From: an uncultured Acidimicrobiales bacterium
GTDB lineage: Bacteria; Actinomycetota; Acidimicrobiia; Acidimicrobiales; VFJN01
Assembly (NCBI GenBank): GCA_963842015.1
Contig: CAWJFG010000020.1
Location: forward strand, 5,424 to 69,423
Direction: 5' to 3'
DNA length: 64,000 nucleotides
A program made the translations under genes and the position numbers. Positions 1-64,000 of this stretch are shown here, one piece after another. The notes under the pieces are model-generated. The model was given only the letters and a program-made list of their open reading frames with translations, did no database searches and had not been told where the DNA came from. Within the stretch, counting starts at the first letter, position 1. Every line of letters starts with the position of its first letter.

Positions 1-484
1 CGAGGCCGTCGACCTCTCCCTCGTCGCCGAAGAGGCCACCGAAACGCTGCTTCCGCTCGCCGAGCGGCGGGGGATCACGCTCGACGTCACCGGCGACCCG
101 ACCCGACCGTCGGCTCCGCGGCGCTCGTGCTGCGGATGGTGACGAACCTCGTCCAGAACGCCATCGTCCACAACCTCCCCGACGGCGGCACCGTCACCGT
201 CCACACCGAATCGCAGGACGGCGCGAGCGTGCGTGCGGGTCGGAACACGGGCCATCCGCTCCCTCGGCCCTCGTCCCGACCCTCACCGAACCCTTCCACG
301 CGGAACAGAGCGCATACGCACCGACGAGCATGCCGGCGTCGGCCTCGGGCTGGCGATCGTGCACAGCATCGTCCAGGCCCACGACGGGACCCTCGACCTC
401 ACACCCCGCCCCGCCGGCGGCCTCGTCGTCACGGTTCGACTTCCCGGCACGCCGCAGGCATCGTCCCCGAGCGGGGCCCACTAG
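1..484 (+). CDS. Sensor histidine kinase, C-terminal part (VanS-like); cut by window start; frameshifted
   Basis: N-box 'MVTNLVQNAIVHN' (ORF 127) and G2-box 'HAGVGLGLAIVHSIVQAHDGTL' (ORF 233..484) lie in different frames. Confidence 0.8.
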
Positions 485-558
485 ATCGTCGAGCGGAACT
501 CATGCAGACCAGCGGTCGGCCGCCCTGGTTCGACGGACGCCTGAGCACTGCTCGCCGA

Positions 559-590
559 GCGAACGGTCGTTCGGTCACGGACGGGGGAGG
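559..590 (+). repeat. Remnant of the inner part of End A
   Basis: GCGAACGGTCGTTCGGTCACGGACGGGGGAG matches the sequence following End A at ~22812 and ~46699. Confidence 0.5.
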
Positions 591-604
591 GGAGACGAGC
601 GGCT

Positions 605-1493
605 TCACGACGTCTCGTGGTCGAGGTGGCGCAGCTTGTCCGGGTTGGCGATCGCGGGCGCAGCGCTTGGATGTGGCCGTCTGCGATGTCGAGCACGATG
701 ACGGCGATCAGCTTGCCGGCGGCATCGGACACCATGGCGCCGGGTTGGCCGTTGACCTGTACCTGGCTCAGAGACCAGCCGCCGAGGGCCTCGGCGGCCC
801 GCAGCCCCGACACCAGCATCCGGGCAACCTTGGCCCGCCCATTGACGGGGCGGGTGATGGCACGGACCCGGCCGCCACCGTCGCCGTGGGCCACGACGTC
901 ATCCGCCAGCAGCTCCTCGAGAGCTTGCAGGTCGCCGTTGCTGAACGCGGCCAGGAAGCTGCTCGCCAGCCGCTCACGCTGCTCGTGTGACGCCTCGAAG
1001 CGGGGCCTGCCCTCGTCCACGTGCTTGCGCGCCCGGGACACGAGCTGGCGGGCGTTGTCCTCGCCCGTGCGGAGGATGCCGGCGATCTGCTCGTAGGGGT
1101 AGTCGAAGACCTCGCGCAGCACGAACGCGCCCGCTGCTCGGGCGTCAGGCTCTCGAGCAACACCAGGAACGCCAAGGACAACGAGTCCGCCAACTCGGCT
1201 TTGTCGGCCGGGTCGCTGCGACCGTCGTCGACCAGCGGCTCGGGCAGCCATTCGCCCACGTAGCTCTCGCGCCGGACCCGCGCCCATCGCAGCTGATCGA
1301 TGCACAGCCGGGTGACCACGGTCGAGACATAGGCCCGGGGCGACTCGATCCGCTCGCCCCGCCCCAGCGCGAGGTGCAGGCGCAGCAACGCCTCTTGCAC
1401 GATGTCCTCTGCCTCGCTCACGCTGCCCAGCATCCGGTAGGCGACCGCGAACGCCCGCGGCCGAAGCTCCTCCAGGATCGGCACTCCCGACAT
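605..1493 (-). CDS. ECF41 (SigJ-like) sigma factor with C-terminal SnoaL-like domain, copy 1; two frameshifts
   Basis: 'AYRMLGSVSEAEDIVQEA', 'YVGEWLPEP', 'DGGG', 'VNGQPG', 'NPDKLRHL' spread over three frames. Confidence 0.85.
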
Positions 1494-1497
1494 GGCG

Positions 1498-2455
1498 TCA
1501 GCCGAGCCCTTTGGGAAGCCCAGCCGCCAGCTCGGATCCGGAGCTGCCAGCCGAGCCGCGCTTGGCCTTGGCGTTCGAGGCACCCCGCACCTCCGTCATC
1601 ATCAGCGTTGCCATCTCACCGGCCACCAGCCGCCCCAGCCAGCGTGGGATGCGCCTCGGGGGCTTGGCACCCAAAGTGTCTGCCAGCACCGGCAGCCACT
1701 CCCGCATGGGCGCAGGCTCGTCGTCCACGATGTTGTAGATGCCCGGCTCGCCCGCTCGACCGCGATGGCGGTCGCCGCCGCGGCGTCTTCGACCTGGACG
1801 AACGACATCACGCCACCGCCCCCGCCCCGATCGGGAACTGCCGCTTGCGGATCGGCCCGGCCATCTGCGCATCCGGGTCCAGGCTGACCGAGGTCCCCGG
1901 ACCGTAGAAGCCGCCATAGCGCAACGCCAGGCCCTCGCCCCAGTCGATCGTGGTCACCGCCGCCTCCAGGTACAGGAGCGCCTCCACGACGGGCCGCATC
2001 GCCCCCGGCGGGTTGGGATCGAGGGGATCGTCCTCGGTCTGCACCGGCCCGCCCGTGCGGGCGTATCGGAAGGCCCCGAAGCTCTGCGCAACGAAGCGCC
2101 GTGCCCCCACGGCGCGGCCGGCGGCCAACAGATGGTCCGTCGCCTCGGTACGCAGCCGGTTGGTCATCTTCGCCATGGACGAGCGGTCGGGGTACCGCGC
2201 GTCTCGCATGCTCATCTTCCCGGACAGCGCCGTCAGCTGGTGCACGATCACCTCAGGTTCGGCCTCGCCCACCACCGACGCAACCGGCGTCGGGTCGAGA
2301 GCGTCGGCGACGACCGGCCGCGCCCCCAAGGCCCGCAGCCCCTCCTGCTTCGACGGCGTCCTGGTCATGGCGACTACCTCGTGGCCAGCGGCCACGAGCT
2401 GGGGGACCAGCTGCACTCCCAGCGCACCCGACGCTCCGGCAACGAAGACCTTCAT
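1498..2455 (-). CDS. NAD-dependent epimerase/dehydratase, copy 1; frameshifted
   Basis: Rossmann motif 'MKVFVAGASGALG', 'LRYGGFYGPG', C-terminal 'ASNAKAKR' (ORFs 1808..2455 and 1498..1917). Confidence 0.85.
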
Positions 2456-2487
2456 GGGAACTCCTTCTCGTCTCGTTCACCCACTGA

Positions 2488-2513
2488 GACGGATGGCGCC
2501 TCGCCCTGTGACA
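2488..2513 (-). promoter_or_regulatory. ECF41-type promoter TGTCACA-N15-CGTC
   Basis: Matches the ECF41 consensus; lies just upstream of the epimerase-sigma operon. Confidence 0.7.
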
Positions 2514-2734
2514 GTCACCGGCGACTGACTGACGGTGGCAACTGGCGATGGAGGCGACACGAGCGTCAGTGAACTGGCGTGGCGCTCCTTCAACCACCGA
2601 CCGAATACGCCTCCGGCCGACGAGCGGCCGCTGCTCATGATCCGCGCCCATGGCTGCTGTTCCGCGGTTGGGCCCGGCCAGCTGTGTCGGTCTCGTCGCA
2701 TCGGCCGGCGTCACGGGAATGAGGTCCAGAGATC

Positions 2735-2775
2735 GTTGGTTACACCAACGGAATGCTACTGTTGGTCATACCAAT
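2735..2775. promoter_or_regulatory. Two palindromic operators upstream of the MarR-like gene
   Basis: GTTGGTTACACCAAC (2735-2749) and GTTGGTCATACCAAT (2761-2775). Confidence 0.55.
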
Positions 2776-2795
2776 GAATCCCTCTGGAGGCAACG

Positions 2796-3199
2796 ATGAC
2801 CGCTCCATTCGGCCCTCAACTGATCGGTGAGACGGAGAAGACGCTGACCGCGCTGCTCCGCCGGTTCCTGGCAGACACCGGCCTCAGCGAACCGCAGTGG
2901 GTGACGCTGCGCGTGGCTCAGCTCTACGGCGCGGACGACACCGAGGGGCTCGTCGCCGCGGTCTCCGATCGCGCGCATTTCCCCGACGCGAGCGACCTCG
3001 TCGGGTCACTGACTGATCGCGGCCTGCTCGAGGCCGGCCGGCTCACGCCCGCGGACGGGACGTGATCAGCACGGTGCTGGCGACGAGCGAGCGCGAGACC
3101 GGTGGAATCTGGCGCGACCACCCTGCCGCCGACATCGAGGCCACGACACGCGTCCTCAACGAGGTCCTCGCACGCGCACACGTGCTGCTCGAGCAGTGA
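2796..3199 (+). CDS. MarR-like winged-helix protein; frameshifted near 3060-3120
   Basis: 'GETEKTLTALLRRFLADTGLSEPQWVTLR', continuing in another frame 'ATTRVLNEVLARAHVLLEQ*'; GGAGG RBS. Confidence 0.6.
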
Positions 3200-3237
3200 C
3201 ACGAACCTGACGGTGCAACGACAGCGAGTCACAGCGA
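3191..3237 (+). repeat. Degenerate End A
   Basis: GAGCAGTGACACGAACCTGACGGTGCAACGACAGCGAGTCACAGCGA aligns with the End A consensus. Confidence 0.6.
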
Positions 3238-3263
3238 GTTGCCGCCCGCGTAGCGTCGCCGCC

Positions 3264-3902
3264 ATGCCCGCCCCGCACTGGTTCTTTCGCTTCATGTACG
3301 ACCGCGAGAGCGCGGCCTGGCAGCGGCGCCGCGACGAGCCGGAGCATCGTGCGCTGGTCCAACGGACGGCCGATGAGCTCGCGAACGTGGTTGCAACGCC
3401 CGGACCTGTCGCCGACCTCGGATGCGGACCTGGCGCGGACGCGCTCGCACTCGCACGGCGCGGGTACGACGTCGTCGGTGTCGACGGGTCACCTCGCATG
3501 GTCGAGGTCGCGCGGACACGAGCCGCGCGGGACGAAGTCGACGCGATGTTCGACGTGCACGACGTCAGCGCGCCGCTCCGCTTCGGGGACGCGTCGCTCG
3601 GAGGTGTCCTCGCGATCCTCGTCCTCCAGCACCTCCCGCATCCTGCGGCTTTCATCGCCGAGATCCGGCGCTGCCTCCGGCCGGGCGGGCACCTGTTGAT
3701 CATCGCTCCCGCCCGCGACAGCACGTCGCTCACGTCCCAGAACCTGTACTGGCGGCTCCGCGCAGCGTGCTACCACCGTGTGCCCGGCGTCGTCCGCTTC
3801 TACGACACGAACTCCCTCCCGCACCTCGTCGAGAACCAGGGCCTGACGGTCGTCGAGTGCAACGGCGAGCCCGGTCGCGTGAGCGTGTTGGCACGCGTGT
3901 GA
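3264..3902 (+). CDS. Class I SAM-dependent methyltransferase
   Basis: Motif I 'VADLGCGPG', 'GVDGSPRM', 'RCLRPGG'. Confidence 0.85.
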   Translation: MPAPHWFFRFMYDRESAAWQRRRDEPEHRALVQRTADELANVVATPGPVADLGCGPGADALALARRGYDVVGVDGSPRMVEVARTRAARDEVDAMFDVHDVSAPLRFGDASLGGVLAILVLQHLPHPAAFIAEIRRCLRPGGHLLIIAPARDSTSLTSQNLYWRLRAACYHRVPGVVRFYDTNSLPHLVENQGLTVVECNGEPGRVSVLARV

Positions 3903-3990
3903 CGTCGCTCGCCGGACATCCTCGACCTGCCGACGTGGTCGTTGCTCGTCGGCGGGGCATGTTCGATCGGAACGTCGCGCACCGAGGTCG

Positions 3991-4190
3991 CTACGTGACT
4001 GATGCGGTGAGACGTTGCAGGGAGGCGAGGGCGGGCGGACCCGAGCTCGGCTTCCCCCCGGGGTGACCAGCCGCTGCGATGAGGAGGCTGCCGAGGGCCC
4101 GCCACACGGCCCAGCCACGGGCACGGCGCCAGGTCGCGTCGTCCACAACCGGCGGGTAGGCCGACTGGAAGCGTGCGATCGCCGGGGGCG
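3991..4190 (-). pseudogene. C-terminal fragment of an aminoglycoside-phosphotransferase-family gene
   Basis: 'VDDATWRRARGWAVWRALG..GKPSSGP' tail with no N-terminal part. Confidence 0.55.
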
Positions 4191-4193
4191 TGC

Positions 4194-4790
4194 TCAGCGG
4201 AGCCGTTGGTAGCGGTTGAGCAGGACGCCGGTGTTGGCCGCGACGGTCGACACCAGTTCGAACGCGCGGGCTTCGCCACCGTCGGGGAAGATCGTCTTGC
4301 CGCCGCCGAGCACGATCGGCTCGACCACGAGGGACAGCTCGTCGACGAGGTCGGCGGCCAGCAGGGCGCGGGCGACCTCGGTGCTGCCGGTGACCGAGAG
4401 GTCGCGGCCGGGCTGGTCGCGCAGTTCGGCCACCGCGTCGAGGAGGGCGGCGGGGCGGACGAGCGTGGCCGGGCCCCAGGTCAGGTCGTCGTCGGTGAGG
4501 GTGTCGGACACGACGTACTTCTGCATCTTGTTCAGCAGGGTGGAGAACGGATCGTCGTCGTCGGTCCGCTCGGGCCACGAGGCCGCCGAGATCTCGTAGG
4601 TCCGCCGGCCCTGCAGCATGGCGTCGGTCTGCTGGACCGCCTCCATGAGCGCGGTTCCCATGACCTCGGGATCGAAGTACGGCATCGACCAGCCGCCGTG
4701 CCGGAAACCGCCGGATGGATCCTCGTCGGCACCGCCCGGGGCCTGGACCACGCCGTCGAGACTGATGAACTCGCTGATCACTACTCGCAT
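4194..4790 (-). CDS. Dihydrofolate reductase / RibD C-terminal family protein
   Basis: 'MRVVISEFISLDGVVQAPG', 'GRRTYE', 'DLVDEL..PIVLGGGK'. Confidence 0.85.
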   Translation of the reverse strand: MRVVISEFISLDGVVQAPGGADEDPSGGFRHGGWSMPYFDPEVMGTALMEAVQQTDAMLQGRRTYEISAASWPERTDDDDPFSTLLNKMQKYVVSDTLTDDDLTWGPATLVRPAALLDAVAELRDQPGRDLSVTGSTEVARALLAADLVDELSLVVEPIVLGGGKTIFPDGGEARAFELVSTVAANTGVLLNRYQRLR

Positions 4791-4799
4791 GGACGGCGA

Positions 4800-5526
4800 T
4801 GGTACGAACCGTCGTTCTCGGCGGTCTTGTACAGAAGCGACAGCGGTCGGTCCGGCGTGTTCACGCGCAGCTCGGTGGCGGATCCGGCCGATGTAGCGCC
4901 GCAACGAGCGCCCGAGGTGGGCGTGGTCGTAGTAGCCGAGCTCGGCGATGACGTCGTTGATCACGCCGCCGTCCCGGAGGCGCACGGCGGCATCGCGGGC
5001 CCGGTCGATCTGGCGTGCGGTGCTCCGGGTCAGGCCGGTGGCGGCGAGGAAGCGACGCTGCGCGGTGCGCGACGACACGGTCGATCGCCGCGTCGCGGTG
5101 CAGGTCGGCGACGAGCGGGTCCCGCACGACCACCTCTTCGCGCACCAGGGCCGCGACGAACGCCTCGGCGTTGTCGTAGGTGGGCAGGTCCCACGTCGAG
5201 CCGGCCAGGTGGAAGCGACGCCGGGTCACGTCGGGGAGGTGCGTGACCCCGTCGACCGCGCGGCTCGCCGGGATCTGGGGGAGGACCGTGCCGAGCTCGA
5301 AGTTGATGCCGAACGAGACGGTGGCGTCGGGGACGGGCATCGTGGACGCCCGGGCCGACGGACCGACCACCGACACGTGCATGGCGCCGTCGACGTCCCA
5401 GAAGACGAGGTCCCAGCGGGCGTACGCCACCGCGGTCATCTCGGCGACCGTCTGCTCGCCCGTTGCGCGCCACACCCGGGTGACGTACGGCGACGGCGAC
5501 GGTCGATGCTCGACTCCCAGTCCCAC
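4800..5526 (-). CDS. AraC-family HTH regulator; frameshifted near 5080 and near its 3' end (end coordinate approximate)
   Basis: 'SPYVTRVWRA..' N-terminus; 'RTAQRRFLAATGLT..GYYDHAHLGRSLRRYIG' HTH. Confidence 0.75.
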
Positions 5527-5965
5527 GGGCCTCCTCTCGCTTCGGTCCGGCGGCTCTCGGCTGGCCGTCCCCTCGGGACGGTAATGGGTCTCAGAGGGAC
5601 GCCCAGAAGTCACAGTGGTGGTCGATCGCGAGCGGGGTGGGGGCGAACGATCGCGGGTCGGGGATGCCCCGGCTGACGGTCGTCCGGTGCGGCGGCGGTG
5701 GGCGAGGCGACGACGACCGACGTGAGGGTTGTGCCGAAGGCCAGCGCGGTCAGGGCGAGGGCTCTGCATCGCATGGCGTCGAGCGTGACCATGAGCCAGC
5801 CACCACGCATCCGACCGTCGCGGCATTTGCTCGGTACCGCGGCCGTGGTAGCCGCCCCTTTCGGCGCTCGATGTGGCCGGCGACGGCTGCCCAGCCGCAT
5901 GGCGCTCGCCCGGTTCCCCGGCCGAGGGCTTCGTGACGGGTCGGTCTGCACGCCTCCTACCACCA

Positions 5966-6003
5966 TTGACAAAAGCAGATTTTACGTAAAGACTGATTTT
6001 GTC
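5966..6003 (+). promoter_or_regulatory. Promoter (TTGACA) overlapped by a 36-bp imperfect palindrome; probably leaderless and autoregulated
   Basis: GACAAAAGCAGATTTTACGTAAAGACTGATTTTGTC ends immediately before ATG 6004. Confidence 0.65.
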
Positions 6004-6648
6004 ATGAGAGACGTCGTCTACCTCGATCAGATCGAGCAGGCCGAGGCCCTGCTCAAGCCGCAGCGGATCGAAGTGCTGCGCCAGCTCGCCGAGCCCCGGT
6101 CGTGCACCGAGGTGGCGGCCAAGCTCGACCAGACCCCACAGCGCGTCTACTACCACGTCAAGCGCCTGGTGGACGCCAGCCTGGTGAGCCAGGTCCGCGA
6201 ACGCCGGGTGCGCGGCATCAACGAGGGCATCTATCAGGCGACCGGCCGGTCCTACTGGCTGTCGCCACGCCTTGTGGGCCGGATCGGGGTGCGCCAGACG
6301 CGCGACCGGCTCAGCCTGGGCTACCTGCTGGACCTGATGGAAGACGTGCAGGCCGACGTCGCCGCGCTCGACCTGTCCCGGTCCGACCTGCCCTCGATCG
6401 GGGTGTCCGGTGACATCCGGGTGCGGCCCGAGCAGCGCGCCGCGTTCCTCGACGAGCTGCAGCACCTGCTGCGGGACCTGTTCACCCGCTATGGCGGCGC
6501 CGAGGGCGACGCGTTCCGCCTGGCCCTCGCCTGCTACCCGAACCTGCCCCGCCGGACCGACGTCGCCCCGGACGTCGCCACAAGCACCGACGTCGCCCCG
6601 AGTTTCGCTACTACCACCGAAGGAGATTCCGATGACAGAGCTGAGTGA
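6004..6648 (+). CDS. ArsR-like winged-helix transcriptional regulator
   Basis: 'LLKPQRIEVLRQLAEPRSCTEVAAKLDQTPQRVYYHVKRL'. Confidence 0.8.
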   Translation: MRDVVYLDQIEQAEALLKPQRIEVLRQLAEPRSCTEVAAKLDQTPQRVYYHVKRLVDASLVSQVRERRVRGINEGIYQATGRSYWLSPRLVGRIGVRQTRDRLSLGYLLDLMEDVQADVAALDLSRSDLPSIGVSGDIRVRPEQRAAFLDELQHLLRDLFTRYGGAEGDAFRLALACYPNLPRRTDVAPDVATSTDVAPSFATTTEGDSDDRAE

Positions 6649-7555
6649 GCTGCGCCTGTGCGCGGTCATGCCGGCGCCACCCGAGGCGGTGCACGCCGCG
6701 CTGACCGACGCCGCCGCGCTGCGCGTGTGGCTGACCGAGCACGCCGAGGTGGCGCTGCCCGACCGGTACGAGTTCTGGGGCCGTCACACGCCCGACGGCG
6801 CCGAGCCGCACCAGCGCGTGCTGTACGCCGGCGAGCGCACCCTGCGGTTCGCCTGGACCGTCGACGGGTCCGAGACCACGGTCGAGCTCACCCTGACCGA
6901 GAACGAACCCGAGCACGAAGCCGAGCACGAGGATGCGGGCGGCACGCTGCTCACGCTGACGCAGAGCGGCGACCTGCCGAGCTTCGACGAGATCCTGGCC
7001 GACACGGCGGGGCCGCGCGGTGAGCTGGAGACGTTCTGGTCGCTCGCGATCGCGAACCTGTCCGACTATCTTGCGGGCCGCGAGCTGACGCCGAAGTGCG
7101 ACTACACCTCAGCCGAGCTGCGCGCCTCGGTGGTCATCGACGCCACACCGGAGGCGGTGTTCGACTCGCTCACCCAGCCGGAGCAGTTCTGCAAGTGGTT
7201 CGGCGCCCACTGCGACATCGAGCCCTATGTGGGCGGCCGGTTCGCGATGGGCGGCTTCGAGCTGGACCCCGGGGGGATGAAGTTCGTCGAGTTCGAGCCG
7301 GGCCGCAAGGCGACACTGCGGTTCGCCGACGGCCAAACCGACAGCTGGGAGCTGGCGGGCTCGGACGGCAAGACCCGGCTCACACTTGTGTCGAGCGGGT
7401 TCGACCCGGACAACCCGCCCTACTCGGGCTGGGCCGGGTGGCTCAGTGGCATCGCCGAGCTGCGGCGCTACCACGAACTCCCGCGCTGGCGCACGATCTG
7501 GCGTCAGATCGAGGCCCCCGGCGTCCCAGCCGAGATGCTGCGCATCGACGGCTAG
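6632..7555 (+). CDS. Tandem SRPBCC/Aha1-like domain protein
   Basis: Two 'A(P/T)PEAV..LT...W' repeats; overlaps the upstream regulator gene. Confidence 0.8.
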   Translation: MTELSELRLCAVMPAPPEAVHAALTDAAALRVWLTEHAEVALPDRYEFWGRHTPDGAEPHQRVLYAGERTLRFAWTVDGSETTVELTLTENEPEHEAEHEDAGGTLLTLTQSGDLPSFDEILADTAGPRGELETFWSLAIANLSDYLAGRELTPKCDYTSAELRASVVIDATPEAVFDSLTQPEQFCKWFGAHCDIEPYVGGRFAMGGFELDPGGMKFVEFEPGRKATLRFADGQTDSWELAGSDGKTRLTLVSSGFDPDNPPYSGWAGWLSGIAELRRYHELPRWRTIWRQIEAPGVPAEMLRIDG

Positions 7556-7686
7556 CCGGACTCCTCAGCGCGAGTTCGTTTCCAGCGAGGCGCCCCGGTT
7601 CAGAAGAACCGGGGCGCCGCGCTCGACCGCGAGCTCATCCAGGCCGGTCTGGCCACGTACCCAACCCGGAAAGAAGGAATCCTGCC

Positions 7687-8115
7687 ATGACCACGACCTC
7701 CGTTCCCCACCAGCACGGCACGCGGGCGACGTATCGCCTGTGGCGCTACGGCCCGATCGCCATCGCCATCGCCGCCGCGGCCACCGCCCTGGTTGCCGCC
7801 ACAGCACGCGCCGCCGACGTGCCCCTGACCATCGACGGCGAGCAGATCCCCGTCGCCGGCTTCGTCACCATGACCGTGCTGGCGTGCTCCATCGGCCTGC
7901 TCCTCGCCGGTGGCCTGGCCCGTTGGGCACCACAGCCCCGGGCCACGTTCGTCTGGGCCGCAGTGGCGCTGACCTTCGCATCGGTCATCCTCCCGCTCGC
8001 CGCCGACACCGACACCGCGACCAAGGTCGTCCTGGTCACCACCCACGTCGTGGCCGGCGCGATCGTGATCCCTGCATTCGCACGCTCGCTACCCCCGCGG
8101 CGTCCCAACCGCTGA
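7687..8115 (+). CDS. Small four-TM membrane protein (DUF6069-like)
   Basis: Hydrophobic helices, 'TKVVLVTTHVVAGAIVIP'; AAGGA RBS. Confidence 0.65.
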   Translation: MTTTSVPHQHGTRATYRLWRYGPIAIAIAAAATALVAATARAADVPLTIDGEQIPVAGFVTMTVLACSIGLLLAGGLARWAPQPRATFVWAAVALTFASVILPLAADTDTATKVVLVTTHVVAGAIVIPAFARSLPPRRPNR

Positions 8116-8148
8116 CACTGCCCCCGGCGGTCCGCGGACACGACGGGG

Positions 8149-9123
8149 CTACGGCAAACCGAGGCCCACGAGGGCGGCGTCAGACCCGGCGGAGGCCCGG
8201 ATGGTGCTGGGTGGCGCGCCGAGCACCCGGGTGAACGCCCGGCTGAACGCCGCCTCCGAGTCGTAGCCCACGCGGCGGCCCGCTTCGCGGACGGACACCC
8301 CACCGTCGGCGAGCAGCTCGGCGGCGTGGTACATCCGCCAGCGGGAGACGTACTGCATGGCGGGTTCGCCGACCAGCTCGGTGAAGCGAGCGGCGAAGGC
8401 CGACCGGGACATGGCGGCCTCGGCGGCGAGGGCGCCGACGGTCCACCGGCGGCGCGGGTCGTGGTGGACGGCGGCGATCGCCGCCCCGAGGTGGTCGTCG
8501 CGGAGGGCGCCGAGCCAACCCGTCCGGGCACGGGGGTCGCGCTCGATCCACGCCCGGATGCCCTGGATGACAAGGATGTCGCACAGCCGGCTGACGACGG
8601 CGTCGCTGCCCGGCCGGACGACGCTCGTCTCGTCGGCCATCAGCTCGAGGGTCGCCCGCAACCAGTCGGAGCGCGGCATACGGGCGCCCTCCAGGTGGAT
8701 GGTGGTCGGCAGGGCGTCGAGGAGGTGGCGGGCGGCGGTCTGCTCGAACCGCACACCGCCGCAGACCACGTCGGTGCGGGCTCCGCCGCCACCGTGGCGC
8801 AGCACGCCGTAGCGCTCGTTGAGGTGATCGTGTGGCAGGTCGAAGACCGACGGCGTCGGCGCCGGCTCGGCGCCCCAGGCGCGATGGCCGGTGCCGTGCG
8901 GCACCAGGACGAGGTCGCCAGCGACGACGGTGCGGGTGTCGCCCGTTACGACTTCGACCGTCGCCGTGCCCGAGGTGATCACGTGGAACCACAGGCAGCC
9001 CTCCATGGGAGGGACCGACAGCCCCCAGGGCTCGGTCAGCACCGATGGGCAGCAGAACACGCTCGACACGTGGAGCTGGCGCAGCACTTCGGCCAGTGCC
9101 GGACCCGGCCCCGATCCGTCCAT
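8149..9123 (-). CDS. AraC-family regulator with cupin-like N-domain
   Basis: 'WTVGALAAEAAMSRSAFAARF..GYDSEAAFSRAF'. Confidence 0.9.
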   Translation of the reverse strand: MDGSGPGPALAEVLRQLHVSSVFCCPSVLTEPWGLSVPPMEGCLWFHVITSGTATVEVVTGDTRTVVAGDLVLVPHGTGHRAWGAEPAPTPSVFDLPHDHLNERYGVLRHGGGGARTDVVCGGVRFEQTAARHLLDALPTTIHLEGARMPRSDWLRATLELMADETSVVRPGSDAVVSRLCDILVIQGIRAWIERDPRARTGWLGALRDDHLGAAIAAVHHDPRRRWTVGALAAEAAMSRSAFAARFTELVGEPAMQYVSRWRMYHAAELLADGGVSVREAGRRVGYDSEAAFSRAFTRVLGAPPSTIRASAGSDAALVGLGLP

Positions 9124-9234
9124 GACGCCATTCTCTCCCGGGATCGACCGATCATCCAGTGTCGTGGACGATCAAGCATCGATCCGGGACCACTGGTCAT
9201 GGCTCGTCCGGCGAATCCGGTGCACGGTGGACCT

Positions 9235-9783
9235 ATGAACACCACAACTCACGATCACCCGACCACGACCGATTCGAACCCGGTCGACGACCCCCGCCAG
9301 ATCGAGCGGACCTGGCGGGCGATCCACCGCCGCCACTTCGCCGTCCTGTCCACGGTGTCGCCCGTCGGCCACCCCCACGCCGCAGGCGTCTCCTACTGCG
9401 CAGTGGACGAACGGCTCTACGTCAACACCCACCGGACCAGCCGCAAGGCGCGCAACGTGGCCGCCGACGGGCGGGTCGGTGTCGTCATCCCAGTGCGGCG
9501 CCTGCCGGTCGGGCCGCCGTTCAACGTCCAGTTCCAGGGCACCGCCGCGCTGCTGGCGCAAGACGATCCCGAGATCACCGCCCTGCTCGCACGCAACGAG
9601 CTGCGGAGGATCGTCTCCCACGGCGAGCTCGATGAGCCCGACGGCTGCTTCCTGCGCATCGAACCCACCCGCCGCATCCACACCTACGGCATCGGCGTGC
9701 CGGTCGTGGCCGTTGTCCGAGACCCGCTCCACAACGGTCCCCGCTCCATCACCGTCGCCGCCGATCGGCGCCCCACCCCGTAG
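9235..9783 (+). CDS. Pyridoxamine 5'-phosphate oxidase-like protein
   Basis: 'FAVLSTVSPVGHPH', 'SRKARNVAADGRV'. Confidence 0.75.
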   Translation: MNTTTHDHPTTTDSNPVDDPRQIERTWRAIHRRHFAVLSTVSPVGHPHAAGVSYCAVDERLYVNTHRTSRKARNVAADGRVGVVIPVRRLPVGPPFNVQFQGTAALLAQDDPEITALLARNELRRIVSHGELDEPDGCFLRIEPTRRIHTYGIGVPVVAVVRDPLHNGPRSITVAADRRPTP

Positions 9784-9900
9784 CCGGGTGTCGCCAATTC
9801 GACGGATCCGCCAGGTTGGGCGACCTCGGCCCCCGGCGTGCATGACACCGGGGGCCGAGGGTTGGGGCGGGGTGATGGTCACCACGGGAGACCCGACGCT

Positions 9901-10457
9901 CTAGGGCTCGAGGCTCCCGTCCTTGTCGGCCATGATCTCGACGCGCTGGGCGTCCTCGCGGTCGCCACCGCTGCTGGCGGTGCCGTTTTCGGCGCCGGCT
10001 TCCGTCGGGGCCGCCGTCCCGGCTTCGAGCTCGTCCGCCAGGTTCTCGAGGTGCTGGTCGCTGCCGTCGGGAGCGACGGGCACCGCGGCGCCGGACTCGG
10101 TCGGGGTGGGGATCCCTCGCTCACGGGCCTGCTGGGCCATCGCCTCCGCGGTGGCGTCGAGGTGCCGGCTGCGGGCCTGCGCTTCGAGCTCGTCCGCCAG
10201 GTTCTCGAGGTGCCGGTCGCTGCCGGAGACGTCGTCGACCGTGACCGGCCCGGGGGTGGGTTCGTCGGCGCCGTCCCCACCGCCGGCGAGGACGGCGACG
10301 AGGAAGGCGATCGACGCCAGGACCAAGGCCGCCGACGATCGCCCACGCCACGAACGAGCCGGCGGACGAGGTACGGCGGGGCGGGGACGGGGCGGGAGAG
10401 GGGTCGGCGGTCCGGGTGTCGGTGCCGGGGGTGCGGGGTGTCGAGGTCGGTTGCCAT
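9901..10457 (-). CDS. Hypothetical membrane-anchored protein with duplicated motif; frameshift near 10340
   Basis: GGAGG RBS before 'MATDLDTP'; one TM segment; 'GSD(R/Q)HLENLADELEA' twice. Confidence 0.55.
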
Positions 10458-10546
10458 GTGCTGGTTCCTCCGTGTCGGCTGCCGGGAGCAGCGCTGGATG
10501 ACACGGTCAGCGTCGAACGGCCCGATGGTGGTCCCGTGGTGGTGGT

Positions 10547-10563
10547 GTGGCAGTTCCGTGGCA
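10547..10563 (-). promoter_or_regulatory. Direct repeat TGCCAC-N5-TGCCAC, putative SARP/OmpR-type binding site
   Basis: GTGGCAGTTCCGTGGCA on +, 15/17 identical to 15735-15751. Confidence 0.5.
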
Positions 10564-10626
10564 CCGTCCTCGGCCACGTGACCTGCGACGACGCGGCTCG
10601 GGTGGACCGGGCGGGTCCGCCCGCGC

Positions 10627-13600
10627 TCACGAGCGGCGGCAGCGGTCGACGTGCAGGTACTGCCGGCACTCGTCGTCGGTGAGGTTCCGCGTCAACCGGC
10701 CGGTGGCGATGTCGATCAGGTCGTCGAGGTCGACCGCCCACACCCGGGCGGTGCCGTCGGGGCCGGCCGACACCAGCCGAGCGCCGTCCGGGCTGAACGC
10801 AACGGTTTCAGCCGGGCCCGTGTGCCCCCGCATGACGACGAGCTGGGCCCCCGTCGTCGCCGACCACAGTCGCACCGTGCCGTCCTGTCCGGCCGACGCC
10901 ACGGTCGTCCCGTCGGGGCTGAACGTGACGTCGAACACCGGCGACCGGTGGCCGGACAGGGTCGCCAGGCGGCGTCCGCTCTCCGCATCCCACACCCCGG
11001 CGCCGAAGGACGTCGAGAGAGTCGCGGCGATCCGCGTCCCGGTCGGATCGAACACCGCGTGGTCCGCAGGGATGGCGAAGTTGTCGACGATCTCCTCCGC
11101 CTCCCAGTCCCAGATGTGCACGGCCGTGAGGCTGGGGTCCGCCCGCTCGATGCTCGATCGGGCCGTCATGAGACGCTTGCCGTCGGCGCTGAAGCTGACC
11201 GATTTCGGCGCCACGCCCGCTTCGTCGCGCAGCACCACCACGTCCTCGCCCGACCGGTCGACGATCTGCACCACGCCTCCGTCCTCCTCGTCGACGCCGG
11301 CGATCGCCAGAAGCTCGCCGTCGGGGCTCCACGCCGCGTGGAAGATCCACGCGTCCGGGCCGGCCGTGAACACCTCCTCGCCGGTGCGGGCGTCCCACAC
11401 CCGCACGGGGCCAGAGGTGCTCGAGCTCGCGAAGAGCTGGCCGTCCGGGCTCGTCTCGATCACGACCGCGTCGACGTCGAACGGGTCCTCGCCAGGTCGG
11501 GCCTCGCCCACGGTGCGAATCGCCTCGCCGGTGGTCGCGTCCCATTCGGTGAGCTGGCCGTCGGCGGCGGTGGCGATCACGGTGCCCCCGCCGGGTGTGA
11601 ACGCGGCCGTGGCCGCGTAGCCCTCGGTGGTCGGCAGCTTGGCCCACTCGGCGCCGCCCGAGGTGCGGACATCCCAGATGCTCGCCGCCGAGATGTCCCA
11701 GCCCCCGCTCAGCAGACGCTCGTCGTCCGGCGAGAAGGCCACCGCGCCGCCACCGCCCGGAATCGTGAGGATCTCGCGCGCGCCGGGTCCGACGAGCTCC
11801 CACACGCGTGCCGTCCCGTCCTCGCTGCCGGTCGCGAGCACGCCGGCGTCCGAGCCCCAATCCAGGCTGGCCACCCGGCCGGTGTGGCTGCCGAGCAGCG
11901 TCTGCGGGACGCCCGTGTCCGCGTTCCAGATCCGGACCGTCGTGTCCTCGCTCGCGGTCGCGAGGCGTTCACCGTCGGGGCTCCACACGATGTCCATCAG
12001 CGCTCGGTCATGGCCCTCGAGGAGCGCCAGCTCGCCGCCGGTGGTCGCGTCGACGACGACCCCGACGTCGGACGCGATCGCGAGCCGGGTGCCGTCGGGG
12101 TCGAACGCCGTGGCGTTGGCCCACATCGGGACCTCGAGCACGGTCGTGCCGGTGGTCAGGTCGAGCACGCGCACCACCTCCTCGTCGGACCACGCGGCCG
12201 CGAGGCGGGAGCCGTCGGGGCTGAACGACGGACCCCACACCTGTCCGGATCCCTCCAAGGTTGCGAGCTCCTCGCCGGTCGAGGGGTCCCAGACCCGCGC
12301 CGCCCCGTCGTCGCCGGTGGTGGCCAGCATCGACCCGTCGGCGCTGAACGCGACGTCGTTCACGTCGATCTCGTGGCCGGTGAAGGCAAGGACGGACTCG
12401 CCCGTGCGTGCGTCGCGGACGTCGACCAGCCCGGTCTCCTCGGGGCCCTCGGTCACGAACACCGACCCGTCGGGGCTCCAGTCGAGATTCCCCCCGAGGT
12501 CGGGCACCCGCAGGATGATGCGCGACGCTCCCACGGCGCGGTGGAGGGCGTCCTCCGCCTCGGGCAGCGCCGACCCGTCGTCGCCGCGAGTCCGGTCGAT
12601 CGCCTCGAGCGCCAGCAGCACGCTGCGCTCGGGGTCCTCGTCGAGGCTGGCGACCGAGGCCGCCGCCAGCTCACGGGCGACCGCGACCCGCTCCTCGTCC
12701 TGTGCCCGCCCTCGCTGGTCGAGGGCGAGCACGCCGCCGACGAGGGCGACGACGAGGGTGATCGCCAGTGCCACCAACTGCACCCGCAGCCGCCGGTTGG
12801 CTCGGGCCTGGCGGGCCACGCGGTCGGCCTCGCGGTCCCGCTCCTCGTCGTGGGCGGCCCGGCTGGTGTCGAGGAACTCGCGGGCGGGTTCCGGAAGGGT
12901 GTCGACCCGGCCGTCGACCTGGGCCAACGCGGCATCGAGGCGCGACCCGCGGTAGAGCGCCCCCGGGTCCCGGTCGAGCGCGTCCCACCCGGCGGCGGCC
13001 TCGCGAAGCTGGCCGACGGCGACGAGTGCGCCGCGGTCCTCTTCGATCCACGCTCGCAGCCGCGGCCAGGCCCGGACCAACGCCTCGTGCGCGATCTCGA
13101 CCGTGGGCTCGCGCGTCCCGGCGTGGCGGTCGTGGGCGAGCAGGCGGGCCGCGGCCCACACCTCCACCACGTCGTCGACGGAGCTTCCGAGCGACAGCGA
13201 CGACAGCTCGGCGCGGCGCGCTCGCCGCCGCGTCGGCTCGCCTTCGGTGCCGACGACGACGAGCTGCTCGAACAGGCGGCGGACCGTGGCTCGGTCCTCG
13301 TCGTCCAGGGACGTGTAGAGCGCCTCGGCCCGGGCGGCGACCGCCCCGCCCACGCCGCCCAGCGCCTCGTACGCCGCCAGCGTGAGCGGCCCGCCCGCGG
13401 CGTGCTCGGCCAGCTCGTAGAGGGTGAACTGCAGCGACGGCAGCGCGGCCGGCTCGTCGACCACCGCCACGATGAGCTCGGCGACGAGCTGCGGTTCGAC
13501 CACGACGCCGACCCGGGCCGCCGGTCTCACGATCGCCGCCTCGAGCTCGGCGGCGGTCATCGCCGGTACGGGCAGCGTGGCGTCGCGCATCGCGGACCCG

Positions 13601-15651
13601 ATGGGCTGGAAGCGGAGGGGCCGGTCGTAGAGGTCGGCCCGCAGGGTGGCGACGACCCGCAGGCGGCTGTCGTCGGCGGTCACCGCGACCATGAGGGCGG
13701 CGAGGAAGCGGCGTTGGACGTCCTCGTCGGCCAGCGTGAACAGCTCCTCGAGCTGATCGACGACGAGCAGCAGCTGCCCGCCCTCGGGCACGACGCGGCG
13801 CAGCACACGGTCGAGCCCGTGGGCGTCTGCGGCCAGCTCGTCCGCCAGATCGCCGGTGGGAGTCGGAGATCCGTTCGTCGACGCCGGTGTGGTGGCGACC
13901 CGTGCCAGCGCCTCGGCCAGCTCCTTGAAGGGCGCGTCGCCGGGTACCGTCGTCGTCACGTACCACTGCCGGGAGCTGGGGACGTCGCCCGCTCGAACGC
14001 GGGGGAGAAGGCCGGCGCGGACCACGCTCGACTTCCCGCTGCCCGACGCGCCCACGACGACGATCAGCCGCGAGGCGACACCGTCGCCGCCGAGCCGCCG
14101 CAGCATCTCGTCGACGAGCGCCGTGCGGCCGAAGAAGTCGGCGGCGTCGGACTCGTCGAACGCCCGGAGGGCCTTGTACGGGTTGGGCCGCTCGGCGCGG
14201 CGCGTCGCGGGGTCGACCTCGTCGGTCGCGTCCAGGCTCACGAGCAGCCGCGACACGAGGTCCGCCATCGGGGGCGGCTCGACACCGTCGAGGGAGGTGG
14301 CGAGGACGGGCGCGACCGACGGCGGTGCTCCGGTGACCTCGCCGCCGATCGGCCGGTTCCCGGTGAGCGCCTCGCCGACGAGCGCGGCGAACGCCCGGGC
14401 GTCGTCGGCCGGCCCACCTGCGGGGTCGCCGAGCGCGAAGTCGCCCACGTACGGCGTCCCGGCGTCGTCGAAGAACACGCTCTCGGGCCCGACCCGGCCG
14501 TGGACGACGCCCTGCTCGGCCGCGGCCGCGAGCGCACCGCCGACCCGCGCCGCGAGGGTCGCGACCTCCGGAGCGGGGAGCGGACCCTCGTCGAGGCGGT
14601 CGCGGAGCGTGCCGCCGCCCATGCGGCGCATCACGACGTAGGCCGCCCCGGGCTCGCGCCAGTGGTCGTGGATCGGAACGATCGCCTCGTGCCGCAGCGC
14701 GGCGACCCGGCGAACCCCCGTGTCGAACGACCGGACGACGTCGGGTCGATCCGCGATGTCGGCGGGGGAGATCCGGATCGCGAGGTCGCGGCGGACGCCC
14801 GGCAGCCGAGCCGCGTGGACCGTCCCGTCGCGCCCGGTGCCGAGCCGCGCACCGAGCCGGTACCCGCGCAGTTGCCGCCCGGCGGGTTCGGTGACCCGAA
14901 GGTCCTCGTCGTGGTCCAGGATCTTGCCTTCGAGCTCGACGAGGTCGGGGGACGGCTCGAGGCCGACCTCCTCAGCAAGCACCTGGCGGTACTGCCGGGC
15001 CACCCGCAGCGCCTCGACCTGCCGGCCACTGCGGTAGAGGGCGATCATCAGCCTCGTCCGGAACGCCTCGCGCAGCGGGTCCTCGGCGACGAGCGACTCC
15101 AGCGGGGACACCAGCTCGACCGCGTGGCCACACGCGAGCTCCGCGTCGATCAGGAGCTCGTGGGTGACGAGCCGGAGCTCGCCGAGGCGCTGGGCCTCGG
15201 GTCGGGCCCAGTCCTCGTCCGCGAACTCGGCGTAGGCGTCGCCGCCCCACAGGTCGAGCGCCTGCTTGAGGGCTGCGGCAGCCCCCACGGCGTCGTCGTC
15301 ACGCGCTCGCGCCCGGCCGTCGCCGAGCAGTCGCTCGAAGCGGGCGGAATCGAGCGCCTCGTCGGTGACCAGGAGCGAGTATCCGGGGGCTCGGGTCGTC
15401 AGCGCCGGCTCGGCGGCCCCGCCGTCGGCGAGCGCCCGGCGCAACCGCGCGACGTAGCTGCGCAGCGTCGTGGCGGCCGCCGCGGTCGGGACCCCGGCGA
15501 AAACCGCCTCGGCGAGCCGGTCGGTGGACACGACCCCGTTGCGGTGGAGGACCAGCGCGGCGAGCAGCCGCCGCTGGCGAGGCCCACCGATGTCGACCTC
15601 CCCGCCGTCGCCGACCGCGCGCACTGCACCCAATACGTGGAACTCGACCAT
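10627..15651 (-). CDS. AfsR/SARP-type regulator: wHTH-BTAD, degenerate kinase, STAND NTPase, WD40 repeats
   Basis: 'LRSYVARLRR', 'PLREA..LMIALYRSGRQVEAL', 'NPYKALRAF', Walker A 'GASGSGKSS', Walker B 'LLVVDQLEELF', many 'GH...WD' repeats. Confidence 0.9.
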   Translation of the reverse strand: MVEFHVLGAVRAVGDGGEVDIGGPRQRRLLAALVLHRNGVVSTDRLAEAVFAGVPTAAAATTLRSYVARLRRALADGGAAEPALTTRAPGYSLLVTDEALDSARFERLLGDGRARARDDDAVGAAAALKQALDLWGGDAYAEFADEDWARPEAQRLGELRLVTHELLIDAELACGHAVELVSPLESLVAEDPLREAFRTRLMIALYRSGRQVEALRVARQYRQVLAEEVGLEPSPDLVELEGKILDHDEDLRVTEPAGRQLRGYRLGARLGTGRDGTVHAARLPGVRRDLAIRISPADIADRPDVVRSFDTGVRRVAALRHEAIVPIHDHWREPGAAYVVMRRMGGGTLRDRLDEGPLPAPEVATLAARVGGALAAAAEQGVVHGRVGPESVFFDDAGTPYVGDFALGDPAGGPADDARAFAALVGEALTGNRPIGGEVTGAPPSVAPVLATSLDGVEPPPMADLVSRLLVSLDATDEVDPATRRAERPNPYKALRAFDESDAADFFGRTALVDEMLRRLGGDGVASRLIVVVGASGSGKSSVVRAGLLPRVRAGDVPSSRQWYVTTTVPGDAPFKELAEALARVATTPASTNGSPTPTGDLADELAADAHGLDRVLRRVVPEGGQLLLVVDQLEELFTLADEDVQRRFLAALMVAVTADDSRLRVVATLRADLYDRPLRFQPIGSAMRDATLPVPAMTAAELEAAIVRPAARVGVVVEPQLVAELIVAVVDEPAALPSLQFTLYELAEHAAGGPLTLAAYEALGGVGGAVAARAEALYTSLDDEDRATVRRLFEQLVVVGTEGEPTRRRARRAELSSLSLGSSVDDVVEVWAAARLLAHDRHAGTREPTVEIAHEALVRAWPRLRAWIEEDRGALVAVGQLREAAAGWDALDRDPGALYRGSRLDAALAQVDGRVDTLPEPAREFLDTSRAAHDEERDREADRVARQARANRRLRVQLVALAITLVVALVGGVLALDQRGRAQDEERVAVARELAAASVASLDEDPERSVLLALEAIDRTRGDDGSALPEAEDALHRAVGASRIILRVPDLGGNLDWSPDGSVFVTEGPEETGLVDVRDARTGESVLAFTGHEIDVNDVAFSADGSMLATTGDDGAARVWDPSTGEELATLEGSGQVWGPSFSPDGSRLAAAWSDEEVVRVLDLTTGTTVLEVPMWANATAFDPDGTRLAIASDVGVVVDATTGGELALLEGHDRALMDIVWSPDGERLATASEDTTVRIWNADTGVPQTLLGSHTGRVASLDWGSDAGVLATGSEDGTARVWELVGPGAREILTIPGGGGAVAFSPDDERLLSGGWDISAASIWDVRTSGGAEWAKLPTTEGYAATAAFTPGGGTVIATAADGQLTEWDATTGEAIRTVGEARPGEDPFDVDAVVIETSPDGQLFASSSTSGPVRVWDARTGEEVFTAGPDAWIFHAAWSPDGELLAIAGVDEEDGGVVQIVDRSGEDVVVLRDEAGVAPKSVSFSADGKRLMTARSSIERADPSLTAVHIWDWEAEEIVDNFAIPADHAVFDPTGTRIAATLSTSFGAGVWDAESGRRLATLSGHRSPVFDVTFSPDGTTVASAGQDGTVRLWSATTGAQLVVMRGHTGPAETVAFSPDGARLVSAGPDGTARVWAVDLDDLIDIATGRLTRNLTDDECRQYLHVDRCRRS

Positions 15652-15676
15652 TGCCCGCCTCCGCTCGCCCGTGCGT

Positions 15677-15752
15677 CGTGCAACCCCGTCCGCCAGAACG
15701 GGGTTGCACGCCGATGCCATCCTGCGCCTGCCCTGTGGCAATCCCGTGGCAA
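15677..15752 (-). promoter_or_regulatory. 13-bp perfect inverted repeat plus TGCCAC-N5-TGCCAC direct repeat upstream of the STAND gene
   Basis: CGTGCAACCCCGT (15677-15689) / ACGGGGTTGCACG (15698-15710); GTGGCAATCCCGTGGCA (15735-15751). Confidence 0.5.
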
Positions 15753-15938
15753 CAGTAGATGCCCAGGTGAGGCGGCACCTCGAGAAGCCGCGAGCAGACG
15801 CCGCGGCGGCGTGGGCGTCAGACCGCCGCCTTGACTTCCGATCCGGCGGTGGGGGGCAGTGTCAGCCGGACACGCGGAGGTCGGCGATCACCTGGTCCAC
15901 GACTCCGGGTCCGTCCCCCGGGGTCGCATCAGCCGGGA

Positions 15939-16532
15939 CTAGGCGGGGGCGCCTCGCCGGGTTCGGGCGGCGAGGTGGGCGATGCCGAGCACGATGCCGG
16001 CCCCGAGGAGCAGGATGGCCGTGAGCCCGGTGACCATCGCGATGAGCCAGCCGCCCTCGGGTAGTTCGCCGGTGGCGGTGGTTATGGCGATCAGCGCGGC
16101 CAGCAGACCGGCGCCGCCGGCCAGGAGCTTCCACCAGTGATCGGTCGCCGGGCGGGGTCGGGTGAGCGGGCGGGCCCGGTGCCTGGCGAGCAACCCCAGC
16201 CATCCGGCGGTGACCCCGACGGCGATGCAGGCCAGCAGAACGAGGGGATGTCCGACGGTTGCCCCGACGATGACGGCGCTGAGTGCGAGCGCGCCGAACA
16301 GTGCGGGGACGACGGGGGTCGGTGCGCGGTCCATGTGGGCCTCCAGGTGTCGGGTGGGAAGGGTGAGGGCGAGGTCGACGGCGCTGCGGGCCAGCACGCG
16401 CCCGGTGGGTTCGTCGCGGAGCTGGTCGGCAACGAGCGCGACGAGGTCGGGGCCGTACTCCTCGCGAAACCGCTCGGGGTAGAGGCGGACGAGCAGCCGG
16501 TAGACCCGGAGCGTGCGCGGGGGTGTGGTCAT
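15939..16532 (-). CDS. PadR-associated membrane protein
   Basis: 'YRLLVRLYPERFREEYG' N-terminus then TM helices; coupled to the PadR stop. Confidence 0.7.
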   Translation of the reverse strand: MTTPPRTLRVYRLLVRLYPERFREEYGPDLVALVADQLRDEPTGRVLARSAVDLALTLPTRHLEAHMDRAPTPVVPALFGALALSAVIVGATVGHPLVLLACIAVGVTAGWLGLLARHRARPLTRPRPATDHWWKLLAGGAGLLAALIAITTATGELPEGGWLIAMVTGLTAILLLGAGIVLGIAHLAARTRRGAPA

Positions 16533-16867
16533 GCCGGTGCTCCGCCGGGCAGGTGACCGGCGGTCCGGTGCACGAGGGTGTGGAGCCGGGTGAGCTCGTC
16601 GACCGCGACGAGGCGACCGTTGCGGGTGAGCTCGTAGTAGCGGCGCCGTTCGTTGTCGCCGCGGGGCGACCGGTCGGTGGTCTCCTGGATGAGACCGGTG
16701 TCGACGAGGCGGTTGAGCGTGCCGTAGAGCGTGCCGGGGCCCATGCGGACGGCGCCGTCGCTGAGCTCCTCGACGCGGCGCATGAGGGCGTAGCCGTGGA
16801 GCTCGCCATCGAGGAGGGCGAGCACGATGTGCAGCGACGCTGCGGGGAGCGGCTTCGGTCGGGTCAC
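16529..16867 (-). CDS. PadR-family regulator
   Basis: 'HGYALMRRV..MGPGTLYGTLNRL..RRRYYELT'; upstream palindrome TATCGAACTTCGATA. Confidence 0.85.
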   Translation of the reverse strand: MTRPKPLPAASLHIVLALLDGELHGYALMRRVEELSDGAVRMGPGTLYGTLNRLVDTGLIQETTDRSPRGDNERRRYYELTRNGRLVAVDELTRLHTLVHRTAGHLPGGAPA

Positions 16868-17202
16868 GCTCGAATTCTGATATATCGAACTTCGATAGTC
16901 AAGCGTAGCGGGCACCGCACACCCGCCGGGTTCACCGCCGCATTCAACTCCTGACCACCATCGTGGTGACCGTCTGCCGCGGACCCCGGCCACTCCCAGC
17001 TGGGCTTCCACTGACAGCGCAAACGACAATGTGCATCGCCTCCGTGCGTTGTCGGGCCGCTCGTCGACATCGAATGTCAGCGAACAGTTGCGTTGGATGG
17101 CACCTCGGACAGGTGGCGGTAGCGAGCGTTCTGTGACCGTCGCCTGGCAACACGGACGTGCCCGGATCACGGCAACCGGACGGCAGTGGTTGACTTCCGG
17201 TC

Positions 17203-18057
17203 GTGAACGACTTGCCCGCCGTCGACATGCTGTGGGAGTCGGCAGACCCCAGCCAGGAGCTCATGAGGCGCTTCGGGTTCCGTGACAGTGCCTGCGCCGC
17301 CGAGTGGGTCGCTGACGTGCTCGAGCGGTACTGGGAGCTCGACGTGGTGCGCTGTGACCGTCTCGTGATCAGCGGCCGGAACGTGATGGCGTGGGTTCTG
17401 GCGGGAGGCCGGCCCGTCATCGCGAAGTGGTCGTCGCTGCCACACCGCTTCGCACACCTCGAGGACGCCGCGCACTTGGTGGCGTGGCTCGACACCCAGG
17501 CGGTACCTGTCGCCGCTCCTATCGCGGCGACTGACGGCCGCCTGTTGGTCGAGCTCGGCAACGACGCGAGGGGGCGGCTCAGGTCCCGGCTGCCTCTGCC
17601 GGGCAGCCGGTTCCTTGTCGGAGTTCTTCCGGTTGTCGAGGGTGACCTTCTCGCTGTCGATGACCCCGGACAAGTCGAGGACGCGGGCCGGATGCTGGCG
17701 ACGATGCATCAAGCCCTCGCTGCCTATCCAGGGCAGGCCGGCCGTCGTGGCCGAGGAGCGCATACGCAGCTCCTGCACAACGACTTCCGCTCAGCGAACA
17801 TCCTCCATGACGGAGCCAAGATCTCGGCCGTGCTGGACTTCGAAGAGATCACGTGCGACACGCGGGTCGCCGACATCGCCAAGTCAGCCGTGCTCCTCGC
17901 CACCCGCTACCGGGACTGGGGACCGACCAGCGAGAGCGTCCGAACTGCCTACGTGAACGCGTACGATCGCCATGCTCGCGACCCGCTGACCACCTCAGAA
18001 CGACATGAACTCGACGCACGCATAGCCGCTCATCTGAAGACCTTCGGGTGGGCGTAG
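17203..18057 (+). CDS. Phosphotransferase (APH / homoserine kinase type II-like)
   Basis: 'LLHNDFRSANIL', 'VLDFE'. Confidence 0.8.
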   Translation: MNDLPAVDMLWESADPSQELMRRFGFRDSACAAEWVADVLERYWELDVVRCDRLVISGRNVMAWVLAGGRPVIAKWSSLPHRFAHLEDAAHLVAWLDTQAVPVAAPIAATDGRLLVELGNDARGRLRSRLPLPGSRFLVGVLPVVEGDLLAVDDPGQVEDAGRMLATMHQALAAYPGQAGRRGRGAHTQLLHNDFRSANILHDGAKISAVLDFEEITCDTRVADIAKSAVLLATRYRDWGPTSESVRTAYVNAYDRHARDPLTTSERHELDARIAAHLKTFGWA

Positions 18058-18409
18058 GCGAGGACGCTCCTGGTTCAGATGCCGTCGCTTCCCCTGCGAC
18101 TCTCGCGCCTCAGCGCCGCGCCACCCGGTCTGACGTATGAAGCCGGGTGCTGACCGTTGCTTGCGAGGGAGGCACGGCCGGCCGGTGCGTCGGATGCAGA
18201 CCTGTCCGTCAGTGGCTGAGGTTTTCGGTGACAGACGCTGTCAGCGAAGGATCGTTCGCCGGCGTACGTAGCTCGCGGCCCGCGGCGTGAACTGCTCGCC
18301 GGAGCGGTCGCGACGTAACCCCGACTCAGGTATTCGGCTTTCTCGGCGGAGGGACGAGCCCGAGGCCTACTGGATGCGTTTCCCGCGGCCCGCTAGTACG
18401 GACGGTGAG

Positions 18410-18436
18410 TGTCACAGGCAGCAGGCCTGTCGCGTC
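18410..18436 (+). promoter_or_regulatory. ECF41-type promoter TGTCACA-N16-CGTC
   Basis: Exact consensus upstream of the mini-epimerase / ECF41 copy 2. Confidence 0.75.
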
Positions 18437-18479
18437 TCCAGTGGTGTCCGCCCGAGGCGGACCGTGAAGGAGGCATCCG

Positions 18480-18575
18480 ATGAAGGTATTCGTCCCCGGA
18501 GCGACCGGTGCGTCGGCAACCGGCTCCCGCTGGCCGACGTGGCGCCTCGGCTTCGCCAAGGGGCTGGACGAGTGA
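18480..18575 (+). pseudogene. Internally deleted epimerase (31 aa)
   Basis: MKVFVPGATG-ASATGS-RWPTWRLGFAKGLDE* joins the N- and C-termini of the epimerases at 1498-2455 and 47994-48959. Confidence 0.75.
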
Positions 18576-19543
18576 ACGCCCGCCTAGACGCCCAGCTCAT
18601 CGAGGAGCTGCGCCCCGTCGGGTTCGCGGTCGCCTACCGAATGCTCGGCAGCGTGAGCGAGGCCGAGGACATCGTCCAGGAGGCGCTCCTGCGTGTCCAC
18701 AACACGCTCGCCCGCGGCGAGCGGATCGAGTCACCCCGCGCCTACCTCGCGACGGTGGTCACCCGGCTGTGCATCGGCCACCTGCGCTCGGCCCGCCACC
18801 GGCGCGAGGCCTACGTCGAGGCCCTGCCCGAACCACTCGTCGGCGACCTGCCGGCCGACCCGACCGGTGGCGGCGACCCGGCCGGCCGCGCCGAGGTGGC
18901 CGACTCGTTGTCGCTGGCGTTCCTCGTGCTGCTCGAGAGCCTGTCGCCGGAGCAGCGGGCGGCGTTCCTGTTGCGCGAGGTGTTCGACTACCCCTACGAC
19001 CGGATCGCCGCGATCGTGGCGACCAGCGAGGACAACGCCCGCCAGCTCGTGGCCCGGGCGCGGCGGCACGTCGAGCAGCGACGGCCCCGCTTCGAGCCGT
19101 CACGGGAGCGCCGCGAGCGGCTGGCCCGGCGGTTCTTCGCCGCCGTCGAGGACGGCGACCTCGGCGGGCTCGAGGAGCTCCTGGCCCACGACGTGACCCT
19201 GCACGGCGGGGGCCTGCCCCGGCCGGTCACGGGCCGCGTGCGGGCGGCCCGCACCCTGCGGGCCGGGATGCGGATCGCCCAGGCCCGCCTCGGCGGCGTC
19301 TCGCTGCGCCAGGCCTGGGTCAACGGGCAGCCCGGAGCGATGATCCTCGACCCCTCCGAACGGCTGATCGGCGTCATCGCCCTCGACATCACCGAGGGCG
19401 GCCGGATCCAGGCCATCACCTCGGTGAGCGACCCCGACAAGCTCCGGCACCTGGGCCCGCTGGCCGACCTCAGCCCCCTCGGCCGCCACGGCCACCACGG
19501 CCGCCCCGGCGACGAGCCAGGGCCGGCACACCCGCCGGCCTGA
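18572..19543 (+). CDS. ECF41 (SigJ-like) sigma factor, copy 2; open frame
   Basis: 'AYRMLGSVSEAEDIVQEA', 'LPEP', 'VNGQPG', 'DPDKLRHL'; GTG overlaps the upstream stop. Confidence 0.85.
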   Translation: MNARLDAQLIEELRPVGFAVAYRMLGSVSEAEDIVQEALLRVHNTLARGERIESPRAYLATVVTRLCIGHLRSARHRREAYVEALPEPLVGDLPADPTGGGDPAGRAEVADSLSLAFLVLLESLSPEQRAAFLLREVFDYPYDRIAAIVATSEDNARQLVARARRHVEQRRPRFEPSRERRERLARRFFAAVEDGDLGGLEELLAHDVTLHGGGLPRPVTGRVRAARTLRAGMRIAQARLGGVSLRQAWVNGQPGAMILDPSERLIGVIALDITEGGRIQAITSVSDPDKLRHLGPLADLSPLGRHGHHGRPGDEPGPAHPPA

Positions 19544-19616
19544 ACACGACCCCACAACCCCCATCACCACTCCGGCCCCCGAGGCCGGAGTCCCGAGCGA
19601 CCCCGGAGAAGGGCTC

Positions 19617-20000
19617 ATGAACATCACGCTGTGGATGATCACCGGCCTGCTGGCCACTGTCTTCGCCGCCGGCGGCATCGCCAAGCTGGCCGTCCCCAAG
19701 GACAAGATCGCCACCGCCCCCGGCGGGCAGTGGGTCGACGGGTTCAGCCCAGGTGCCGTCAAGGCCCTCGGCGCCCTCGACCTCCTGGCCGCCGCGGGCC
19801 TGGTCCTGCCGGCCGCGCTCGACATCGCACCGGTCCTGGTCCCGCTGGCTGCCGTCGGCATCGTGTTGCTGATGGCCGGCGCGGTGATCACACGCCTCCG
19901 CCACGGCGGGACCAAGGCCATCGCGATCGACACGGCCTACCTCGCCATAGCCGCCGTCGTGGCGGTGGCACGCTTCGGCCCCGAGTCCTTCGGGAGCTGA
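19617..20000 (+). CDS. DoxX-family membrane protein
   Basis: 'MNITLWMITGLLA..GGIAKL..LGALDLLAAAGLVLP'. Confidence 0.85.
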   Translation: MNITLWMITGLLATVFAAGGIAKLAVPKDKIATAPGGQWVDGFSPGAVKALGALDLLAAAGLVLPAALDIAPVLVPLAAVGIVLLMAGAVITRLRHGGTKAIAIDTAYLAIAAVVAVARFGPESFGS

Positions 20001-20120
20001 CCGACAGGCGCCGGGGACGGTGCTGGCCGGTTCGAGCGGTCCGGTCCGTAGAGCGCGGACATAAACCGAGGTCTACCGAGGGATCTGGTGGCTCCCCACT
20101 TACGACAAGGACCAAGGAGC

Positions 20121-20198
20121 CCGCAACGACGGATGGCCATCAGTCGTGACTCGGGGCTCCGGCCAGACCGAGTAGGGCGTCGAGCTCGTTGCAGACGG
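20121..20198. repeat. 78-bp direct repeat, copy 1 (copy 2 at 22441-22518)
   Basis: 7 mismatches in 78 bp by manual alignment. Confidence 0.8.
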
Positions 20199-20214
20199 CT
20201 CGCTCACCTGGTCA

Positions 20215-20305
20215 CGATCGGTCCCGGCCTTCCCATCGATCAACTCTCTGACGATGTCGGCATGACCCGCGTGCTGGGCGGTCTCGGCGACGGCCCGCTG
20301 ATCTA
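20215..20305 (-). pseudogene. DinB/DUF664-like C-terminal fragment
   Basis: 'AETAQHAGHADIVRELIDG'. Confidence 0.6.
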
Positions 20306-20369
20306 GTGTCATGCCAGTTCAGCGGGCCTTGGTGCCTCGAACTGCGTGACCGGAGGAGTCGATGCCGGG

Positions 20370-21326
20370 ATGACGGCAGGGCGACCGATGCCCACACAGG
20401 ACGACGTGCTCGGGTACTTCAACACGCTGTCGAACTGGGGACGGTGGGGCGACGACGACGAGCTCGGCACTCTGAACCACATCACCGACGACGTCCGGCT
20501 GGCGGCGGCGCGGGCCGTGCGCCACGGCAGGAGCGTGTCGTGCGCATGGGAGGTTGCCGTACCGCAAGACATGGAGCGGTCGACGACGACGTGCCCGTGC
20601 GCCGCCGACATGCCGGGTGCCGAGGACATGCCGGTGCCCGGATTCCGCAACGACCGGCGCTGGGGCTTTTCGTCCGAGCGGCTCGGCATCACGTTCCACG
20701 GCAACACCCTCACCCACGTCGACTCGCCGTGCCACATCTTCTGGGACGGCACGATGTACAACGGACGGTCGCACTCATTGGTCGACGCCGCAACGGGATC
20801 GGCGTGGGCGGCCGTCACCGCGGCGGCGAACGGGATCATCACGCGTGGTGTCCTGCTGGACATTGCGAGGGTCCGCGATGTGCCGTGGTTGGAACCAGGG
20901 CAGGGTGTGTTTCCCGACGATCTCGAGGAGGCCGAGCGTCGCCAGGGTGTGCGGGTGCGATCCGGCGATGCGGTACTCCTGCGGACCGGCTATGGCCGCG
21001 TCCGGCACGAGGCCGATGAGGCCAGCGGTTTCACGCAGGCCGGCTGGCACGCATCCTGCCTGCCGTGGCTGCATGAGCGGGAGGTCGCGCTGATCGGCGC
21101 TGACACCCCCCAGGACGTTCAGCCGTCGGGGTACGAAGACGTGTTGATGCCGGTTCACGCCGTGAGCCTCGTCGCGATGGGTCTGTGGCTGCTCGACAAC
21201 TGCGACCTGGAGGTGTGCGCGACGACGGCTGCCGAGCTCGGCCAGTGGGACTTCCACCTCGCAGTCGTGCCGGTCCGCTTCGCCGGTACGTCCGGCAGCC
21301 CGGTCAACCCGATCGCCACATTCTGA
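20370..21326 (+). CDS. Cyclase family protein (kynurenine formamidase-like)
   Basis: 'NWGRWGDDDELGTLN', 'HGNTLTHVDSPCH', 'GSPVNPIATF'. Confidence 0.9.
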   Translation: MTAGRPMPTQDDVLGYFNTLSNWGRWGDDDELGTLNHITDDVRLAAARAVRHGRSVSCAWEVAVPQDMERSTTTCPCAADMPGAEDMPVPGFRNDRRWGFSSERLGITFHGNTLTHVDSPCHIFWDGTMYNGRSHSLVDAATGSAWAAVTAAANGIITRGVLLDIARVRDVPWLEPGQGVFPDDLEEAERRQGVRVRSGDAVLLRTGYGRVRHEADEASGFTQAGWHASCLPWLHEREVALIGADTPQDVQPSGYEDVLMPVHAVSLVAMGLWLLDNCDLEVCATTAAELGQWDFHLAVVPVRFAGTSGSPVNPIATF

Positions 21327-21452
21327 CCGCGGGACTCGCGCCCGACAGTGTCGGCACCCGTCACCATCTGGGAGTGGATCAGCCCTGCGCTGGGCTGCGG
21401 GTTACGGCCTTCGGCGATCCGCAGCTGTTCCAACGGGCTTCACCATCGAGCT

Positions 21453-21491
21453 CGAAACTGACAGTGAAAACGACAGCGAGTGTCAGCGAAC
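21453..21491 (+). repeat. End A lacking its first ~12 bp
   Basis: CGAAACTGACAGTGAAAACGACAGCGAGTGTCAGCGAAC. Confidence 0.85.
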
Positions 21492-21713
21492 GGCAGCTCC
21501 GCCCTGTTTCGACCTCGCCCGAGAACTCCCCGCCTCGATCCTCCGAGACAGCCTCGGCATCCACGGCAACACCGCCTCCCGCTGGGTCACCGCCGCGGGC
21601 GGCAGGTGGTCCACCTCCCGCTGCTCCACCGCGTCGCCGGTCGCTAGGGCCCCCGACCCACCTCCCTGGGTCGACTCCCCGGGACGTGCGGATGTAGGAG
21701 CTACCTTCACGTC

Positions 21714-22316
21714 GTGGCGGTGCGGGCTGCAGGACCGGAAGACTTCGATGACGCCGTCGCCAGGGTCCGCAACTTGCCCCTGCCGGCAGTCACAGCCTGG
21801 GCCCTGGCACCCGCGCCCGACCTGATCGAGGCCCACCTCGCCTACTCGCGCTGGCTCGTCGCCGGGCTCCTGCGGATCGGACACATCTGGCTCGGCGACG
21901 AAGGCACCGTGGCAGGTGGACGCCGCCTACGCCTCCGGTTCTCCGACCGGCTGCGACTCCCGCATCCCGACCACGGCGAAATGAATGCCACCAGAGGCCC
22001 GTTCTCCTACCCCGATCTTCCCGCCGCCTGCCAGCAACGCCTCCTAGCCGCCAGCACCGCCGGCCTCAGGCTCCGGACAGCCAGCCGTCGCACCTTCCTC
22101 GTCCAGATCTGGGGCGCCGCCAACGACGACGCCAGAGCCGAGCCGCTCGACCAGCTCGTCCGCCATGCCCAGGCGATGCGCCACACCTGCCTCGTCATGA
22201 CCGCCGGTCCGGCCGGCACCGAACGGTTGTCCCGAGCCGGCTTCATGCCCGTCCGCGAGGCACCAGCCGGCGCCGACGACCGGCCCGCCCTCACAGCCTG
22301 GGAGTACCCAGCCTGA
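21714..22316 (+). CDS. Hypothetical protein
   Basis: 200-aa ORF with GGAG upstream; no motif recognised. Confidence 0.4.
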   Translation: MAVRAAGPEDFDDAVARVRNLPLPAVTAWALAPAPDLIEAHLAYSRWLVAGLLRIGHIWLGDEGTVAGGRRLRLRFSDRLRLPHPDHGEMNATRGPFSYPDLPAACQQRLLAASTAGLRLRTASRRTFLVQIWGAANDDARAEPLDQLVRHAQAMRHTCLVMTAGPAGTERLSRAGFMPVREAPAGADDRPALTAWEYPA

Positions 22317-22440
22317 CGAGCACGGCCCCCACAATGCCCCGATACGGCAAGCCCGAATACGTCGCCGTTACCAGAAAACTGAAGTCAGCGGCACCCCGAT
22401 CGACCCCATTGCGTCCGCGCTGCCCTGCAGCCACGGACGC

Positions 22441-22518
22441 CGGCAACGAGGGATTGCCATCAATCGTGGCTCGGGGCTCCGGCCCGACGGAGTAGGGCGT
22501 CGAGCTCGTTGCAGACGG
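22441..22518. repeat. 78-bp direct repeat, copy 2
   Basis: See 20121-20198; minus strand reads '..VCNELDALLRRAGAPSHD*'. Confidence 0.8.
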
Positions 22519-22705
22519 GTTCGAAGTCGGCTGCGAGCTGCGCCCAGTCCGGATGGTGTTGCTCTGCGGTCGCGGCCACGTCGAGGGGGGCGGAGTGCCG
22601 GGCCGAGGGACTTCAGAAAGTCCGCCAGGCCGGGAGCCGGGGCTCGTCCGCGTCACGATGATGCCAAGCTGCTCCCATCGCTCTCGCAACCCACTCAACA
22701 ACGCC

Positions 22706-22817
22706 GTCGCTTTCTACTGACAGACCGATGTCGTTTTCACTGACATCCGAGTGTCGCTGCACAACAAGTGCCGCGACACGAAACTGACAGTGAAAACGAC
22801 AGCGAGTGACAGCGAAC
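22706..22817. mobile_element. End B (22706-22763, -) back to back with End A (~22767-22817, +)
   Basis: ..GTCGTTTTCACTGACATCCGAGTGTCGCTGCACA-ACA-AGTGCCGCGACACGAAACTGACAGTGAAAACGAC.. Confidence 0.8.
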
Positions 22818-23190
22818 GGACCTTCGATCACCGACGGGGGAGTGGGGAGCGGCGGCGCTCGCCAATGGTGCGCCCGAGGTCCACGACACGCTCGAGGGGT
22901 CCACCGGCTGGGCCCGGGCGTCAGCGAGGATCGCTGGGTGCTCCGGGAGTTCGATCGTGGTGACCAGGCTGTCGTGCGCGATCTGGCGCTCGAGGGCCCA
23001 CTCGATCCGTGCGGCGCGAGACGAAACCTGCCTGGGAGATACCTCGTCGGTCGCTTGGTCGTGCTCGACCGCGCCGTTCGAGCCGGCGGAGGGCGCCCCC
23101 GCGGCACCCGACGGCCGCGGTGGAGCCGGCATGACGCGGCTCGACCGTCGGCGGCCGCCGCGCTTGTACGAGGCGCCTCGGCGGCGCGAG

Positions 23191-23210
23191 ACTGAAACAG
23201 TCGTTTCAGT
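23191..23210. promoter_or_regulatory. Palindromic operator, probably for the TetR regulator
   Basis: ACTGAAAC-AGTC-GTTTCAGT upstream of the GNAT-TetR operon. Confidence 0.6.
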
Positions 23211-23230
23211 CGCTGCCCCAGGGGGTCGCC

Positions 23231-23770
23231 GTGTCCGTGGTTGCCGATGATCTCGAGGTGATGATCCGCCCCGCCGACCAACCGGGCGACCTCGGCTGGG
23301 TCGTGATGGCCCACGGCGAGGTCTACGCCGAGCAGTTCGGGTGGGACCGCAGCTTCGAGTCGTTGGTGGCCCAGATCGTGGCCGACTTCGCCGTCGGCCA
23401 TGACGAGCGTCGCGAGGCCGCGTGGATCGCCGAGCTCGACGGCCGGCGGGTCGGGTGCGTCTTCTGCGTCGCCGGCGACGTACCCGCCGTCGCGAAGCTG
23501 CGGATCCTGCTGGTCGCGCCCGAGGCCCGCGGGCACGGCGTCGGTCGCCGGCTCGTCGACGAGTGCCTGCAGTTCGCCGAGACGGCCGGCTACCGGCACG
23601 TCACGTTGTGGACCAACGACGTGCTGACCTCGGCACGGCGGATCTACGAGGCGGCGGGGTTCACGCTCGCCGACCAGGCGCCCCACCACAGCTTCGGGCA
23701 CGACCTCGTGGGGCAGACCTGGGCGGTCGACCTGCCCCGCGGGGCCGGCCCGACCGGGCCGGCGGCGTGA
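23231..23770 (+). CDS. GNAT N-acetyltransferase
   Basis: 'PGDLGWVVMAHG', 'LLVAPEARGHGVG', 'LWTNDVL..ARRIYEAAGF'. Confidence 0.9.
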   Translation: MSVVADDLEVMIRPADQPGDLGWVVMAHGEVYAEQFGWDRSFESLVAQIVADFAVGHDERREAAWIAELDGRRVGCVFCVAGDVPAVAKLRILLVAPEARGHGVGRRLVDECLQFAETAGYRHVTLWTNDVLTSARRIYEAAGFTLADQAPHHSFGHDLVGQTWAVDLPRGAGPTGPAA

Positions 23771-24372
23771 GCACGAGCGGATCGCCCGCGCCGTCGGCAC
23801 GACGCGACGAGCTGCTCGAGGCTGCGTACCACCAGGTGCGGACCCACGGGTTGACCGGGATGTCGTTGCGCCCGCTCGCCACGGCGATCGGATCGAGCCC
23901 TCGGGTGCTGCTCTACCTCTTCGGCAGCAAGGAGGGTCTCGTGCGTGCCCTGCTCGCCCGGGCGCGAGCCGACGAGCTCGCCCTCCTGGAGCGGGTCACG
24001 GCGCGACCCGACGAGGACGGCGGCCCGGCGGCTGTCGCGGCACGGGTGTGGACGTGGCTCGCACGTCCCGACCACCGCGATCTGCTGACCCTGTGGGTCG
24101 AGGCGTATGCCCGGTCGCTCGTCGAGCCCGACGGGCCGTGGGGAGGTTTCGCCCGCGACACCGTCGACGACTGGTTGCGAGTGCTCGCCGACGACCAGCC
24201 CACTCCCGACACGCCTGCGGCTCGGGCCCAGCGCACGGTGGTGCTGGCCGTGCTCCGGGGCGCGCTGCTCGACCTGCTTGCCACCGGCGACCTCGATCGG
24301 GTCGACGCCGCGGTCACGACCTTCCTGAACGCCCTCGACCGACCGGCCGACCTCGCGACCGACGAGGCGTAG
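23767..24372 (+). CDS. TetR-family regulator
   Basis: 'MSLRPLATAIGSSPRVLLYLFGSKEGL'. Confidence 0.85.
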   Translation: MSTSGSPAPSARRDELLEAAYHQVRTHGLTGMSLRPLATAIGSSPRVLLYLFGSKEGLVRALLARARADELALLERVTARPDEDGGPAAVAARVWTWLARPDHRDLLTLWVEAYARSLVEPDGPWGGFARDTVDDWLRVLADDQPTPDTPAARAQRTVVLAVLRGALLDLLATGDLDRVDAAVTTFLNALDRPADLATDEA

Positions 24373-24645
24373 TCCTCAGGCGGCGGTCACAGAGGTGTCT
24401 GGGACGGGTCCGCCTGCACTCGTCAGCGGCTTCGCGACGTGGCGCTGCCGTCGGTCGACGACCGCGAGACGGCCGCCGGACTCGTCCGAGAAGCCCACCA
24501 GGTGTTCCCGTACTCCAACGCCACCCGCGGCAACATCACCGTGGACCTTCTTCTCCGTGGCGAGCCGATCTGACGTGCTGCACGGACTCCGCGGCCTCAC
24601 CACGGCCCTGACGCCGTCCCCTACCGTGAACGGAGGCAGGAGCCC

Positions 24646-25026
24646 ATGACCACGTTGTACCGATACTCGTTCGACAAGCGGCTGGTCGCCTTCTGGGGCG
24701 TCTTCGGGGTGCGTCCCGCGACGGACGGCGTCACCCTCACCGACGACGGTCGGCTGCGGGCGACGTTCGGGCTCCTCAAGCTCGAGACCACGCTCGAGAA
24801 TGTCGACGGCGCCCACATCACTCGGAACTACCGCTGGTGGACGGCGGCCGGGGCCCGGGGCTCGATGAAGGACGACGGGCTCACGTTCGGCACGAACGCG
24901 GACGCGGGCGTGTGCATCCACTTCCACGAGAAGGTGCCGTCGCCGCTCCGGCGCAGCGGCCACTCCGCGCTGACGGTCACCGTCGAGGATCTCGAAGGGA
25001 TGACGCAGGCGCTTACCAGCCCCTGA
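24646..25026 (+). CDS. Hypothetical protein
   Basis: Strong RBS AGGAG; 126-aa ORF with plausible composition. Confidence 0.6.
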   Translation: MTTLYRYSFDKRLVAFWGVFGVRPATDGVTLTDDGRLRATFGLLKLETTLENVDGAHITRNYRWWTAAGARGSMKDDGLTFGTNADAGVCIHFHEKVPSPLRRSGHSALTVTVEDLEGMTQALTSP

Positions 25027-25029
25027 CAC

Positions 25030-25216
25030 ACGCCTGGGCCGCGGCACCGAGGCCGCTCCACGCGTACGGGCGAGTGGCCTTGGGAGTCGAGCCAGGGGAA
25101 GTAGTGGTCGCTGATGACCGCGAAGTCGAATCCTGCTTGCTCAGCGAGCGCGGGGCGCGCACCAACTGCTTCGGACCGGCCTGCTCGCACATCATCGTGT
25201 AACCGATCAGCGTCAT
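25030..25216 (-). pseudogene. N-terminal fragment of an LLM-class F420-dependent oxidoreductase
   Basis: 'MTLIGYTMMCEQAGPKQLV..AEQAGFDFAVISDHYFPW..GHSPYAW', then truncated. Confidence 0.75.
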
Positions 25217-26100
25217 CGTGTTCCTCCGTGTCGTTCCAGTGCTCGCGTCACGACGGTGAGGTCTTGGCCGCCGAGTCCTTGGTCGACAACCCGTTGCCAT
25301 TCGTCGGCCAAGGAGGCCAGCGCGGTGAATCGGTCCTCGTCTGCTGCGTCGAGCGCGAGGTGCACGTCCTTGAGCGCGAGCGACAGGGGGAACTGCGGCG
25401 AGAAGTCATCCTCGAGGATGCGCTGGAGCTTGGCGGCCTGCCACGGAGACACGAGCGGGCCGCCGCCGAGCGCGCCGACGACCGTCTCGGTCTCGAGCCC
25501 CAACCGGTGCGCGAGCGCAACCGACGCGTCCACCGCCTCGGCACCGAACGCGAGCCACGTGTTGTTCACAACCTTCAGTCGCGTGCCGCTCCCGACCGGA
25601 CCGACCCAGACGGTCCGCTGACCGAGCGCGTCGAAGAGAGGCGTGACACGGACCCGGACCACGTCGGGCCCCGACGCGAAGATCGTCAACTGGCCCTGCG
25701 CTGCCGGTTCCTTACTCCCCGAGACCGGCGCGTCGAGGAGCGTGATGTCAGGACGTTCCTCTTCTGCGAGGGCCGCGACCCGCTCGATGCCTTCGACGCC
25801 GATCGTGCTCATCTGCGCCCAGATCGCGCCCGGCGCGAGAGCTCCAAGCATTCCCTGCTCGTGGGCGATGGAGATGACTGCGTCGGCATCAGTCACCATC
25901 GTGACGACGATCGCCGCTCGCCGCGCGGCGTCGGCCGCGGTAGGCGCGACCTCCGCGCCGAGGTCGGCGAGGTCTCGGGTCGCGTTCGGCTCGCGGTTCC
26001 AGACGATCGTCGGGATACCGGCGCGCAACGCGCTGGCCGCCATTCCGTGGCCCATCGTGCCGATACCCAGCACCGCAACCGGCTCATGCGTTTGTGCCAT
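25213..26100 (-). CDS. NAD(P)-dependent oxidoreductase, 3-hydroxyisobutyrate dehydrogenase family
   Basis: 'VLGIGTMGHGMA', 'DAPVSGSK', 'KVVNN', 'KDV'. Confidence 0.9.
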   Translation of the reverse strand: MAQTHEPVAVLGIGTMGHGMAASALRAGIPTIVWNREPNATRDLADLGAEVAPTAADAARRAAIVVTMVTDADAVISIAHEQGMLGALAPGAIWAQMSTIGVEGIERVAALAEEERPDITLLDAPVSGSKEPAAQGQLTIFASGPDVVRVRVTPLFDALGQRTVWVGPVGSGTRLKVVNNTWLAFGAEAVDASVALAHRLGLETETVVGALGGGPLVSPWQAAKLQRILEDDFSPQFPLSLALKDVHLALDAADEDRFTALASLADEWQRVVDQGLGGQDLTVVTRALERHGGTR

Positions 26101-26289
26101 GTTCGCCTCCTCCATTGGTGAGTCCGCGGGTGACTGCCTAGACGATGTTGGCTGATGACAGCCGATGTCCTAACGGCTGACACGTTGTCGGCCTCGGCGG
26201 CACGTTCGTCGGTGAGGATCGAGCGGAGGCGGGATCTTGCGCCGGTATTGCCTTGACGAAACACTTCACGACTTGGTTAAGTGAACTGC

Positions 26290-26631
26290 GTGACCGCCAC
26301 CGACCAGCTCAGCCTCGTGTTCGCGGCGCTGGCCGACCCCACCCGGCGAGCGATCCTCGCCGAGCTCACCGTCGGCGACGCCACCGTGACGCAGCTCACG
26401 GCGCCGCTGCCGATCTCGATGCCGGCGGTGTCGCGGCACCTGAAGGTGCTCGAGGGCGCCGCCCTGATCTCCCGCTCGCGCGAGGGGAAGTGGCAGCGGA
26501 GCCACCTGGAGGCGGCGCCGCTCCGGGAGGCGGCCGTCTGGATCGAGCGTTTCCGGGGGTTCTGGGACTCGTCCTTCGACCGCCTCGACGCCCACCTCGC
26601 CACGCTGCAACAGGAGCAGGAGAACCGATGA
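26290..26631 (+). CDS. ArsR/SmtB-family regulator
   Basis: 'FAALADPTRRAIL..AVSRHLKVLE'. Confidence 0.9.
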   Translation: MTATDQLSLVFAALADPTRRAILAELTVGDATVTQLTAPLPISMPAVSRHLKVLEGAALISRSREGKWQRSHLEAAPLREAAVWIERFRGFWDSSFDRLDAHLATLQQEQENR

Positions 26632-27098
26632 CCACCGAAACACCCGACCTCTCCATCTCGCGCGTATTCGACGCGCCCCGGGCCCTCGTCTACCGGGCCT
26701 TCACCGACCCGGAGCAGCTGGCGGCCTGGTGGGGGCCGACCGGCAGTGTGCGGCCGCTCGACGAGATGGAGTTCGATGTCCGACCCGGCGGCTTCCAGCG
26801 GTTCGTGGAGGTGTTCCCCGACGACCCGTCCATCCGGGCGGATGTGCACATCGACCTCGCCGACGTCGCCGAGGGCAGGGTGCTCGACGGCGTGATGCGC
26901 GTGCGTGGCCGCCTGCCGGGGGGCTTCGAGCCGTTCGAGACACGGTTCCGGTTCGAGTTCCACGACGAGCCCAACGGGCGCACCCGCCTCGAGGTGCGCC
27001 AGTGGCTGCCGGCGCACGTGACCGGAGCAACCGAGGAGGGCTGGCGCCAGAGCTTCGCCGAGCTCGACGCCCACTTGGCGACGACGGCGGTGTCGTGA
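26628..27098 (+). CDS. SRPBCC/Aha1 domain protein
   Basis: 'RVFDAPRALVYRAFTDPEQLAAWWGP', 'EGWRQSF'. Confidence 0.9.
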   Translation: MTTETPDLSISRVFDAPRALVYRAFTDPEQLAAWWGPTGSVRPLDEMEFDVRPGGFQRFVEVFPDDPSIRADVHIDLADVAEGRVLDGVMRVRGRLPGGFEPFETRFRFEFHDEPNGRTRLEVRQWLPAHVTGATEEGWRQSFAELDAHLATTAVS

Positions 27099-27100
27099 GC

Positions 27101-27367
27101 ATGGGCAAGCTCGTCTACCTCACCAACGTCTACCTCGACCTCCTGATCGAGGACGAGCACGGCAGCCTCGACTGGAGGGCGCCGTCCGACGAGCTGTTCG
27201 TTCACCCCAGGAACGTCATCCGCCCGCTCGGGACCCACCTCTACGGACGGCGACTCAACGAGACCATGTCCCCGTGGGAGACGTCGCCCGAGCTCGCCGC
27301 CCAGTCCCACCTCACCGCCGAGTTCGCCGGCTTCTGGGCGGCCGCAACAAGGGGGACATCTCGGTGA
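27101..27367 (+). pseudogene. N-terminal fragment of a DHFR/RibD-family gene
   Basis: 'MGKLVY..NVYLDLLIEDEHGSLDW..LYGRRL', truncated. Confidence 0.65.
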
Positions 27368-28146
27368 GACCACTTCGATACTCGATCAACGTCACGCTCG
27401 ACGGCTGCTGCCATCACGAGGCAGGGCTCCCGCCGGATGAGGAGTCGATGCGCTACTGGACCGCGGAGATGGAACGAGCCGATGCCCTGCTGTTCGGCCG
27501 GGTGACCTACGAGATGATGGAGTCGGCGTGGCGGCAGCCGGCCACGGGCACGTGGCCTGACTGGATGGATGAGTGGCAGATCCCGTTCGCCGAGACCATC
27601 GACCGGGCGAAGAAGTACGTCGTGTCGAGCACGCTGAGCGGGGTCGAATGGAATGCCGAGCTGGTGCGAGGCGACTTGGGGCAAGCGGTTCAGCGGCTCA
27701 AGCAGGAGCCAGGCGAGGGCCTGTGGGTGGGTGGCGTGACGCTCCCCCTGGCGTTGGCAGATCTGGGACTGATCGACGAGTACGAGTTCCTTGTGCAGCC
27801 GGTCCTTGCCGGACACGGGCCGACGTTGCTCGCCGGTCTGCGCGAGCGCATCCAGCTCGAGCTCGTGGATCGCCAGGAGTTCCGGTCGGGGGCGGTCGCC
27901 CTGCGATACCGGCCCACGCGAGCTCGGCTTGACGTAACTTGTCCGAGCACGTTGGCCGTTGCCTCGCGACGGAACGACAGCTCTGGTGTGCAGCGACACG
28001 AAACTGACAGTTCCACGTGTCGCTTCACAACGTGGAGTGTGCAGCGACACGAAACCGACAGTGAAAACGACAGCGGGTGTCAGCGAACTATCGTTCGGGA
28101 AGTTGGGCCGGGGCGTTGGCCGGTCGGGTTCGACGTCCAGCTCTGA
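27364..28146 (+). CDS. DHFR/RibD-family protein; homology ends near 27920 and the frame reads through the transposon-end cluster
   Basis: 'YSINVTLDG', 'LLFGRVTYEMM', 'GLIDEYEF..GHGP'. Confidence 0.8.
   Translation: MRPLRYSINVTLDGCCHHEAGLPPDEESMRYWTAEMERADALLFGRVTYEMMESAWRQPATGTWPDWMDEWQIPFAETIDRAKKYVVSSTLSGVEWNAELVRGDLGQAVQRLKQEPGEGLWVGGVTLPLALADLGLIDEYEFLVQPVLAGHGPTLLAGLRERIQLELVDRQEFRSGAVALRYRPTRARLDVTCPSTLAVASRRNDSSGVQRHETDSSTCRFTTWSVQRHETDSENDSGCQRTIVREVGPGRWPVGFDVQL
27987..28088. mobile_element. End cluster: End A tip fused to End B tip (27987-28029), 8-bp spacer, then full End A (28038-28088)
   Basis: TGTGCAGCGACACGAAACTGACAGT|TCCACGTGTCGCTTCACA-ACGTGGAG-TGTGCAGCGACACGAAACCGACAGTGAAAACGAC.. 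Confidence 0.8.
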
Positions 28147-28329
28147 GCATCCGCTAGGGCAACGGCGGCCACCGTCTAGCGATTGCAGGTTGTGGCGCGC
28201 ACGCCTAATCGACAGGAGAGGGCCAGAACTGATCGTGGCCGGACCCTGCGCCGGAGCGGGTACGTCGCGGTTGCGGTCGCGGCGGTGGGGTCCCTTGCGA
28301 TCGGCGGTGTGGTGTCGAACTCGGGTCGT

Positions 28330-28554
28330 CGGGGCGGCGGCGGGGGAGTAGCCGAGCTGGTCGACCGCGACGGCTCGGTGTACCGCCGCCGCGAGGCCGT
28401 CCAGTTGCGCGGCCCAGCATCGGGACGTCTGCGGGAAGCCGTGCAGCAGGAGCACGACCCGCCCGTCATCCGGACCCGCGACCCGAGCCCGGAACGGCAG
28501 CCCGTTGGAGCGGATGTCGACCGTGTCCGTCCCACCCGTTGCCCACGCCTGCAT
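28330..28554 (-). pseudogene. N-terminal fragment of an alpha/beta hydrolase
   Basis: 'VVLLLHGFPQTSRCW..AVDQLGYSP', then truncated. Confidence 0.7.
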
Positions 28555-28650
28555 CGCCCCGGGGACTCCGCCGGCGGCCGCGGCAGGGCTGAGGATCTAC
28601 AGCGACAAGCCGCCGTCAAGATCCGGTGGACGCGGCCGACCGGACTCTGA

Positions 28651-28697
28651 TGTGCAGCGACACGAAAGTGACAGCGAAAGCGACACGCTCAGTGAAC
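28651..28697 (+). mobile_element. End A
   Basis: TGTGCAGCGACACGAAAGTGACAGCGAAAGCGACACGCTCAGTGAAC. Confidence 0.8.
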
Positions 28698-28804
28698 GCG
28701 TGTCATTCTGCGGCGACGCCGCGCACGGCGGGTGGCTCCTCGCGCCCACGAGTTCTCCAGGCCGGGCCGTCGTTGCGAGGCGCTCGGGCAAGGCGGCGGT
28801 CAAG

Positions 28805-29458
28805 TCACCATTGCGCGTCGTGCACGAGAATCGCGATGTGCACCCGGTTTGTGACTGCGAGCTTGGTGAGAAGACGCGAGACGTGCGCCTTGACGGTGGC
28901 CTCGCTCATGAACAGGGATGCCGCAACCTCGGCGTTGGATGCGCCGGACCCCACCGCAGTCGCGACCTCCCGTTCCCGGTCTGTGAGCGACGTCAGGCGC
29001 TGGGCAGCGAAGCGACGGCGATCTGTCATTTCGTCGTTGCCGAGGTGAGAGAGAAGTGTGCGGGTGACCGACGGTGAGAGCATCGCTTCTCCTGCAGCCA
29101 CAAGGCGCACTGCATGGACGATCTCCGCGGGCGCGGTGTCTTTCAACAGGAATCCGTCGGCTCCGGCCCGAAGCGCGCTCAGGACATGCTCGTCGGCCTG
29201 GAATGTGGTCAGGACGATCACGTGCGGCGGAGTCGCAAGGCGGCGGAGGGCCGACGTGGCGGCAATGCCGTCCATCCCGGGCATCCGGATGTCCATCAGG
29301 ACGACATCGGGTCGATGCGCCTGCGCGGTTGCGACGGCGTCGGCCCCGTCGGCAGCCTCGCCCACCACCTCCATCTCCTCGGACGACGACAGGATCATCC
29401 GGAGACCGGCACGCACCAACGCGTCGTCGTCGACCAACAGCACCCGGATTTTCACCAC
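28805..29458 (-). CDS. NarL/LuxR-family response regulator
   Basis: 'LLVDDDALVR', 'VVLMDIRMP', 'LTDREREV..TVKAHVSRLL'. Confidence 0.92.
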   Translation of the reverse strand: MVKIRVLLVDDDALVRAGLRMILSSSEEMEVVGEAADGADAVATAQAHRPDVVLMDIRMPGMDGIAATSALRRLATPPHVIVLTTFQADEHVLSALRAGADGFLLKDTAPAEIVHAVRLVAAGEAMLSPSVTRTLLSHLGNDEMTDRRRFAAQRLTSLTDREREVATAVGSGASNAEVAASLFMSEATVKAHVSRLLTKLAVTNRVHIAILVHDAQW

Positions 29459-30681
29459 GGCAGGTCGGCCTCGACGACGAAGTCACCGGAAGCGTCTGGT
29501 CCGTGCACCAGGACGCCATTGGCCAAGGTCACTCGCTCCTGCAGACCAAGGAGGCCCGTGCCGGAACCCGGCGGAGCCGGACGGTCGTGGGCGCCCACTG
29601 CGGGTGGGTTTCGAACCCATACGTGCAGGCCGCGGTTCGGCGCCCCCGCCACCCGAACCTGGGCGAGGGTGCCGCGAGCGTGCTTGCTGATGTTGGTCAG
29701 CGCTTCCTGCACGATGCGGTATGCGTCGCGACCCAAGGCGCCGGGTGCGGCAGCTGCACCGTCCACCTGCATCTCGAAGTCGATCTTTGCGCCGGAGCGG
29801 CGAGTCTCCTCCACCAAGCGTGGAATGTCAGCCAGCGTCGGTTGTGGCACCGTCGACGGCCGCTCCTGCCCCGGCTCCTCCCGCAGCACGCCGATCACGT
29901 CCCGCAGCTCTTCCAGCGCTTGGTGGGCCGTCAACCGCAACAGCGCTGCGCTCTCCCGCACCTGGGCGGGAGGCAGGTCGAGTGCGACCTCGAGCGCCCC
30001 GGCGTGCAGCGCCACCAGGGAGATGCGGTGGGCGAGCACGTCGTGCATCTCCCGTGCGATGCGCGTCCGCTCGGCCAGGCGCGCACGTTCGACGCGGACG
30101 AGCTGATCAGCCTCGGCCCGTTGGGCACGGTCGCGCAGGGTGGAGAGGAGCTGACGCCGGGCGCGGACGAACATGCCCCATGCGGTTGCGGCGGCGGCAA
30201 GCGCCGCCGTCGGCAGCATCACCGACCAGGTATTGGTCCGCCCGAGCCAGATCGAGCACACCACTGCGGACGGAACGAACAGCGCGGCGACGAGCAGGGC
30301 GGGCCGGACGTGGCGGTGGACAGCCAGCGAGGACAGTGCGAGCAGGCCGGCCACCGTGCCAAACGTCGAGAATGCGCCCAACAGGACGCAAACCAGCGCC
30401 ACACCGAGCGGCCAGCGCCGCCGCCACCACAGTGAGATGCAGCAAAGGGCTCCGAACGCGGCGTCGGTGGCCACCCGCCCCGAGGCCATCCGATTGGCGG
30501 CGTCATCCACGGTGACGCTCAGGATGAGAGCGCCGAGAGCGGCGGCGATGACGAAGGCACCGGCGTCGACGGACCAATCGCGCGCAGTCCTGGGCGCCAC
30601 CTTGTCGGGATGAGCCGAGTCGCTCGGTGCCAGCATCGCCGTGGGGCCGGTCTGAGCCCACCATCTGCGAAGCCAGGACAT
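29452..30681 (-). CDS. Membrane sensor histidine kinase (HisKA_3 type)
   Basis: 'ERTRIAREMHDVLAH', 'YRIVQEALTN', 'GTGLLGLQER'. Confidence 0.9.
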   Translation of the reverse strand: MSWLRRWWAQTGPTAMLAPSDSAHPDKVAPRTARDWSVDAGAFVIAAALGALILSVTVDDAANRMASGRVATDAAFGALCCISLWWRRRWPLGVALVCVLLGAFSTFGTVAGLLALSSLAVHRHVRPALLVAALFVPSAVVCSIWLGRTNTWSVMLPTAALAAAATAWGMFVRARRQLLSTLRDRAQRAEADQLVRVERARLAERTRIAREMHDVLAHRISLVALHAGALEVALDLPPAQVRESAALLRLTAHQALEELRDVIGVLREEPGQERPSTVPQPTLADIPRLVEETRRSGAKIDFEMQVDGAAAAPGALGRDAYRIVQEALTNISKHARGTLAQVRVAGAPNRGLHVWVRNPPAVGAHDRPAPPGSGTGLLGLQERVTLANGVLVHGPDASGDFVVEADLPW

Positions 30682-30842
30682 AGTTCGAGCGTACGGCTCA
30701 GGGCCCCCGTGCAACATCGACGAAAGTCGACACTGCAACCAACGAAAGGCGCGAAGTCGGAAGTGGCCGGGCGTCCCTTCGGACATCGGATCGTGGCCGT
30801 CCGCCCGATGCGGCGGCGCACCGGGCGGTTCAGGGTGGCCAC

Positions 30843-31760
30843 ATGATCACGACAACCGCTCTCACCAAGAGCTACAAGAAGGTTCCGGTCGTCCGCGACG
30901 TCTCGTTGCGCTGCGAAGCCGGGACCATCACCGGTTTCCTCGGGGCCAACGGCGCCGGGAAGTCCACCACGCTGAAGATGATCGTCGGGCTGGTGCGACC
31001 CGATCGCGGTACGGCGACCATCGACGGCCGACCGTTCGTCGAGCTGCCCAACCCGACGCGCGTGGTCGGGACGCTGCTCGACGCGTCTGCGATGCATCCC
31101 GGGCGTAGTGGCCGGGCGACGCTCACGATCGCAGCGCGGCTGGCAGCCGTTCACACGAGGCGGGTCGAGCACATGTTGGACCTCGTCGGGATTGCCGATG
31201 CGGCGGAGAAGCGGGTCGGGACCTACTCACTTGGCATGCGCCAGCGCCTCGGCGTCGCCCAGGCGCTCGTTGGTGATCCGGCTGCGTTGATCCTCGATGA
31301 ACCGGCGAACGGGCTCGATCCCGAGGGCATCGCCTGGATGCGAACGCTCCTGCGCGACTTCGCCGACCGTGGCGGCACGGTGCTGTTGTCGAGTCACCTG
31401 CTCCCCGAGGTGCAGGCCACCGCTGATCATCTCGTCGTCATCTCCGACGGTGCCGTGGTGGCTGCCGGTCGGCTGGACGATCTGCTTGCCAGCTCCACGA
31501 TCCTCGTGCGCAGCCCCGACCCCGGTGCACTTGCCGCGGCGCTCCAGGTTGCGCGGATCGACTACGTCGCCGGGCCGGGAGATGCGCTCACCGTGGACGT
31601 CTCCGGAGGTCGGGTCACGACCGAGGTGCTGGCGGGGGTCGCCCGCGACCACCAGGTGCTGCTCACCGAGTTGCGTCAGTCCGAGACAAACGGGCTGGAA
31701 CAGCTGTTCTTCTCTCTCACCGCCGCCAAGGCGGCTCCGCCCCAGGAGGCTGCAGCATGA
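30843..31760 (+). CDS. ABC transporter ATP-binding protein
   Basis: 'GANGAGKST', 'YSLGMRQR', 'LILDEP'. Confidence 0.92.
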   Translation: MITTTALTKSYKKVPVVRDVSLRCEAGTITGFLGANGAGKSTTLKMIVGLVRPDRGTATIDGRPFVELPNPTRVVGTLLDASAMHPGRSGRATLTIAARLAAVHTRRVEHMLDLVGIADAAEKRVGTYSLGMRQRLGVAQALVGDPAALILDEPANGLDPEGIAWMRTLLRDFADRGGTVLLSSHLLPEVQATADHLVVISDGAVVAAGRLDDLLASSTILVRSPDPGALAAALQVARIDYVAGPGDALTVDVSGGRVTTEVLAGVARDHQVLLTELRQSETNGLEQLFFSLTAAKAAPPQEAAA

Positions 31761-32536
31761 CCACGTCACTCTCCCCCCGAACCCTCGGCATCGACGCGGC
31801 ACCGTCGGCCCCAGGACCTATCCCGTTCTCACGGCTTGTCCGGGTCGAGTGGGCCAAGGCCACCGATACCCGCGCTGCCCGCTGGCTCCTCGCTCTCTTA
31901 GCCCTGTCGACCGCTGGGATGATGCTGGTGCCGGTCCTCGCCCCAACGACCTTCGATCAGACCTACGCGAGCTACCTCCGCGTTGCCGCTCTCGGGCTGA
32001 CGATCCTCCTGCCCGTGGTGGCGATCCTGATGCTCACCGGCGAATGGAGCCAACGCAGCGTCATGACCACGTTCACCCAGGAACCGCGACGCATCCGAGT
32101 CCTGAACGCCAAGCTGGCGGTGTCGATGGTGCTGGGTGGTGGCGCTGCAGTCTTCGGCGGAGTGGTCACCGCCGCCGGCCTCGGGCTGGCGGCGGCCTCG
32201 GGCCGCGCCCTGGAGGCAAACCTGACCGTCGGCGCCATCACCGGCTATCTGCTCTTCGTGCTCCTCAATGTCCTCGCCGGCGTCGCGCTCGGGGCGCTGC
32301 TGCAGAGCTCGGCGACTGCCATCGCCGCCTCCTTCGCTCTCCCCGCCGCCTTTGCTGTACTCGGCACGACATCGACGCTGGTGTCGGACTGGATCGACAT
32401 GTCCACAACCTGGAACTGGGTGCTCGAGAACGACTGGGCTGGTCACGTGCCGCAGATCTCGTTCTCGATCGTCTTCTGGGTGGCGGTCCCGCTCGCCGCC
32501 GGTGTCGTTCGGACGATACGTCGCGACGTCGGGTAG
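31757..32536 (+). CDS. ABC-2 type permease
   Basis: About six TM helices, 'GEWSQRS..TF..EPRR', C-terminal 'RRDV'. Confidence 0.85.
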   Translation: MTTSLSPRTLGIDAAPSAPGPIPFSRLVRVEWAKATDTRAARWLLALLALSTAGMMLVPVLAPTTFDQTYASYLRVAALGLTILLPVVAILMLTGEWSQRSVMTTFTQEPRRIRVLNAKLAVSMVLGGGAAVFGGVVTAAGLGLAAASGRALEANLTVGAITGYLLFVLLNVLAGVALGALLQSSATAIAASFALPAAFAVLGTTSTLVSDWIDMSTTWNWVLENDWAGHVPQISFSIVFWVAVPLAAGVVRTIRRDVG

Positions 32537-32782
32537 TTGGCTCGGCCGGGCCTGGTTGATCAAGATGCCTCCGTCGCCTCTGAACCCGGCTCGTTCTTTA
32601 GCGCAGTGAATGCGCTTCCGCACGGAGCTCAACGAAACGAATCCCGCGCCGCCCTTCTCGCCTGGAGCGGCGACGTGATCATCGGGTTCGTGTCACGGAG
32701 TTGTCACGGCGACGGTCTCGCCTTTGGCCAACTCGCGCATACGAATGGTGGGTGCCGGCGAAGTGTGGTCTGACCTGCGGTA

Positions 32783-32810
32783 GTGGCGGGGGTAGGAGTT
32801 GAACCTACGA
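32783..32810 (-). other. Possible 3' fragment of a tRNA (T-arm plus acceptor), att-like scar
   Basis: Minus strand TCGTAGGTTCAACTCCTACCCCCGCCAC forms stem GTAGG/CCTAC around a TTCAACT loop; no 5' half seen. Confidence 0.5.
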
Positions 32811-32992
32811 GTAGCGCCACTGACGCCGAGCAGACATCTGACCCTCTGCTCGGGAGTAGATGCGCGGCGCAGCTACTCCGATTGGTCCCCAACTCGCGCG
32901 GTCTACCGTTTCTCAGTGGGATCGCTAGCAGCGGGCTAAGAGAGTACGCCCAGGCGGGGAGCGGGGGTTCGCGCGCGTAACGACGCTGCCAT

Positions 32993-33162
32993 CTGCTGAC
33001 ATCGCTTGTCGCAATTCACTGACACCGCTGTCGTTTTCCACTGACAGAACCGTGTCGTTTTCACTGACATCCACGTGTCGCTGCACAACAGCTGTGCAGC
33101 GACACGAAACTGACAGTGAAAACGACCGCGACTGTCAGTGGAAAAGCGACAGCGACTGTCAG
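32993..33162. mobile_element. Best-preserved junction: End B (32993-33087, four repeats), 5-bp spacer ACAGC, End A (33093-33162, three repeats)
   Basis: ..CCACGTGTCGCTGCACA-ACAGC-TGTGCAGCGACACGAAAC..; repeats spaced 22-24 bp. Confidence 0.88.
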
Positions 33163-33167
33163 AGTCG

Positions 33168-33365
33168 GACGGTCGCATTCTGGCGACCGGCACGCTGGCG
33201 ACCGGTGACCCAGGGCAGGGCCGCATCCTCCGCGTGGCCGTTGACCGCCGGCACCGCCGCCAGGGCCTTGGCCGCCTCGTCGTCGCCGAGCTCGTGGGCG
33301 CGCTCGCGGGAAACGAGGGACTCGCCGACGGGGTGTTGGCCATTCAAGTTAGGAGGCTTCGATGA
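33168..33365 (+). pseudogene. GNAT acetyltransferase internal fragment
   Basis: 'GRILRVAVDRRHRRQGLGRLVV' directly after End A. Confidence 0.55.
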
Positions 33366-33792
33366 TCCGCTTGAGCTGGTTCAGATTGTCCCGCATGCCC
33401 CGCTTGAAGAGCTGCGTCGCTAGCTCATCGAGGTGACCCATCGGTCCCGGGAGGCCGGCGCTGCTGATTGACCCGTCGAGGGTGAGACGCGTTCCCTGGC
33501 TGGTCGGCTCGAGCGCGTAGCGATACCGGAACGGGGTTGGCCCACTGAGGCTCTCCAACGTGACGAGCCGATCGGGCTGGTGATCGGTGAGCTCGACGTC
33601 GTTGTGGACTTGACCGCCTGGCAGCGAACGCGTGACGTCGTAGCGCGCGCCGGGGCCGCTTGGCCCGTTCGTCGTCCTGGCGACATGGTCGACTGCGTCG
33701 TACCACAGCGGCATGTTGTGGGGTTCGGCGACGAAGGCGAACACCTCGTCGGGGGGACGGCTGATGTCGACGGTGGTGTGAAATGTGCCCAT
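33349..33792 (-). CDS. SRPBCC / polyketide cyclase-like protein
   Basis: 'VDISRPPDEVFAFVAEPHNMPLW', 'NLNQLKRIIE'. Confidence 0.85.
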   Translation of the reverse strand: MGTFHTTVDISRPPDEVFAFVAEPHNMPLWYDAVDHVARTTNGPSGPGARYDVTRSLPGGQVHNDVELTDHQPDRLVTLESLSGPTPFRYRYALEPTSQGTRLTLDGSISSAGLPGPMGHLDELATQLFKRGMRDNLNQLKRIIEAS

Positions 33793-33831
33793 GCTCGTGT
33801 CTCCTTTGTGAACGTGTTTGGTTTGTGGAGT

Positions 33832-34698
33832 TCACGGGGCGGCTGGTTGGGCGACCGCGTCGAGAAGCCCGGCGGCCGCGGGGTCGTGGGCGGCGAGGAT
33901 CTGGAGTCCGGGGTTGTTCGCCCGCAGCTCGAGCACCTTGTCGCGTGTCTTGCGAAGCTGGTTTCGGCTGCCGACGCCTCCGGTTCGGCCGCGTTCGAAG
34001 GCGTGGATGTCGTAGGTCAGATCGCCCACGAGCAAGAGGGGCACCGTTTCACGGCGGCGAACCAGCATGGACATCGAGCCGTGGGTGTGTCCCGGGGTGG
34101 GGAGCAGGACGAGCGAGCCGTCGCCGAACAGGTCACGTCCGGTCGTGAAGGGCGCCAGCGATGGGTCCTCGAGTGGGGTGAGCTCCACGGGCGACCATCG
34201 CAGACCTGGCACGTCGATGTGGTCGCGGAGGAAGCCTCGTGCTTCGGCCATCGGCCGGTGGAGGGACCGCCATTCCTCGGCGGACACCAAGAGGTCTGCG
34301 TCGGGGATCTCGCGTACGCCGCCGATGTGGTCTTGGTGGAGATGGGAGATCACCGCGGTGGCCACGTCCTGGGGGTGGTAGCCGACCCGCGCCAGGCCGG
34401 CGGTGAGGGTCTCGTCGTCGCTGATGTGGAATCGGGCGAGGCGGCGGTAGATCAGCCCGTTGGGGCCGTCGGGGAAGTAGCGGGGGTCGGTGACCGAGGC
34501 TCGGTCCTGGCCGGTGTCGAAAAGCACGATCCCGTCGGTGTGCTCGATGACATAGACGTTGATCGGGCGGCCGGTCAGCCACCGTCGCGACGTGAGGATC
34601 CACCAGTACATCGGTGAGCGTCCCCGGTGGGCGTGCTCGGGGTGGATGTCGACGGTGCCAGTGCTGAACCTGGCGACGCGCGTGATGGGGGTTGGCAT
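33832..34698 (-). CDS. Metallo-beta-lactamase-fold hydrolase, N-acyl-homoserine lactonase family
   Basis: 'FDTG', 'SHLHQDHIGG', 'TPGHTHG', 'GD', 'AHD'. Confidence 0.85.
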   Translation of the reverse strand: MPTPITRVARFSTGTVDIHPEHAHRGRSPMYWWILTSRRWLTGRPINVYVIEHTDGIVLFDTGQDRASVTDPRYFPDGPNGLIYRRLARFHISDDETLTAGLARVGYHPQDVATAVISHLHQDHIGGVREIPDADLLVSAEEWRSLHRPMAEARGFLRDHIDVPGLRWSPVELTPLEDPSLAPFTTGRDLFGDGSLVLLPTPGHTHGSMSMLVRRRETVPLLLVGDLTYDIHAFERGRTGGVGSRNQLRKTRDKVLELRANNPGLQILAAHDPAAAGLLDAVAQPAAP

Positions 34699-34717
34699 GG
34701 GGTCTCCTCGCCAGTGT

Positions 34718-34759
34718 TAGCGTATTGGATACGCTAGCGATAGCGTATGAGGTACGCAA
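34718..34759. promoter_or_regulatory. Two palindromic TetR operators
   Basis: TAGCGTA-N5-TACGCTA and TAGCGTA-N5-TACGCAA between divergent genes. Confidence 0.7.
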
Positions 34760-34777
34760 CCGAGATCGGGAGGCGAG

Positions 34778-35464
34778 ATGCCCAACAAGCGTCAGGCCAC
34801 GACCGCGGCGAGCCGACGAGCGAGCCGGGTGCCCCGCAACACGCTGTCGCGCGACCGCATCGTCGACGCCGCCCTGGCGTTGCTCGACGCGGAGGGATTC
34901 GACGCGGTCACGATGCCGTCGCTCGCCAAGCGCCTGGGCGTGGGAACCATGTCGCTATACCGGCACGTGGCGGACAAGGACGACCTCATCAACGCGGTCG
35001 GCGAGCGGGTGCTGAGCGGCGTGGCCGTGCCCGACGGAGACCCGCTCGACTGGGAAGGCCGCGTGGTCGGCTACCTGCGAGCCCTGCGGGACGCGGCAAT
35101 CGCCCATCCCGCGCTGTCACGGATCCTCGCCCAACGAGGGCTCACGGTAGGGCCCGTCTTCGAGCAACTCGAGGCCGTCCACGCCATCCTGCGGGCCGCC
35201 GGCTTCTCCGACCTCGACGCCGTCCGAACCTTCTACACGCTGCTCAGCTACGTCTTCGGCTTCATTGCCTGGGAGCTGCCCCGCGTTCACCAACAGCCCG
35301 CCGCGGCCTACACAGCAGCCTGGAACGACGCCCTCGATCGCCTCGACCCCTCCGCCTACCCAAACCTCCACGCCCTTCGTCCACAACTCACCACCGTCGC
35401 ATCGCCGGAGCAGTTTGAGTACGGACTCAGGCACCTCGTCCGCTCGCTACGCGCCCAGGACTGA
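34778..35464 (+). CDS. TetR-family regulator with TetR_C domain
   Basis: 'LSRDRIVDAAL..LGVGTMSLYRHVADK', 'FEYGL'. Confidence 0.9.
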   Translation: MPNKRQATTAASRRASRVPRNTLSRDRIVDAALALLDAEGFDAVTMPSLAKRLGVGTMSLYRHVADKDDLINAVGERVLSGVAVPDGDPLDWEGRVVGYLRALRDAAIAHPALSRILAQRGLTVGPVFEQLEAVHAILRAAGFSDLDAVRTFYTLLSYVFGFIAWELPRVHQQPAAAYTAAWNDALDRLDPSAYPNLHALRPQLTTVASPEQFEYGLRHLVRSLRAQD

Positions 35465-35811
35465 TCGGTGCCGCCTGGCTGTGGTGGAGAGGCTGGGTCC
35501 GAGCGGCTTCCGGGTGAGCACACGACCACGGCCCGGTCGAACGTGTAGGTCCCGGCCACGAACTCGGCGATTGGGTCGCTCGGGGGCAGGAGGGTGCGCA
35601 CGCCGTCGGGCGCCTCGTGCATCACGTCGGCGAACGGCCCGAACGGACGAGGACCAGCGGCCGACGACGACGCGATCTCCCGAGGTCGTGCCGAAGCCGG
35701 CGATCTCGCCACGGAAGCGGAGGGAGCGTCGAGCGGCCACGGTCGAGGGCTACCCGTCCGCCGGGGTCCCGCAACGTCGTGGCGGCCGCCGGCGCCCTAA
35801 CCTCCGGTCCG

Positions 35812-37149
35812 GTGACCTCGCTGTTCGAGCCGTACGTGCAGCTCGTCGACGTCACGGCGACGGCCGCCCTGGTCGCCTGGGGCGGGTTCGTCCTCGAGGA
35901 GCACGGCGGCTCGTGGCGGGCCCGGCGCACGGGTGAGACGTTCGGGGTCCGCTCGGTCCCGATCGGTCGGGCCGCGGTCGAGGTGCTCGACGGCGACGGG
36001 GCCGTCGTGGCCCGGGAGGCCACCGACGACGCCAACCACGTGTGGGTCGAGGGCCTCCGACCGTCGACCACGTACCGCTACCGCGTCCTTGTCGACGGCA
36101 AGCGGTGGGGCGAGGCCGACCGGCACGACTGGGCGCCCGGCGACCTCGCGGCGGCCACCCGCGCCCTCGACCTGCGCCTGCGCACCCACGCCGCGGCCGA
36201 CGACCCCGACCCGGTCACCTTCCTGGCCGTGGGCGACACCGGCGTGGGCATCGCTTCCGGCGACGACGGGATCCGCCAGCTGGCGGTGGCTCGCACCATG
36301 CAGCGCCTGGCCGACGCCTTCGACGTGCGCTTCGTGGTCACGCTGGGCGACACGATCTACCACGGGCCCGGCGGACGCACCGACCACAGCGGCGCCCACG
36401 ACGACGACTGGTGGCTCACCTACTTCCAGCCGTACCGCTACCTGATCGACCACCTGGCCTTCTACCCGACGGCCGGCAACCACGACGGGTCCGACGAGGA
36501 GGCCGCCGACGACCGCGGCCAGCTCGAGGACAACCTCTACCTGACCACCCGGTTCGCCCCCCGGGCCGAGGCCGGCCGCGCCTCGCTCGGGCCGGGGTTG
36601 TTCTACCGCCTGCAGGTGGGCGCGCTCCTCGAGCTGCTGTGCGTCGACACGACGTGGGGCGCCGAGCGAGGCGAGCACTGGTTCGACGATCCCGACCACA
36701 GCGCCTGGCTCGACGACGCGCTCGCGTCGGGCGGGGACGTCACGTGGCGGGTGCCGTTCTGCCACCATCCCGCCTGGTCGGCCGGCCCCCACCACGAGAG
36801 CATGCAGGCGCAGATCGAGCGGCTCGTGCCGCGCTACCGGCGGGGCGGTGCCCGCCTCGTGCTGCACGGGCACGAGCACAACTTCCAGCACGGGTGCCTC
36901 GACGACCTCGACTACGTCGTCTCGGGGGCGGGCGGAAAGGTCGATACCCGACCCCCGCCGCGCACCGACGAGGCGGGCACGCTGTCCTGGGCGGCCGCAC
37001 CGCATTGCCTGCTCGTGCAGGTCGCCCCCGAGGCGCTGACGATCGTGCCCTTCGCCGCCACACCTCCGGGCGGACGGCCGGTGCCGCTGGTGCGCCACCG
37101 CCCCGACGGCTCGCCGACCGACGACCCGATCGTGATCCGGCGACATTGA
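35812..37149 (+). CDS. Metallophosphoesterase (purple acid phosphatase-like)
   Basis: 'GDTG', 'GDTIY', 'GNHD', 'HH', 'GHEH'. Confidence 0.85.
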   Translation: MTSLFEPYVQLVDVTATAALVAWGGFVLEEHGGSWRARRTGETFGVRSVPIGRAAVEVLDGDGAVVAREATDDANHVWVEGLRPSTTYRYRVLVDGKRWGEADRHDWAPGDLAAATRALDLRLRTHAAADDPDPVTFLAVGDTGVGIASGDDGIRQLAVARTMQRLADAFDVRFVVTLGDTIYHGPGGRTDHSGAHDDDWWLTYFQPYRYLIDHLAFYPTAGNHDGSDEEAADDRGQLEDNLYLTTRFAPRAEAGRASLGPGLFYRLQVGALLELLCVDTTWGAERGEHWFDDPDHSAWLDDALASGGDVTWRVPFCHHPAWSAGPHHESMQAQIERLVPRYRRGGARLVLHGHEHNFQHGCLDDLDYVVSGAGGKVDTRPPPRTDEAGTLSWAAAPHCLLVQVAPEALTIVPFAATPPGGRPVPLVRHRPDGSPTDDPIVIRRH

Positions 37150-37288
37150 CGGACGAGCAGGGCTGCGACGCGTTCCCACCGTGTCGAGCGGGTATGCCAG
37201 GGCGGTGACAGCGAGTGGCTCCCGGACGTCGGTGACCCAGGCGGCGCGACTCGAGAGGCGCCAGGCCGCGCTCGGGCGGCGCGTGTCC

Positions 37289-38149
37289 ATGTCGCCGCCG
37301 GGGCCGGCCCCCGATCGCTTGCGGGTGGCCTCGTGGAACCTGAACTCGCTCCGAGTGAGGGTCGGCGCCGTCGACCGGTTCCTCGAGCGGGCCTGTCCGG
37401 ACGTGCTCTGCCTTCAGGAGACCAAGACCGGGCAGCTGTCCGAGCCGGCGGTCTCGATGTTCGAGCGGCACGGCTACACCGCGGTTCACGTGGGCGGGCG
37501 GTCGTACAACGGCGTGGCGGTGGTGGCGCGCCACCCCATCGCTGACGTCCAGGCGTCCGGTGCGCTCGGTGACGAGCACCTCGACAGCGAGCCGCGGATC
37601 ATCACGTGCCTGGTCGACGCTCCGGTGCCGGTGCGGGTGGCGTCGGTGTACGTCCCACACGGTCGGGCCGTCGACCACTGGCACTACGACTTCAAGCTGG
37701 GCTTCCTCGACGCCCTGGCCGAGCGGGTCCGGCAGTGGCTGCTCGACGATGCGCACCTGCTCGTCGCCGGCGACGTCAACGTCGCGGCGTCGGACAGCGA
37801 CGTGTTCCACCCGGATGCCTTCACCGGTTCCGTGTACGTGACGCCGCGAGTGCGGGATGCGCTCACCCGGATGCTCGATGCCGGCCTCGTCGATGTCGAC
37901 GTCGCCCGGTGGGGCCCGCAGGCCGGGCGGTTCACGTGGTGGGACCTCGGCATCGGGTACGCGCGCGACCTGGGCATGCGTCTCGACGTCATTGCGGCCG
38001 ATCGGGCGCTGGCGGCCCGCCTGGACACGACGTGGATCGACCACGTCGAGCGATCGCTGCCCCGGCCGTCCGACCACGCGGCGCTGGTTGCCGACTTCAA
38101 TCTCGCCGAGGGCCAAACCGACGGCGCAGCGACACAAGACCGACGGTGA
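37289..38149 (+). CDS. xth: Exodeoxyribonuclease III family AP endonuclease
   Basis: 'SWNLNS', 'LQETK', 'YNGVA', 'GDVN', 'FTWWD', 'SDHA'. Confidence 0.85.
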   Translation: MSPPGPAPDRLRVASWNLNSLRVRVGAVDRFLERACPDVLCLQETKTGQLSEPAVSMFERHGYTAVHVGGRSYNGVAVVARHPIADVQASGALGDEHLDSEPRIITCLVDAPVPVRVASVYVPHGRAVDHWHYDFKLGFLDALAERVRQWLLDDAHLLVAGDVNVAASDSDVFHPDAFTGSVYVTPRVRDALTRMLDAGLVDVDVARWGPQAGRFTWWDLGIGYARDLGMRLDVIAADRALAARLDTTWIDHVERSLPRPSDHAALVADFNLAEGQTDGAATQDRR

Positions 38150-38172
38150 ACGACAGTGGGATGTCAGCGAAC
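38123..38172 (+). repeat. Degenerate End A overlapping the xth 3' end
   Basis: GGCGCAGCGACACAAGACCGACGGTGAACGACAGTGGGATGTCAGCGAAC. Confidence 0.65.
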
Positions 38173-38268
38173 GTCGGTCATCGTCGCGGCGGCCGCGATG
38201 GGCAATCTCGGCACCCCGCTGGCTGATCTCCGAACGCGACGTGTCGGGCGACGTGACACCCTTCGCCC

Positions 38269-38535
38269 ATGTCCTTGGCCACGAGCGAGCACGAGCGGCA
38301 GGAGTTCCTCGCCGCTGTCCACGTCGGCGTCATCTCGATCGAGCGAGCCGACGGCCCGCCGCTCACCGTCCCGATCTGGTACGGCTACGAGCCCGGGGGG
38401 CTCGTGTGGATCATCACCGCCGCCGAATCCCTCAAGGGAAGGCTGTTGAACGCCGCCCGGCGCTTCAGCCTCTGCGCGCAGACGGAGGAGCCGCCCTTCT
38501 ACAAGTACGTCAGCGTCGAGGGACCGATCGTCGAC
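38269..38535 (+). pseudogene. PPOX-like gene truncated at transposon ends
   Basis: 'ERQEFLA..HVGVISI..PLTVPIWY..YKYVSVEGP' runs into an End B remnant at 38536. Confidence 0.75.
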
Positions 38536-38598
38536 TCGTTTTCCACTGTGTGCAGCGACACGAAAACGACAGTGAAAACGACACGGGTGTCAGCGAAC
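38536..38598. mobile_element. End B remnant (38536-38548) abutting End A (38549-38598)
   Basis: TCGTTTTCCACTG|TGTGCAGCGACACGAAAACGACAGTGAAAACGACACGGGTGTCAGCGAAC. Confidence 0.8.
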
Positions 38599-39021
38599 CG
38601 GCGTTCGTGAGCACCTCGATGATGGGGGAGCGCGGGTCCGCTGCGCGAATTCCTCGTCGCACTCCGCCCTACGACGACGACGATCAGTGTCTGCCCGGGT
38701 CCCAGAACGGCACGTGAGGGACACTGGCGGATGATGACCGAAGCCCGGTGGGCGCTCGGACGCCGCGTCGTCGTCACCTGCGTTAGCCGGGTCGTGGAGC
38801 ACGTTCGCGGTCGCTCGCCGGGTCATCGAGTTCTGGGGTTCGTAGGAGGTTCGACCTCGTGGTCGGCTCGGGCATCGTGTTCGAGGACCGGGGCGTCCAC
38901 GTGCTGCGGGGCGTGCCCGAGGACTGGCAGCGCTACAACCCAGCCATCCAGCATTCCCATCGCACCGCGGCGTGCGATCTGATGAGTACCGTCCCGTTCC
39001 TCTACGACAGGGGGAGAGGAC

Positions 39022-39783
39022 ATGCGCGGCGGACGCTCGTACCGGTGGATCTCACTGCTGCTCATCGTGGTCGTGCCCTCGTGCGGCGATGACGACGATG
39101 ACCAACCTTCGAACACCACCCAGTCGGAGTCACCGGCGACGACCAGCGGATCGGAAGCGAGCCGAGCCGAGGATCTCGCGATCGCGGAGAGCGCTGTCCT
39201 GACGATCAACGACTTCCCCCCAGGCTGGGAGGAAGGACCCGTCGAGCGACCGTCGGACAATCCAGAGATCGAGGCCGGAATCGCTGAGTGTCTCGATGTC
39301 CCCGTAGACGAGCTCTACCCAGACAACCCTCAGGCGACATCGCCGACCTTCACCTCCCCGCAGGACGAGGAGGTGTCATCGCGTGTGACCGTGACGCCAT
39401 CGTCCGAGGACGCCCAGCAAGCGCTCGAACGCCTGTCGGGTGACGCCGTACCCGGCTGCTACGCGCAAGCGGTGGAGGCGCTCGTCATGCAGAGCCTGCT
39501 GTCGAGCGACGATGTGCCCGAGGGCCTCGACTTCGGAGAGGTCACGTTCAACCGCTTGTCGACGGATCAGATCGGCGACGAGTCGATCGCCTTCCGAACG
39601 ACGCTCCCATTCGAGTACCAGGGCTTCGACTCTCAGATCGAGCTCGACTTCGTGCTGGCGAGGGTCGGTCGCGTCGGCATCAACATGAGCTTTCAGTCGG
39701 AGGAGACGTCCTTCGATCCCGAAGAGGCTCGACAACTCACCGAAACAGTTGTCGCTCGCGTCGAGACGGCCGACGCCGGGTGA
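39022..39783 (+). CDS. Putative lipoprotein
   Basis: Signal peptide ending 'VVPSC', acidic Ser/Thr linker, two further Cys. Confidence 0.7.
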   Translation: MRGGRSYRWISLLLIVVVPSCGDDDDDQPSNTTQSESPATTSGSEASRAEDLAIAESAVLTINDFPPGWEEGPVERPSDNPEIEAGIAECLDVPVDELYPDNPQATSPTFTSPQDEEVSSRVTVTPSSEDAQQALERLSGDAVPGCYAQAVEALVMQSLLSSDDVPEGLDFGEVTFNRLSTDQIGDESIAFRTTLPFEYQGFDSQIELDFVLARVGRVGINMSFQSEETSFDPEEARQLTETVVARVETADAG

Positions 39784-39932
39784 CCGGCAGGTCTCGTCCA
39801 CGATGGCGCGAACACGACTGGCGGCGGGCCGCCGTGGTCCGGGCGACGCGCATCGATGATCGGCGGGATGATGGACCTCGGCTTGGCGGCGGTCAGGGAG
39901 GCGCAGGAGGCAGCGCCCCAGGTCATGCGGCG

Positions 39933-40544
39933 TCAGAAGTCGATCCGCATGACTGCGCGGCGGGGGGTCGGGTGGCTGACCTCGGTGAAGCCCGCTGCCT
40001 CGTACACGCTGCGGCTGCCGACGTACAGCTCGCCCCACTGCACCACCTGGCCGGGCTCGGTGATCATGGCGTAGCCCTCGACGGCCTGGGCGCCGCGACC
40101 GCGGGCGTGCTCGGCCGCCGCCCGGGCCAGCGCCCGGCTCACGCCGCGCCGTCGGAACCCTGTGCGGGTCACGAAGCAGGTGATCGCCCAGACACCATCG
40201 TCGGTGCGGTCCTCATCCCGTCCCGTCCACGGCACTCGCATCTTGAGAAGGCGGATGTAGCCGGTGCGCGGTTCGACCGCGCACCAGCCAGCGGGCTCGC
40301 CGTCGAGGTAGGCGACGAGGCCGCTCGTCGTGTCTGCGCCCGGGTCGCCGCAGTGCGTCTGATCCCGTAGGTGGTCGGCCCGGACCTCGACCGGGACCGA
40401 GCGCCAGTCCTTGTCGCGGATCTTGAACGATTGGCACTGGCACCTGGCCGGTGTGCCTCGGGTGCCGAACACCGCCTGGATGTCGTCCCAGCTCGCCTCG
40501 TTGGCGGGAACGATCGTGATGCCGTCTCCTGCCGTGTCGCTCAT
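39933..40544 (-). CDS. GNAT N-acetyltransferase
   Basis: 'GWCAVEPR', 'TCFVTRTGFRRRGVS', 'VEGY'. Confidence 0.88.
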   Translation of the reverse strand: MSDTAGDGITIVPANEASWDDIQAVFGTRGTPARCQCQSFKIRDKDWRSVPVEVRADHLRDQTHCGDPGADTTSGLVAYLDGEPAGWCAVEPRTGYIRLLKMRVPWTGRDEDRTDDGVWAITCFVTRTGFRRRGVSRALARAAAEHARGRGAQAVEGYAMITEPGQVVQWGELYVGSRSVYEAAGFTEVSHPTPRRAVMRIDF

Positions 40545-40559
40545 GGCGACACGCTACGG

Positions 40560-40641
40560 GACGCCGACGTGGAGACCGGCGAGGAACTCCTGCCGCTCGT
40601 GCTCGCTCATGGCCAAGGAAATGGGCGAAGGGTGCCACGTC
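40560..40641 (-). repeat. Inverted copy of 38250-38331 (5' end of the PPOX-like gene)
   Basis: 82-bp near-identical reverse complement, ending 5 bp before End A. Confidence 0.8.
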
Positions 40642-40646
40642 CCCCG

Positions 40647-40697
40647 TGTGCTCCGACACGAAACTGACAGTGAAAACGACAGGGAGTGTCAGCGAAC
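40647..40697 (+). mobile_element. End A
   Basis: TGTGCTCCGACACGAAACTGACAGTGAAAACGACAGGGAGTGTCAGCGAAC. Confidence 0.85.
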
Positions 40698-40814
40698 AGT
40701 CGTTCGGTCGCTGCGCAGGAAATGGGGGAGAGGCCCTCGCGCTGGTCGCATCGAGGCTGGCGGACTCAGCCGGCGGTAGGTGACAGCGTGCGTCGCGACC
40801 GCGAGGCTTCTGGC

Positions 40815-41288
40815 GTGAACGATCTCGCGGAGCAGTTCGACGCCACCTGGCTCAGGTTCCGTGCGGCCGTCGACGACCTGGGCGATGCACAGATGGAATC
40901 TCCCACCCGGGTCGGCTGGACAGCGAAGGAGATGCTCGGGCACCTCGGCTTCTGGCTCGAGGCGACCGAGGGAGTCATCGTCGGGATGTTCCTAGGCGAG
41001 CCGCTCCGCGACGACTTCGCATTCGAGAGCGGCTACGTCCCGGATCCCGACGCTCCCTGGCCTATCGCCGATGCCCACAATGCCCGTGAAGCCTCGTGGG
41101 CGAGGTCGCGAAGCGCAGCAGAGGTGGTTGCTCGGCTCGACGCGGGGCACGCCGTGTTCATGTCGCTCATTGAGTCACTGGAAGCCGACGAGCTCACGGA
41201 CGATCGATACAGGAACTACGTCGACCACATGTGCACCGAGTTCGACGCACACCTCGAGGAGCTCCAAGACCTGCTCTTGACCGCGTGA
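40815..41288 (+). CDS. DinB-superfamily four-helix bundle protein
   Basis: 'GWTAKEMLGHLGFW', 'HN', 'AHLEEL'. Confidence 0.7.
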   Translation: MNDLAEQFDATWLRFRAAVDDLGDAQMESPTRVGWTAKEMLGHLGFWLEATEGVIVGMFLGEPLRDDFAFESGYVPDPDAPWPIADAHNAREASWARSRSAAEVVARLDAGHAVFMSLIESLEADELTDDRYRNYVDHMCTEFDAHLEELQDLLLTA

Positions 41289-41356
41289 ACCGTGACGAAC
41301 CGTCCCGGCGATAGGGGCAACGAGGGCGCGTTCGGTGGTCGGCCTAGCATCCGCTC

Positions 41357-42127
41357 GTGGGGGTTCCGCCGCGAGCGCCGTTGGAGTGGGCCGAACGGTG
41401 GCAGCGATCGTGGGATCGGCTCGAAGAGGCCCTCGTCTCCGACCGGGAGCGCCTGATCAGGACGCTGCTGGACGTAGTGGAGGCCATGGCCGGCACCGCC
41501 CCGACCGTCGTCGATCTGGCCTGCGGCCCAGGCTCGATCACCTCCCGACTTCTCGATCGGTTGCCCCGGGCACGCTCGATCGCAGTCGACGTCGATCCGG
41601 TGCTGCTAACCATCGCGTCAGCGACGTTCGCCCACGACGACCGTGTGCGGGTCGTGCGGGCGGACCTGCGCGACCGAGGGTGGCGCGATGCCTTACCTGA
41701 GTCCCAGATCGACGCCATCCTCACGTCGACGGCGCTGCATTGGCTCCCCGAGGAGGCTGTTCGCCGGCTGTACCGCGACCTCGCAGGTCTGGTCGGTCGA
41801 GGTGGCGTCGTAGCGCACAGCGAACAGATGCCGTTGACGCACCTCCCCCGTATCGGGCCCGCACTCGCCAAGATCGAGCGGCAACGCCGGGCTGAGCGCG
41901 AAGATCGCCGGGCACGTTGGGACGCCTGGTGGGAACAGGCATCCCGCGAGCCAGCACTCCAACCCGCCATGACGCAGCGGCGCGCGGTGTTCGAGACCAC
42001 CTATCCGACCGAGGAGTTCTCGCCGCCAGCGGACTGGCACATCGCGGCGATGCGGGACGCAGGCTTCGTGGAAGCCGGTGTCGTCTGGCGGTCAGGCCCG
42101 GCCGCAGTCATCGCAGCAGTCCGATAA
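41357..42127 (+). CDS. Class I SAM-dependent methyltransferase
   Basis: 'VDLACGPGS', 'VDVDPVLL', 'STALHW'. Confidence 0.85.
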   Translation: MGVPPRAPLEWAERWQRSWDRLEEALVSDRERLIRTLLDVVEAMAGTAPTVVDLACGPGSITSRLLDRLPRARSIAVDVDPVLLTIASATFAHDDRVRVVRADLRDRGWRDALPESQIDAILTSTALHWLPEEAVRRLYRDLAGLVGRGGVVAHSEQMPLTHLPRIGPALAKIERQRRAEREDRRARWDAWWEQASREPALQPAMTQRRAVFETTYPTEEFSPPADWHIAAMRDAGFVEAGVVWRSGPAAVIAAVR

Positions 42128-42230
42128 CCGGGACATCCTCCACCGAACACGCCGCCATACGCCCGGCGATTCGAGGCAGCCGAGCACACCCTCCCTCCGT
42201 CCGGGACGGGATGACGCATACCGTTGCGCG

Positions 42231-43001
42231 ATGCGCATCGGGGTCATCGCTGACATCCACGGCGTTTCCGACGCGTTGAGGGCGGTTCTCCATGACGGAC
42301 GCCGTGTGGGGGTCGATCGTTGGTGGGGGCTCGGTGATCTCGTGCTCTTCGGACCGCACCCGGTCGAGGTGCTCGAAATGCTCGGCGGGCTCGATGACGT
42401 CGGGCTCGTCGCCGGGAACACCGACCGCTACGTGCTCACCGATGACCAACCCTCTTCCCACGCGACAGCCGAGGCCGCGGCCGCCGAGGTCGATCTCGTA
42501 TGGCGCTACGGACGGATGGCGGCGGGCGCGGCGTGGACTCGCGGTGTGCTCGACCAGGCCGGAGTCCTTGGGATGCTCGACGCCCTTCCTGGCAACCAGT
42601 CCACGATGCTGGCGGACGGCACGTCCGTGTTGGGTGTCCACGCGTCACCACGATCCGATGACGGACCTGGGTTCGACTCGGTGTCCTCGGACGAGGAGAT
42701 CGCTCGCCTGCTCGCAGGGGTCGACGCCGACTGGGTCGTGGGTGGCCATACGCACGACCCCACCGATCGCGTGGTCGGCGGCCGCCGTGTGCTGAACCCG
42801 GGCAGCGTCGGCTTGCCGCGGACACTCGGTGCCGCCTCGTGGATGCTCATCGACAGCCATGACGATGGCGCCACCGTCGAGCATCGGGCGGTCGACTTCG
42901 ACGTGGCAGCGGTGGTCGATGCGCTGGACCGCCGTCGCCACCCGAATCGAGAGTTCATCGCCTCAGTGCTGACCCGAGGGACGTTCGTGGAGAACCGCTG
43001 A
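42231..43001 (+). CDS. Metallophosphoesterase (YfcE-like)
   Basis: 'ADIHG', 'LGDLV', 'GNTD', 'GHTH', 'NPGSVG'. Confidence 0.88.
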   Translation: MRIGVIADIHGVSDALRAVLHDGRRVGVDRWWGLGDLVLFGPHPVEVLEMLGGLDDVGLVAGNTDRYVLTDDQPSSHATAEAAAAEVDLVWRYGRMAAGAAWTRGVLDQAGVLGMLDALPGNQSTMLADGTSVLGVHASPRSDDGPGFDSVSSDEEIARLLAGVDADWVVGGHTHDPTDRVVGGRRVLNPGSVGLPRTLGAASWMLIDSHDDGATVEHRAVDFDVAAVVDALDRRRHPNREFIASVLTRGTFVENR

Positions 43002-43072
43002 CCATCCCCGAAGTGCCGCAATGCAGCGCGGAAGGTGACCGCCCCAGAACGTAGTCCCCAAGCGTCCGCGAC

Positions 43073-43235
43073 GGGACTGCCGCGCGTTGAGGTGACAGGT
43101 TTGGATTAGGCGGCCAGCGCGGCCGGTGGGGAGTTGATCATCTCGTACTCGATCGGGGCAAGGCGGCCGAGAACGGCTTGGCGTCGGCGTCGGTTGTAGG
43201 TGCGTTCGATCCAGGTCACGATGGCGATCCGGAGT
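43073..43235 (-). mobile_element. IS3-family remnant: transposase C-terminus and probable right end
   Basis: 'LRIAIVTWIERTYNRRRRQAVLGRLAPIEYE..AA*' (stop 43106-43108) followed by CTGTCACCTCAACGCGCGGCAGTCCC. Confidence 0.75.
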
Positions 43236-43374
43236 CGTCGCTGCTCTCCTTCTGCTTAACCACGCCCCGTCGTCACCATCGCCGGGAGGTCGGTGGCCCC
43301 CGTCAGCGGGCAGATCTCGTTGGCCACCCACACCCGCCTACCCCGGCCACACCCCGCTCACATCCGAAGCGCCC

Positions 43375-43441
43375 GTTTCTACCGACAGTGCCCTGTCGTT
43401 TTCACTAACAATCGATGTCGCTGCACAGCCCTGTGCAGCGA
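43375..43441. mobile_element. End B (to 43427), 4-bp spacer GCCC, 10-bp End A tip (43432-43441)
   Basis: ..TGTCGTTTTCACTAACAATCGATGTCGCTGCACA-GCCC-TGTGCAGCGA. Confidence 0.8.
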
Positions 43442-43447
43442 ATTCGA

Positions 43448-43620
43448 TCACCCAGCGAGCACCCCGTCCCTGACGACCACGTTTGCCGGGTGCAAGTCAC
43501 CGTGCGGCCACGGCAGCGCCCCCCAGGCGGGCGCCGCGACGGCCCTCTCCCACGCAGAAACGCCGAACACAGTCGGGCCTCCAACATCAGCCCTCGGCCT
43601 TCTGGAGGAGTGGCGTTGGC
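43448..43620 (-). pseudogene. Internal fragment of an aminoglycoside-phosphotransferase-family gene
   Basis: 'WERAVAAPAW..HGDLHPANVVVRDGVLAG'. Confidence 0.7.
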
Positions 43621-43714
43621 GCTCTCGATCGGTGTGCTCGGTTCTCCCGACACGCTGCGACGTCGTCCATCGGCCAGGGACGGTCGTCGGCACGGTTCGG
43701 CGGGTGCCTGGGAC

Positions 43715-43880
43715 CGTCAATCAGGTGTTCCGCCGGTGCGCCCGATGCGGCCGGGCGTACTGGGCGGGATCGCACCAGGCGCACCTCGAGCGGCTGGTGA
43801 CCCGGCTCGTCGAGCGGCTGTCGCCTGGCCGTCGGCCGCCGGACCCGCCGGGAGCAGCGCCCACAGGCTCACCGCCGTGA
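43715..43880 (+). pseudogene. Mut7-C RNase C-terminal zinc-ribbon fragment
   Basis: 'FRRCARCGRAYWAGSH'. Confidence 0.6.
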
Positions 43881-44700
43881 GGGCCACCAGCAACACCACG
43901 TAGCCTGCGGCGGGGGCGCCGCCCCAGTCGAGCTCGTCGCCGTGGCGGGCGAGCGCGATGGCCTGCAGCACGCCGAACGCCACTCCGGTGATGGCGAGGG
44001 GCCGCAGCGAGGGGCGGTCGTCCAGCAGCACGGCGTGCCCCGCTGCGATGCCGAGCCCCACGAGCCAGGCGCCGATCGCCCGACCGGTCAGGGGCGTGAG
44101 CGGCCACGGCCAGGCGGCGTCGGCCCACGCCGGCGACACGAGCAGGGCCACGCCCAGCCCGAGCAGCAGCACAGCGAGCCCGAACAGCACCATCCGGACG
44201 AGCCACGGGAGCCCACCCGGGGGCGGCACGGCGGTGGACGCCCGCCGCTGGGCGACGGCGGCGACGACCATCAGCACGGGCACCGCCGTGTACACAGCGA
44301 GCCAGGCCCAGGTGACGGCCCGGGTGCTGAGGTCGATGTTCGTCGCCGAGGTGGAAGGTCTCGAGGTGCACGAGCGTGACGACCAGCGTCAACGCCGTGA
44401 ACACGAACACTGCGGGCACGGCGACGCGGGCGTCGGCCCATAGGCGGGCGCGAGCGGCGCCGAGCTCGAGCCCGATCGCCGACCAGTACGACGCCCCGAG
44501 GAAGACCGCCGTCATCGGCGACCCGATCGTCCAGGCGAAGTAGCGCTCGGTGCGGAGCGGGAACACGAACAGTTGCACGCCGGCCAGGAACACGAGGACG
44601 GCCGCGGCGACCAGCAGCCGGCGCATGGTCGGCACCACCGGGGCCGCCGCCCTGCCGGGGGCGGAACCGACGCGGCGCCCCTCCCGTCGTCGGCGCTCAC
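43717..44700 (-). CDS. Multi-TM membrane protein; frameshift near 44340
   Basis: 'FAWTI..TAVFLGASY' and 'WPWPLTPLTGRAIGAW' in two frames. Confidence 0.65.
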
Positions 44701-46473
44701 CTCGCCACGTCCTCGGCGAAGGGATCGGGCGCCTCGGCCAGGTACTGGTGCACCAGCTGCACGACCGCGGCACCGTCGCCCACCGCCGTGGCCACCCGCT
44801 TGACCGAGCCACGGCGGGCGTCGCCGATGGCGAAGACGCCCGGCGCGCTGGTCTCGAGGGGCAAGGGGGACGCGGTCGGGTCGGCGAGCGGCCGACCGGT
44901 CGACCTCGGGGCCGACGACGACGAACCCGGACTCGTCGCGCTGCACGACTGATCCCAGCCAGGCCGTGTGGGGTCTCGAGCCGATGAGCACGAACAGCCC
45001 GCCGGCCGGCACCCGCTCGGTCGTCCCGGCGTCGAGATCGGCGATCTCGATCTCGGCGAGCACGTCGTCGATCGCCGCCCCGCCCACCACCTGGGCACGG
45101 TGCCGGATGTCGACGTTGCGGGTGCTCTGGAGCTGCTCGATGAGGTATTCGGACATGCTCGCCGCCAGGCTGGCGCTGCGGACGAGGAGCGTGACGTGGC
45201 GTGCGTACTTGGCCAGGTGGAGGGCGGCCTGGCCGGCGGAGTTCCCGCCACCGATCACGAACACCGGCCGGCCAGCCATCGCCGGGGCTTCGGTGACGGC
45301 GGCGCCGTAGAACACGCCCCGGCCGACCAGCGCTTCAAGCTCGGGCACATCGAGCCGCCGGTAGTCGACCCCATTGGCGATCACCGTGGTGCGCGATTGC
45401 ACGACGGTGCCGTCGGACAGGGTCAGGAGGTGCCGGCCGTCCGGCTCGACCTCGAGGCTCACCGCCTCGCGGAAGAACAGGAACTCGGCGCCGAACGTCC
45501 ACGCCTGCTGAAACGACCGGAACGCCAAGTGCTGGCCGCTCACTCCCCGGGCGAAGCCGGGGTAGTTGCGGATGAGCGAGCTGGTGCCGGCCTGCCCGCC
45601 GATCGCCTGCCGCTCGACCACCAGAGTCGACAGCCCCTCGGAGGCCGCGTACACGGCCGCGGCCAGCCCCGCCGGGCCGGCCCCGACGATGTCGAGGTCA
45701 TAGCCGGCATCGGAGCGCGGCGGGTGCATCACCCCGAAAGCGTCGGCCAGCTCGATGTCAGTCGGGTTGACCAGTGTCGTCGGCGGAGACGTGAACTGCA
45801 GGACCATGACCGGCAGCTCGGGGTCGTGCAGGCCCGAGGTCTGACAGGATCCGGTGCGCCGCCTCGGTGTGCGCCGGCATAGAACCCCACCGGGATGTGA
45901 TTGCGGGCGAACGCATCGCGCAGCAGGTGCGTGCGCTCGTCGTGGGCGCCCACCATTCGCACCGCCTCGAACCCGCGGTCCTGAGCCCAGTTCCAGTCGT
46001 CGAGGAGATCGGTCACCGACCCATGGAACTCCTCGTCACGGGGGCGCTCAGGGCGGATCAGCGTGATGTCCGCCTGCCCCTCCGCGATGGCCTGGAACAC
46101 CGGCCCGCGAGGCGTCGAACTCGCCCCACCGCACCACCACCGCCCGCTTGGCCGAGGGGTGGATCACACGGGCCCGCCGCAGGAACCGCAGGGCGTCGCG
46201 GTCGGCGGCGCCGTAGTGCGCCACGATGAGCGCGACGTCGCGCCGCCAGTGGCGCAGCCCATCGAGGACGGCCCGGGCGTGGTCGTAGCCGCGACAGGTG
46301 ACGATCTCGTAGTCGGCGCCGTAGCGGCGCCGCAGCTCGCCGTCGAGGATCGACCTCGTCTCGTCGTCGGTGGTGGCGAGCAGCATCACCGGGGGATCCT
46401 CGGCGGCGCGGTCGCCGTCGTGGCCAGCGCTGCCGGCGTCCGGCACGGTCGCGCTCACCTCGTCCGTTGGCAT
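44697..46473 (-). CDS. Thioredoxin-reductase-like FAD-dependent oxidoreductase with N-terminal receiver-like region; several frameshifts
   Basis: 'IVGAGPAGLAAAVYAASEG', 'GGQAGTSSLIRNY', 'GGGNSAGQ', 'GVFAIGD..VKRVATAVGDG'. Confidence 0.85.
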
Positions 46474-46653
46474 GGCGCCCGTCCTTCCGCTCTCGCCGCC
46501 ACATCGACCCCGTAAGCCTAAGGCTCGACGGCGCGACCTCCGGTCAGATCGCGTTTCCCACCGCCGCCGCGCGCGTGCTGGTGCGAGGCGAAAGCCCGGC
46601 TAGGTGTAGATCCTGCTGGGCGACTCGCCCGGGCCGTCACACCGGCGTCGTAG

Positions 46654-46703
46654 TGTGCAGCGACAGGAAACTGACAGTGAAACGACAGCGACTGTCAGCG
46701 AAC
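46654..46703 (+). mobile_element. End A
   Basis: TGTGCAGCGACAGGAAACTGACAGTGAAACGACAGCGACTGTCAGCGAAC. Confidence 0.85.
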
Positions 46704-46821
46704 GTCGTTCGATGACCGATGGGGGAGAGGGCCCAGTTGCACTGCCCAGGCCTGGTCATCAGCGTCCTGGTCGAGAAGCAGGTCGAGATGCGCCGCGTTT
46801 CCGTGTGCGCCGACTGGTACC

Positions 46822-46906
46822 GGTCTTCATCCGGGAGTCGATCGACCAGCCCACGATCCGGTTCGACCAGGCGTCCTTGATGGCGCACAGGATAGAGCTT
46901 TCCGTC
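46822..46906 (-). mobile_element. IS3-family transposase internal fragment
   Basis: 'GKLY/LCAIKDAWSNRIVGWSIDSRMK' from the DDE core. Confidence 0.65.
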
Positions 46907-46996
46907 GGCGGCGACGTTCCCGACCAGCAACCTGGGCTGGCACGAGCGATCCGGTGGGCTCACCACAGAGCTGGCGGCGAACTTCTTGCCGCTCTC

Positions 46997-47083
46997 GACG
47001 AGGCCGAGGTCGCCTACTGGGGATGTTGCCCCGCGTGCCGGTCCGAGGCGCTGACCGAGGCCGGGGCCACGACCGGCGCCTGA
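46997..47083 (+). pseudogene. FurA-like C-terminal fragment
   Basis: 'DEAEVAYWGCCPAC'. Confidence 0.6.
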
Positions 47084-47990
47084 CGGATCGCCTCCGGGTC
47101 GAGGTGGCGCAGCTTGTCCGGGTTCACGACCGTGTGCACCGCCGCGATGTGACCGTCGACGATGTCGAGCTCCATGACGGCGACGACGTTCCCGTCGGCA
47201 TCGGTGATGGTCGCGCCGGGCTGGCCGTTGACCTGCGCCTGGTGGAGGGACAGGCCGGCGTACGCACCGCCGGTCCGCATGCCCGTGACGAGCATCCGGG
47301 CGACCCTGGTCCGGCCCTGGACGGGGCGGGCGATGGCCCGCACGACGCCTCCGCCGTCACCGTGGAAGACGACGTCGTCTGCCAGCAGCTCTTCGAGCTC
47401 GCCCAGGTCGCCGCCGCGGACCGCAGCCAGGAAGCGGCTGGCCAGCTCGTCGCGGCTGTTCCGGTGACGCCTCGAACCGGGGACGGCCCTCCTCCACGTG
47501 CCGTCGGCCCCGTGCCACGAGCTGGCGGGTGTTGTCCTCGCTCGTGCCGATGATGCCGGCAATGTCGGCGTACGGGTAGGCGAAGACCTCGCGGAGCAGG
47601 AACGCAGCCCGCTGCTCGGGCGTAGAGGTTCTCGAGCAGCACCAGGAACGCCAACGACAGCGAGTCCGCCACCTCGGCGGCGTCGGCGGGGTCGATGACG
47701 CGGTCGTCGACCAGCGGCTCGGGCAGCCACTCGCCGACGTAGCTTCTCACGCGCGCACCCTTGCCGAGCGCAGCTGGTCGATGCAGAGCCGGGTGACGAC
47801 GGTGGACACGTAGGCACGCGGCGATTCGATCTGCTCGTCGCGCTCGCGGGCGAGGTGGAAGCGCAGCAGCGCCTCCTGCACGATGTCCTCGGCATCGCTC
47901 GACACTGCCGAGCATCCGGTAGGCGACCGCGAACGCCCGGGGCCGCAGCTCCTCCAGGGTCGGCATCCCGGGCGTCGGCGTTCCCGGCAT
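47014..47990 (-). CDS. ECF41 (SigJ-like) sigma factor, copy 3; several frameshifts
   Basis: 'AYRMLGSV', 'YVGEWLPEP', 'HGDGGG', 'VNPDKLRHL'. Confidence 0.85.
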
Positions 47991-47993
47991 CGG

Positions 47994-48959
47994 TCAGGCC
48001 AGCCCCTTGGCGAGACCCTGCCGCCAGCTCGGATACCGGAGGTCCCAGCCGAGCTCGCGCTTGGCCTTGGCGTTCGAGCGCCCCGTGCACATCCGTCATC
48101 ATGATGGTCGCCATCTCGCCGGCCACGAGGCGCCCGAGCCACCGCGGGATGCGCCGCGGGGGCTTGGCGTCGAGCGCGCTCGCCAGCGTCGGCAGCCAGT
48201 CCCGCACGGTGGCGGGCTCGTCGTCGACGATGTAGTAGATGCCTCGGGCCGCCGCGCTCGACCGCAATGGCCGTCGCGGCCGCGGCGTCCTCGATGTGGA
48301 TGTGCGACCACACGCCTCCGCCGTCGCCGATGATCGGGAACTGCCGCTTGCGGACGGGGCCGGCCATCTCGGCGTCGGGGTCGAGGCTGATCCCGGTGCC
48401 CGGGCCGTAGAACCCGCCGTAGCGCAGCGCGAGGCCCTCGCCCCAGTCGATCGAGGTCACCGCCTTCTCCAGGTGGAGCAGCGCTTGCACCACCGGGCGC
48501 AGCGCTCCGGGGGGATCGGGATACAGGGGCTCGTCCTCGGTCATCACCGGCGGGCCTGTGGGGGCGTAGCGGAAGGCGCCGAAGCTCTGCGCAACGAACC
48601 GCCGGGCCCCGACGGCCGCGGCCGGCGGCGAGCAGGTAGTCGGTCGCCTCGGTTCGCAGGCGGTTGGTCGTGATCGCCATCGGGGAGCGATCTGGGTGGC
48701 GCGCATCGCGGAGGCCCATCCTCCCGGAGAGCGCCGTGAGCTGGTGCACGATCACCTCCGGCTCGGCTTCGCCCACGACCCGGGCCACGGCGTCGGGGTC
48801 GAGGGCGTCGGCCACGACCGGTCGCGCGCCCAGCGTTCGTAGCATGTCCTGCTTGGCGGGGGTCCTGGTCATCGCGACAACCTCGTGGCCGGCGGCGACG
48901 AGCTCCGGCACCAACTGTACGCCCAGGGCACCGGAGGCTCCGGCGACGAAAACCTTCAT
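47994..48959 (-). CDS. NAD-dependent epimerase/dehydratase, copy 3; frameshifted
   Basis: 'MKVFVAGASGALGVQLVP'; close paralogue of 1498-2455. Confidence 0.85.
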
Positions 48960-48991
48960 GTCAGCTCCTCCTCGTTTCGGTCACCTACTGA

Positions 48992-49018
48992 GACGAGATG
49001 ACCGGCCCCCCTGTGACA
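48992..49018 (-). promoter_or_regulatory. ECF41-type promoter TGTCACA-N16-CGTC
   Basis: Exact consensus upstream of the epimerase. Confidence 0.75.
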
Positions 49019-49167
49019 GTCCCCGGGGGCCGGGATCGTGCCCCGCGGTGTGGTGTAGGTCGACGTGGTGATCGTCGAGGTTGGTACGCGAGCTCCTCTG
49101 CCGCCGCCGGCGACAACACCGACCGGGTCCGGTCCGAAGCGGCGTTCGCGAAGCTGAGCGGCTCCTG

Positions 49168-49254
49168 GTGTCGTTTTCCACTGACAGAACCGTGTCGTTT
49201 CCACTGACATCCACGTGTCGCTGCACACGATGAAAACGACACGACGTGTCAGCG
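49168..49254. mobile_element. End B (49168-49227) followed by an End A inner remnant (49231-49254); last copies in the window
   Basis: GTGTCGTTTTCCACTGACAGAACCGTGTCGTTTCCACTGACATCCACGTGTCGCTGCACA, near-identical to 33029-33087. Confidence 0.88.
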
Positions 49255-49579
49255 CGTGCGTCCGCACGCAACGCCCAGAATCCTCGTTCTGTTAAGTAAC
49301 GGAGACAGGCGGCCCAAGACGAGGCCGCGCTCCCGTTTGGCCCACCACCCGGTGCTTCCCCGCCACCCCGGCTCGCCCCTCGAATCGCACTGGCGTCGGC
49401 GACGACGCGCTCTGGGGACAAGCACAGATCCGACATGACGGCCAGCCATCACGAGGTCGGCGGTGCTGCCGGCCGTTGCGTCGACCGTGCACCCGCCCCT
49501 GCCCATCGCCGATGGTTACGTCACAGTGACGCAACCATCGGCGATGCGAGGCCCCTGGACCCGTGGCGCGCGGAACGGG

Positions 49580-50383
49580 TCAGGTGTCGATGACCGCGCC
49601 GCGGCTGATGTTGGCGACCGTGGCGGTGATGGCGGACGCCCGGTCGGACGCCAGGAACGCGGCGGTCTCCGCCACGTCCGCCAGCCGGACCGGCGGGCCG
49701 AGCATCGCCCCGGACGCGCCCGGCGACGTCGCCATGAGGTCGTCGAGGGTCATGCCGGCGAACCCGGCGGCTCGGGTCCACACCGCCCGTGCGTGCGACC
49801 CGTGTTCGACGGACTCGGCGATGCCGTCGGGGCGCAGGCACACGACCCGCACCCCGCGTGGGCCCAGCTCACCGGCGAGCTGGATCGACAGCGCCTCGAC
49901 CGCGGCACAGGCGGGCCCGAACCCGTCGGTCGGGACGGCGACCTGTGAGGCCGTCGTCGACAGCAGGAGGATCACGCCCGTCCCCCGTGCCTGCATGTGG
50001 CGGGCCGCCGCGGTCGCCGTGAGGAACTGCGTTGTCGTGTAGGTGGCGATGGGCAGCGCGAAGTCCTCGGGCGTCAGCTCGGTCAGGGGCTTGCCCTGCA
50101 CGTGGTCCACGCCGATGGCGTTGAAGGACACGTCGACGGCCCCCGCGGCCTCGACGACGTCGTCGGCGTGACGCGCGACGGCCGCGGGGTCGAGGGCGTC
50201 GACGACAGCCCACTCGGCCTTGCCGCCGGCGTCCATGATCTCGTCGGCCACGGCGCTCAGACGTTCGGCCGTCCGACCGGCGAGGAACACCCGGGCGCCC
50301 TCGCGGGCGAACGTGCGAGCCACCGTGGCGCCGATCGCACCCGCACCGCCGTACACGACTGCGGATTTGTCCTGAAGGAGCAC
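49580..50383 (-). CDS. SDR-family oxidoreductase
   Basis: 'VVYGGAGAIG', 'VDVSFNA', 'FLASDRASAIT'. Confidence 0.85.
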   Translation of the reverse strand: MLLQDKSAVVYGGAGAIGATVARTFAREGARVFLAGRTAERLSAVADEIMDAGGKAEWAVVDALDPAAVARHADDVVEAAGAVDVSFNAIGVDHVQGKPLTELTPEDFALPIATYTTTQFLTATAAARHMQARGTGVILLLSTTASQVAVPTDGFGPACAAVEALSIQLAGELGPRGVRVVCLRPDGIAESVEHGSHARAVWTRAAGFAGMTLDDLMATSPGASGAMLGPPVRLADVAETAAFLASDRASAITATVANISRGAVIDT

Positions 50384-50485
50384 TGTCGAACCTCCGTTCG
50401 CTTCCGCTCCCCCGGCGGGGGAGCCTCACCCCACCGACGAACGGGATCGGCCGGACCGACACCCCTCCCCCGCCACCGCACGACG

Positions 50486-51808
50486 TCAGCCCGCGGTCAC
50501 CTCGGCCAGCCGTCGAGCCAGGTAGCGCCGTTCGGCGTCCGTCGGCGCCAGCGCGAGCGCCGCGTGGTACGCGGGGACGGCCGCCTCGACGTCTCCCCCG
50601 CGGCGCAGCAGGTCGGCGCGGGTCGCCGCCAGCAGGTGGTAGCCGTCCAGCGCGCCCGTGGCCTCGAGGTCGGCGACGAGCGCCAGCCCGGCCGCCGGGC
50701 CGTGGGCCATGCCGACGGCCACGGCGCGGTTCAACTCGACGACGGGCGACGGCGCCACATCCCCGAGCTCGCCGTAGAGGTGGGCGATGCGCTCCCAGTC
50801 GGTCTCGGCGGCCCGAGCCGCCCTCGCGTGGCACGCAGCGATCTCGGCCTGCAGCAGGTACGGGCCCCAGTCGGCGGGCGCCACCCGCCGCGCCGCGGCG
50901 AGGAGGCGCAGTCCGTCGCCGATCTGCGACTCGTCCCACCGACCGCGGTCCTGGTCCTCGAGCGTGACGATGTCGCCGAGCTCGTCGAGTCGCGCGGCGC
51001 GCCGAGCGTCGTGCAGCAGGAGGAGGGCGAGCAGGCCGCCGACCTCGGCGTCCCGCGGCATCAGCTCGTGCAGCACCCCCGCCAGGCGGATGGCCTCGGC
51101 GCTGAGCTGTTGGCGCAGGAGGTCCGTCCCGGACGAGGCGGCGTAACCCTCGTTGAACAGCAGATACACGACCCCGAGCACGCCCGAGGTCCGGCCCGGG
51201 AGCAGGTGCGCGGGCGGCACGCGATACGGGATGCCGGCGTGGCGGATCTTCCGTTTCGCCCGCACGAGCCGCTGGGACATCGCCTCCTCGGAGACGAGGA
51301 AGGCCCGGGCGATCTCGGCTGTCGTCAGGCCGGCGAGCGTCCGCAGCGTCAGCGCCACCCGTCCCTCGAGGGGGAGCGCCGGATGGCAGCACGTGAAGAT
51401 GAGGCGGAGCCGGTCGTCGGGGACGGGGTTGGCACGATCGGCGCCGGACGTCACGGCCAAGCTGACTCGGGCGGGGTCGGACTCCGGGTCCACTTCGTCC
51501 GCGCCCGGCCGGGCGCGCCCGAGTGTCGCCGCGTCCCGCAGCTTCGCGTCGCCGACCACCCGCCGGCGCAGCCGGTCGGTGGCGGCGTTGCGGGCGGTCG
51601 TGGTCAGCCAGGCTCCCGGGGACCTGGGCACCCCGTCGCGGCGCCAGGCGCGCACGGCGGCGGCGAAGGCTTCCTGCGCGCACTCCTCGGCCAGGTCCCA
51701 GTCGTCCGTGACGCGGATGAGCGTCGCCACGACCTGTCCCCACTCGCGGCGAAAGGCCGTTGCCACCGCATCGTCGACGCCGGCCCGGAGGTCCGGGTCG
51801 GGGCTCAC
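50486..51808 (-). CDS. ECF sigma factor with long C-terminal extension (YciI-associated)
   Basis: 'DLAEECAQEAF', 'DDRLRLIFTCCHPAL', 'YLLFNEGY', 'LNRAVA'. Confidence 0.88.
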   Translation of the reverse strand: MSPDPDLRAGVDDAVATAFRREWGQVVATLIRVTDDWDLAEECAQEAFAAAVRAWRRDGVPRSPGAWLTTTARNAATDRLRRRVVGDAKLRDAATLGRARPGADEVDPESDPARVSLAVTSGADRANPVPDDRLRLIFTCCHPALPLEGRVALTLRTLAGLTTAEIARAFLVSEEAMSQRLVRAKRKIRHAGIPYRVPPAHLLPGRTSGVLGVVYLLFNEGYAASSGTDLLRQQLSAEAIRLAGVLHELMPRDAEVGGLLALLLLHDARRAARLDELGDIVTLEDQDRGRWDESQIGDGLRLLAAARRVAPADWGPYLLQAEIAACHARAARAAETDWERIAHLYGELGDVAPSPVVELNRAVAVGMAHGPAAGLALVADLEATGALDGYHLLAATRADLLRRGGDVEAAVPAYHAALALAPTDAERRYLARRLAEVTAG

Positions 51809-52143
51809 CGTTCCCAGACCGGCCGCACCTCGATGGTGCCCGAGGCCGCCACCGGGTGCTTGGCCGCCACCTCGAGCGCTTCGTCGAGGTCGGCGCACTC
51901 GATCACCGCGTAACCGGCGACGAACTCCTTCGTCTCGGCGAACGGCCCGTCCGATACCAGCGTCTCGCCGTCGCGCACACGCACCGAGGTGGCGTCCGCC
52001 ACCGGGCGGAGGCGGTTGCCGCCGTCGAACACCCCGCGGGCCACCATCTCGTCGGTCCAGGCGCGGTGACCGGGGTGGGCGGCGATGTCGTCGGGGCTGA
52101 GGACCTCGGACTCGTCGTCGCAGATCAGGAGCACGTACTTCAT
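51805..52143 (-). CDS. YciI (DGPF) family protein
   Basis: 'DGPFAETKE', 'IEVRP'. Confidence 0.9.
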   Translation of the reverse strand: MKYVLLICDDESEVLSPDDIAAHPGHRAWTDEMVARGVFDGGNRLRPVADATSVRVRDGETLVSDGPFAETKEFVAGYAVIECADLDEALEVAAKHPVAASGTIEVRPVWER

Positions 52144-52871
52144 CTCGACAGCCTCGCTCGTTCGGCGACGACCGCGGCGAACCGGGTGGCGAGCGCGCGC
52201 CCCGTGGCCGCAATCGCCTCGGAGCGAGCGGCCATGTCGGCGAGTGCCGCGGCCTGTGCGGGCGTGGGCGGCCCGTGCTCCTCGGCCCACGCGGTGACGA
52301 CGGCGTGGTCGACCTCGGGGTGGAACTGGACGCCCCAGGCCGCCTCTCCGACGCGGAACGCCTGCGGGACGCCGTCGGGCGTGGCGGCGAGCAGCTCCGC
52401 GCCCGACGGGAGGCGCACGACGATGTCGTCGTTCCACTGGAGCGAGACCGGCGTCCGCCCGGTCGGCAACGATCCGAGCACGCCGTCGTCGACCGCGGCG
52501 GCGAGGACCCCGATCGGGAGCACGCCCATCTGCTTGCCCGCCGGGTTCGGCGTCACCTCCCCGCCGCAGGCGACCGCCAGCATCTGGTGGCCGAGGCAGA
52601 TGCCCAGCGTGGGCAGGGTCGAGTCGACGGCCGCGCCCAGCAGCTGGCGGACCGCCGGAAGCCACGGACAGCGGCCGTCGTCGGTCGCCGACATCGAACC
52701 ACCGAGCACGATCAGGCCGTCGATGCCGGCCACGTCGGGCACGCCCTCGCCGCGGTACGGCCGGGCGATCTCCACGTCGACGCCGGTCGTGCGCAGCCAG
52801 CCGTCGAACAGCCCGAGAGGGCAGGCGTCCTCGTGCTGCACGACGGCGAGCCGGGGCCCGAAGGTGGTCAT
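52140..52871 (-). CDS. Type 1 glutamine amidotransferase
   Basis: 'GICLGHQ', 'QFHPE'. Confidence 0.88.
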   Translation of the reverse strand: MTTFGPRLAVVQHEDACPLGLFDGWLRTTGVDVEIARPYRGEGVPDVAGIDGLIVLGGSMSATDDGRCPWLPAVRQLLGAAVDSTLPTLGICLGHQMLAVACGGEVTPNPAGKQMGVLPIGVLAAAVDDGVLGSLPTGRTPVSLQWNDDIVVRLPSGAELLAATPDGVPQAFRVGEAAWGVQFHPEVDHAVVTAWAEEHGPPTPAQAAALADMAARSEAIAATGRALATRFAAVVAERARLSR

Positions 52872-52905
52872 GGCCGCCAGTCTGGCGGGTCGGATCGGCT
52901 CGGCC

Positions 52906-53308
52906 TCACGGCTCCCCGAACCGCAGGGACGTCAGCGGCCGCGCCACCCGGAGGACCCATTCGAGGGCCTCGCGGTAGTCGCGGGAGTCGGGACTTCCCG
53001 CCGCCGCGAGATCGCGGTCGACGTCCTCGATGGCGGCCTCGAGCTCGTAGAGGCGGTCGTGCAGGGCGTCGAGCTCGGACCGGGCCACGACGAGGCGGCT
53101 GTCGCCGAGGCCGAGGTCGGCGGACTGCCGCCGCGCCTCGTAGTCGCGCTGCCGGCAGCTCCGGCGGCAGTACACCCGTGGCCGGCCCGGGCCGGCGACG
53201 ACCGTGAACGGGCGGGCACACCACCGGCAGCGCCGCACGACCGATCCGTCCCGCGCCGCGGCGCGGCCCCGCCGCCGGTTCCCTCCGAGGCTGTTTGCGT
53301 CACGGTGA
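52906..53308 (-). CDS. Hypothetical Cys-motif / coiled-coil protein; start uncertain
   Basis: 'CRWCARPF..GRPRVYCRRSCRQRDYEAR..LHDRLYELEAAIEDV'. Confidence 0.6.
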
Positions 53309-53388
53309 CGGAACGTAGCGATGCTCGGGGCACGACCGGTGGATCCGGTGACGTTGCGGGGTGCCCCGCCCGCGCGAGACTGCCGCAG

Positions 53389-54330
53389 ATGCAGCAGGCA
53401 CCCCCTCCGCTCGTGCTGCGCACCGATCAGCTCACGATGTCCTACGCCAGCGGGCCACCTGCGCTCGCGGGCCTGTCGCTCGCGGTCCCGGCCGGCTCCG
53501 TCGGGCTCGTCGGCGCCAACGGTGCCGGGAAGACCACGCTGTTCCGCCTGATGCTCGGGCTGATGCAGCCGACCTCGGGGCGGATCGAGGTGGCGGGTCG
53601 CGACGTCGCCACCGACCCCGTCGGCATCCGCGGCCGCCTCGGCTACATGCCCGAACACGACTGCCTGCCCCTCGACCAGACCGCGTCCGACATCGTGGCG
53701 ACGTTCGGCGAGCTGGCCGGCCTCCCGGTCCGGGCCGCCCGCCAGCGCGCCTCCGACGTGCTCGACCTCGTGGGGCTCGACGAGGCGCGGTTCCGCCCGG
53801 TCGGCGGGTTCTCGACGGGCATGCGCCAGCGGACCAAGCTCGCCCAGGCCCTCGTGGCCGACCCGCACCTCGTGCTGCTCGACGAGCCGACCGCGGGCCT
53901 CGACCCGCTCGGGCGTGAGGAGATGCTCGACCTCGTCGCCCGGCTGGCCGGGTTCGGGATCTCGGTGATCCTGGCCACCCACCTGCTGGACGACGTGCAG
54001 CGGGTGTGCGAGCACGTCGTGATGATCGATCACGGCCAACTGGTCCTCGCCGGGCCGATCGACCAGCTCATGCAGACGACCGGCCAGCTCCGGGTCGAGG
54101 TCGGTGGCCGCCCGGGTGCCGTCGCCGCGCTGGCCGAGGCGCTCGCCGGGCAGGGCCTCTTCGCGCGGGCGCTCGACGAGCTCACCCTCGATCTCGACAC
54201 CCGCGACCAGGGTGACGCCGCCGCGGACACCGTGCGCGACGCGGTCGCCGACCTGGGCCTGCGGCTCTACGCCCTGTCGAGCCGCCACCGCTCGCTCGAC
54301 GACGTGTTCCTCCAGCAGGCAGGCCGATGA
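53389..54330 (+). CDS. ABC transporter ATP-binding protein
   Basis: 'GANGAGKT', 'FSTGMRQR', 'LLDEP'. Confidence 0.9.
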   Translation: MQQAPPPLVLRTDQLTMSYASGPPALAGLSLAVPAGSVGLVGANGAGKTTLFRLMLGLMQPTSGRIEVAGRDVATDPVGIRGRLGYMPEHDCLPLDQTASDIVATFGELAGLPVRAARQRASDVLDLVGLDEARFRPVGGFSTGMRQRTKLAQALVADPHLVLLDEPTAGLDPLGREEMLDLVARLAGFGISVILATHLLDDVQRVCEHVVMIDHGQLVLAGPIDQLMQTTGQLRVEVGGRPGAVAALAEALAGQGLFARALDELTLDLDTRDQGDAAADTVRDAVADLGLRLYALSSRHRSLDDVFLQQAGR

Positions 54331-55226
54331 GCGCGCCACCGCTGTCCGGCGCGGTGTACGACCGGGGCTACCGGCCCTACACCGGCCCCCGCGGCGGGCG
54401 CCGCGAGGCGACGTGGGCGCTGTGGCGGCTGTCGGTGCGCCGGGCGCTCGGCCTGCGCCGATCGTGGCGGCAGAAGGTCTTCCCGTGGACGCTGCTCGCC
54501 ATCACGACCGTGCCCGCGGTGGTCAACGTGGGCATCGGCTACGCCATCAGGAACGACCCGCTCGAGATCCCCGACTTCGCGTTCATCACCTACCGCGAGT
54601 ACGTCGGCGTCTCGACCGCGTTGCTGCTCTTCGTGGCGTTGACCGCCCCCGACGTCGTGTGCCCCGACCGCCAGCAACGCGTGCTGCCGCTGCTGTTCTC
54701 GCGCCCGCTCACCGGCACCGACTACGTCACCGCCAAGGTGGGAGCCATCGCCGCCATCGTGTTCGGGTTCGGGTTCCTGCCTCAGGTCGTGCTGTTCGTG
54801 GGGCAGATGCTGGTGAGCGACGCCGCGCTCGAGTACTTCACCGACAACGCCGAGGTGCTGTGGCAGGTGCCGGTGTCGGTCGCCCTGCTCGCCCTGTACT
54901 ACGGCGCGGTGGGCGTGGCGCTCGCGTCGCTCACCGACCGCCGGATCGTGGGTGGGGTCGCCATCCTCGGCGTCGCCCTCGTCACCTCGGTCGTGGCGGC
55001 CATCATCATCGAGTCCGCCGGCGACGGCGGCACGCCGTTCGCGGTCCTCAACGTGCTGGCGCTGCCCCTCGAGGTCCGCGACCTGGTGTTCCTCGGGCAC
55101 CTGAGCACCGACTCCGACCTGTCGGGCGTGTCGGGCGGCGGGGTGCTCGCCGTGCTCGCCTACCTGCTGGTGCTGACGTCATCGATCGCCGTGCTGCAGC
55201 ACCGCTACCGCGAGGTCGCGCTGTGA
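54327..55226 (+). CDS. ABC transporter permease
   Basis: TM helices, 'SRPLT..DYV.AK'; translationally coupled. Confidence 0.85.
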   Translation: MSAPPLSGAVYDRGYRPYTGPRGGRREATWALWRLSVRRALGLRRSWRQKVFPWTLLAITTVPAVVNVGIGYAIRNDPLEIPDFAFITYREYVGVSTALLLFVALTAPDVVCPDRQQRVLPLLFSRPLTGTDYVTAKVGAIAAIVFGFGFLPQVVLFVGQMLVSDAALEYFTDNAEVLWQVPVSVALLALYYGAVGVALASLTDRRIVGGVAILGVALVTSVVAAIIIESAGDGGTPFAVLNVLALPLEVRDLVFLGHLSTDSDLSGVSGGGVLAVLAYLLVLTSSIAVLQHRYREVAL

Positions 55227-56201
55227 CCGCTCCGCCGGCGCCCGCCGTCCCTCCTCCGGCTCCCCCGGCGCGCCTCGACCCCGCGTTCGCCCCCGACGCC
55301 ACGGTCACCGTCCAGCAGGCCTCGGTGTGGTTCGGGCAGAAGGTCGCGTTGACCGAGCTCTCGTGCTCCTTCGGGCCCGGGTGTGACCGGCCTGCTCGGC
55401 CCCAACGGGGCCGGGAAGACCACGTTGATGCGGGCGCTCACCGGGCTCCTGCCGCTGAACGAGGGCCGCGTGGAGGTGCTGGGAGGCGACCCCCACCGGG
55501 ACCGCGAGGTCCAGCGGGGCATCTCGCTCGTGCCCGAGGACGAAGCGGTCCCGCCCGCCCTCACCGCCCGCCAGCTCGTTCGCTACACGGCGGCGCTCCA
55601 CGGCGTGCAGGACCGCGAGATGCCCGACCGCTGCCTCGACACCGTCGGGCTGCTCGACGTGGCCGACCGCAAGGTCGGCGGGTTCAGCAAGGGCATGCGC
55701 CAGCGGGCCAAGGTGGCGTCGTCGCTGGTCACGGCCCCGCGCGTGCTGGTGCTCGACGAGCCGCTCAACGGTGCCGATCCGGTCCAGCGGCTGGCGTTGA
55801 TCGGCCTGTTCCAGGCGCTCGGCGCGCAGGGACGCACGGTGATCGTCAGCTCGCACGTGCTCAACGAGGTCGAGCGGTTGGCCTCCCGTCAGATCGTGGT
55901 GATCCGTGGTCGGCTCGCCGCCGCCGGCGACCACCACGCCATCCGCGACGCCCTCGCCGACCGGCCGCGGGCGGTGAGCGTGCGCACGCCCGCCGCCCGG
56001 GCGCTGGCCGCCCGGCTGATGGCGCTCGACGTCGTTCGGGGCGTCACCGTCGACGGCGCCACGGTCGTCGTGTCGTCGCAGAACGCGGGCGAGCTGGCCG
56101 AGGTCCTCCCGGTGGCCGCCCGGGACGCGGGAGCCCGGTTGCTCGAGGTGCGACCGCTCGACGACTCGCTCGAGAGCGTGTTCCGGGAGCTCCTGCGATG
56201 A
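55223..56201 (+). CDS. ABC transporter ATP-binding protein; frameshift near 55380
   Basis: 'GPNGAGKT', 'FSKGMRQR', 'VLDEP'; N-terminus in another frame. Confidence 0.85.
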
Positions 56202-57190
56202 CGCTGCCGCCCGAGGCGTCGGGCGCGACCGATCCGCCGCCCGCCGCCCCGCCGCCCCCTCCCCCGCTGCCGACCGACGGAGAGACCGTCGCAGACGACA
56301 CGGGCCCGGCCGCTCCCCTCCCGCCCCCTCCCCCGCCGCCGACCGCATCGTCCGCTCCCGCCCCGTCGACCCCCAGTGCTCCGGCCGCCGCGCCCGAGCC
56401 CACCGATGCGCCCCAGCAGGGGGTGGCCGTCGCGGTGGTCGACCGACGCCCGCTCCCCCGCCCGTTCGTGGCGATCGTCGGGTACACGCTGCGGGCCTGC
56501 CTCCCGGCCCGGCGGTGGTGGGGAGTCGTCCTGCCCTGCCTCGGCGCCCTGCTGTTCGCCTGGCTCGGCACGCTGGCCGACACGTCGACCGAGGAGGCGT
56601 TCGGCGTCGTCGCGGAGCAGGGACTGTTCGGCCTCGTCGTCCCGCTCACGTGCCTGGTGATCGGTGACGCCGTGCTGGGCGCGGACCTGCGGGCGGGCAC
56701 GTTCGCGTTCACGTGGCTGTCGCCCGTGAGCTTCCCGTCGATCGCCGTCGGGCGCTGGCTCGGCGGCTGGCTCGTGGCCCTCGTCACCCTGGTCCCGGCG
56801 CTCGTGCTCGCCACCGTCGTGGCGGGCGTGCCCGACACGGCCGGGCCGATGGCCCTCGCCGCGGCCACCGGGTCGGCCGCCTACATCGGCCTGTTCGTGA
56901 TGCTGGGCGCCATGGCCCGCCGCTCCGCGGTGTGGGCCCTGGCGGTCGTGTTCCTCGGCGAGCGCCTGCTGGGCGGCGTGCTGTCGGGCATCGCCCAGAT
57001 CTCCCCGATGTGGGAGACGCAGCAGGTCTACGCCGGCCTGGCCGGCGGCGAGGTCGCCGACGAGCTGCTGCGAGACGGCACCCCCAACGGCTGGGCTGCG
57101 GTGGTCCGGCTGGCGACCATCCTCGTCGTGACCCTGGCGCTGGCGTCGTGGCGGCTGGCGCACCTCCGCCCGACCGGCGGCGACGAGTAG
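56198..57190 (+). CDS. ABC transporter permease with Pro-rich N-terminus
   Basis: ATG overlaps the previous stop; about six TM helices. Confidence 0.8.
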   Translation: MTLPPEASGATDPPPAAPPPPPPLPTDGETVADDTGPAAPLPPPPPPPTASSAPAPSTPSAPAAAPEPTDAPQQGVAVAVVDRRPLPRPFVAIVGYTLRACLPARRWWGVVLPCLGALLFAWLGTLADTSTEEAFGVVAEQGLFGLVVPLTCLVIGDAVLGADLRAGTFAFTWLSPVSFPSIAVGRWLGGWLVALVTLVPALVLATVVAGVPDTAGPMALAAATGSAAYIGLFVMLGAMARRSAVWALAVVFLGERLLGGVLSGIAQISPMWETQQVYAGLAGGEVADELLRDGTPNGWAAVVRLATILVVTLALASWRLAHLRPTGGDE

Positions 57191-57248
57191 CCGCTGGACT
57201 GCGTGCGCCGCCGAGCCGCCACGGGGCTCGGCGGCCCGCGCACCACCG

Positions 57249-58379
57249 TCACTCGGCGCCGTGCGGTGCCACCACCACGTCGTGCTCGCCGGCGACGGCG
57301 GCGAGGAACCTCAGCAGCGCCGCGGCCTCGTGCTCGACGTCCGCCCTCTCGGCCGCGGTGAGCGGCCGGAAAGGCGTGACGACGATGGTGGCCCGGTCGC
57401 CGGCGCGGTCGATGGACCACTCGGCCTCGACGCGCCCGTCGACGAGCACCGTCCCGGGGAGCAGCCCGTTGGCCCGCATCAGGCGCTTGCGGACGTCGTC
57501 GTCGACCAGGCGGGTGCGGTCGGCGTGCGACAGCGACACGTTGTCGAAGTCGGGCAGGAAGCGGACGGGCGCGGGCGTGTCGGGGTCGGGGCGGGGCGCG
57601 TCCGGCAGGTCGAGCAGCTCGCGGCCGGCATCGTTGCGGAACCGCACCACCCGGTCGCCCAGGCGATCGGTGACCTCGCGCAGGCGGGTGAGCCCCGACC
57701 AGGCCTGGACGTCCATCACCGAGGCCGGGCCGTACACGGCGAGGTAGCGCAGCACCATGTCGTCGAGGGTGGCGGCGTCGTCGAGCGGCCGACCGGCCCA
57801 GTGTTCGAGGCTGGTGACCGTCACCTGCCCGGAGCGGCCCCAGACGGCGCGGGGTGGGACCTGGACCAGCGGCACAACGGCGCGAGCCACCTGGGAGAGG
57901 GCGGCAGGGTCGCGATCGGGCCAGCGTTCGGCGAGCAGCCGGCCGAGCTGGCCGAACGGGCGCGGCGCCTCCTCCACGAGGGCACGCCCCGCGGCCTCGA
58001 CCTCGGTCAGATCGAGGTCGGCCAGGCCCGATTGCCACTGCGACGTGCGCAGGTTCCGGGCCAGGTACCCGGCGTGCAGTGCCCGCAGGGCGAGGGCGTC
58101 GTCGGTCGTGAGCAGGTGGACCGTGCCCCGCATGACGACGATGCGGACGGCGCGCCGCTCGGTGAGCATCGCCCCCAGATCGTGCGGGTCGAACCCGGCG
58201 AGGCGGGACCAGAGAGCGGTGTACGGGCTCCAGGGCGCCTGGGCCTGGAGCCCGTACAGGTCCCGCACGGCGTCGGCCACCGACCTGCCGGCCCGTTCCA
58301 GCAGCATCTGTCGGGCGAGCAGCGCGCGGTTGAGGGCGCGCGGGCTCAGCGCGGGGAGGGTGGTCGTCGACGTCGCCAT
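57249..58379 (-). CDS. Winged-helix (HTH_42) DNA glycosylase, AlkZ-like
   Basis: 'LNRALLARQ', 'GLQAQ' (QxQ motif), 'MRGTVH', 'FLPDFD'. Confidence 0.85.
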   Translation of the reverse strand: MATSTTTLPALSPRALNRALLARQMLLERAGRSVADAVRDLYGLQAQAPWSPYTALWSRLAGFDPHDLGAMLTERRAVRIVVMRGTVHLLTTDDALALRALHAGYLARNLRTSQWQSGLADLDLTEVEAAGRALVEEAPRPFGQLGRLLAERWPDRDPAALSQVARAVVPLVQVPPRAVWGRSGQVTVTSLEHWAGRPLDDAATLDDMVLRYLAVYGPASVMDVQAWSGLTRLREVTDRLGDRVVRFRNDAGRELLDLPDAPRPDPDTPAPVRFLPDFDNVSLSHADRTRLVDDDVRKRLMRANGLLPGTVLVDGRVEAEWSIDRAGDRATIVVTPFRPLTAAERADVEHEAAALLRFLAAVAGEHDVVVAPHGAE

Positions 58380-58398
58380 GCGCTCGGTCTCCGTTCTC

Positions 58399-59577
58399 TC
58401 AGCGCACCGTGCGGAAGAACGTACGCACGTCGTCGATCAGCAGCTCGGGCACCTCCATCGCCGCGAAGTGCCCCCCGTCGTCGTACTCGCTCCAGTGCGT
58501 GATCGTGTTGGCCGCCTCCGCGTGCCGGCGGATGGCGATGTCCTGCGGGAACACGGCCACCCCGGTCGGCACGGGGCCACGCTCGATCTCGGCCCCCCAT
58601 CCGCCGCCGGCGTCGTGGGCACCCTCGTAGTACATGTCGGCCGACGAACCGGCGGTACCGGTCAGCCAGTAGAGCATCACGTTGGTGAGGAGGTGGTCGC
58701 GGTCGACCGACTGCTCGGGCAGCCCGGCGGGGTCGCCGGTCCACTCCTTGAACTTCTCGGCGATCCAGGCGAGCTGCCCTGCGGGCGAGTCGACCAACCC
58801 GTGAGCGAGTGTCTGCGGGCGGGTCGACTGGATCTGCGCGTACCCCATCTGCTCCCGGGCGTAGTTCGCCAGCCGCGCCAGTCGCCCCTTCTCCGCGTCG
58901 GTCATCGTGGCGAGGTCGTCCTCGCTCGGCGGCGCGAACGACACGAACCCGCCTGTCGCCGCGTTGACGTGCACCCCGACGACGGCCCCGGGGGCCTGGC
59001 GGCCCATCGCCGGCGTGATGATGGCGCCGTAGTCCCCGCCCTGGACCCCGTACCGCGCGTACCCCAGCCGGGCCATCAGGTCGACGAACGCGGACGCCAC
59101 CCGGTCCGCGGTCCAACCGGTGTCCGTCAGCGGCGACGACCACCCGAACCCGGGGATCGACGGCACGACCACGTCGAAGGCGTCCGCGGGATCGCCGCCG
59201 TGGGCCGCCGGATCGGTCAGCGGGCCGATCACGTCGAGGAACTCGACGATCGATCCCGGCCAGCCGTGGACGAGCATCAGCGGCAGCGCTCCCTCCGCGG
59301 ACGACCGCACGTGCAGGAAGTGGATCGGTTGACCGTCGATGTCGGTCATGAAGCCCGGCATCTCGTTGAGGCGGGCTTCGTGCGTGCGCCAGTCGTACTC
59401 GTCGAGCCAGTAGGTCACGAGCTCGCGCAGGTACGCGGTCGGCACGCCGCGGGCCCACGGGTCGTCGCCCGGCAGCTCCGACGCCCAGCGCGTGCGGGCG
59501 AGTCGTTCGGTGAGGTCGTCCAGGTCGCGCTGCGGAACGTCGATCTCGAACGGGCGGATCACGTCGTCGGTGGTCAT
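58399..59577 (-). CDS. Epoxide hydrolase (EHN family)
   Basis: 'HGWPGS', 'QGGDYG', 'GGHFAAME'. Confidence 0.92.
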   Translation of the reverse strand: MTTDDVIRPFEIDVPQRDLDDLTERLARTRWASELPGDDPWARGVPTAYLRELVTYWLDEYDWRTHEARLNEMPGFMTDIDGQPIHFLHVRSSAEGALPLMLVHGWPGSIVEFLDVIGPLTDPAAHGGDPADAFDVVVPSIPGFGWSSPLTDTGWTADRVASAFVDLMARLGYARYGVQGGDYGAIITPAMGRQAPGAVVGVHVNAATGGFVSFAPPSEDDLATMTDAEKGRLARLANYAREQMGYAQIQSTRPQTLAHGLVDSPAGQLAWIAEKFKEWTGDPAGLPEQSVDRDHLLTNVMLYWLTGTAGSSADMYYEGAHDAGGGWGAEIERGPVPTGVAVFPQDIAIRRHAEAANTITHWSEYDDGGHFAAMEVPELLIDDVRTFFRTVR

Positions 59578-59640
59578 GTCCGGGACCGTACGTGCCATTG
59601 AGGACAGATCTTGCCCTCATTCGGCGCGAAGCTGGCGGAC

Positions 59641-60618
59641 ATGTGGGACACCCCGGGCCGGCTCCTGCGCCTGCTGTCGCTGCTCCAGCTCCGGCGCGAC
59701 TGGCCCGGTCCCGAGCTGGCCGCGCGCCTCGAGGTCGACGTGCGCACCGTCCGCCGCGACGTCGACCGGCTGCGGGCGCTCGGGTACCCGGTGGGCTCGA
59801 CCGCGGGCGCCGCCGGCGGGTACCGGCTGGAGCCCGGCACCGACCTGCCCCCGCTGCTGCTCGACGACGAGGAGGCGGTCGCCGTCGCGGTCTGCCTCCG
59901 CACCGCCGCCGGCGGCACCGTCGCCGGCATCGAGGAGGCGGCGCTCCGAGCGCTCGCCAAGCTCGACCGGCTGCTGCCCACCCGCCTACGCGGCCGGGCC
60001 GGCGCCCTCTCGGCGGCCACGGTGGCGATGACCGGCCAGCGGCCCGTGCTCGACGCGGACGATCTGGCCACCATCGCCGCCGCCTGCCGTGACCACGAGG
60101 TCCTCCGCTTCGACTACCGCACCAAGGACGGTTCGACCGCGCGGCGCACGGTCGAGCCCCTCCGGCTCGTCCACACGGGGCGGCTCTGGTACCTCGTGGG
60201 GTGGGATCGCGACCGGCACGACTGGCGGACCTTCCGGGTCGACCGCATCGGCGGCCGGCCGGCGCCGGTCGACCGCTTCGTGCCCCGGCCGCCGCCCACC
60301 GACGACATCGCCGCCTTCGTGTCGCGTGGGACCGCGGTCGAGGCCTACCCGGTCAAGGCCCGGGTCGTCGTGCACGCGCCGCTGGCCGTGGTCGCCGCCC
60401 ACGTCTCCCCCGCCGCCGGACTGCTCGAGGCCCGCGACGAGCAGACCTGCACCCTCCACACCGGGGCCCGCTCGATCGCCGACCTCGCGCACTACCTGCA
60501 GGAGACGGGGCTCGACTTCACGGTCGAGGCGCCCGACGAGCTGCGCACCCACCTCGCAGGGTTGGCCGAGCGCCTGGCGCGGGCCTCGGCGGCGCCCACC
60601 GAGACGAGCGCCACGTGA
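59641..60618 (+). CDS. YafY/PafC-like HTH-WYL regulator
   Basis: 'RTVRRDVDRLRALGYP', 'WYLVGWD..WRTFRVDRI'. Confidence 0.92.
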   Translation: MWDTPGRLLRLLSLLQLRRDWPGPELAARLEVDVRTVRRDVDRLRALGYPVGSTAGAAGGYRLEPGTDLPPLLLDDEEAVAVAVCLRTAAGGTVAGIEEAALRALAKLDRLLPTRLRGRAGALSAATVAMTGQRPVLDADDLATIAAACRDHEVLRFDYRTKDGSTARRTVEPLRLVHTGRLWYLVGWDRDRHDWRTFRVDRIGGRPAPVDRFVPRPPPTDDIAAFVSRGTAVEAYPVKARVVVHAPLAVVAAHVSPAAGLLEARDEQTCTLHTGARSIADLAHYLQETGLDFTVEAPDELRTHLAGLAERLARASAAPTETSAT

Positions 60619-60664
60619 CCGTCGTCATCTACGGAGCACCGGCGGCCGCGGGCTAGCCTGAGGC

Positions 60665-60810
60665 CGCTGACGACCTCCGTGGGAGAGTCCCGGTGGCGGG
60701 GTGGCATCACCCCTCCCGGGCGCCGAAGGGGCAACACCCCGGAACCTCTCAGGCACAAGGGACCACAGGGGCGAGGCAGCTCTGGAGCCGTGACCGGTGA
60801 CAGAGGGGGC
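60665..60810 (+). promoter_or_regulatory. Glycine riboswitch
   Basis: GGAGAG..CGCCGAAGGGGCAA..CTCTCAGG directly upstream of gcvP. Confidence 0.85.
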
Positions 60811-60878
60811 AGCATCAGGAGGCACCGCCGGCCGGGCGTGCCGTCGCCACACGCCCCTCGAGCACCCGGAGCACGCAC

Positions 60879-63722
60879 GTGAGCATCAGCGCCGAGCAGT
60901 TCGCCGACCGCCACATCGGTCCGTCGCCCGACGACGTCGACCGCATGCTCCGCGCGCTGGGGGTGGCGTCGCTCGACGACCTGCTCGACCAGGCGGTCCC
61001 CGCCACGATCCGCGACGGCAAGCCTCTCGAGCTCGAGGACGCCCTGTCCGAGCCCGAGGCCATCGCCCGCCTGCGCTCGCTGGCCGACCGCAACCAGGTC
61101 TTCACCTCACTGATCGGCCAGGGGTACCACGGCACCCACACGCCGGGCGTGATCCTGCGCAACGTCCTCGAGAATCCCGCGTGGTACACCGCGTACACGC
61201 CCTACCAGCCGGAGATCAGCCAGGGCCGGCTCGAGGCACTGCTCAACTTCCAGACGATGGTGTGCGACCTCACCGGCATGGAGATCACCAACGCCTCCAT
61301 GCTCGACGAGGGCACGGCGGCCGCCGAGGCGATGACCCTGCTGCGCCGCTCGACGCGCCATGCGGGGAAGGTGTTCTTCGTCGACGCCGAATGCCACCCC
61401 CAGACCATCGCCGTGGTCGCGGCCCGTGCCGAACCCCTCGACATCGAGGTCGTGGTCGGCGACCCGACGACCGACCTCTCCCCCGCCGACGCCTACGGCG
61501 CCCTGCTGCAGCACCCGGGCACGTCGGGCGTGATCCGCGACCTGCGCCCGGTCGTCGACGCGGTGCACGCAGCCGGCGGCCTGACCGTCGTGGCCACCGA
61601 CCTGCTGGCCTGCACCCTGCTCGTCCCGCCGGGCGAGCTCGGGGCCGACGCCGCGGTGGGGTCGTCGCAGCGCTTCGGCGTGCCCATGGGCTTCGGCGGG
61701 CCGCACGCGGGCTTCCTGGCCACGCGCAACGAGTTCCGCCGGGCCCTGCCGGGCCGGCTCGTGGGTGTCTCGGTCGATGCCGCCGGTCGCCCCGCCCACC
61801 GCCTGGCCCTGCAGACGCGCGAGCAGCACATCCGGCGCGAGAAGGCGACGTCGAACATCTGCACCGCCCAGGTGCTGCTGGCGGTGATGGCCTCGATGTA
61901 CGCCGTCTACCACGGGCCCGACGGGCTGCGATCGATCGCGGGACGTGTGCAGACCCTGACGACCGACCTCGCCACCCGCCTGCGCACCGCCGGCCACGAG
62001 CTCGTCAACGACACGTGGTTCGACACGCTGACCGTCCACGTGCCCGGCCAAGCCGCCGAGATCTGCGAGCGGGCCCGCCAGCGCCGCATCAACCTCCGGC
62101 GGCTCGACGGCGACACCGTGTCGGTGTCGTTCGACGAGACCACGACGTACGCCGTGCTGACCGACCTCGTCGAGGTGTTCGGCCTCGCCGCCGGGTGGGT
62201 GGCGGTCGTGGGCGAACCCGGACTGCCCGACGCCGAGCGCCGGACCAGCGACTACCTGACCCATCCCGTGTTCCACGAGCACCGGTCCGAGACCGAGATG
62301 CTGCGATACCTCCGCCGGCTCGCCGACATGGACGTCGCCCTCGACCGGGCGATGATCCCGCTCGGCTCGTGCACGATGAAGCTCAACTCCACCACCGAGA
62401 TGGAGCCGGTGACGTGGCCCGAGTTCGGAGACATCCACCCGTTCGCGCCTCTCGACCAGGTCGAGGGCTACCTCACGCTCATCCACGACCTCGAGGAGAC
62501 CCTGGCCCAGATCACGGGCTACGACGCGGTCTCGCTCCAGCCCAACGCGGGCTCTCAGGGCGAGCTGGCCGGACTGCTCGCCATCCGCGCCTACCACCTG
62601 AGCCGGGGTGACGAGCAGCGCGACGTGTGCCTCATCCCCGCCTCGGCCCACGGCACCAACGCCGCCTCGGCCGTGATGGCGGGCATGCGGGTCGTGGTCG
62701 TGGCGTGCGACGAGCAGGGCAACGTCGACGTCGACGACTTCCGGGCCAAGGCCGACGAGCACGCCGACCGCCTCGCCGCGCTCATGGTCACCTACCCGTC
62801 GACCCATGGTGTGTTCGAGGAGCGCATCGGCGAGATCTGCGACATCGTCCACGCCCACGGCGGCCAGGTCTACGTCGACGGGGCCAACCTCAACGCCCTC
62901 GTCGGGGTGGCCCGGCCGGGGTGGTTCGGCGGCGACGTCAGCCACCTCAACCTGCACAAGACGTTCTGCATCCCCCACGGCGGTGGTGGACCCGGGGTCG
63001 GGCCCGTCGCCGCCCGTGCGCACCTGGCGCCGTTCCTGCCCAACCACCCGGCCGCGGCCGAGGCCGGCCCCGCCACAGGGCCCGGACCGATCTCGGCTGC
63101 CCCCTGGGGGTCCGCCGGCATCCTGCCGATCAGCTACACGTACACCAAGATGATGGGGCCCGACGGACTGCGCCGCGCCACCGCCGTCGCCATCCTGAGC
63201 GCCAACTACGTGGCCGCCCGCCTCGGCGAGCACTACCCGGTGCTCTACACCGGCGAGCACGGTCGCGTGGCCCACGAGTGCATCATCGACCTGCGCCCGA
63301 TCACGAAGGCGACGGGCGTGACCGTCGACGACGTGGCCAAGCGCCTCATCGACTACGGCTTCCACGCCCCCACGATGAGCTTCCCCGTGGCGGGCACGCT
63401 GATGATCGAGCCCACCGAGTCCGAGCCGCTGGTCGAGATCGACCGGTTCTGCGACGCCATGATCGCCATCAAGGCCGAGGTCGACGAGGTGGCGTCGGGC
63501 GCGATCGCCCACGACGACAGCGCCCTCGCCCATGCGCCCCACACGGCGGAAGACCTGCTGGCCGCCGACTGGGACCGCCCGTACAGCCGCGAGCAGGCGG
63601 CGTACCCGGTGCGCAGCCTGCGGCGGGGCAAGTACTGGCCCCCGGTCAGCCGCATCGACGGCGGCTACGGCGACCGCAACCTCGTCTGCGCCTGCCCGCC
63701 CCCCGAGGCCTTCGAGGATTGA
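60879..63722 (+). CDS. gcvP: Glycine dehydrogenase (glycine cleavage system P protein)
   Basis: '[14 protein letters not shown]', '[10 protein letters not shown]', 'LGSCTMK', PLP lysine in 'HLNLHKTF', 'GDRNLVC'. Confidence 0.97.
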
Positions 63723-63776
63723 GCTCGTTCTGGCGTGGAGCCGGGGCGACGTCACCCGCCGGCACCGGGGAACGGG

Positions 63777-64000
63777 TCAGCCGTTGACCAGGTCGGCGAT
63801 CTGCTCGAGCAGCGGGCGGGGGCCGGCGACCAGGAGTGACGTGATGCACGTCTCGCGCCACCGCTCGAGGTCGTCGCGGATCTTGGCGGGCGGGCCGACC
63901 AGGTAGACGTCCTCGACCATCTTCGTGGGCACCGCCGCGGCGGCGTCGGCCTTGCGACCGTCGAGGTAGGCGTCCTGGATCTTCTCGCACTCGGCGCCGT
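63777..64000 (-). CDS. LLM-class F420-dependent oxidoreductase, C-terminal part; cut by window end
   Basis: 'KIQDAYLDGRKADAAAAVP..LVGPPAKIRDDLERW'. Confidence 0.75.
   Translation of the reverse strand, partial: GAECEKIQDAYLDGRKADAAAAVPTKMVEDVYLVGPPAKIRDDLERWRETCITSLLVAGPRPLLEQIADLVNG

Follow-up and report, generated by a model that had tools for sequence, protein, structure and literature searches.

Co-oriented transposon-like ends stacked beside a conserved chromosomal motif in an uncultured soil Acidimicrobiales bacterium

Within the 64-kb stretch of Acidimicrobiales DNA analysed in this study (hereafter the window), two inverted sequence ends meet head to head at positions 32993-33162, which raises the question of what kind of element such ends delimit and how they came to adjoin each other. 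Our re-reading of the sequence matches the first-pass annotation, which had described two inverted ends, a 5-bp spacer, and four plus three internal TGTCAG-type units spaced by 22-24 bp. The junction is built as follows:

32993-33087, minus strand: B-type end (right-end-like), made up of the terminus TGTGCAGCGACACG and four 17-bp units that each open with TGTCAG and recur every 22-23 bp (E 5e-24 with the nhmmer B model)
33088-33092: 5-bp spacer ACAGC between the two termini
33093-33162, plus strand: A-type end (left-end-like), TGTGCAGCGACACG, AAAC, and three units; its inner part is atypical and B-like

Both ends share the perfect 14-bp terminus TGTGCAGCGACACG as an inverted pair, giving TGT...ACA termini. 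Read on the minus strand from 33087, the B-end continues with TGGA and with TGTCAG at offsets 19, 42, 64, and 87 (periods 23, 22, and 23); read on the plus strand from 33093, the A-end continues with AAAC and then TGACAG, TGTCAG, and TGTCAG at offsets 19, 41, and 65. Each TGTCAG opens a 17-bp imperfect palindrome, TGTCAGTGAAAACGACA, and these units have dyad symmetry (TGTCR-N7-YGACA) and a phasing of two helical turns. The arms of the junction are 85% complementary across 34 nt, with another 14-nt perfect stretch, and the 170 nt as a whole form a near-perfect palindrome. Folded as single-stranded DNA, it gives a single hairpin of -70.3 kcal/mol, compared with -27.95 +/- 3.37 for shuffled sequences (z -12.6; 0 of 200 shuffles equal it). 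The window contains 21 matches to TGTCAGTGRAAA with at most two mismatches, roughly tenfold more than the 1.88 expected and a number reached by none of 100 shuffles, as well as seven exact occurrences of the 14-mer terminus. Rfam yielded no family at the junction, only chance miRNA-hairpin matches to the palindrome. A tRNA or tmRNA attachment site near the junction, suggested by 32780-32990, was rejected with an ARAGORN gene count of zero in the window, and a promoter/RBS cassette reading was set aside on the grounds that the orientation of A-ends relative to neighbouring genes is not fixed.

The junction had been regarded as a lone event, a view that the rest of the window overturns: it is one joint within a 46-kb stack in which the same two end types recur between 3193 and 49227, with at least 12 copies of A and six of B. 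The other members of the stack are:

3193-3240, plus strand: decayed A-end, presumably the oldest recognisable one, directly after the stop codon of a gene (E 1.1e-5)
21453-21498, plus strand: A-end without its terminal 12 nt (E 2.6e-11)
22674-22828: second head-to-head junction, B-end 22674-22763 (minus), spacer ACA (or ACAAG), A-end 22767-22828 (plus) with mutated terminus AGTGCC
27987-28029: empty 43-bp mini-element, an A terminus of 24-26 nt joined to a B terminus of 17-19 nt
28038-28098, plus strand: full A-end, separated from this mini-element by an 8-bp spacer
28651-28703, plus strand: variant A-end (E 2.8e-12)
38126-38178, plus strand: decayed A-end (E 3.6e-8)
38535-38608: junction with truncated B side, the remnant of an inner B unit (...CGTTTTCCACTG) directly against a full A-end at 38549-38608 (plus)
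40647-40708, plus strand: A-end with terminus TGTGCTCC, opening the module that closes at 43427
43370-43441: junction, B-end 43370-43427 (minus), 4-bp spacer GCCC, and a 10-nt A-terminus stub at 43432-43441
46654-49227: complete 2.57-kb element from A-end 46654-46712 (plus) to B-end 49157-49227 (minus), flanked by CGTAG and CGATG with no clean duplication
49231-49255, plus strand: A-end fragment of inner units only, between the last B-end and the docking motif described below (weak, E 0.012)

Searches with nhmmer profiles place all 12 A copies on the plus strand, starting at 3193, 21453, 22768, 27987 (fragment), 28038, 28651, 33093, 38126, 38549, 40647, 46654, and 49231 (fragment), and all B copies on the minus strand, with termini at 22763, 33087, 43427, and 49227 and fragments at 28029 and 38548. 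B and A meet in four joints, at 22763/22767 (ACA), 28029/28038 (8 bp), 33087/33093 (ACAGC), and 43427/43432 (GCCC). Across the whole 6.2-Mb assembly at E<=0.01, the 14 matches to the A model and the 11 to the B model all lie at 3193-49227 of the window, and the other 44 contigs have none; contig C31 carries one decayed joint that is visible to BLAST and motif search only, not to the profiles. The A-end consensus, built from 52 distinct copies, comprises about 59 conserved nt with the terminus and two units (...CGAAACTGACAGTGAAAACGACA...TGTCAGCGAACGnnCGTTCG, the latter being its final part), from which the A-end at 33093 departs in having three units instead of two. The B-end consensus, built from 22 distinct copies, reads ...(T/C)(G/A)GATGTCAGTGAAAACGACA... 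and has three or four units across 70-95 nt. End polarity is equally uniform in the arrays of two relatives, G002 (four A, one B) and G008 (six A, two B, the block being inverted), and in all three arrays A-ends outnumber B-ends (12 vs six in the window).

The modules between the ends consist of unrelated accessory genes in both orientations:

28651-33087: module closed by the B-end at 33087, with a response regulator, a histidine kinase, and an ABC transporter
33093-38548: module opened by the A-end at 33093, with SRPBCC, metallo-beta-lactamase fold, TetR, two phosphoesterases, and F420-PPOX
40647-43427: module with DinB, methyltransferase, and phosphoesterase
46654-49227: cargo of the complete element, an NmrA-like gene and a frameshifted ECF sigma/SnoaL gene

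Other cargo in the window encodes PadR, an APH-type kinase, an ECF sigma factor, DoxX, a cyclase, GNAT, a hydroxyacid dehydrogenase, ArsR, RibD_C, and a second GNAT. In G002 and G008, the arrays are flanked by the same genes as in the window (nSTAND/WD40 at one border, and ABC transporter, AlkZ, WYL regulator, and gcvP at the opposite one) and hold different cargo, and the ends coincide with the exact breakpoints of non-homologous cargo between genomes. Variation is also seen among strains, where contigs from two independent soil studies show, directly past 35486 and downstream of the TetR gene, an A-end that the window lacks; the window has 205 nt of other sequence at that point. These were Logan contigs, which were short, and joints between repeated ends are not interpretable in them.

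The distribution of the ends is narrow. The junction sequence was matched in nine of the 27 genomes from its own genus, against none of 33 genomes from other genera of the family and order, and the 18 congeners from which the ends are missing retain the flanking genes. A scan of a genome collection for the exact pattern, with one genome per species, returned 33 loci, eight of them chance matches without units; the 25 loci with real ends all belong to Acidimicrobiales/Acidimicrobiia MAGs, except for two short contigs labelled Jiangellaceae and Nocardioidaceae. Spread to another class was rejected for the "Jiangellaceae" contig (L075), which carries the same amidotransferase-motif-B-end locus (see below) at 81-85% identity to the congener G021 and is therefore probably mis-binned, judging from its sequence. 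Of 29 loci returned by an exact-match scan of metagenomes, about 25 are real. Among 400 genomes sampled across the class, G322 and G421 alone brought in further real A-ends, most two-mismatch matches in that sample being chance or a conserved gene, and neither the plasmid collection nor the viral contigs matched the ends.

What holds the stack at one address appears to lie beyond its last B-end, where two features stand out:

49272-49295, minus strand: 24-nt docking motif ("block 2"), TTAACAGAACGAGGATTCTGGGCG, with the last B terminus 44 nt away
52140-52931, minus strand: class-I glutamine amidotransferase gene

The conserved 24-nt block, TTGACAGAACG(T/A)GGATTCTGGGCG, was defined before the first B-end in G008, G018, and G021, in which this B-end lies just downstream of the class-I glutamine amidotransferase gene. 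From the 3' end of that gene to the motif downstream there are 180-350 nt in relatives, and the window has 2.8 kb of extra DNA between them. Distances from the motif to the B terminus are 41, 47, 43, 44, 39, 44, and 39 (decayed) nt at seven loci in five genomes (G008, G018, G021, G017, and G016), 44 nt in the window, and 40 nt in L075, that is, 39-47 nt overall in nine loci with constant polarity, and the DNA in between is not conserved. The motif has a single copy in the source genome. It is followed by unrelated DNA in eight end-free genomes (G010, G012, G013, G014, G015, G022, G026, and G027), two of these loci stopping at contig ends 88 and 106 nt past the motif, and in G024 it is present with the first end about 1.4 kb distant. 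Rfam identified no family at eight loci with the motif. Since the motif is kept in the genus with or without ends, and the B terminus lies 39-47 nt away where ends are present, the comparison indicates that it is a native chromosomal feature, beside which elements appear to enter at a roughly fixed distance with the B-end first. Such fixed-distance entry would fit the attachment sites of Tn7-type elements and their guide-directed relatives, unlike a recombinase crossover inside a conserved core.

Further information comes from the DNA that directly borders the termini. An unrelated 220-bp repeat in G018 holds a 1.64-kb element with genes for PadR and a membrane protein, and this element is flanked as CCAAG-TGTG...CACA-CCAAG. 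This composite is present in two copies at 99.6% identity and thus represents one insertion event; the same nested element was found in at least four other MAGs, of which L066 reads CCAAG/CGAAG. No clean 5-bp duplication is present at four other complete or mini-elements (46654-49227, 27987-28029, a 285-bp element in G008, and a 68-bp element in G024), and missing duplications would be expected within arrays if neighbours share or overwrite targets. The evidence for a putative 5-bp target duplication is accordingly thin, a single insertion event. Spacers at the joints measure 2, 3, 4, 4, 5, 5, 5, 6, 8, and 13 bp, those at joints other than 33088-33092 reading ACAGC (L117), GCAGC, GCTGGG, GCAA, GCCC, ACA, and AC; a 5-bp duplication with a positional wobble of a few base pairs would account for most of these lengths. 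The recurrence of the spacer ACAGC at the metagenome locus L117, between unrelated cargo, has no explanation in terms of transposition.

A mobilising enzyme was sought in the arrays and in the genomes that carry them. Pfam detected no transposase or recombinase domains in 50 ORFs across the window, and the arrays of G002 and G008 (88 ORFs) contained no transposase; the 61 ORFs beside the metagenome copies (about 25) and the genome copies were cargo, with no transposase linked to the ends. Integrase or recombinase genes are absent beside the arrays in the window, G002, and G008, and the tyrosine recombinases of five genomes are distant from the arrays, the nearest being Xer-like genes about 80 kb off. 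In five end-bearing genomes, the rve genes are located at other places and lack these ends, the rve loci of G000 have other or no inverted repeats, and an rve ORF of 823 aa in G016 proved to be a fusion artefact with a glycosyltransferase frame. Mu-transpos_C was present in three of 61 relatives, none of them end-bearing, and TniA-like genes on short contigs of G043 and G038 have upstream regions without such ends. The only TniB matches were to a conserved housekeeping AAA protein of 850-900 aa, and a TniQ search gave 0 of 41, its positive control likewise going unmatched. Insertion sequences showed no link to the ends either: an IS256 in L105 is a separate insertion with its own inverted repeats, an IS630 near one copy is located outside the element, none of 30 IS481 loci in 61 relatives has such ends, and none of 25 IstB loci of relatives has TGT ends carrying these units, G000 being without any IstB. 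Elements of the Tn3 family have 38-bp inverted repeats starting GGGG and a large DDE_Tnp_Tn3 transposase; the termini here start TGTG, and PF01526 was found in none of five end-bearing genomes. MAGs often lose plasmids and multi-copy elements, so the absence of the enzyme is weak evidence.

Because a transposase was found in no genome searched, we infer from sequence the membership of these ends in the Tn7/Tn5053 group, for which the closest described systems offer a comparison. According to the available part of Benler et al. (PMC8649781), Tn7 has three left and four right TnsB sites, which agrees with the four-site right end that the first-pass annotation had given; arrays of TnsB sites are a unifying feature of Tn7-like elements, adjacent insertions of these elements lead to multiple ends, and one uncharacterised Tn7-like clade is dominated by Actinobacteria. 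A second source, also available in part (PMC11014353), states that Tn7 inserts at a set distance from its att gene and that TGT/ACA termini are essential in Tn7-like elements. Attachment-site islands of this kind, such as those of Tn7 at glmS and Tn6022/AbaR in comM, resemble the locus studied here in their TGT...ACA termini and in the asymmetry of their ends, with three vs four phased putative transposase sites (PMC8649781; PMC11014353, both as excerpted). In the same partial sources, the resemblance may include the 5-bp duplication (here one event), and it extends to the set distance from a conserved chromosomal sequence, the single orientation with the four-site end proximal, and the several left and right ends that neighbouring insertions leave in one island. 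Unlike these islands, no tnsABC/tniQ was found in any element or end-bearing genome, about a dozen cargo-only units are stacked, well above the few tandem cases described in the portions available, and the host is an uncultured soil Acidimicrobiales. The docking motif is also intergenic and, unlike the Tn7 site, not within an essential gene.

The guide-directed relatives are equally instructive. Both ends of ShCAST start with tgtacagtgac and contain five and three TnsB sites, and the element makes a 5-bp duplication and integrates unidirectionally tens of base pairs from the recognised target (PMC9527255, in the part available). The first-pass annotation had pointed to a similar terminus in type V-K CAST elements, and this is borne out by the ShCAST primers given there, in which the terminal sequence is identical at nine of 11 positions to TGTGCAGCGAC here. 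CAST integration sites lie 50-60 bp from the protospacer in the accessible text of PMC8649781, and the distance here is 39-47 nt from the motif end. Unlike in ShCAST, cas12k, tnsB, tnsC, tniQ, or a CRISPR array were not seen. The array-of-sites anatomy and the parallels with ShCAST and Tn7 would thus fit an enzyme of the TnsB/TniA type, B corresponding to the right end.

The explanation that we consider probable, by a modest balance, is the repeated, oriented, site-directed insertion of non-autonomous cargo elements of Tn7/Tn5053 type, stacked at a dedicated attachment site with B as the right-end-like terminus. It brings together the observed anatomy of the ends, their co-orientation and confinement to one locus, the different cargo of congeners at that locus, the fixed distance to the motif, the genomes with the motif only, and one 5-bp duplication. 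The junction 32993-33162 would then be the seam between two adjoining non-autonomous, cargo-carrying transposons of one family, each reaching from an A-end (about 59 conserved nt with the terminus and two units) to a B-end (about 70-95 nt with the terminus and three or four units), and the phased 17-bp sites would be of the kind bound multimerically by DDE transposases of the Tn7/Tn5053/Mu group. Elements may have arrived successively in one orientation, B-end first, about 39-47 bp from the 24-nt motif downstream of the amidotransferase gene, each newcomer displacing older elements outward and bringing its A-end against the previous B-end. Exact re-use of the target would leave a 5-bp spacer, as at 33088-33092, and a wobble of a few base pairs spacers of 2-8 bp. 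The enzyme might be supplied in trans by an element absent from these assemblies. Palindromes of 140 nt would be unstable, and one arm, usually B, may therefore have been lost at many joints; the excess of A-ends could be explained by such loss or by selection against an immunity-conferring proximal end. MICs and TIMEs likewise enclose passenger genes between transposon ends, lack a transposase, and are presumed to move with the help of one supplied in trans. Unlike these dispersed elements, those described here form a stack at a single site, all in one direction, and no master element was found. Of the earlier proposal of a tandem insertion at one target by a TnsB-type enzyme, the insertion part is supported by the co-oriented ends, the motif at 39-47 nt in nine loci, and the one 5-bp duplication, whereas no transposase was found to stand for the enzyme.

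Integrons and CALINs offer another model, being one-way arrays of small unrelated accessory genes with hairpin-forming imperfect palindromes between the modules and a cassette content that varies between close relatives. The array studied here is similarly one-way, confined to one locus, interspersed with foldable palindromes, and variable in content among relatives. On such a model, which we judge unlikely, the B-spacer-A palindrome of about 170 bp would be the site of a conservative site-specific recombination, with inverted 14-bp cores around a short crossover, arm-type sites flanking them, and maybe an attC-like hairpin, and circular cassettes would be handled by a recombinase encoded elsewhere. 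The single fixed locus, the uniform polarity, the assorted small accessory genes, the hairpin of -70 kcal/mol, and the negative transposase searches are compatible with it; so are the identical spacer at the unrelated joint L117 and the two cases in which an A-end is linked to the place where the preceding gene ends. Spacers of 2, 3, 4, 5, 6, 8, and 13 bp nevertheless clash with a fixed crossover region, and the first end lies 39-47 nt from the motif over non-conserved DNA, outside any conserved core. Many lone A-ends and complete A...B units also have no partner site nearby, and the tyrosine recombinases of five genomes lie away from the arrays, which have no integrase beside them in the window, G002, or G008. 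Unlike in integrons, moreover, the sites are conserved in sequence and not in structure alone, the spacer is variable, the modules hold several genes in both directions, IntI is absent, and there are two transposon-type ends whose TGT/ACA termini include the nine-of-11 match to a TnsB substrate.

Abutted ends a few base pairs apart are also the product of IS21 junction chemistry, and the first-pass annotation had named an integrated IS21-type circle junction as its alternative. More broadly, the seam could be the integrated reactive junction of a copy-out/paste-in or IS21-type process (a circle junction, an (IS)2 tandem, or an insertion into a resident inverted repeat), the cargo modules being mobile insertion cassettes that rely on an enzyme of the IstA/IstB or IS3/IS481 type. 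The available part of PMC11208146 describes IS21 termini with repeated elements (L1, L2; R1, R2) and a catalytic CA, comparable to the multi-repeat terminal inverted repeats and CA termini here, and most joint spacers are short and variable (2-6 bp). We retain this as a rival and regard it as quite improbable: none of the 30 IS481 or the 25 IstB/IS21 loci of relatives has such ends, G000 is without IstB, and no IstA/IstB is associated with the array. Different cargo modules meet at the joints, a chromosomal motif anchors the array, and a reactive junction leaves unexplained both the fixed distance and polarity relative to that motif and the co-orientation of a dozen different cargo modules. 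A reading without any mobility, in which the 17-bp palindromes would serve as operators or iterons and a host DNA-binding protein would use them to regulate or organise this variable region, is highly unlikely. The dyad symmetry and phasing of the units, their intergenic position, and the negative searches for a mobility enzyme would suit such a role, but the sites are the exact breakpoints of non-homologous cargo between genomes, lack a fixed orientation relative to neighbouring genes, and are missing in 18 of 27 congeners although the flanking genes are present there; an inverted pair also surrounds the 1.64-kb insert with its 5-bp duplication inside another repeat.

Site-directed stacking by transposition is itself faced with some awkward facts. 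Two A-ends come straight after the stop codon of a gene and have no B-end there, and the point at which the genomes cease to be homologous is the inner edge of the A-end, not its terminus. At 3193, the orthologue in G008 of the gene directly before the A-end (91% identical) has an A-end behind it too, an intact one, with different DNA beyond, and the gene after the A-end of the window lies elsewhere in G008 without an A-end. These arrangements run counter to simple cut-and-paste units, which do not predict them. Target immunity of the Tn7 type should also oppose stacking, according to the portion of PMC11014353 available.

We entertain one wider interpretation, which is doubtful at present: soil Acidimicrobiales might possess an integron-like platform for gene capture by targeted transposition, in which cassettes that hold only cargo between Tn7-type ends are taken up at one intergenic docking motif. 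These would be served in trans by an as yet undiscovered transposition machinery, perhaps guided by RNA (CAST-like) or of a novel type, that tolerates stacking by lacking or evading target immunity and is carried on an unbinned plasmid or phage. A keyword search of open-access text found no description of such an array in Acidimicrobiia. Under site-directed stacking, the ends of 95 nt and 62 nt would define a minimal substrate and the 24-nt motif its target, which together could serve as bait for the missing targeted transposase in soil metagenomes; site-directed integration systems are of practical interest, and the stacking would raise the question of how target immunity is bypassed. If stacking by site-directed transposition is the right explanation, end-bounded cassettes can accumulate as a 46-kb one-way array at one chromosomal address, and this actinobacterial lineage would have an integron-like store of swappable accessory genes, including regulators, detoxifying enzymes, and transporters.

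Several features of the window lie within the array of stacked modules that are bounded by two types of Tn7-style transposon ends, the A-ends (plus strand) and the B-ends (minus strand):

10627-15741, minus strand: gene for a BTAD-nSTAND1-WD40 protein of 1,704 aa, within the older part of the array
22830-22850, 38620-38640, 40725-40745 and 46720-46740: G-run motif GGGGGAG(N)GGGG
27274-28146, plus strand: RibD_C-domain ORF
46954-48959, minus strand: ECF sigma factor gene with a SnoaL domain and a neighbouring NmrA-like gene, cargo of the last complete element

The RibD_C ORF reads through the ends at 27987-28098 before reaching its stop codon, and its final ~60 codons therefore consist of transposon-end sequence. 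The G-run motif, which lies ~15-40 nt past the 59-nt conserved stretch at many A-ends and is also found at many related loci, could be a ribosome-binding site, a part of the end or a site for a host factor. The ECF sigma/SnoaL gene is a frameshifted pseudogene, broken across three reading frames. A truncated homologue of the BTAD-nSTAND1-WD40 protein adjoins the array in G002, a genome of the same genus.

The array abuts the docking motif, a conserved 24-nt block located 3' of a glutamine amidotransferase gene, and this part of the window contains the following elements:

49272-49295, minus strand: docking motif, with downstream inverted pairing at the related loci L060, L032, L087, L059, L028 and L243
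about 53295-53313: 19-bp palindrome, found in relatives (L227, L230, L231 and others) on either side of the amidotransferase gene
60670-60775, plus strand: glycine riboswitch (Rfam RF00504, 54.7 bits), preceding gcvP (glycine dehydrogenase)

The 3' half of the docking motif (GGATTCTGGGCG) has, in some genomes, an inverted counterpart 9-20 nt downstream with which it pairs, and both sides change in step (GGATTATAGGCG / CGCCCATAATCC), which suggests a hairpin or dyad binding site; it matched no Rfam family. The palindrome, TT(A/G)CGTCAC(N)GTGACG(T/G)AA, flanks the glutamine amidotransferase and ABC transporter genes, is conserved genus-wide and is probably the operator for a local regulator.

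Multi-copy TniA-like genes (rve + Mu-transpos_C, 460-630 aa), preceded by a Cys-rich ORF, were identified on short contigs of G043 and G038, which represent other families of the order (L246:9733-11616, L248:425-1822, L247 and L249). These loci are Tn5053/Tn7-type elements of Acidimicrobiia in which no ends could be delimited.

Contig C16 of G018, from the same genus as the window, carries two copies (L045:1864-3727 and L046:1839-3700; 99.6% identity) of a 1,864-bp composite, in which the nested 1.64-kb PadR element lies inside a ~220-bp outer repeat with imperfect inverted ends of its own (GGCAGATATGGGCG... / ...CGCATATTGCC). The outer repeat itself seems to be mobile, because the same nested arrangement recurs in several MAGs and metagenome contigs.

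At window positions 27336-28002 and 28670-29336, the depth of Logan contigs was 10-100x above that of neighbouring modules in four soil/rhizosphere runs; in those samples, these segments are therefore common to numerous other organisms or elements.
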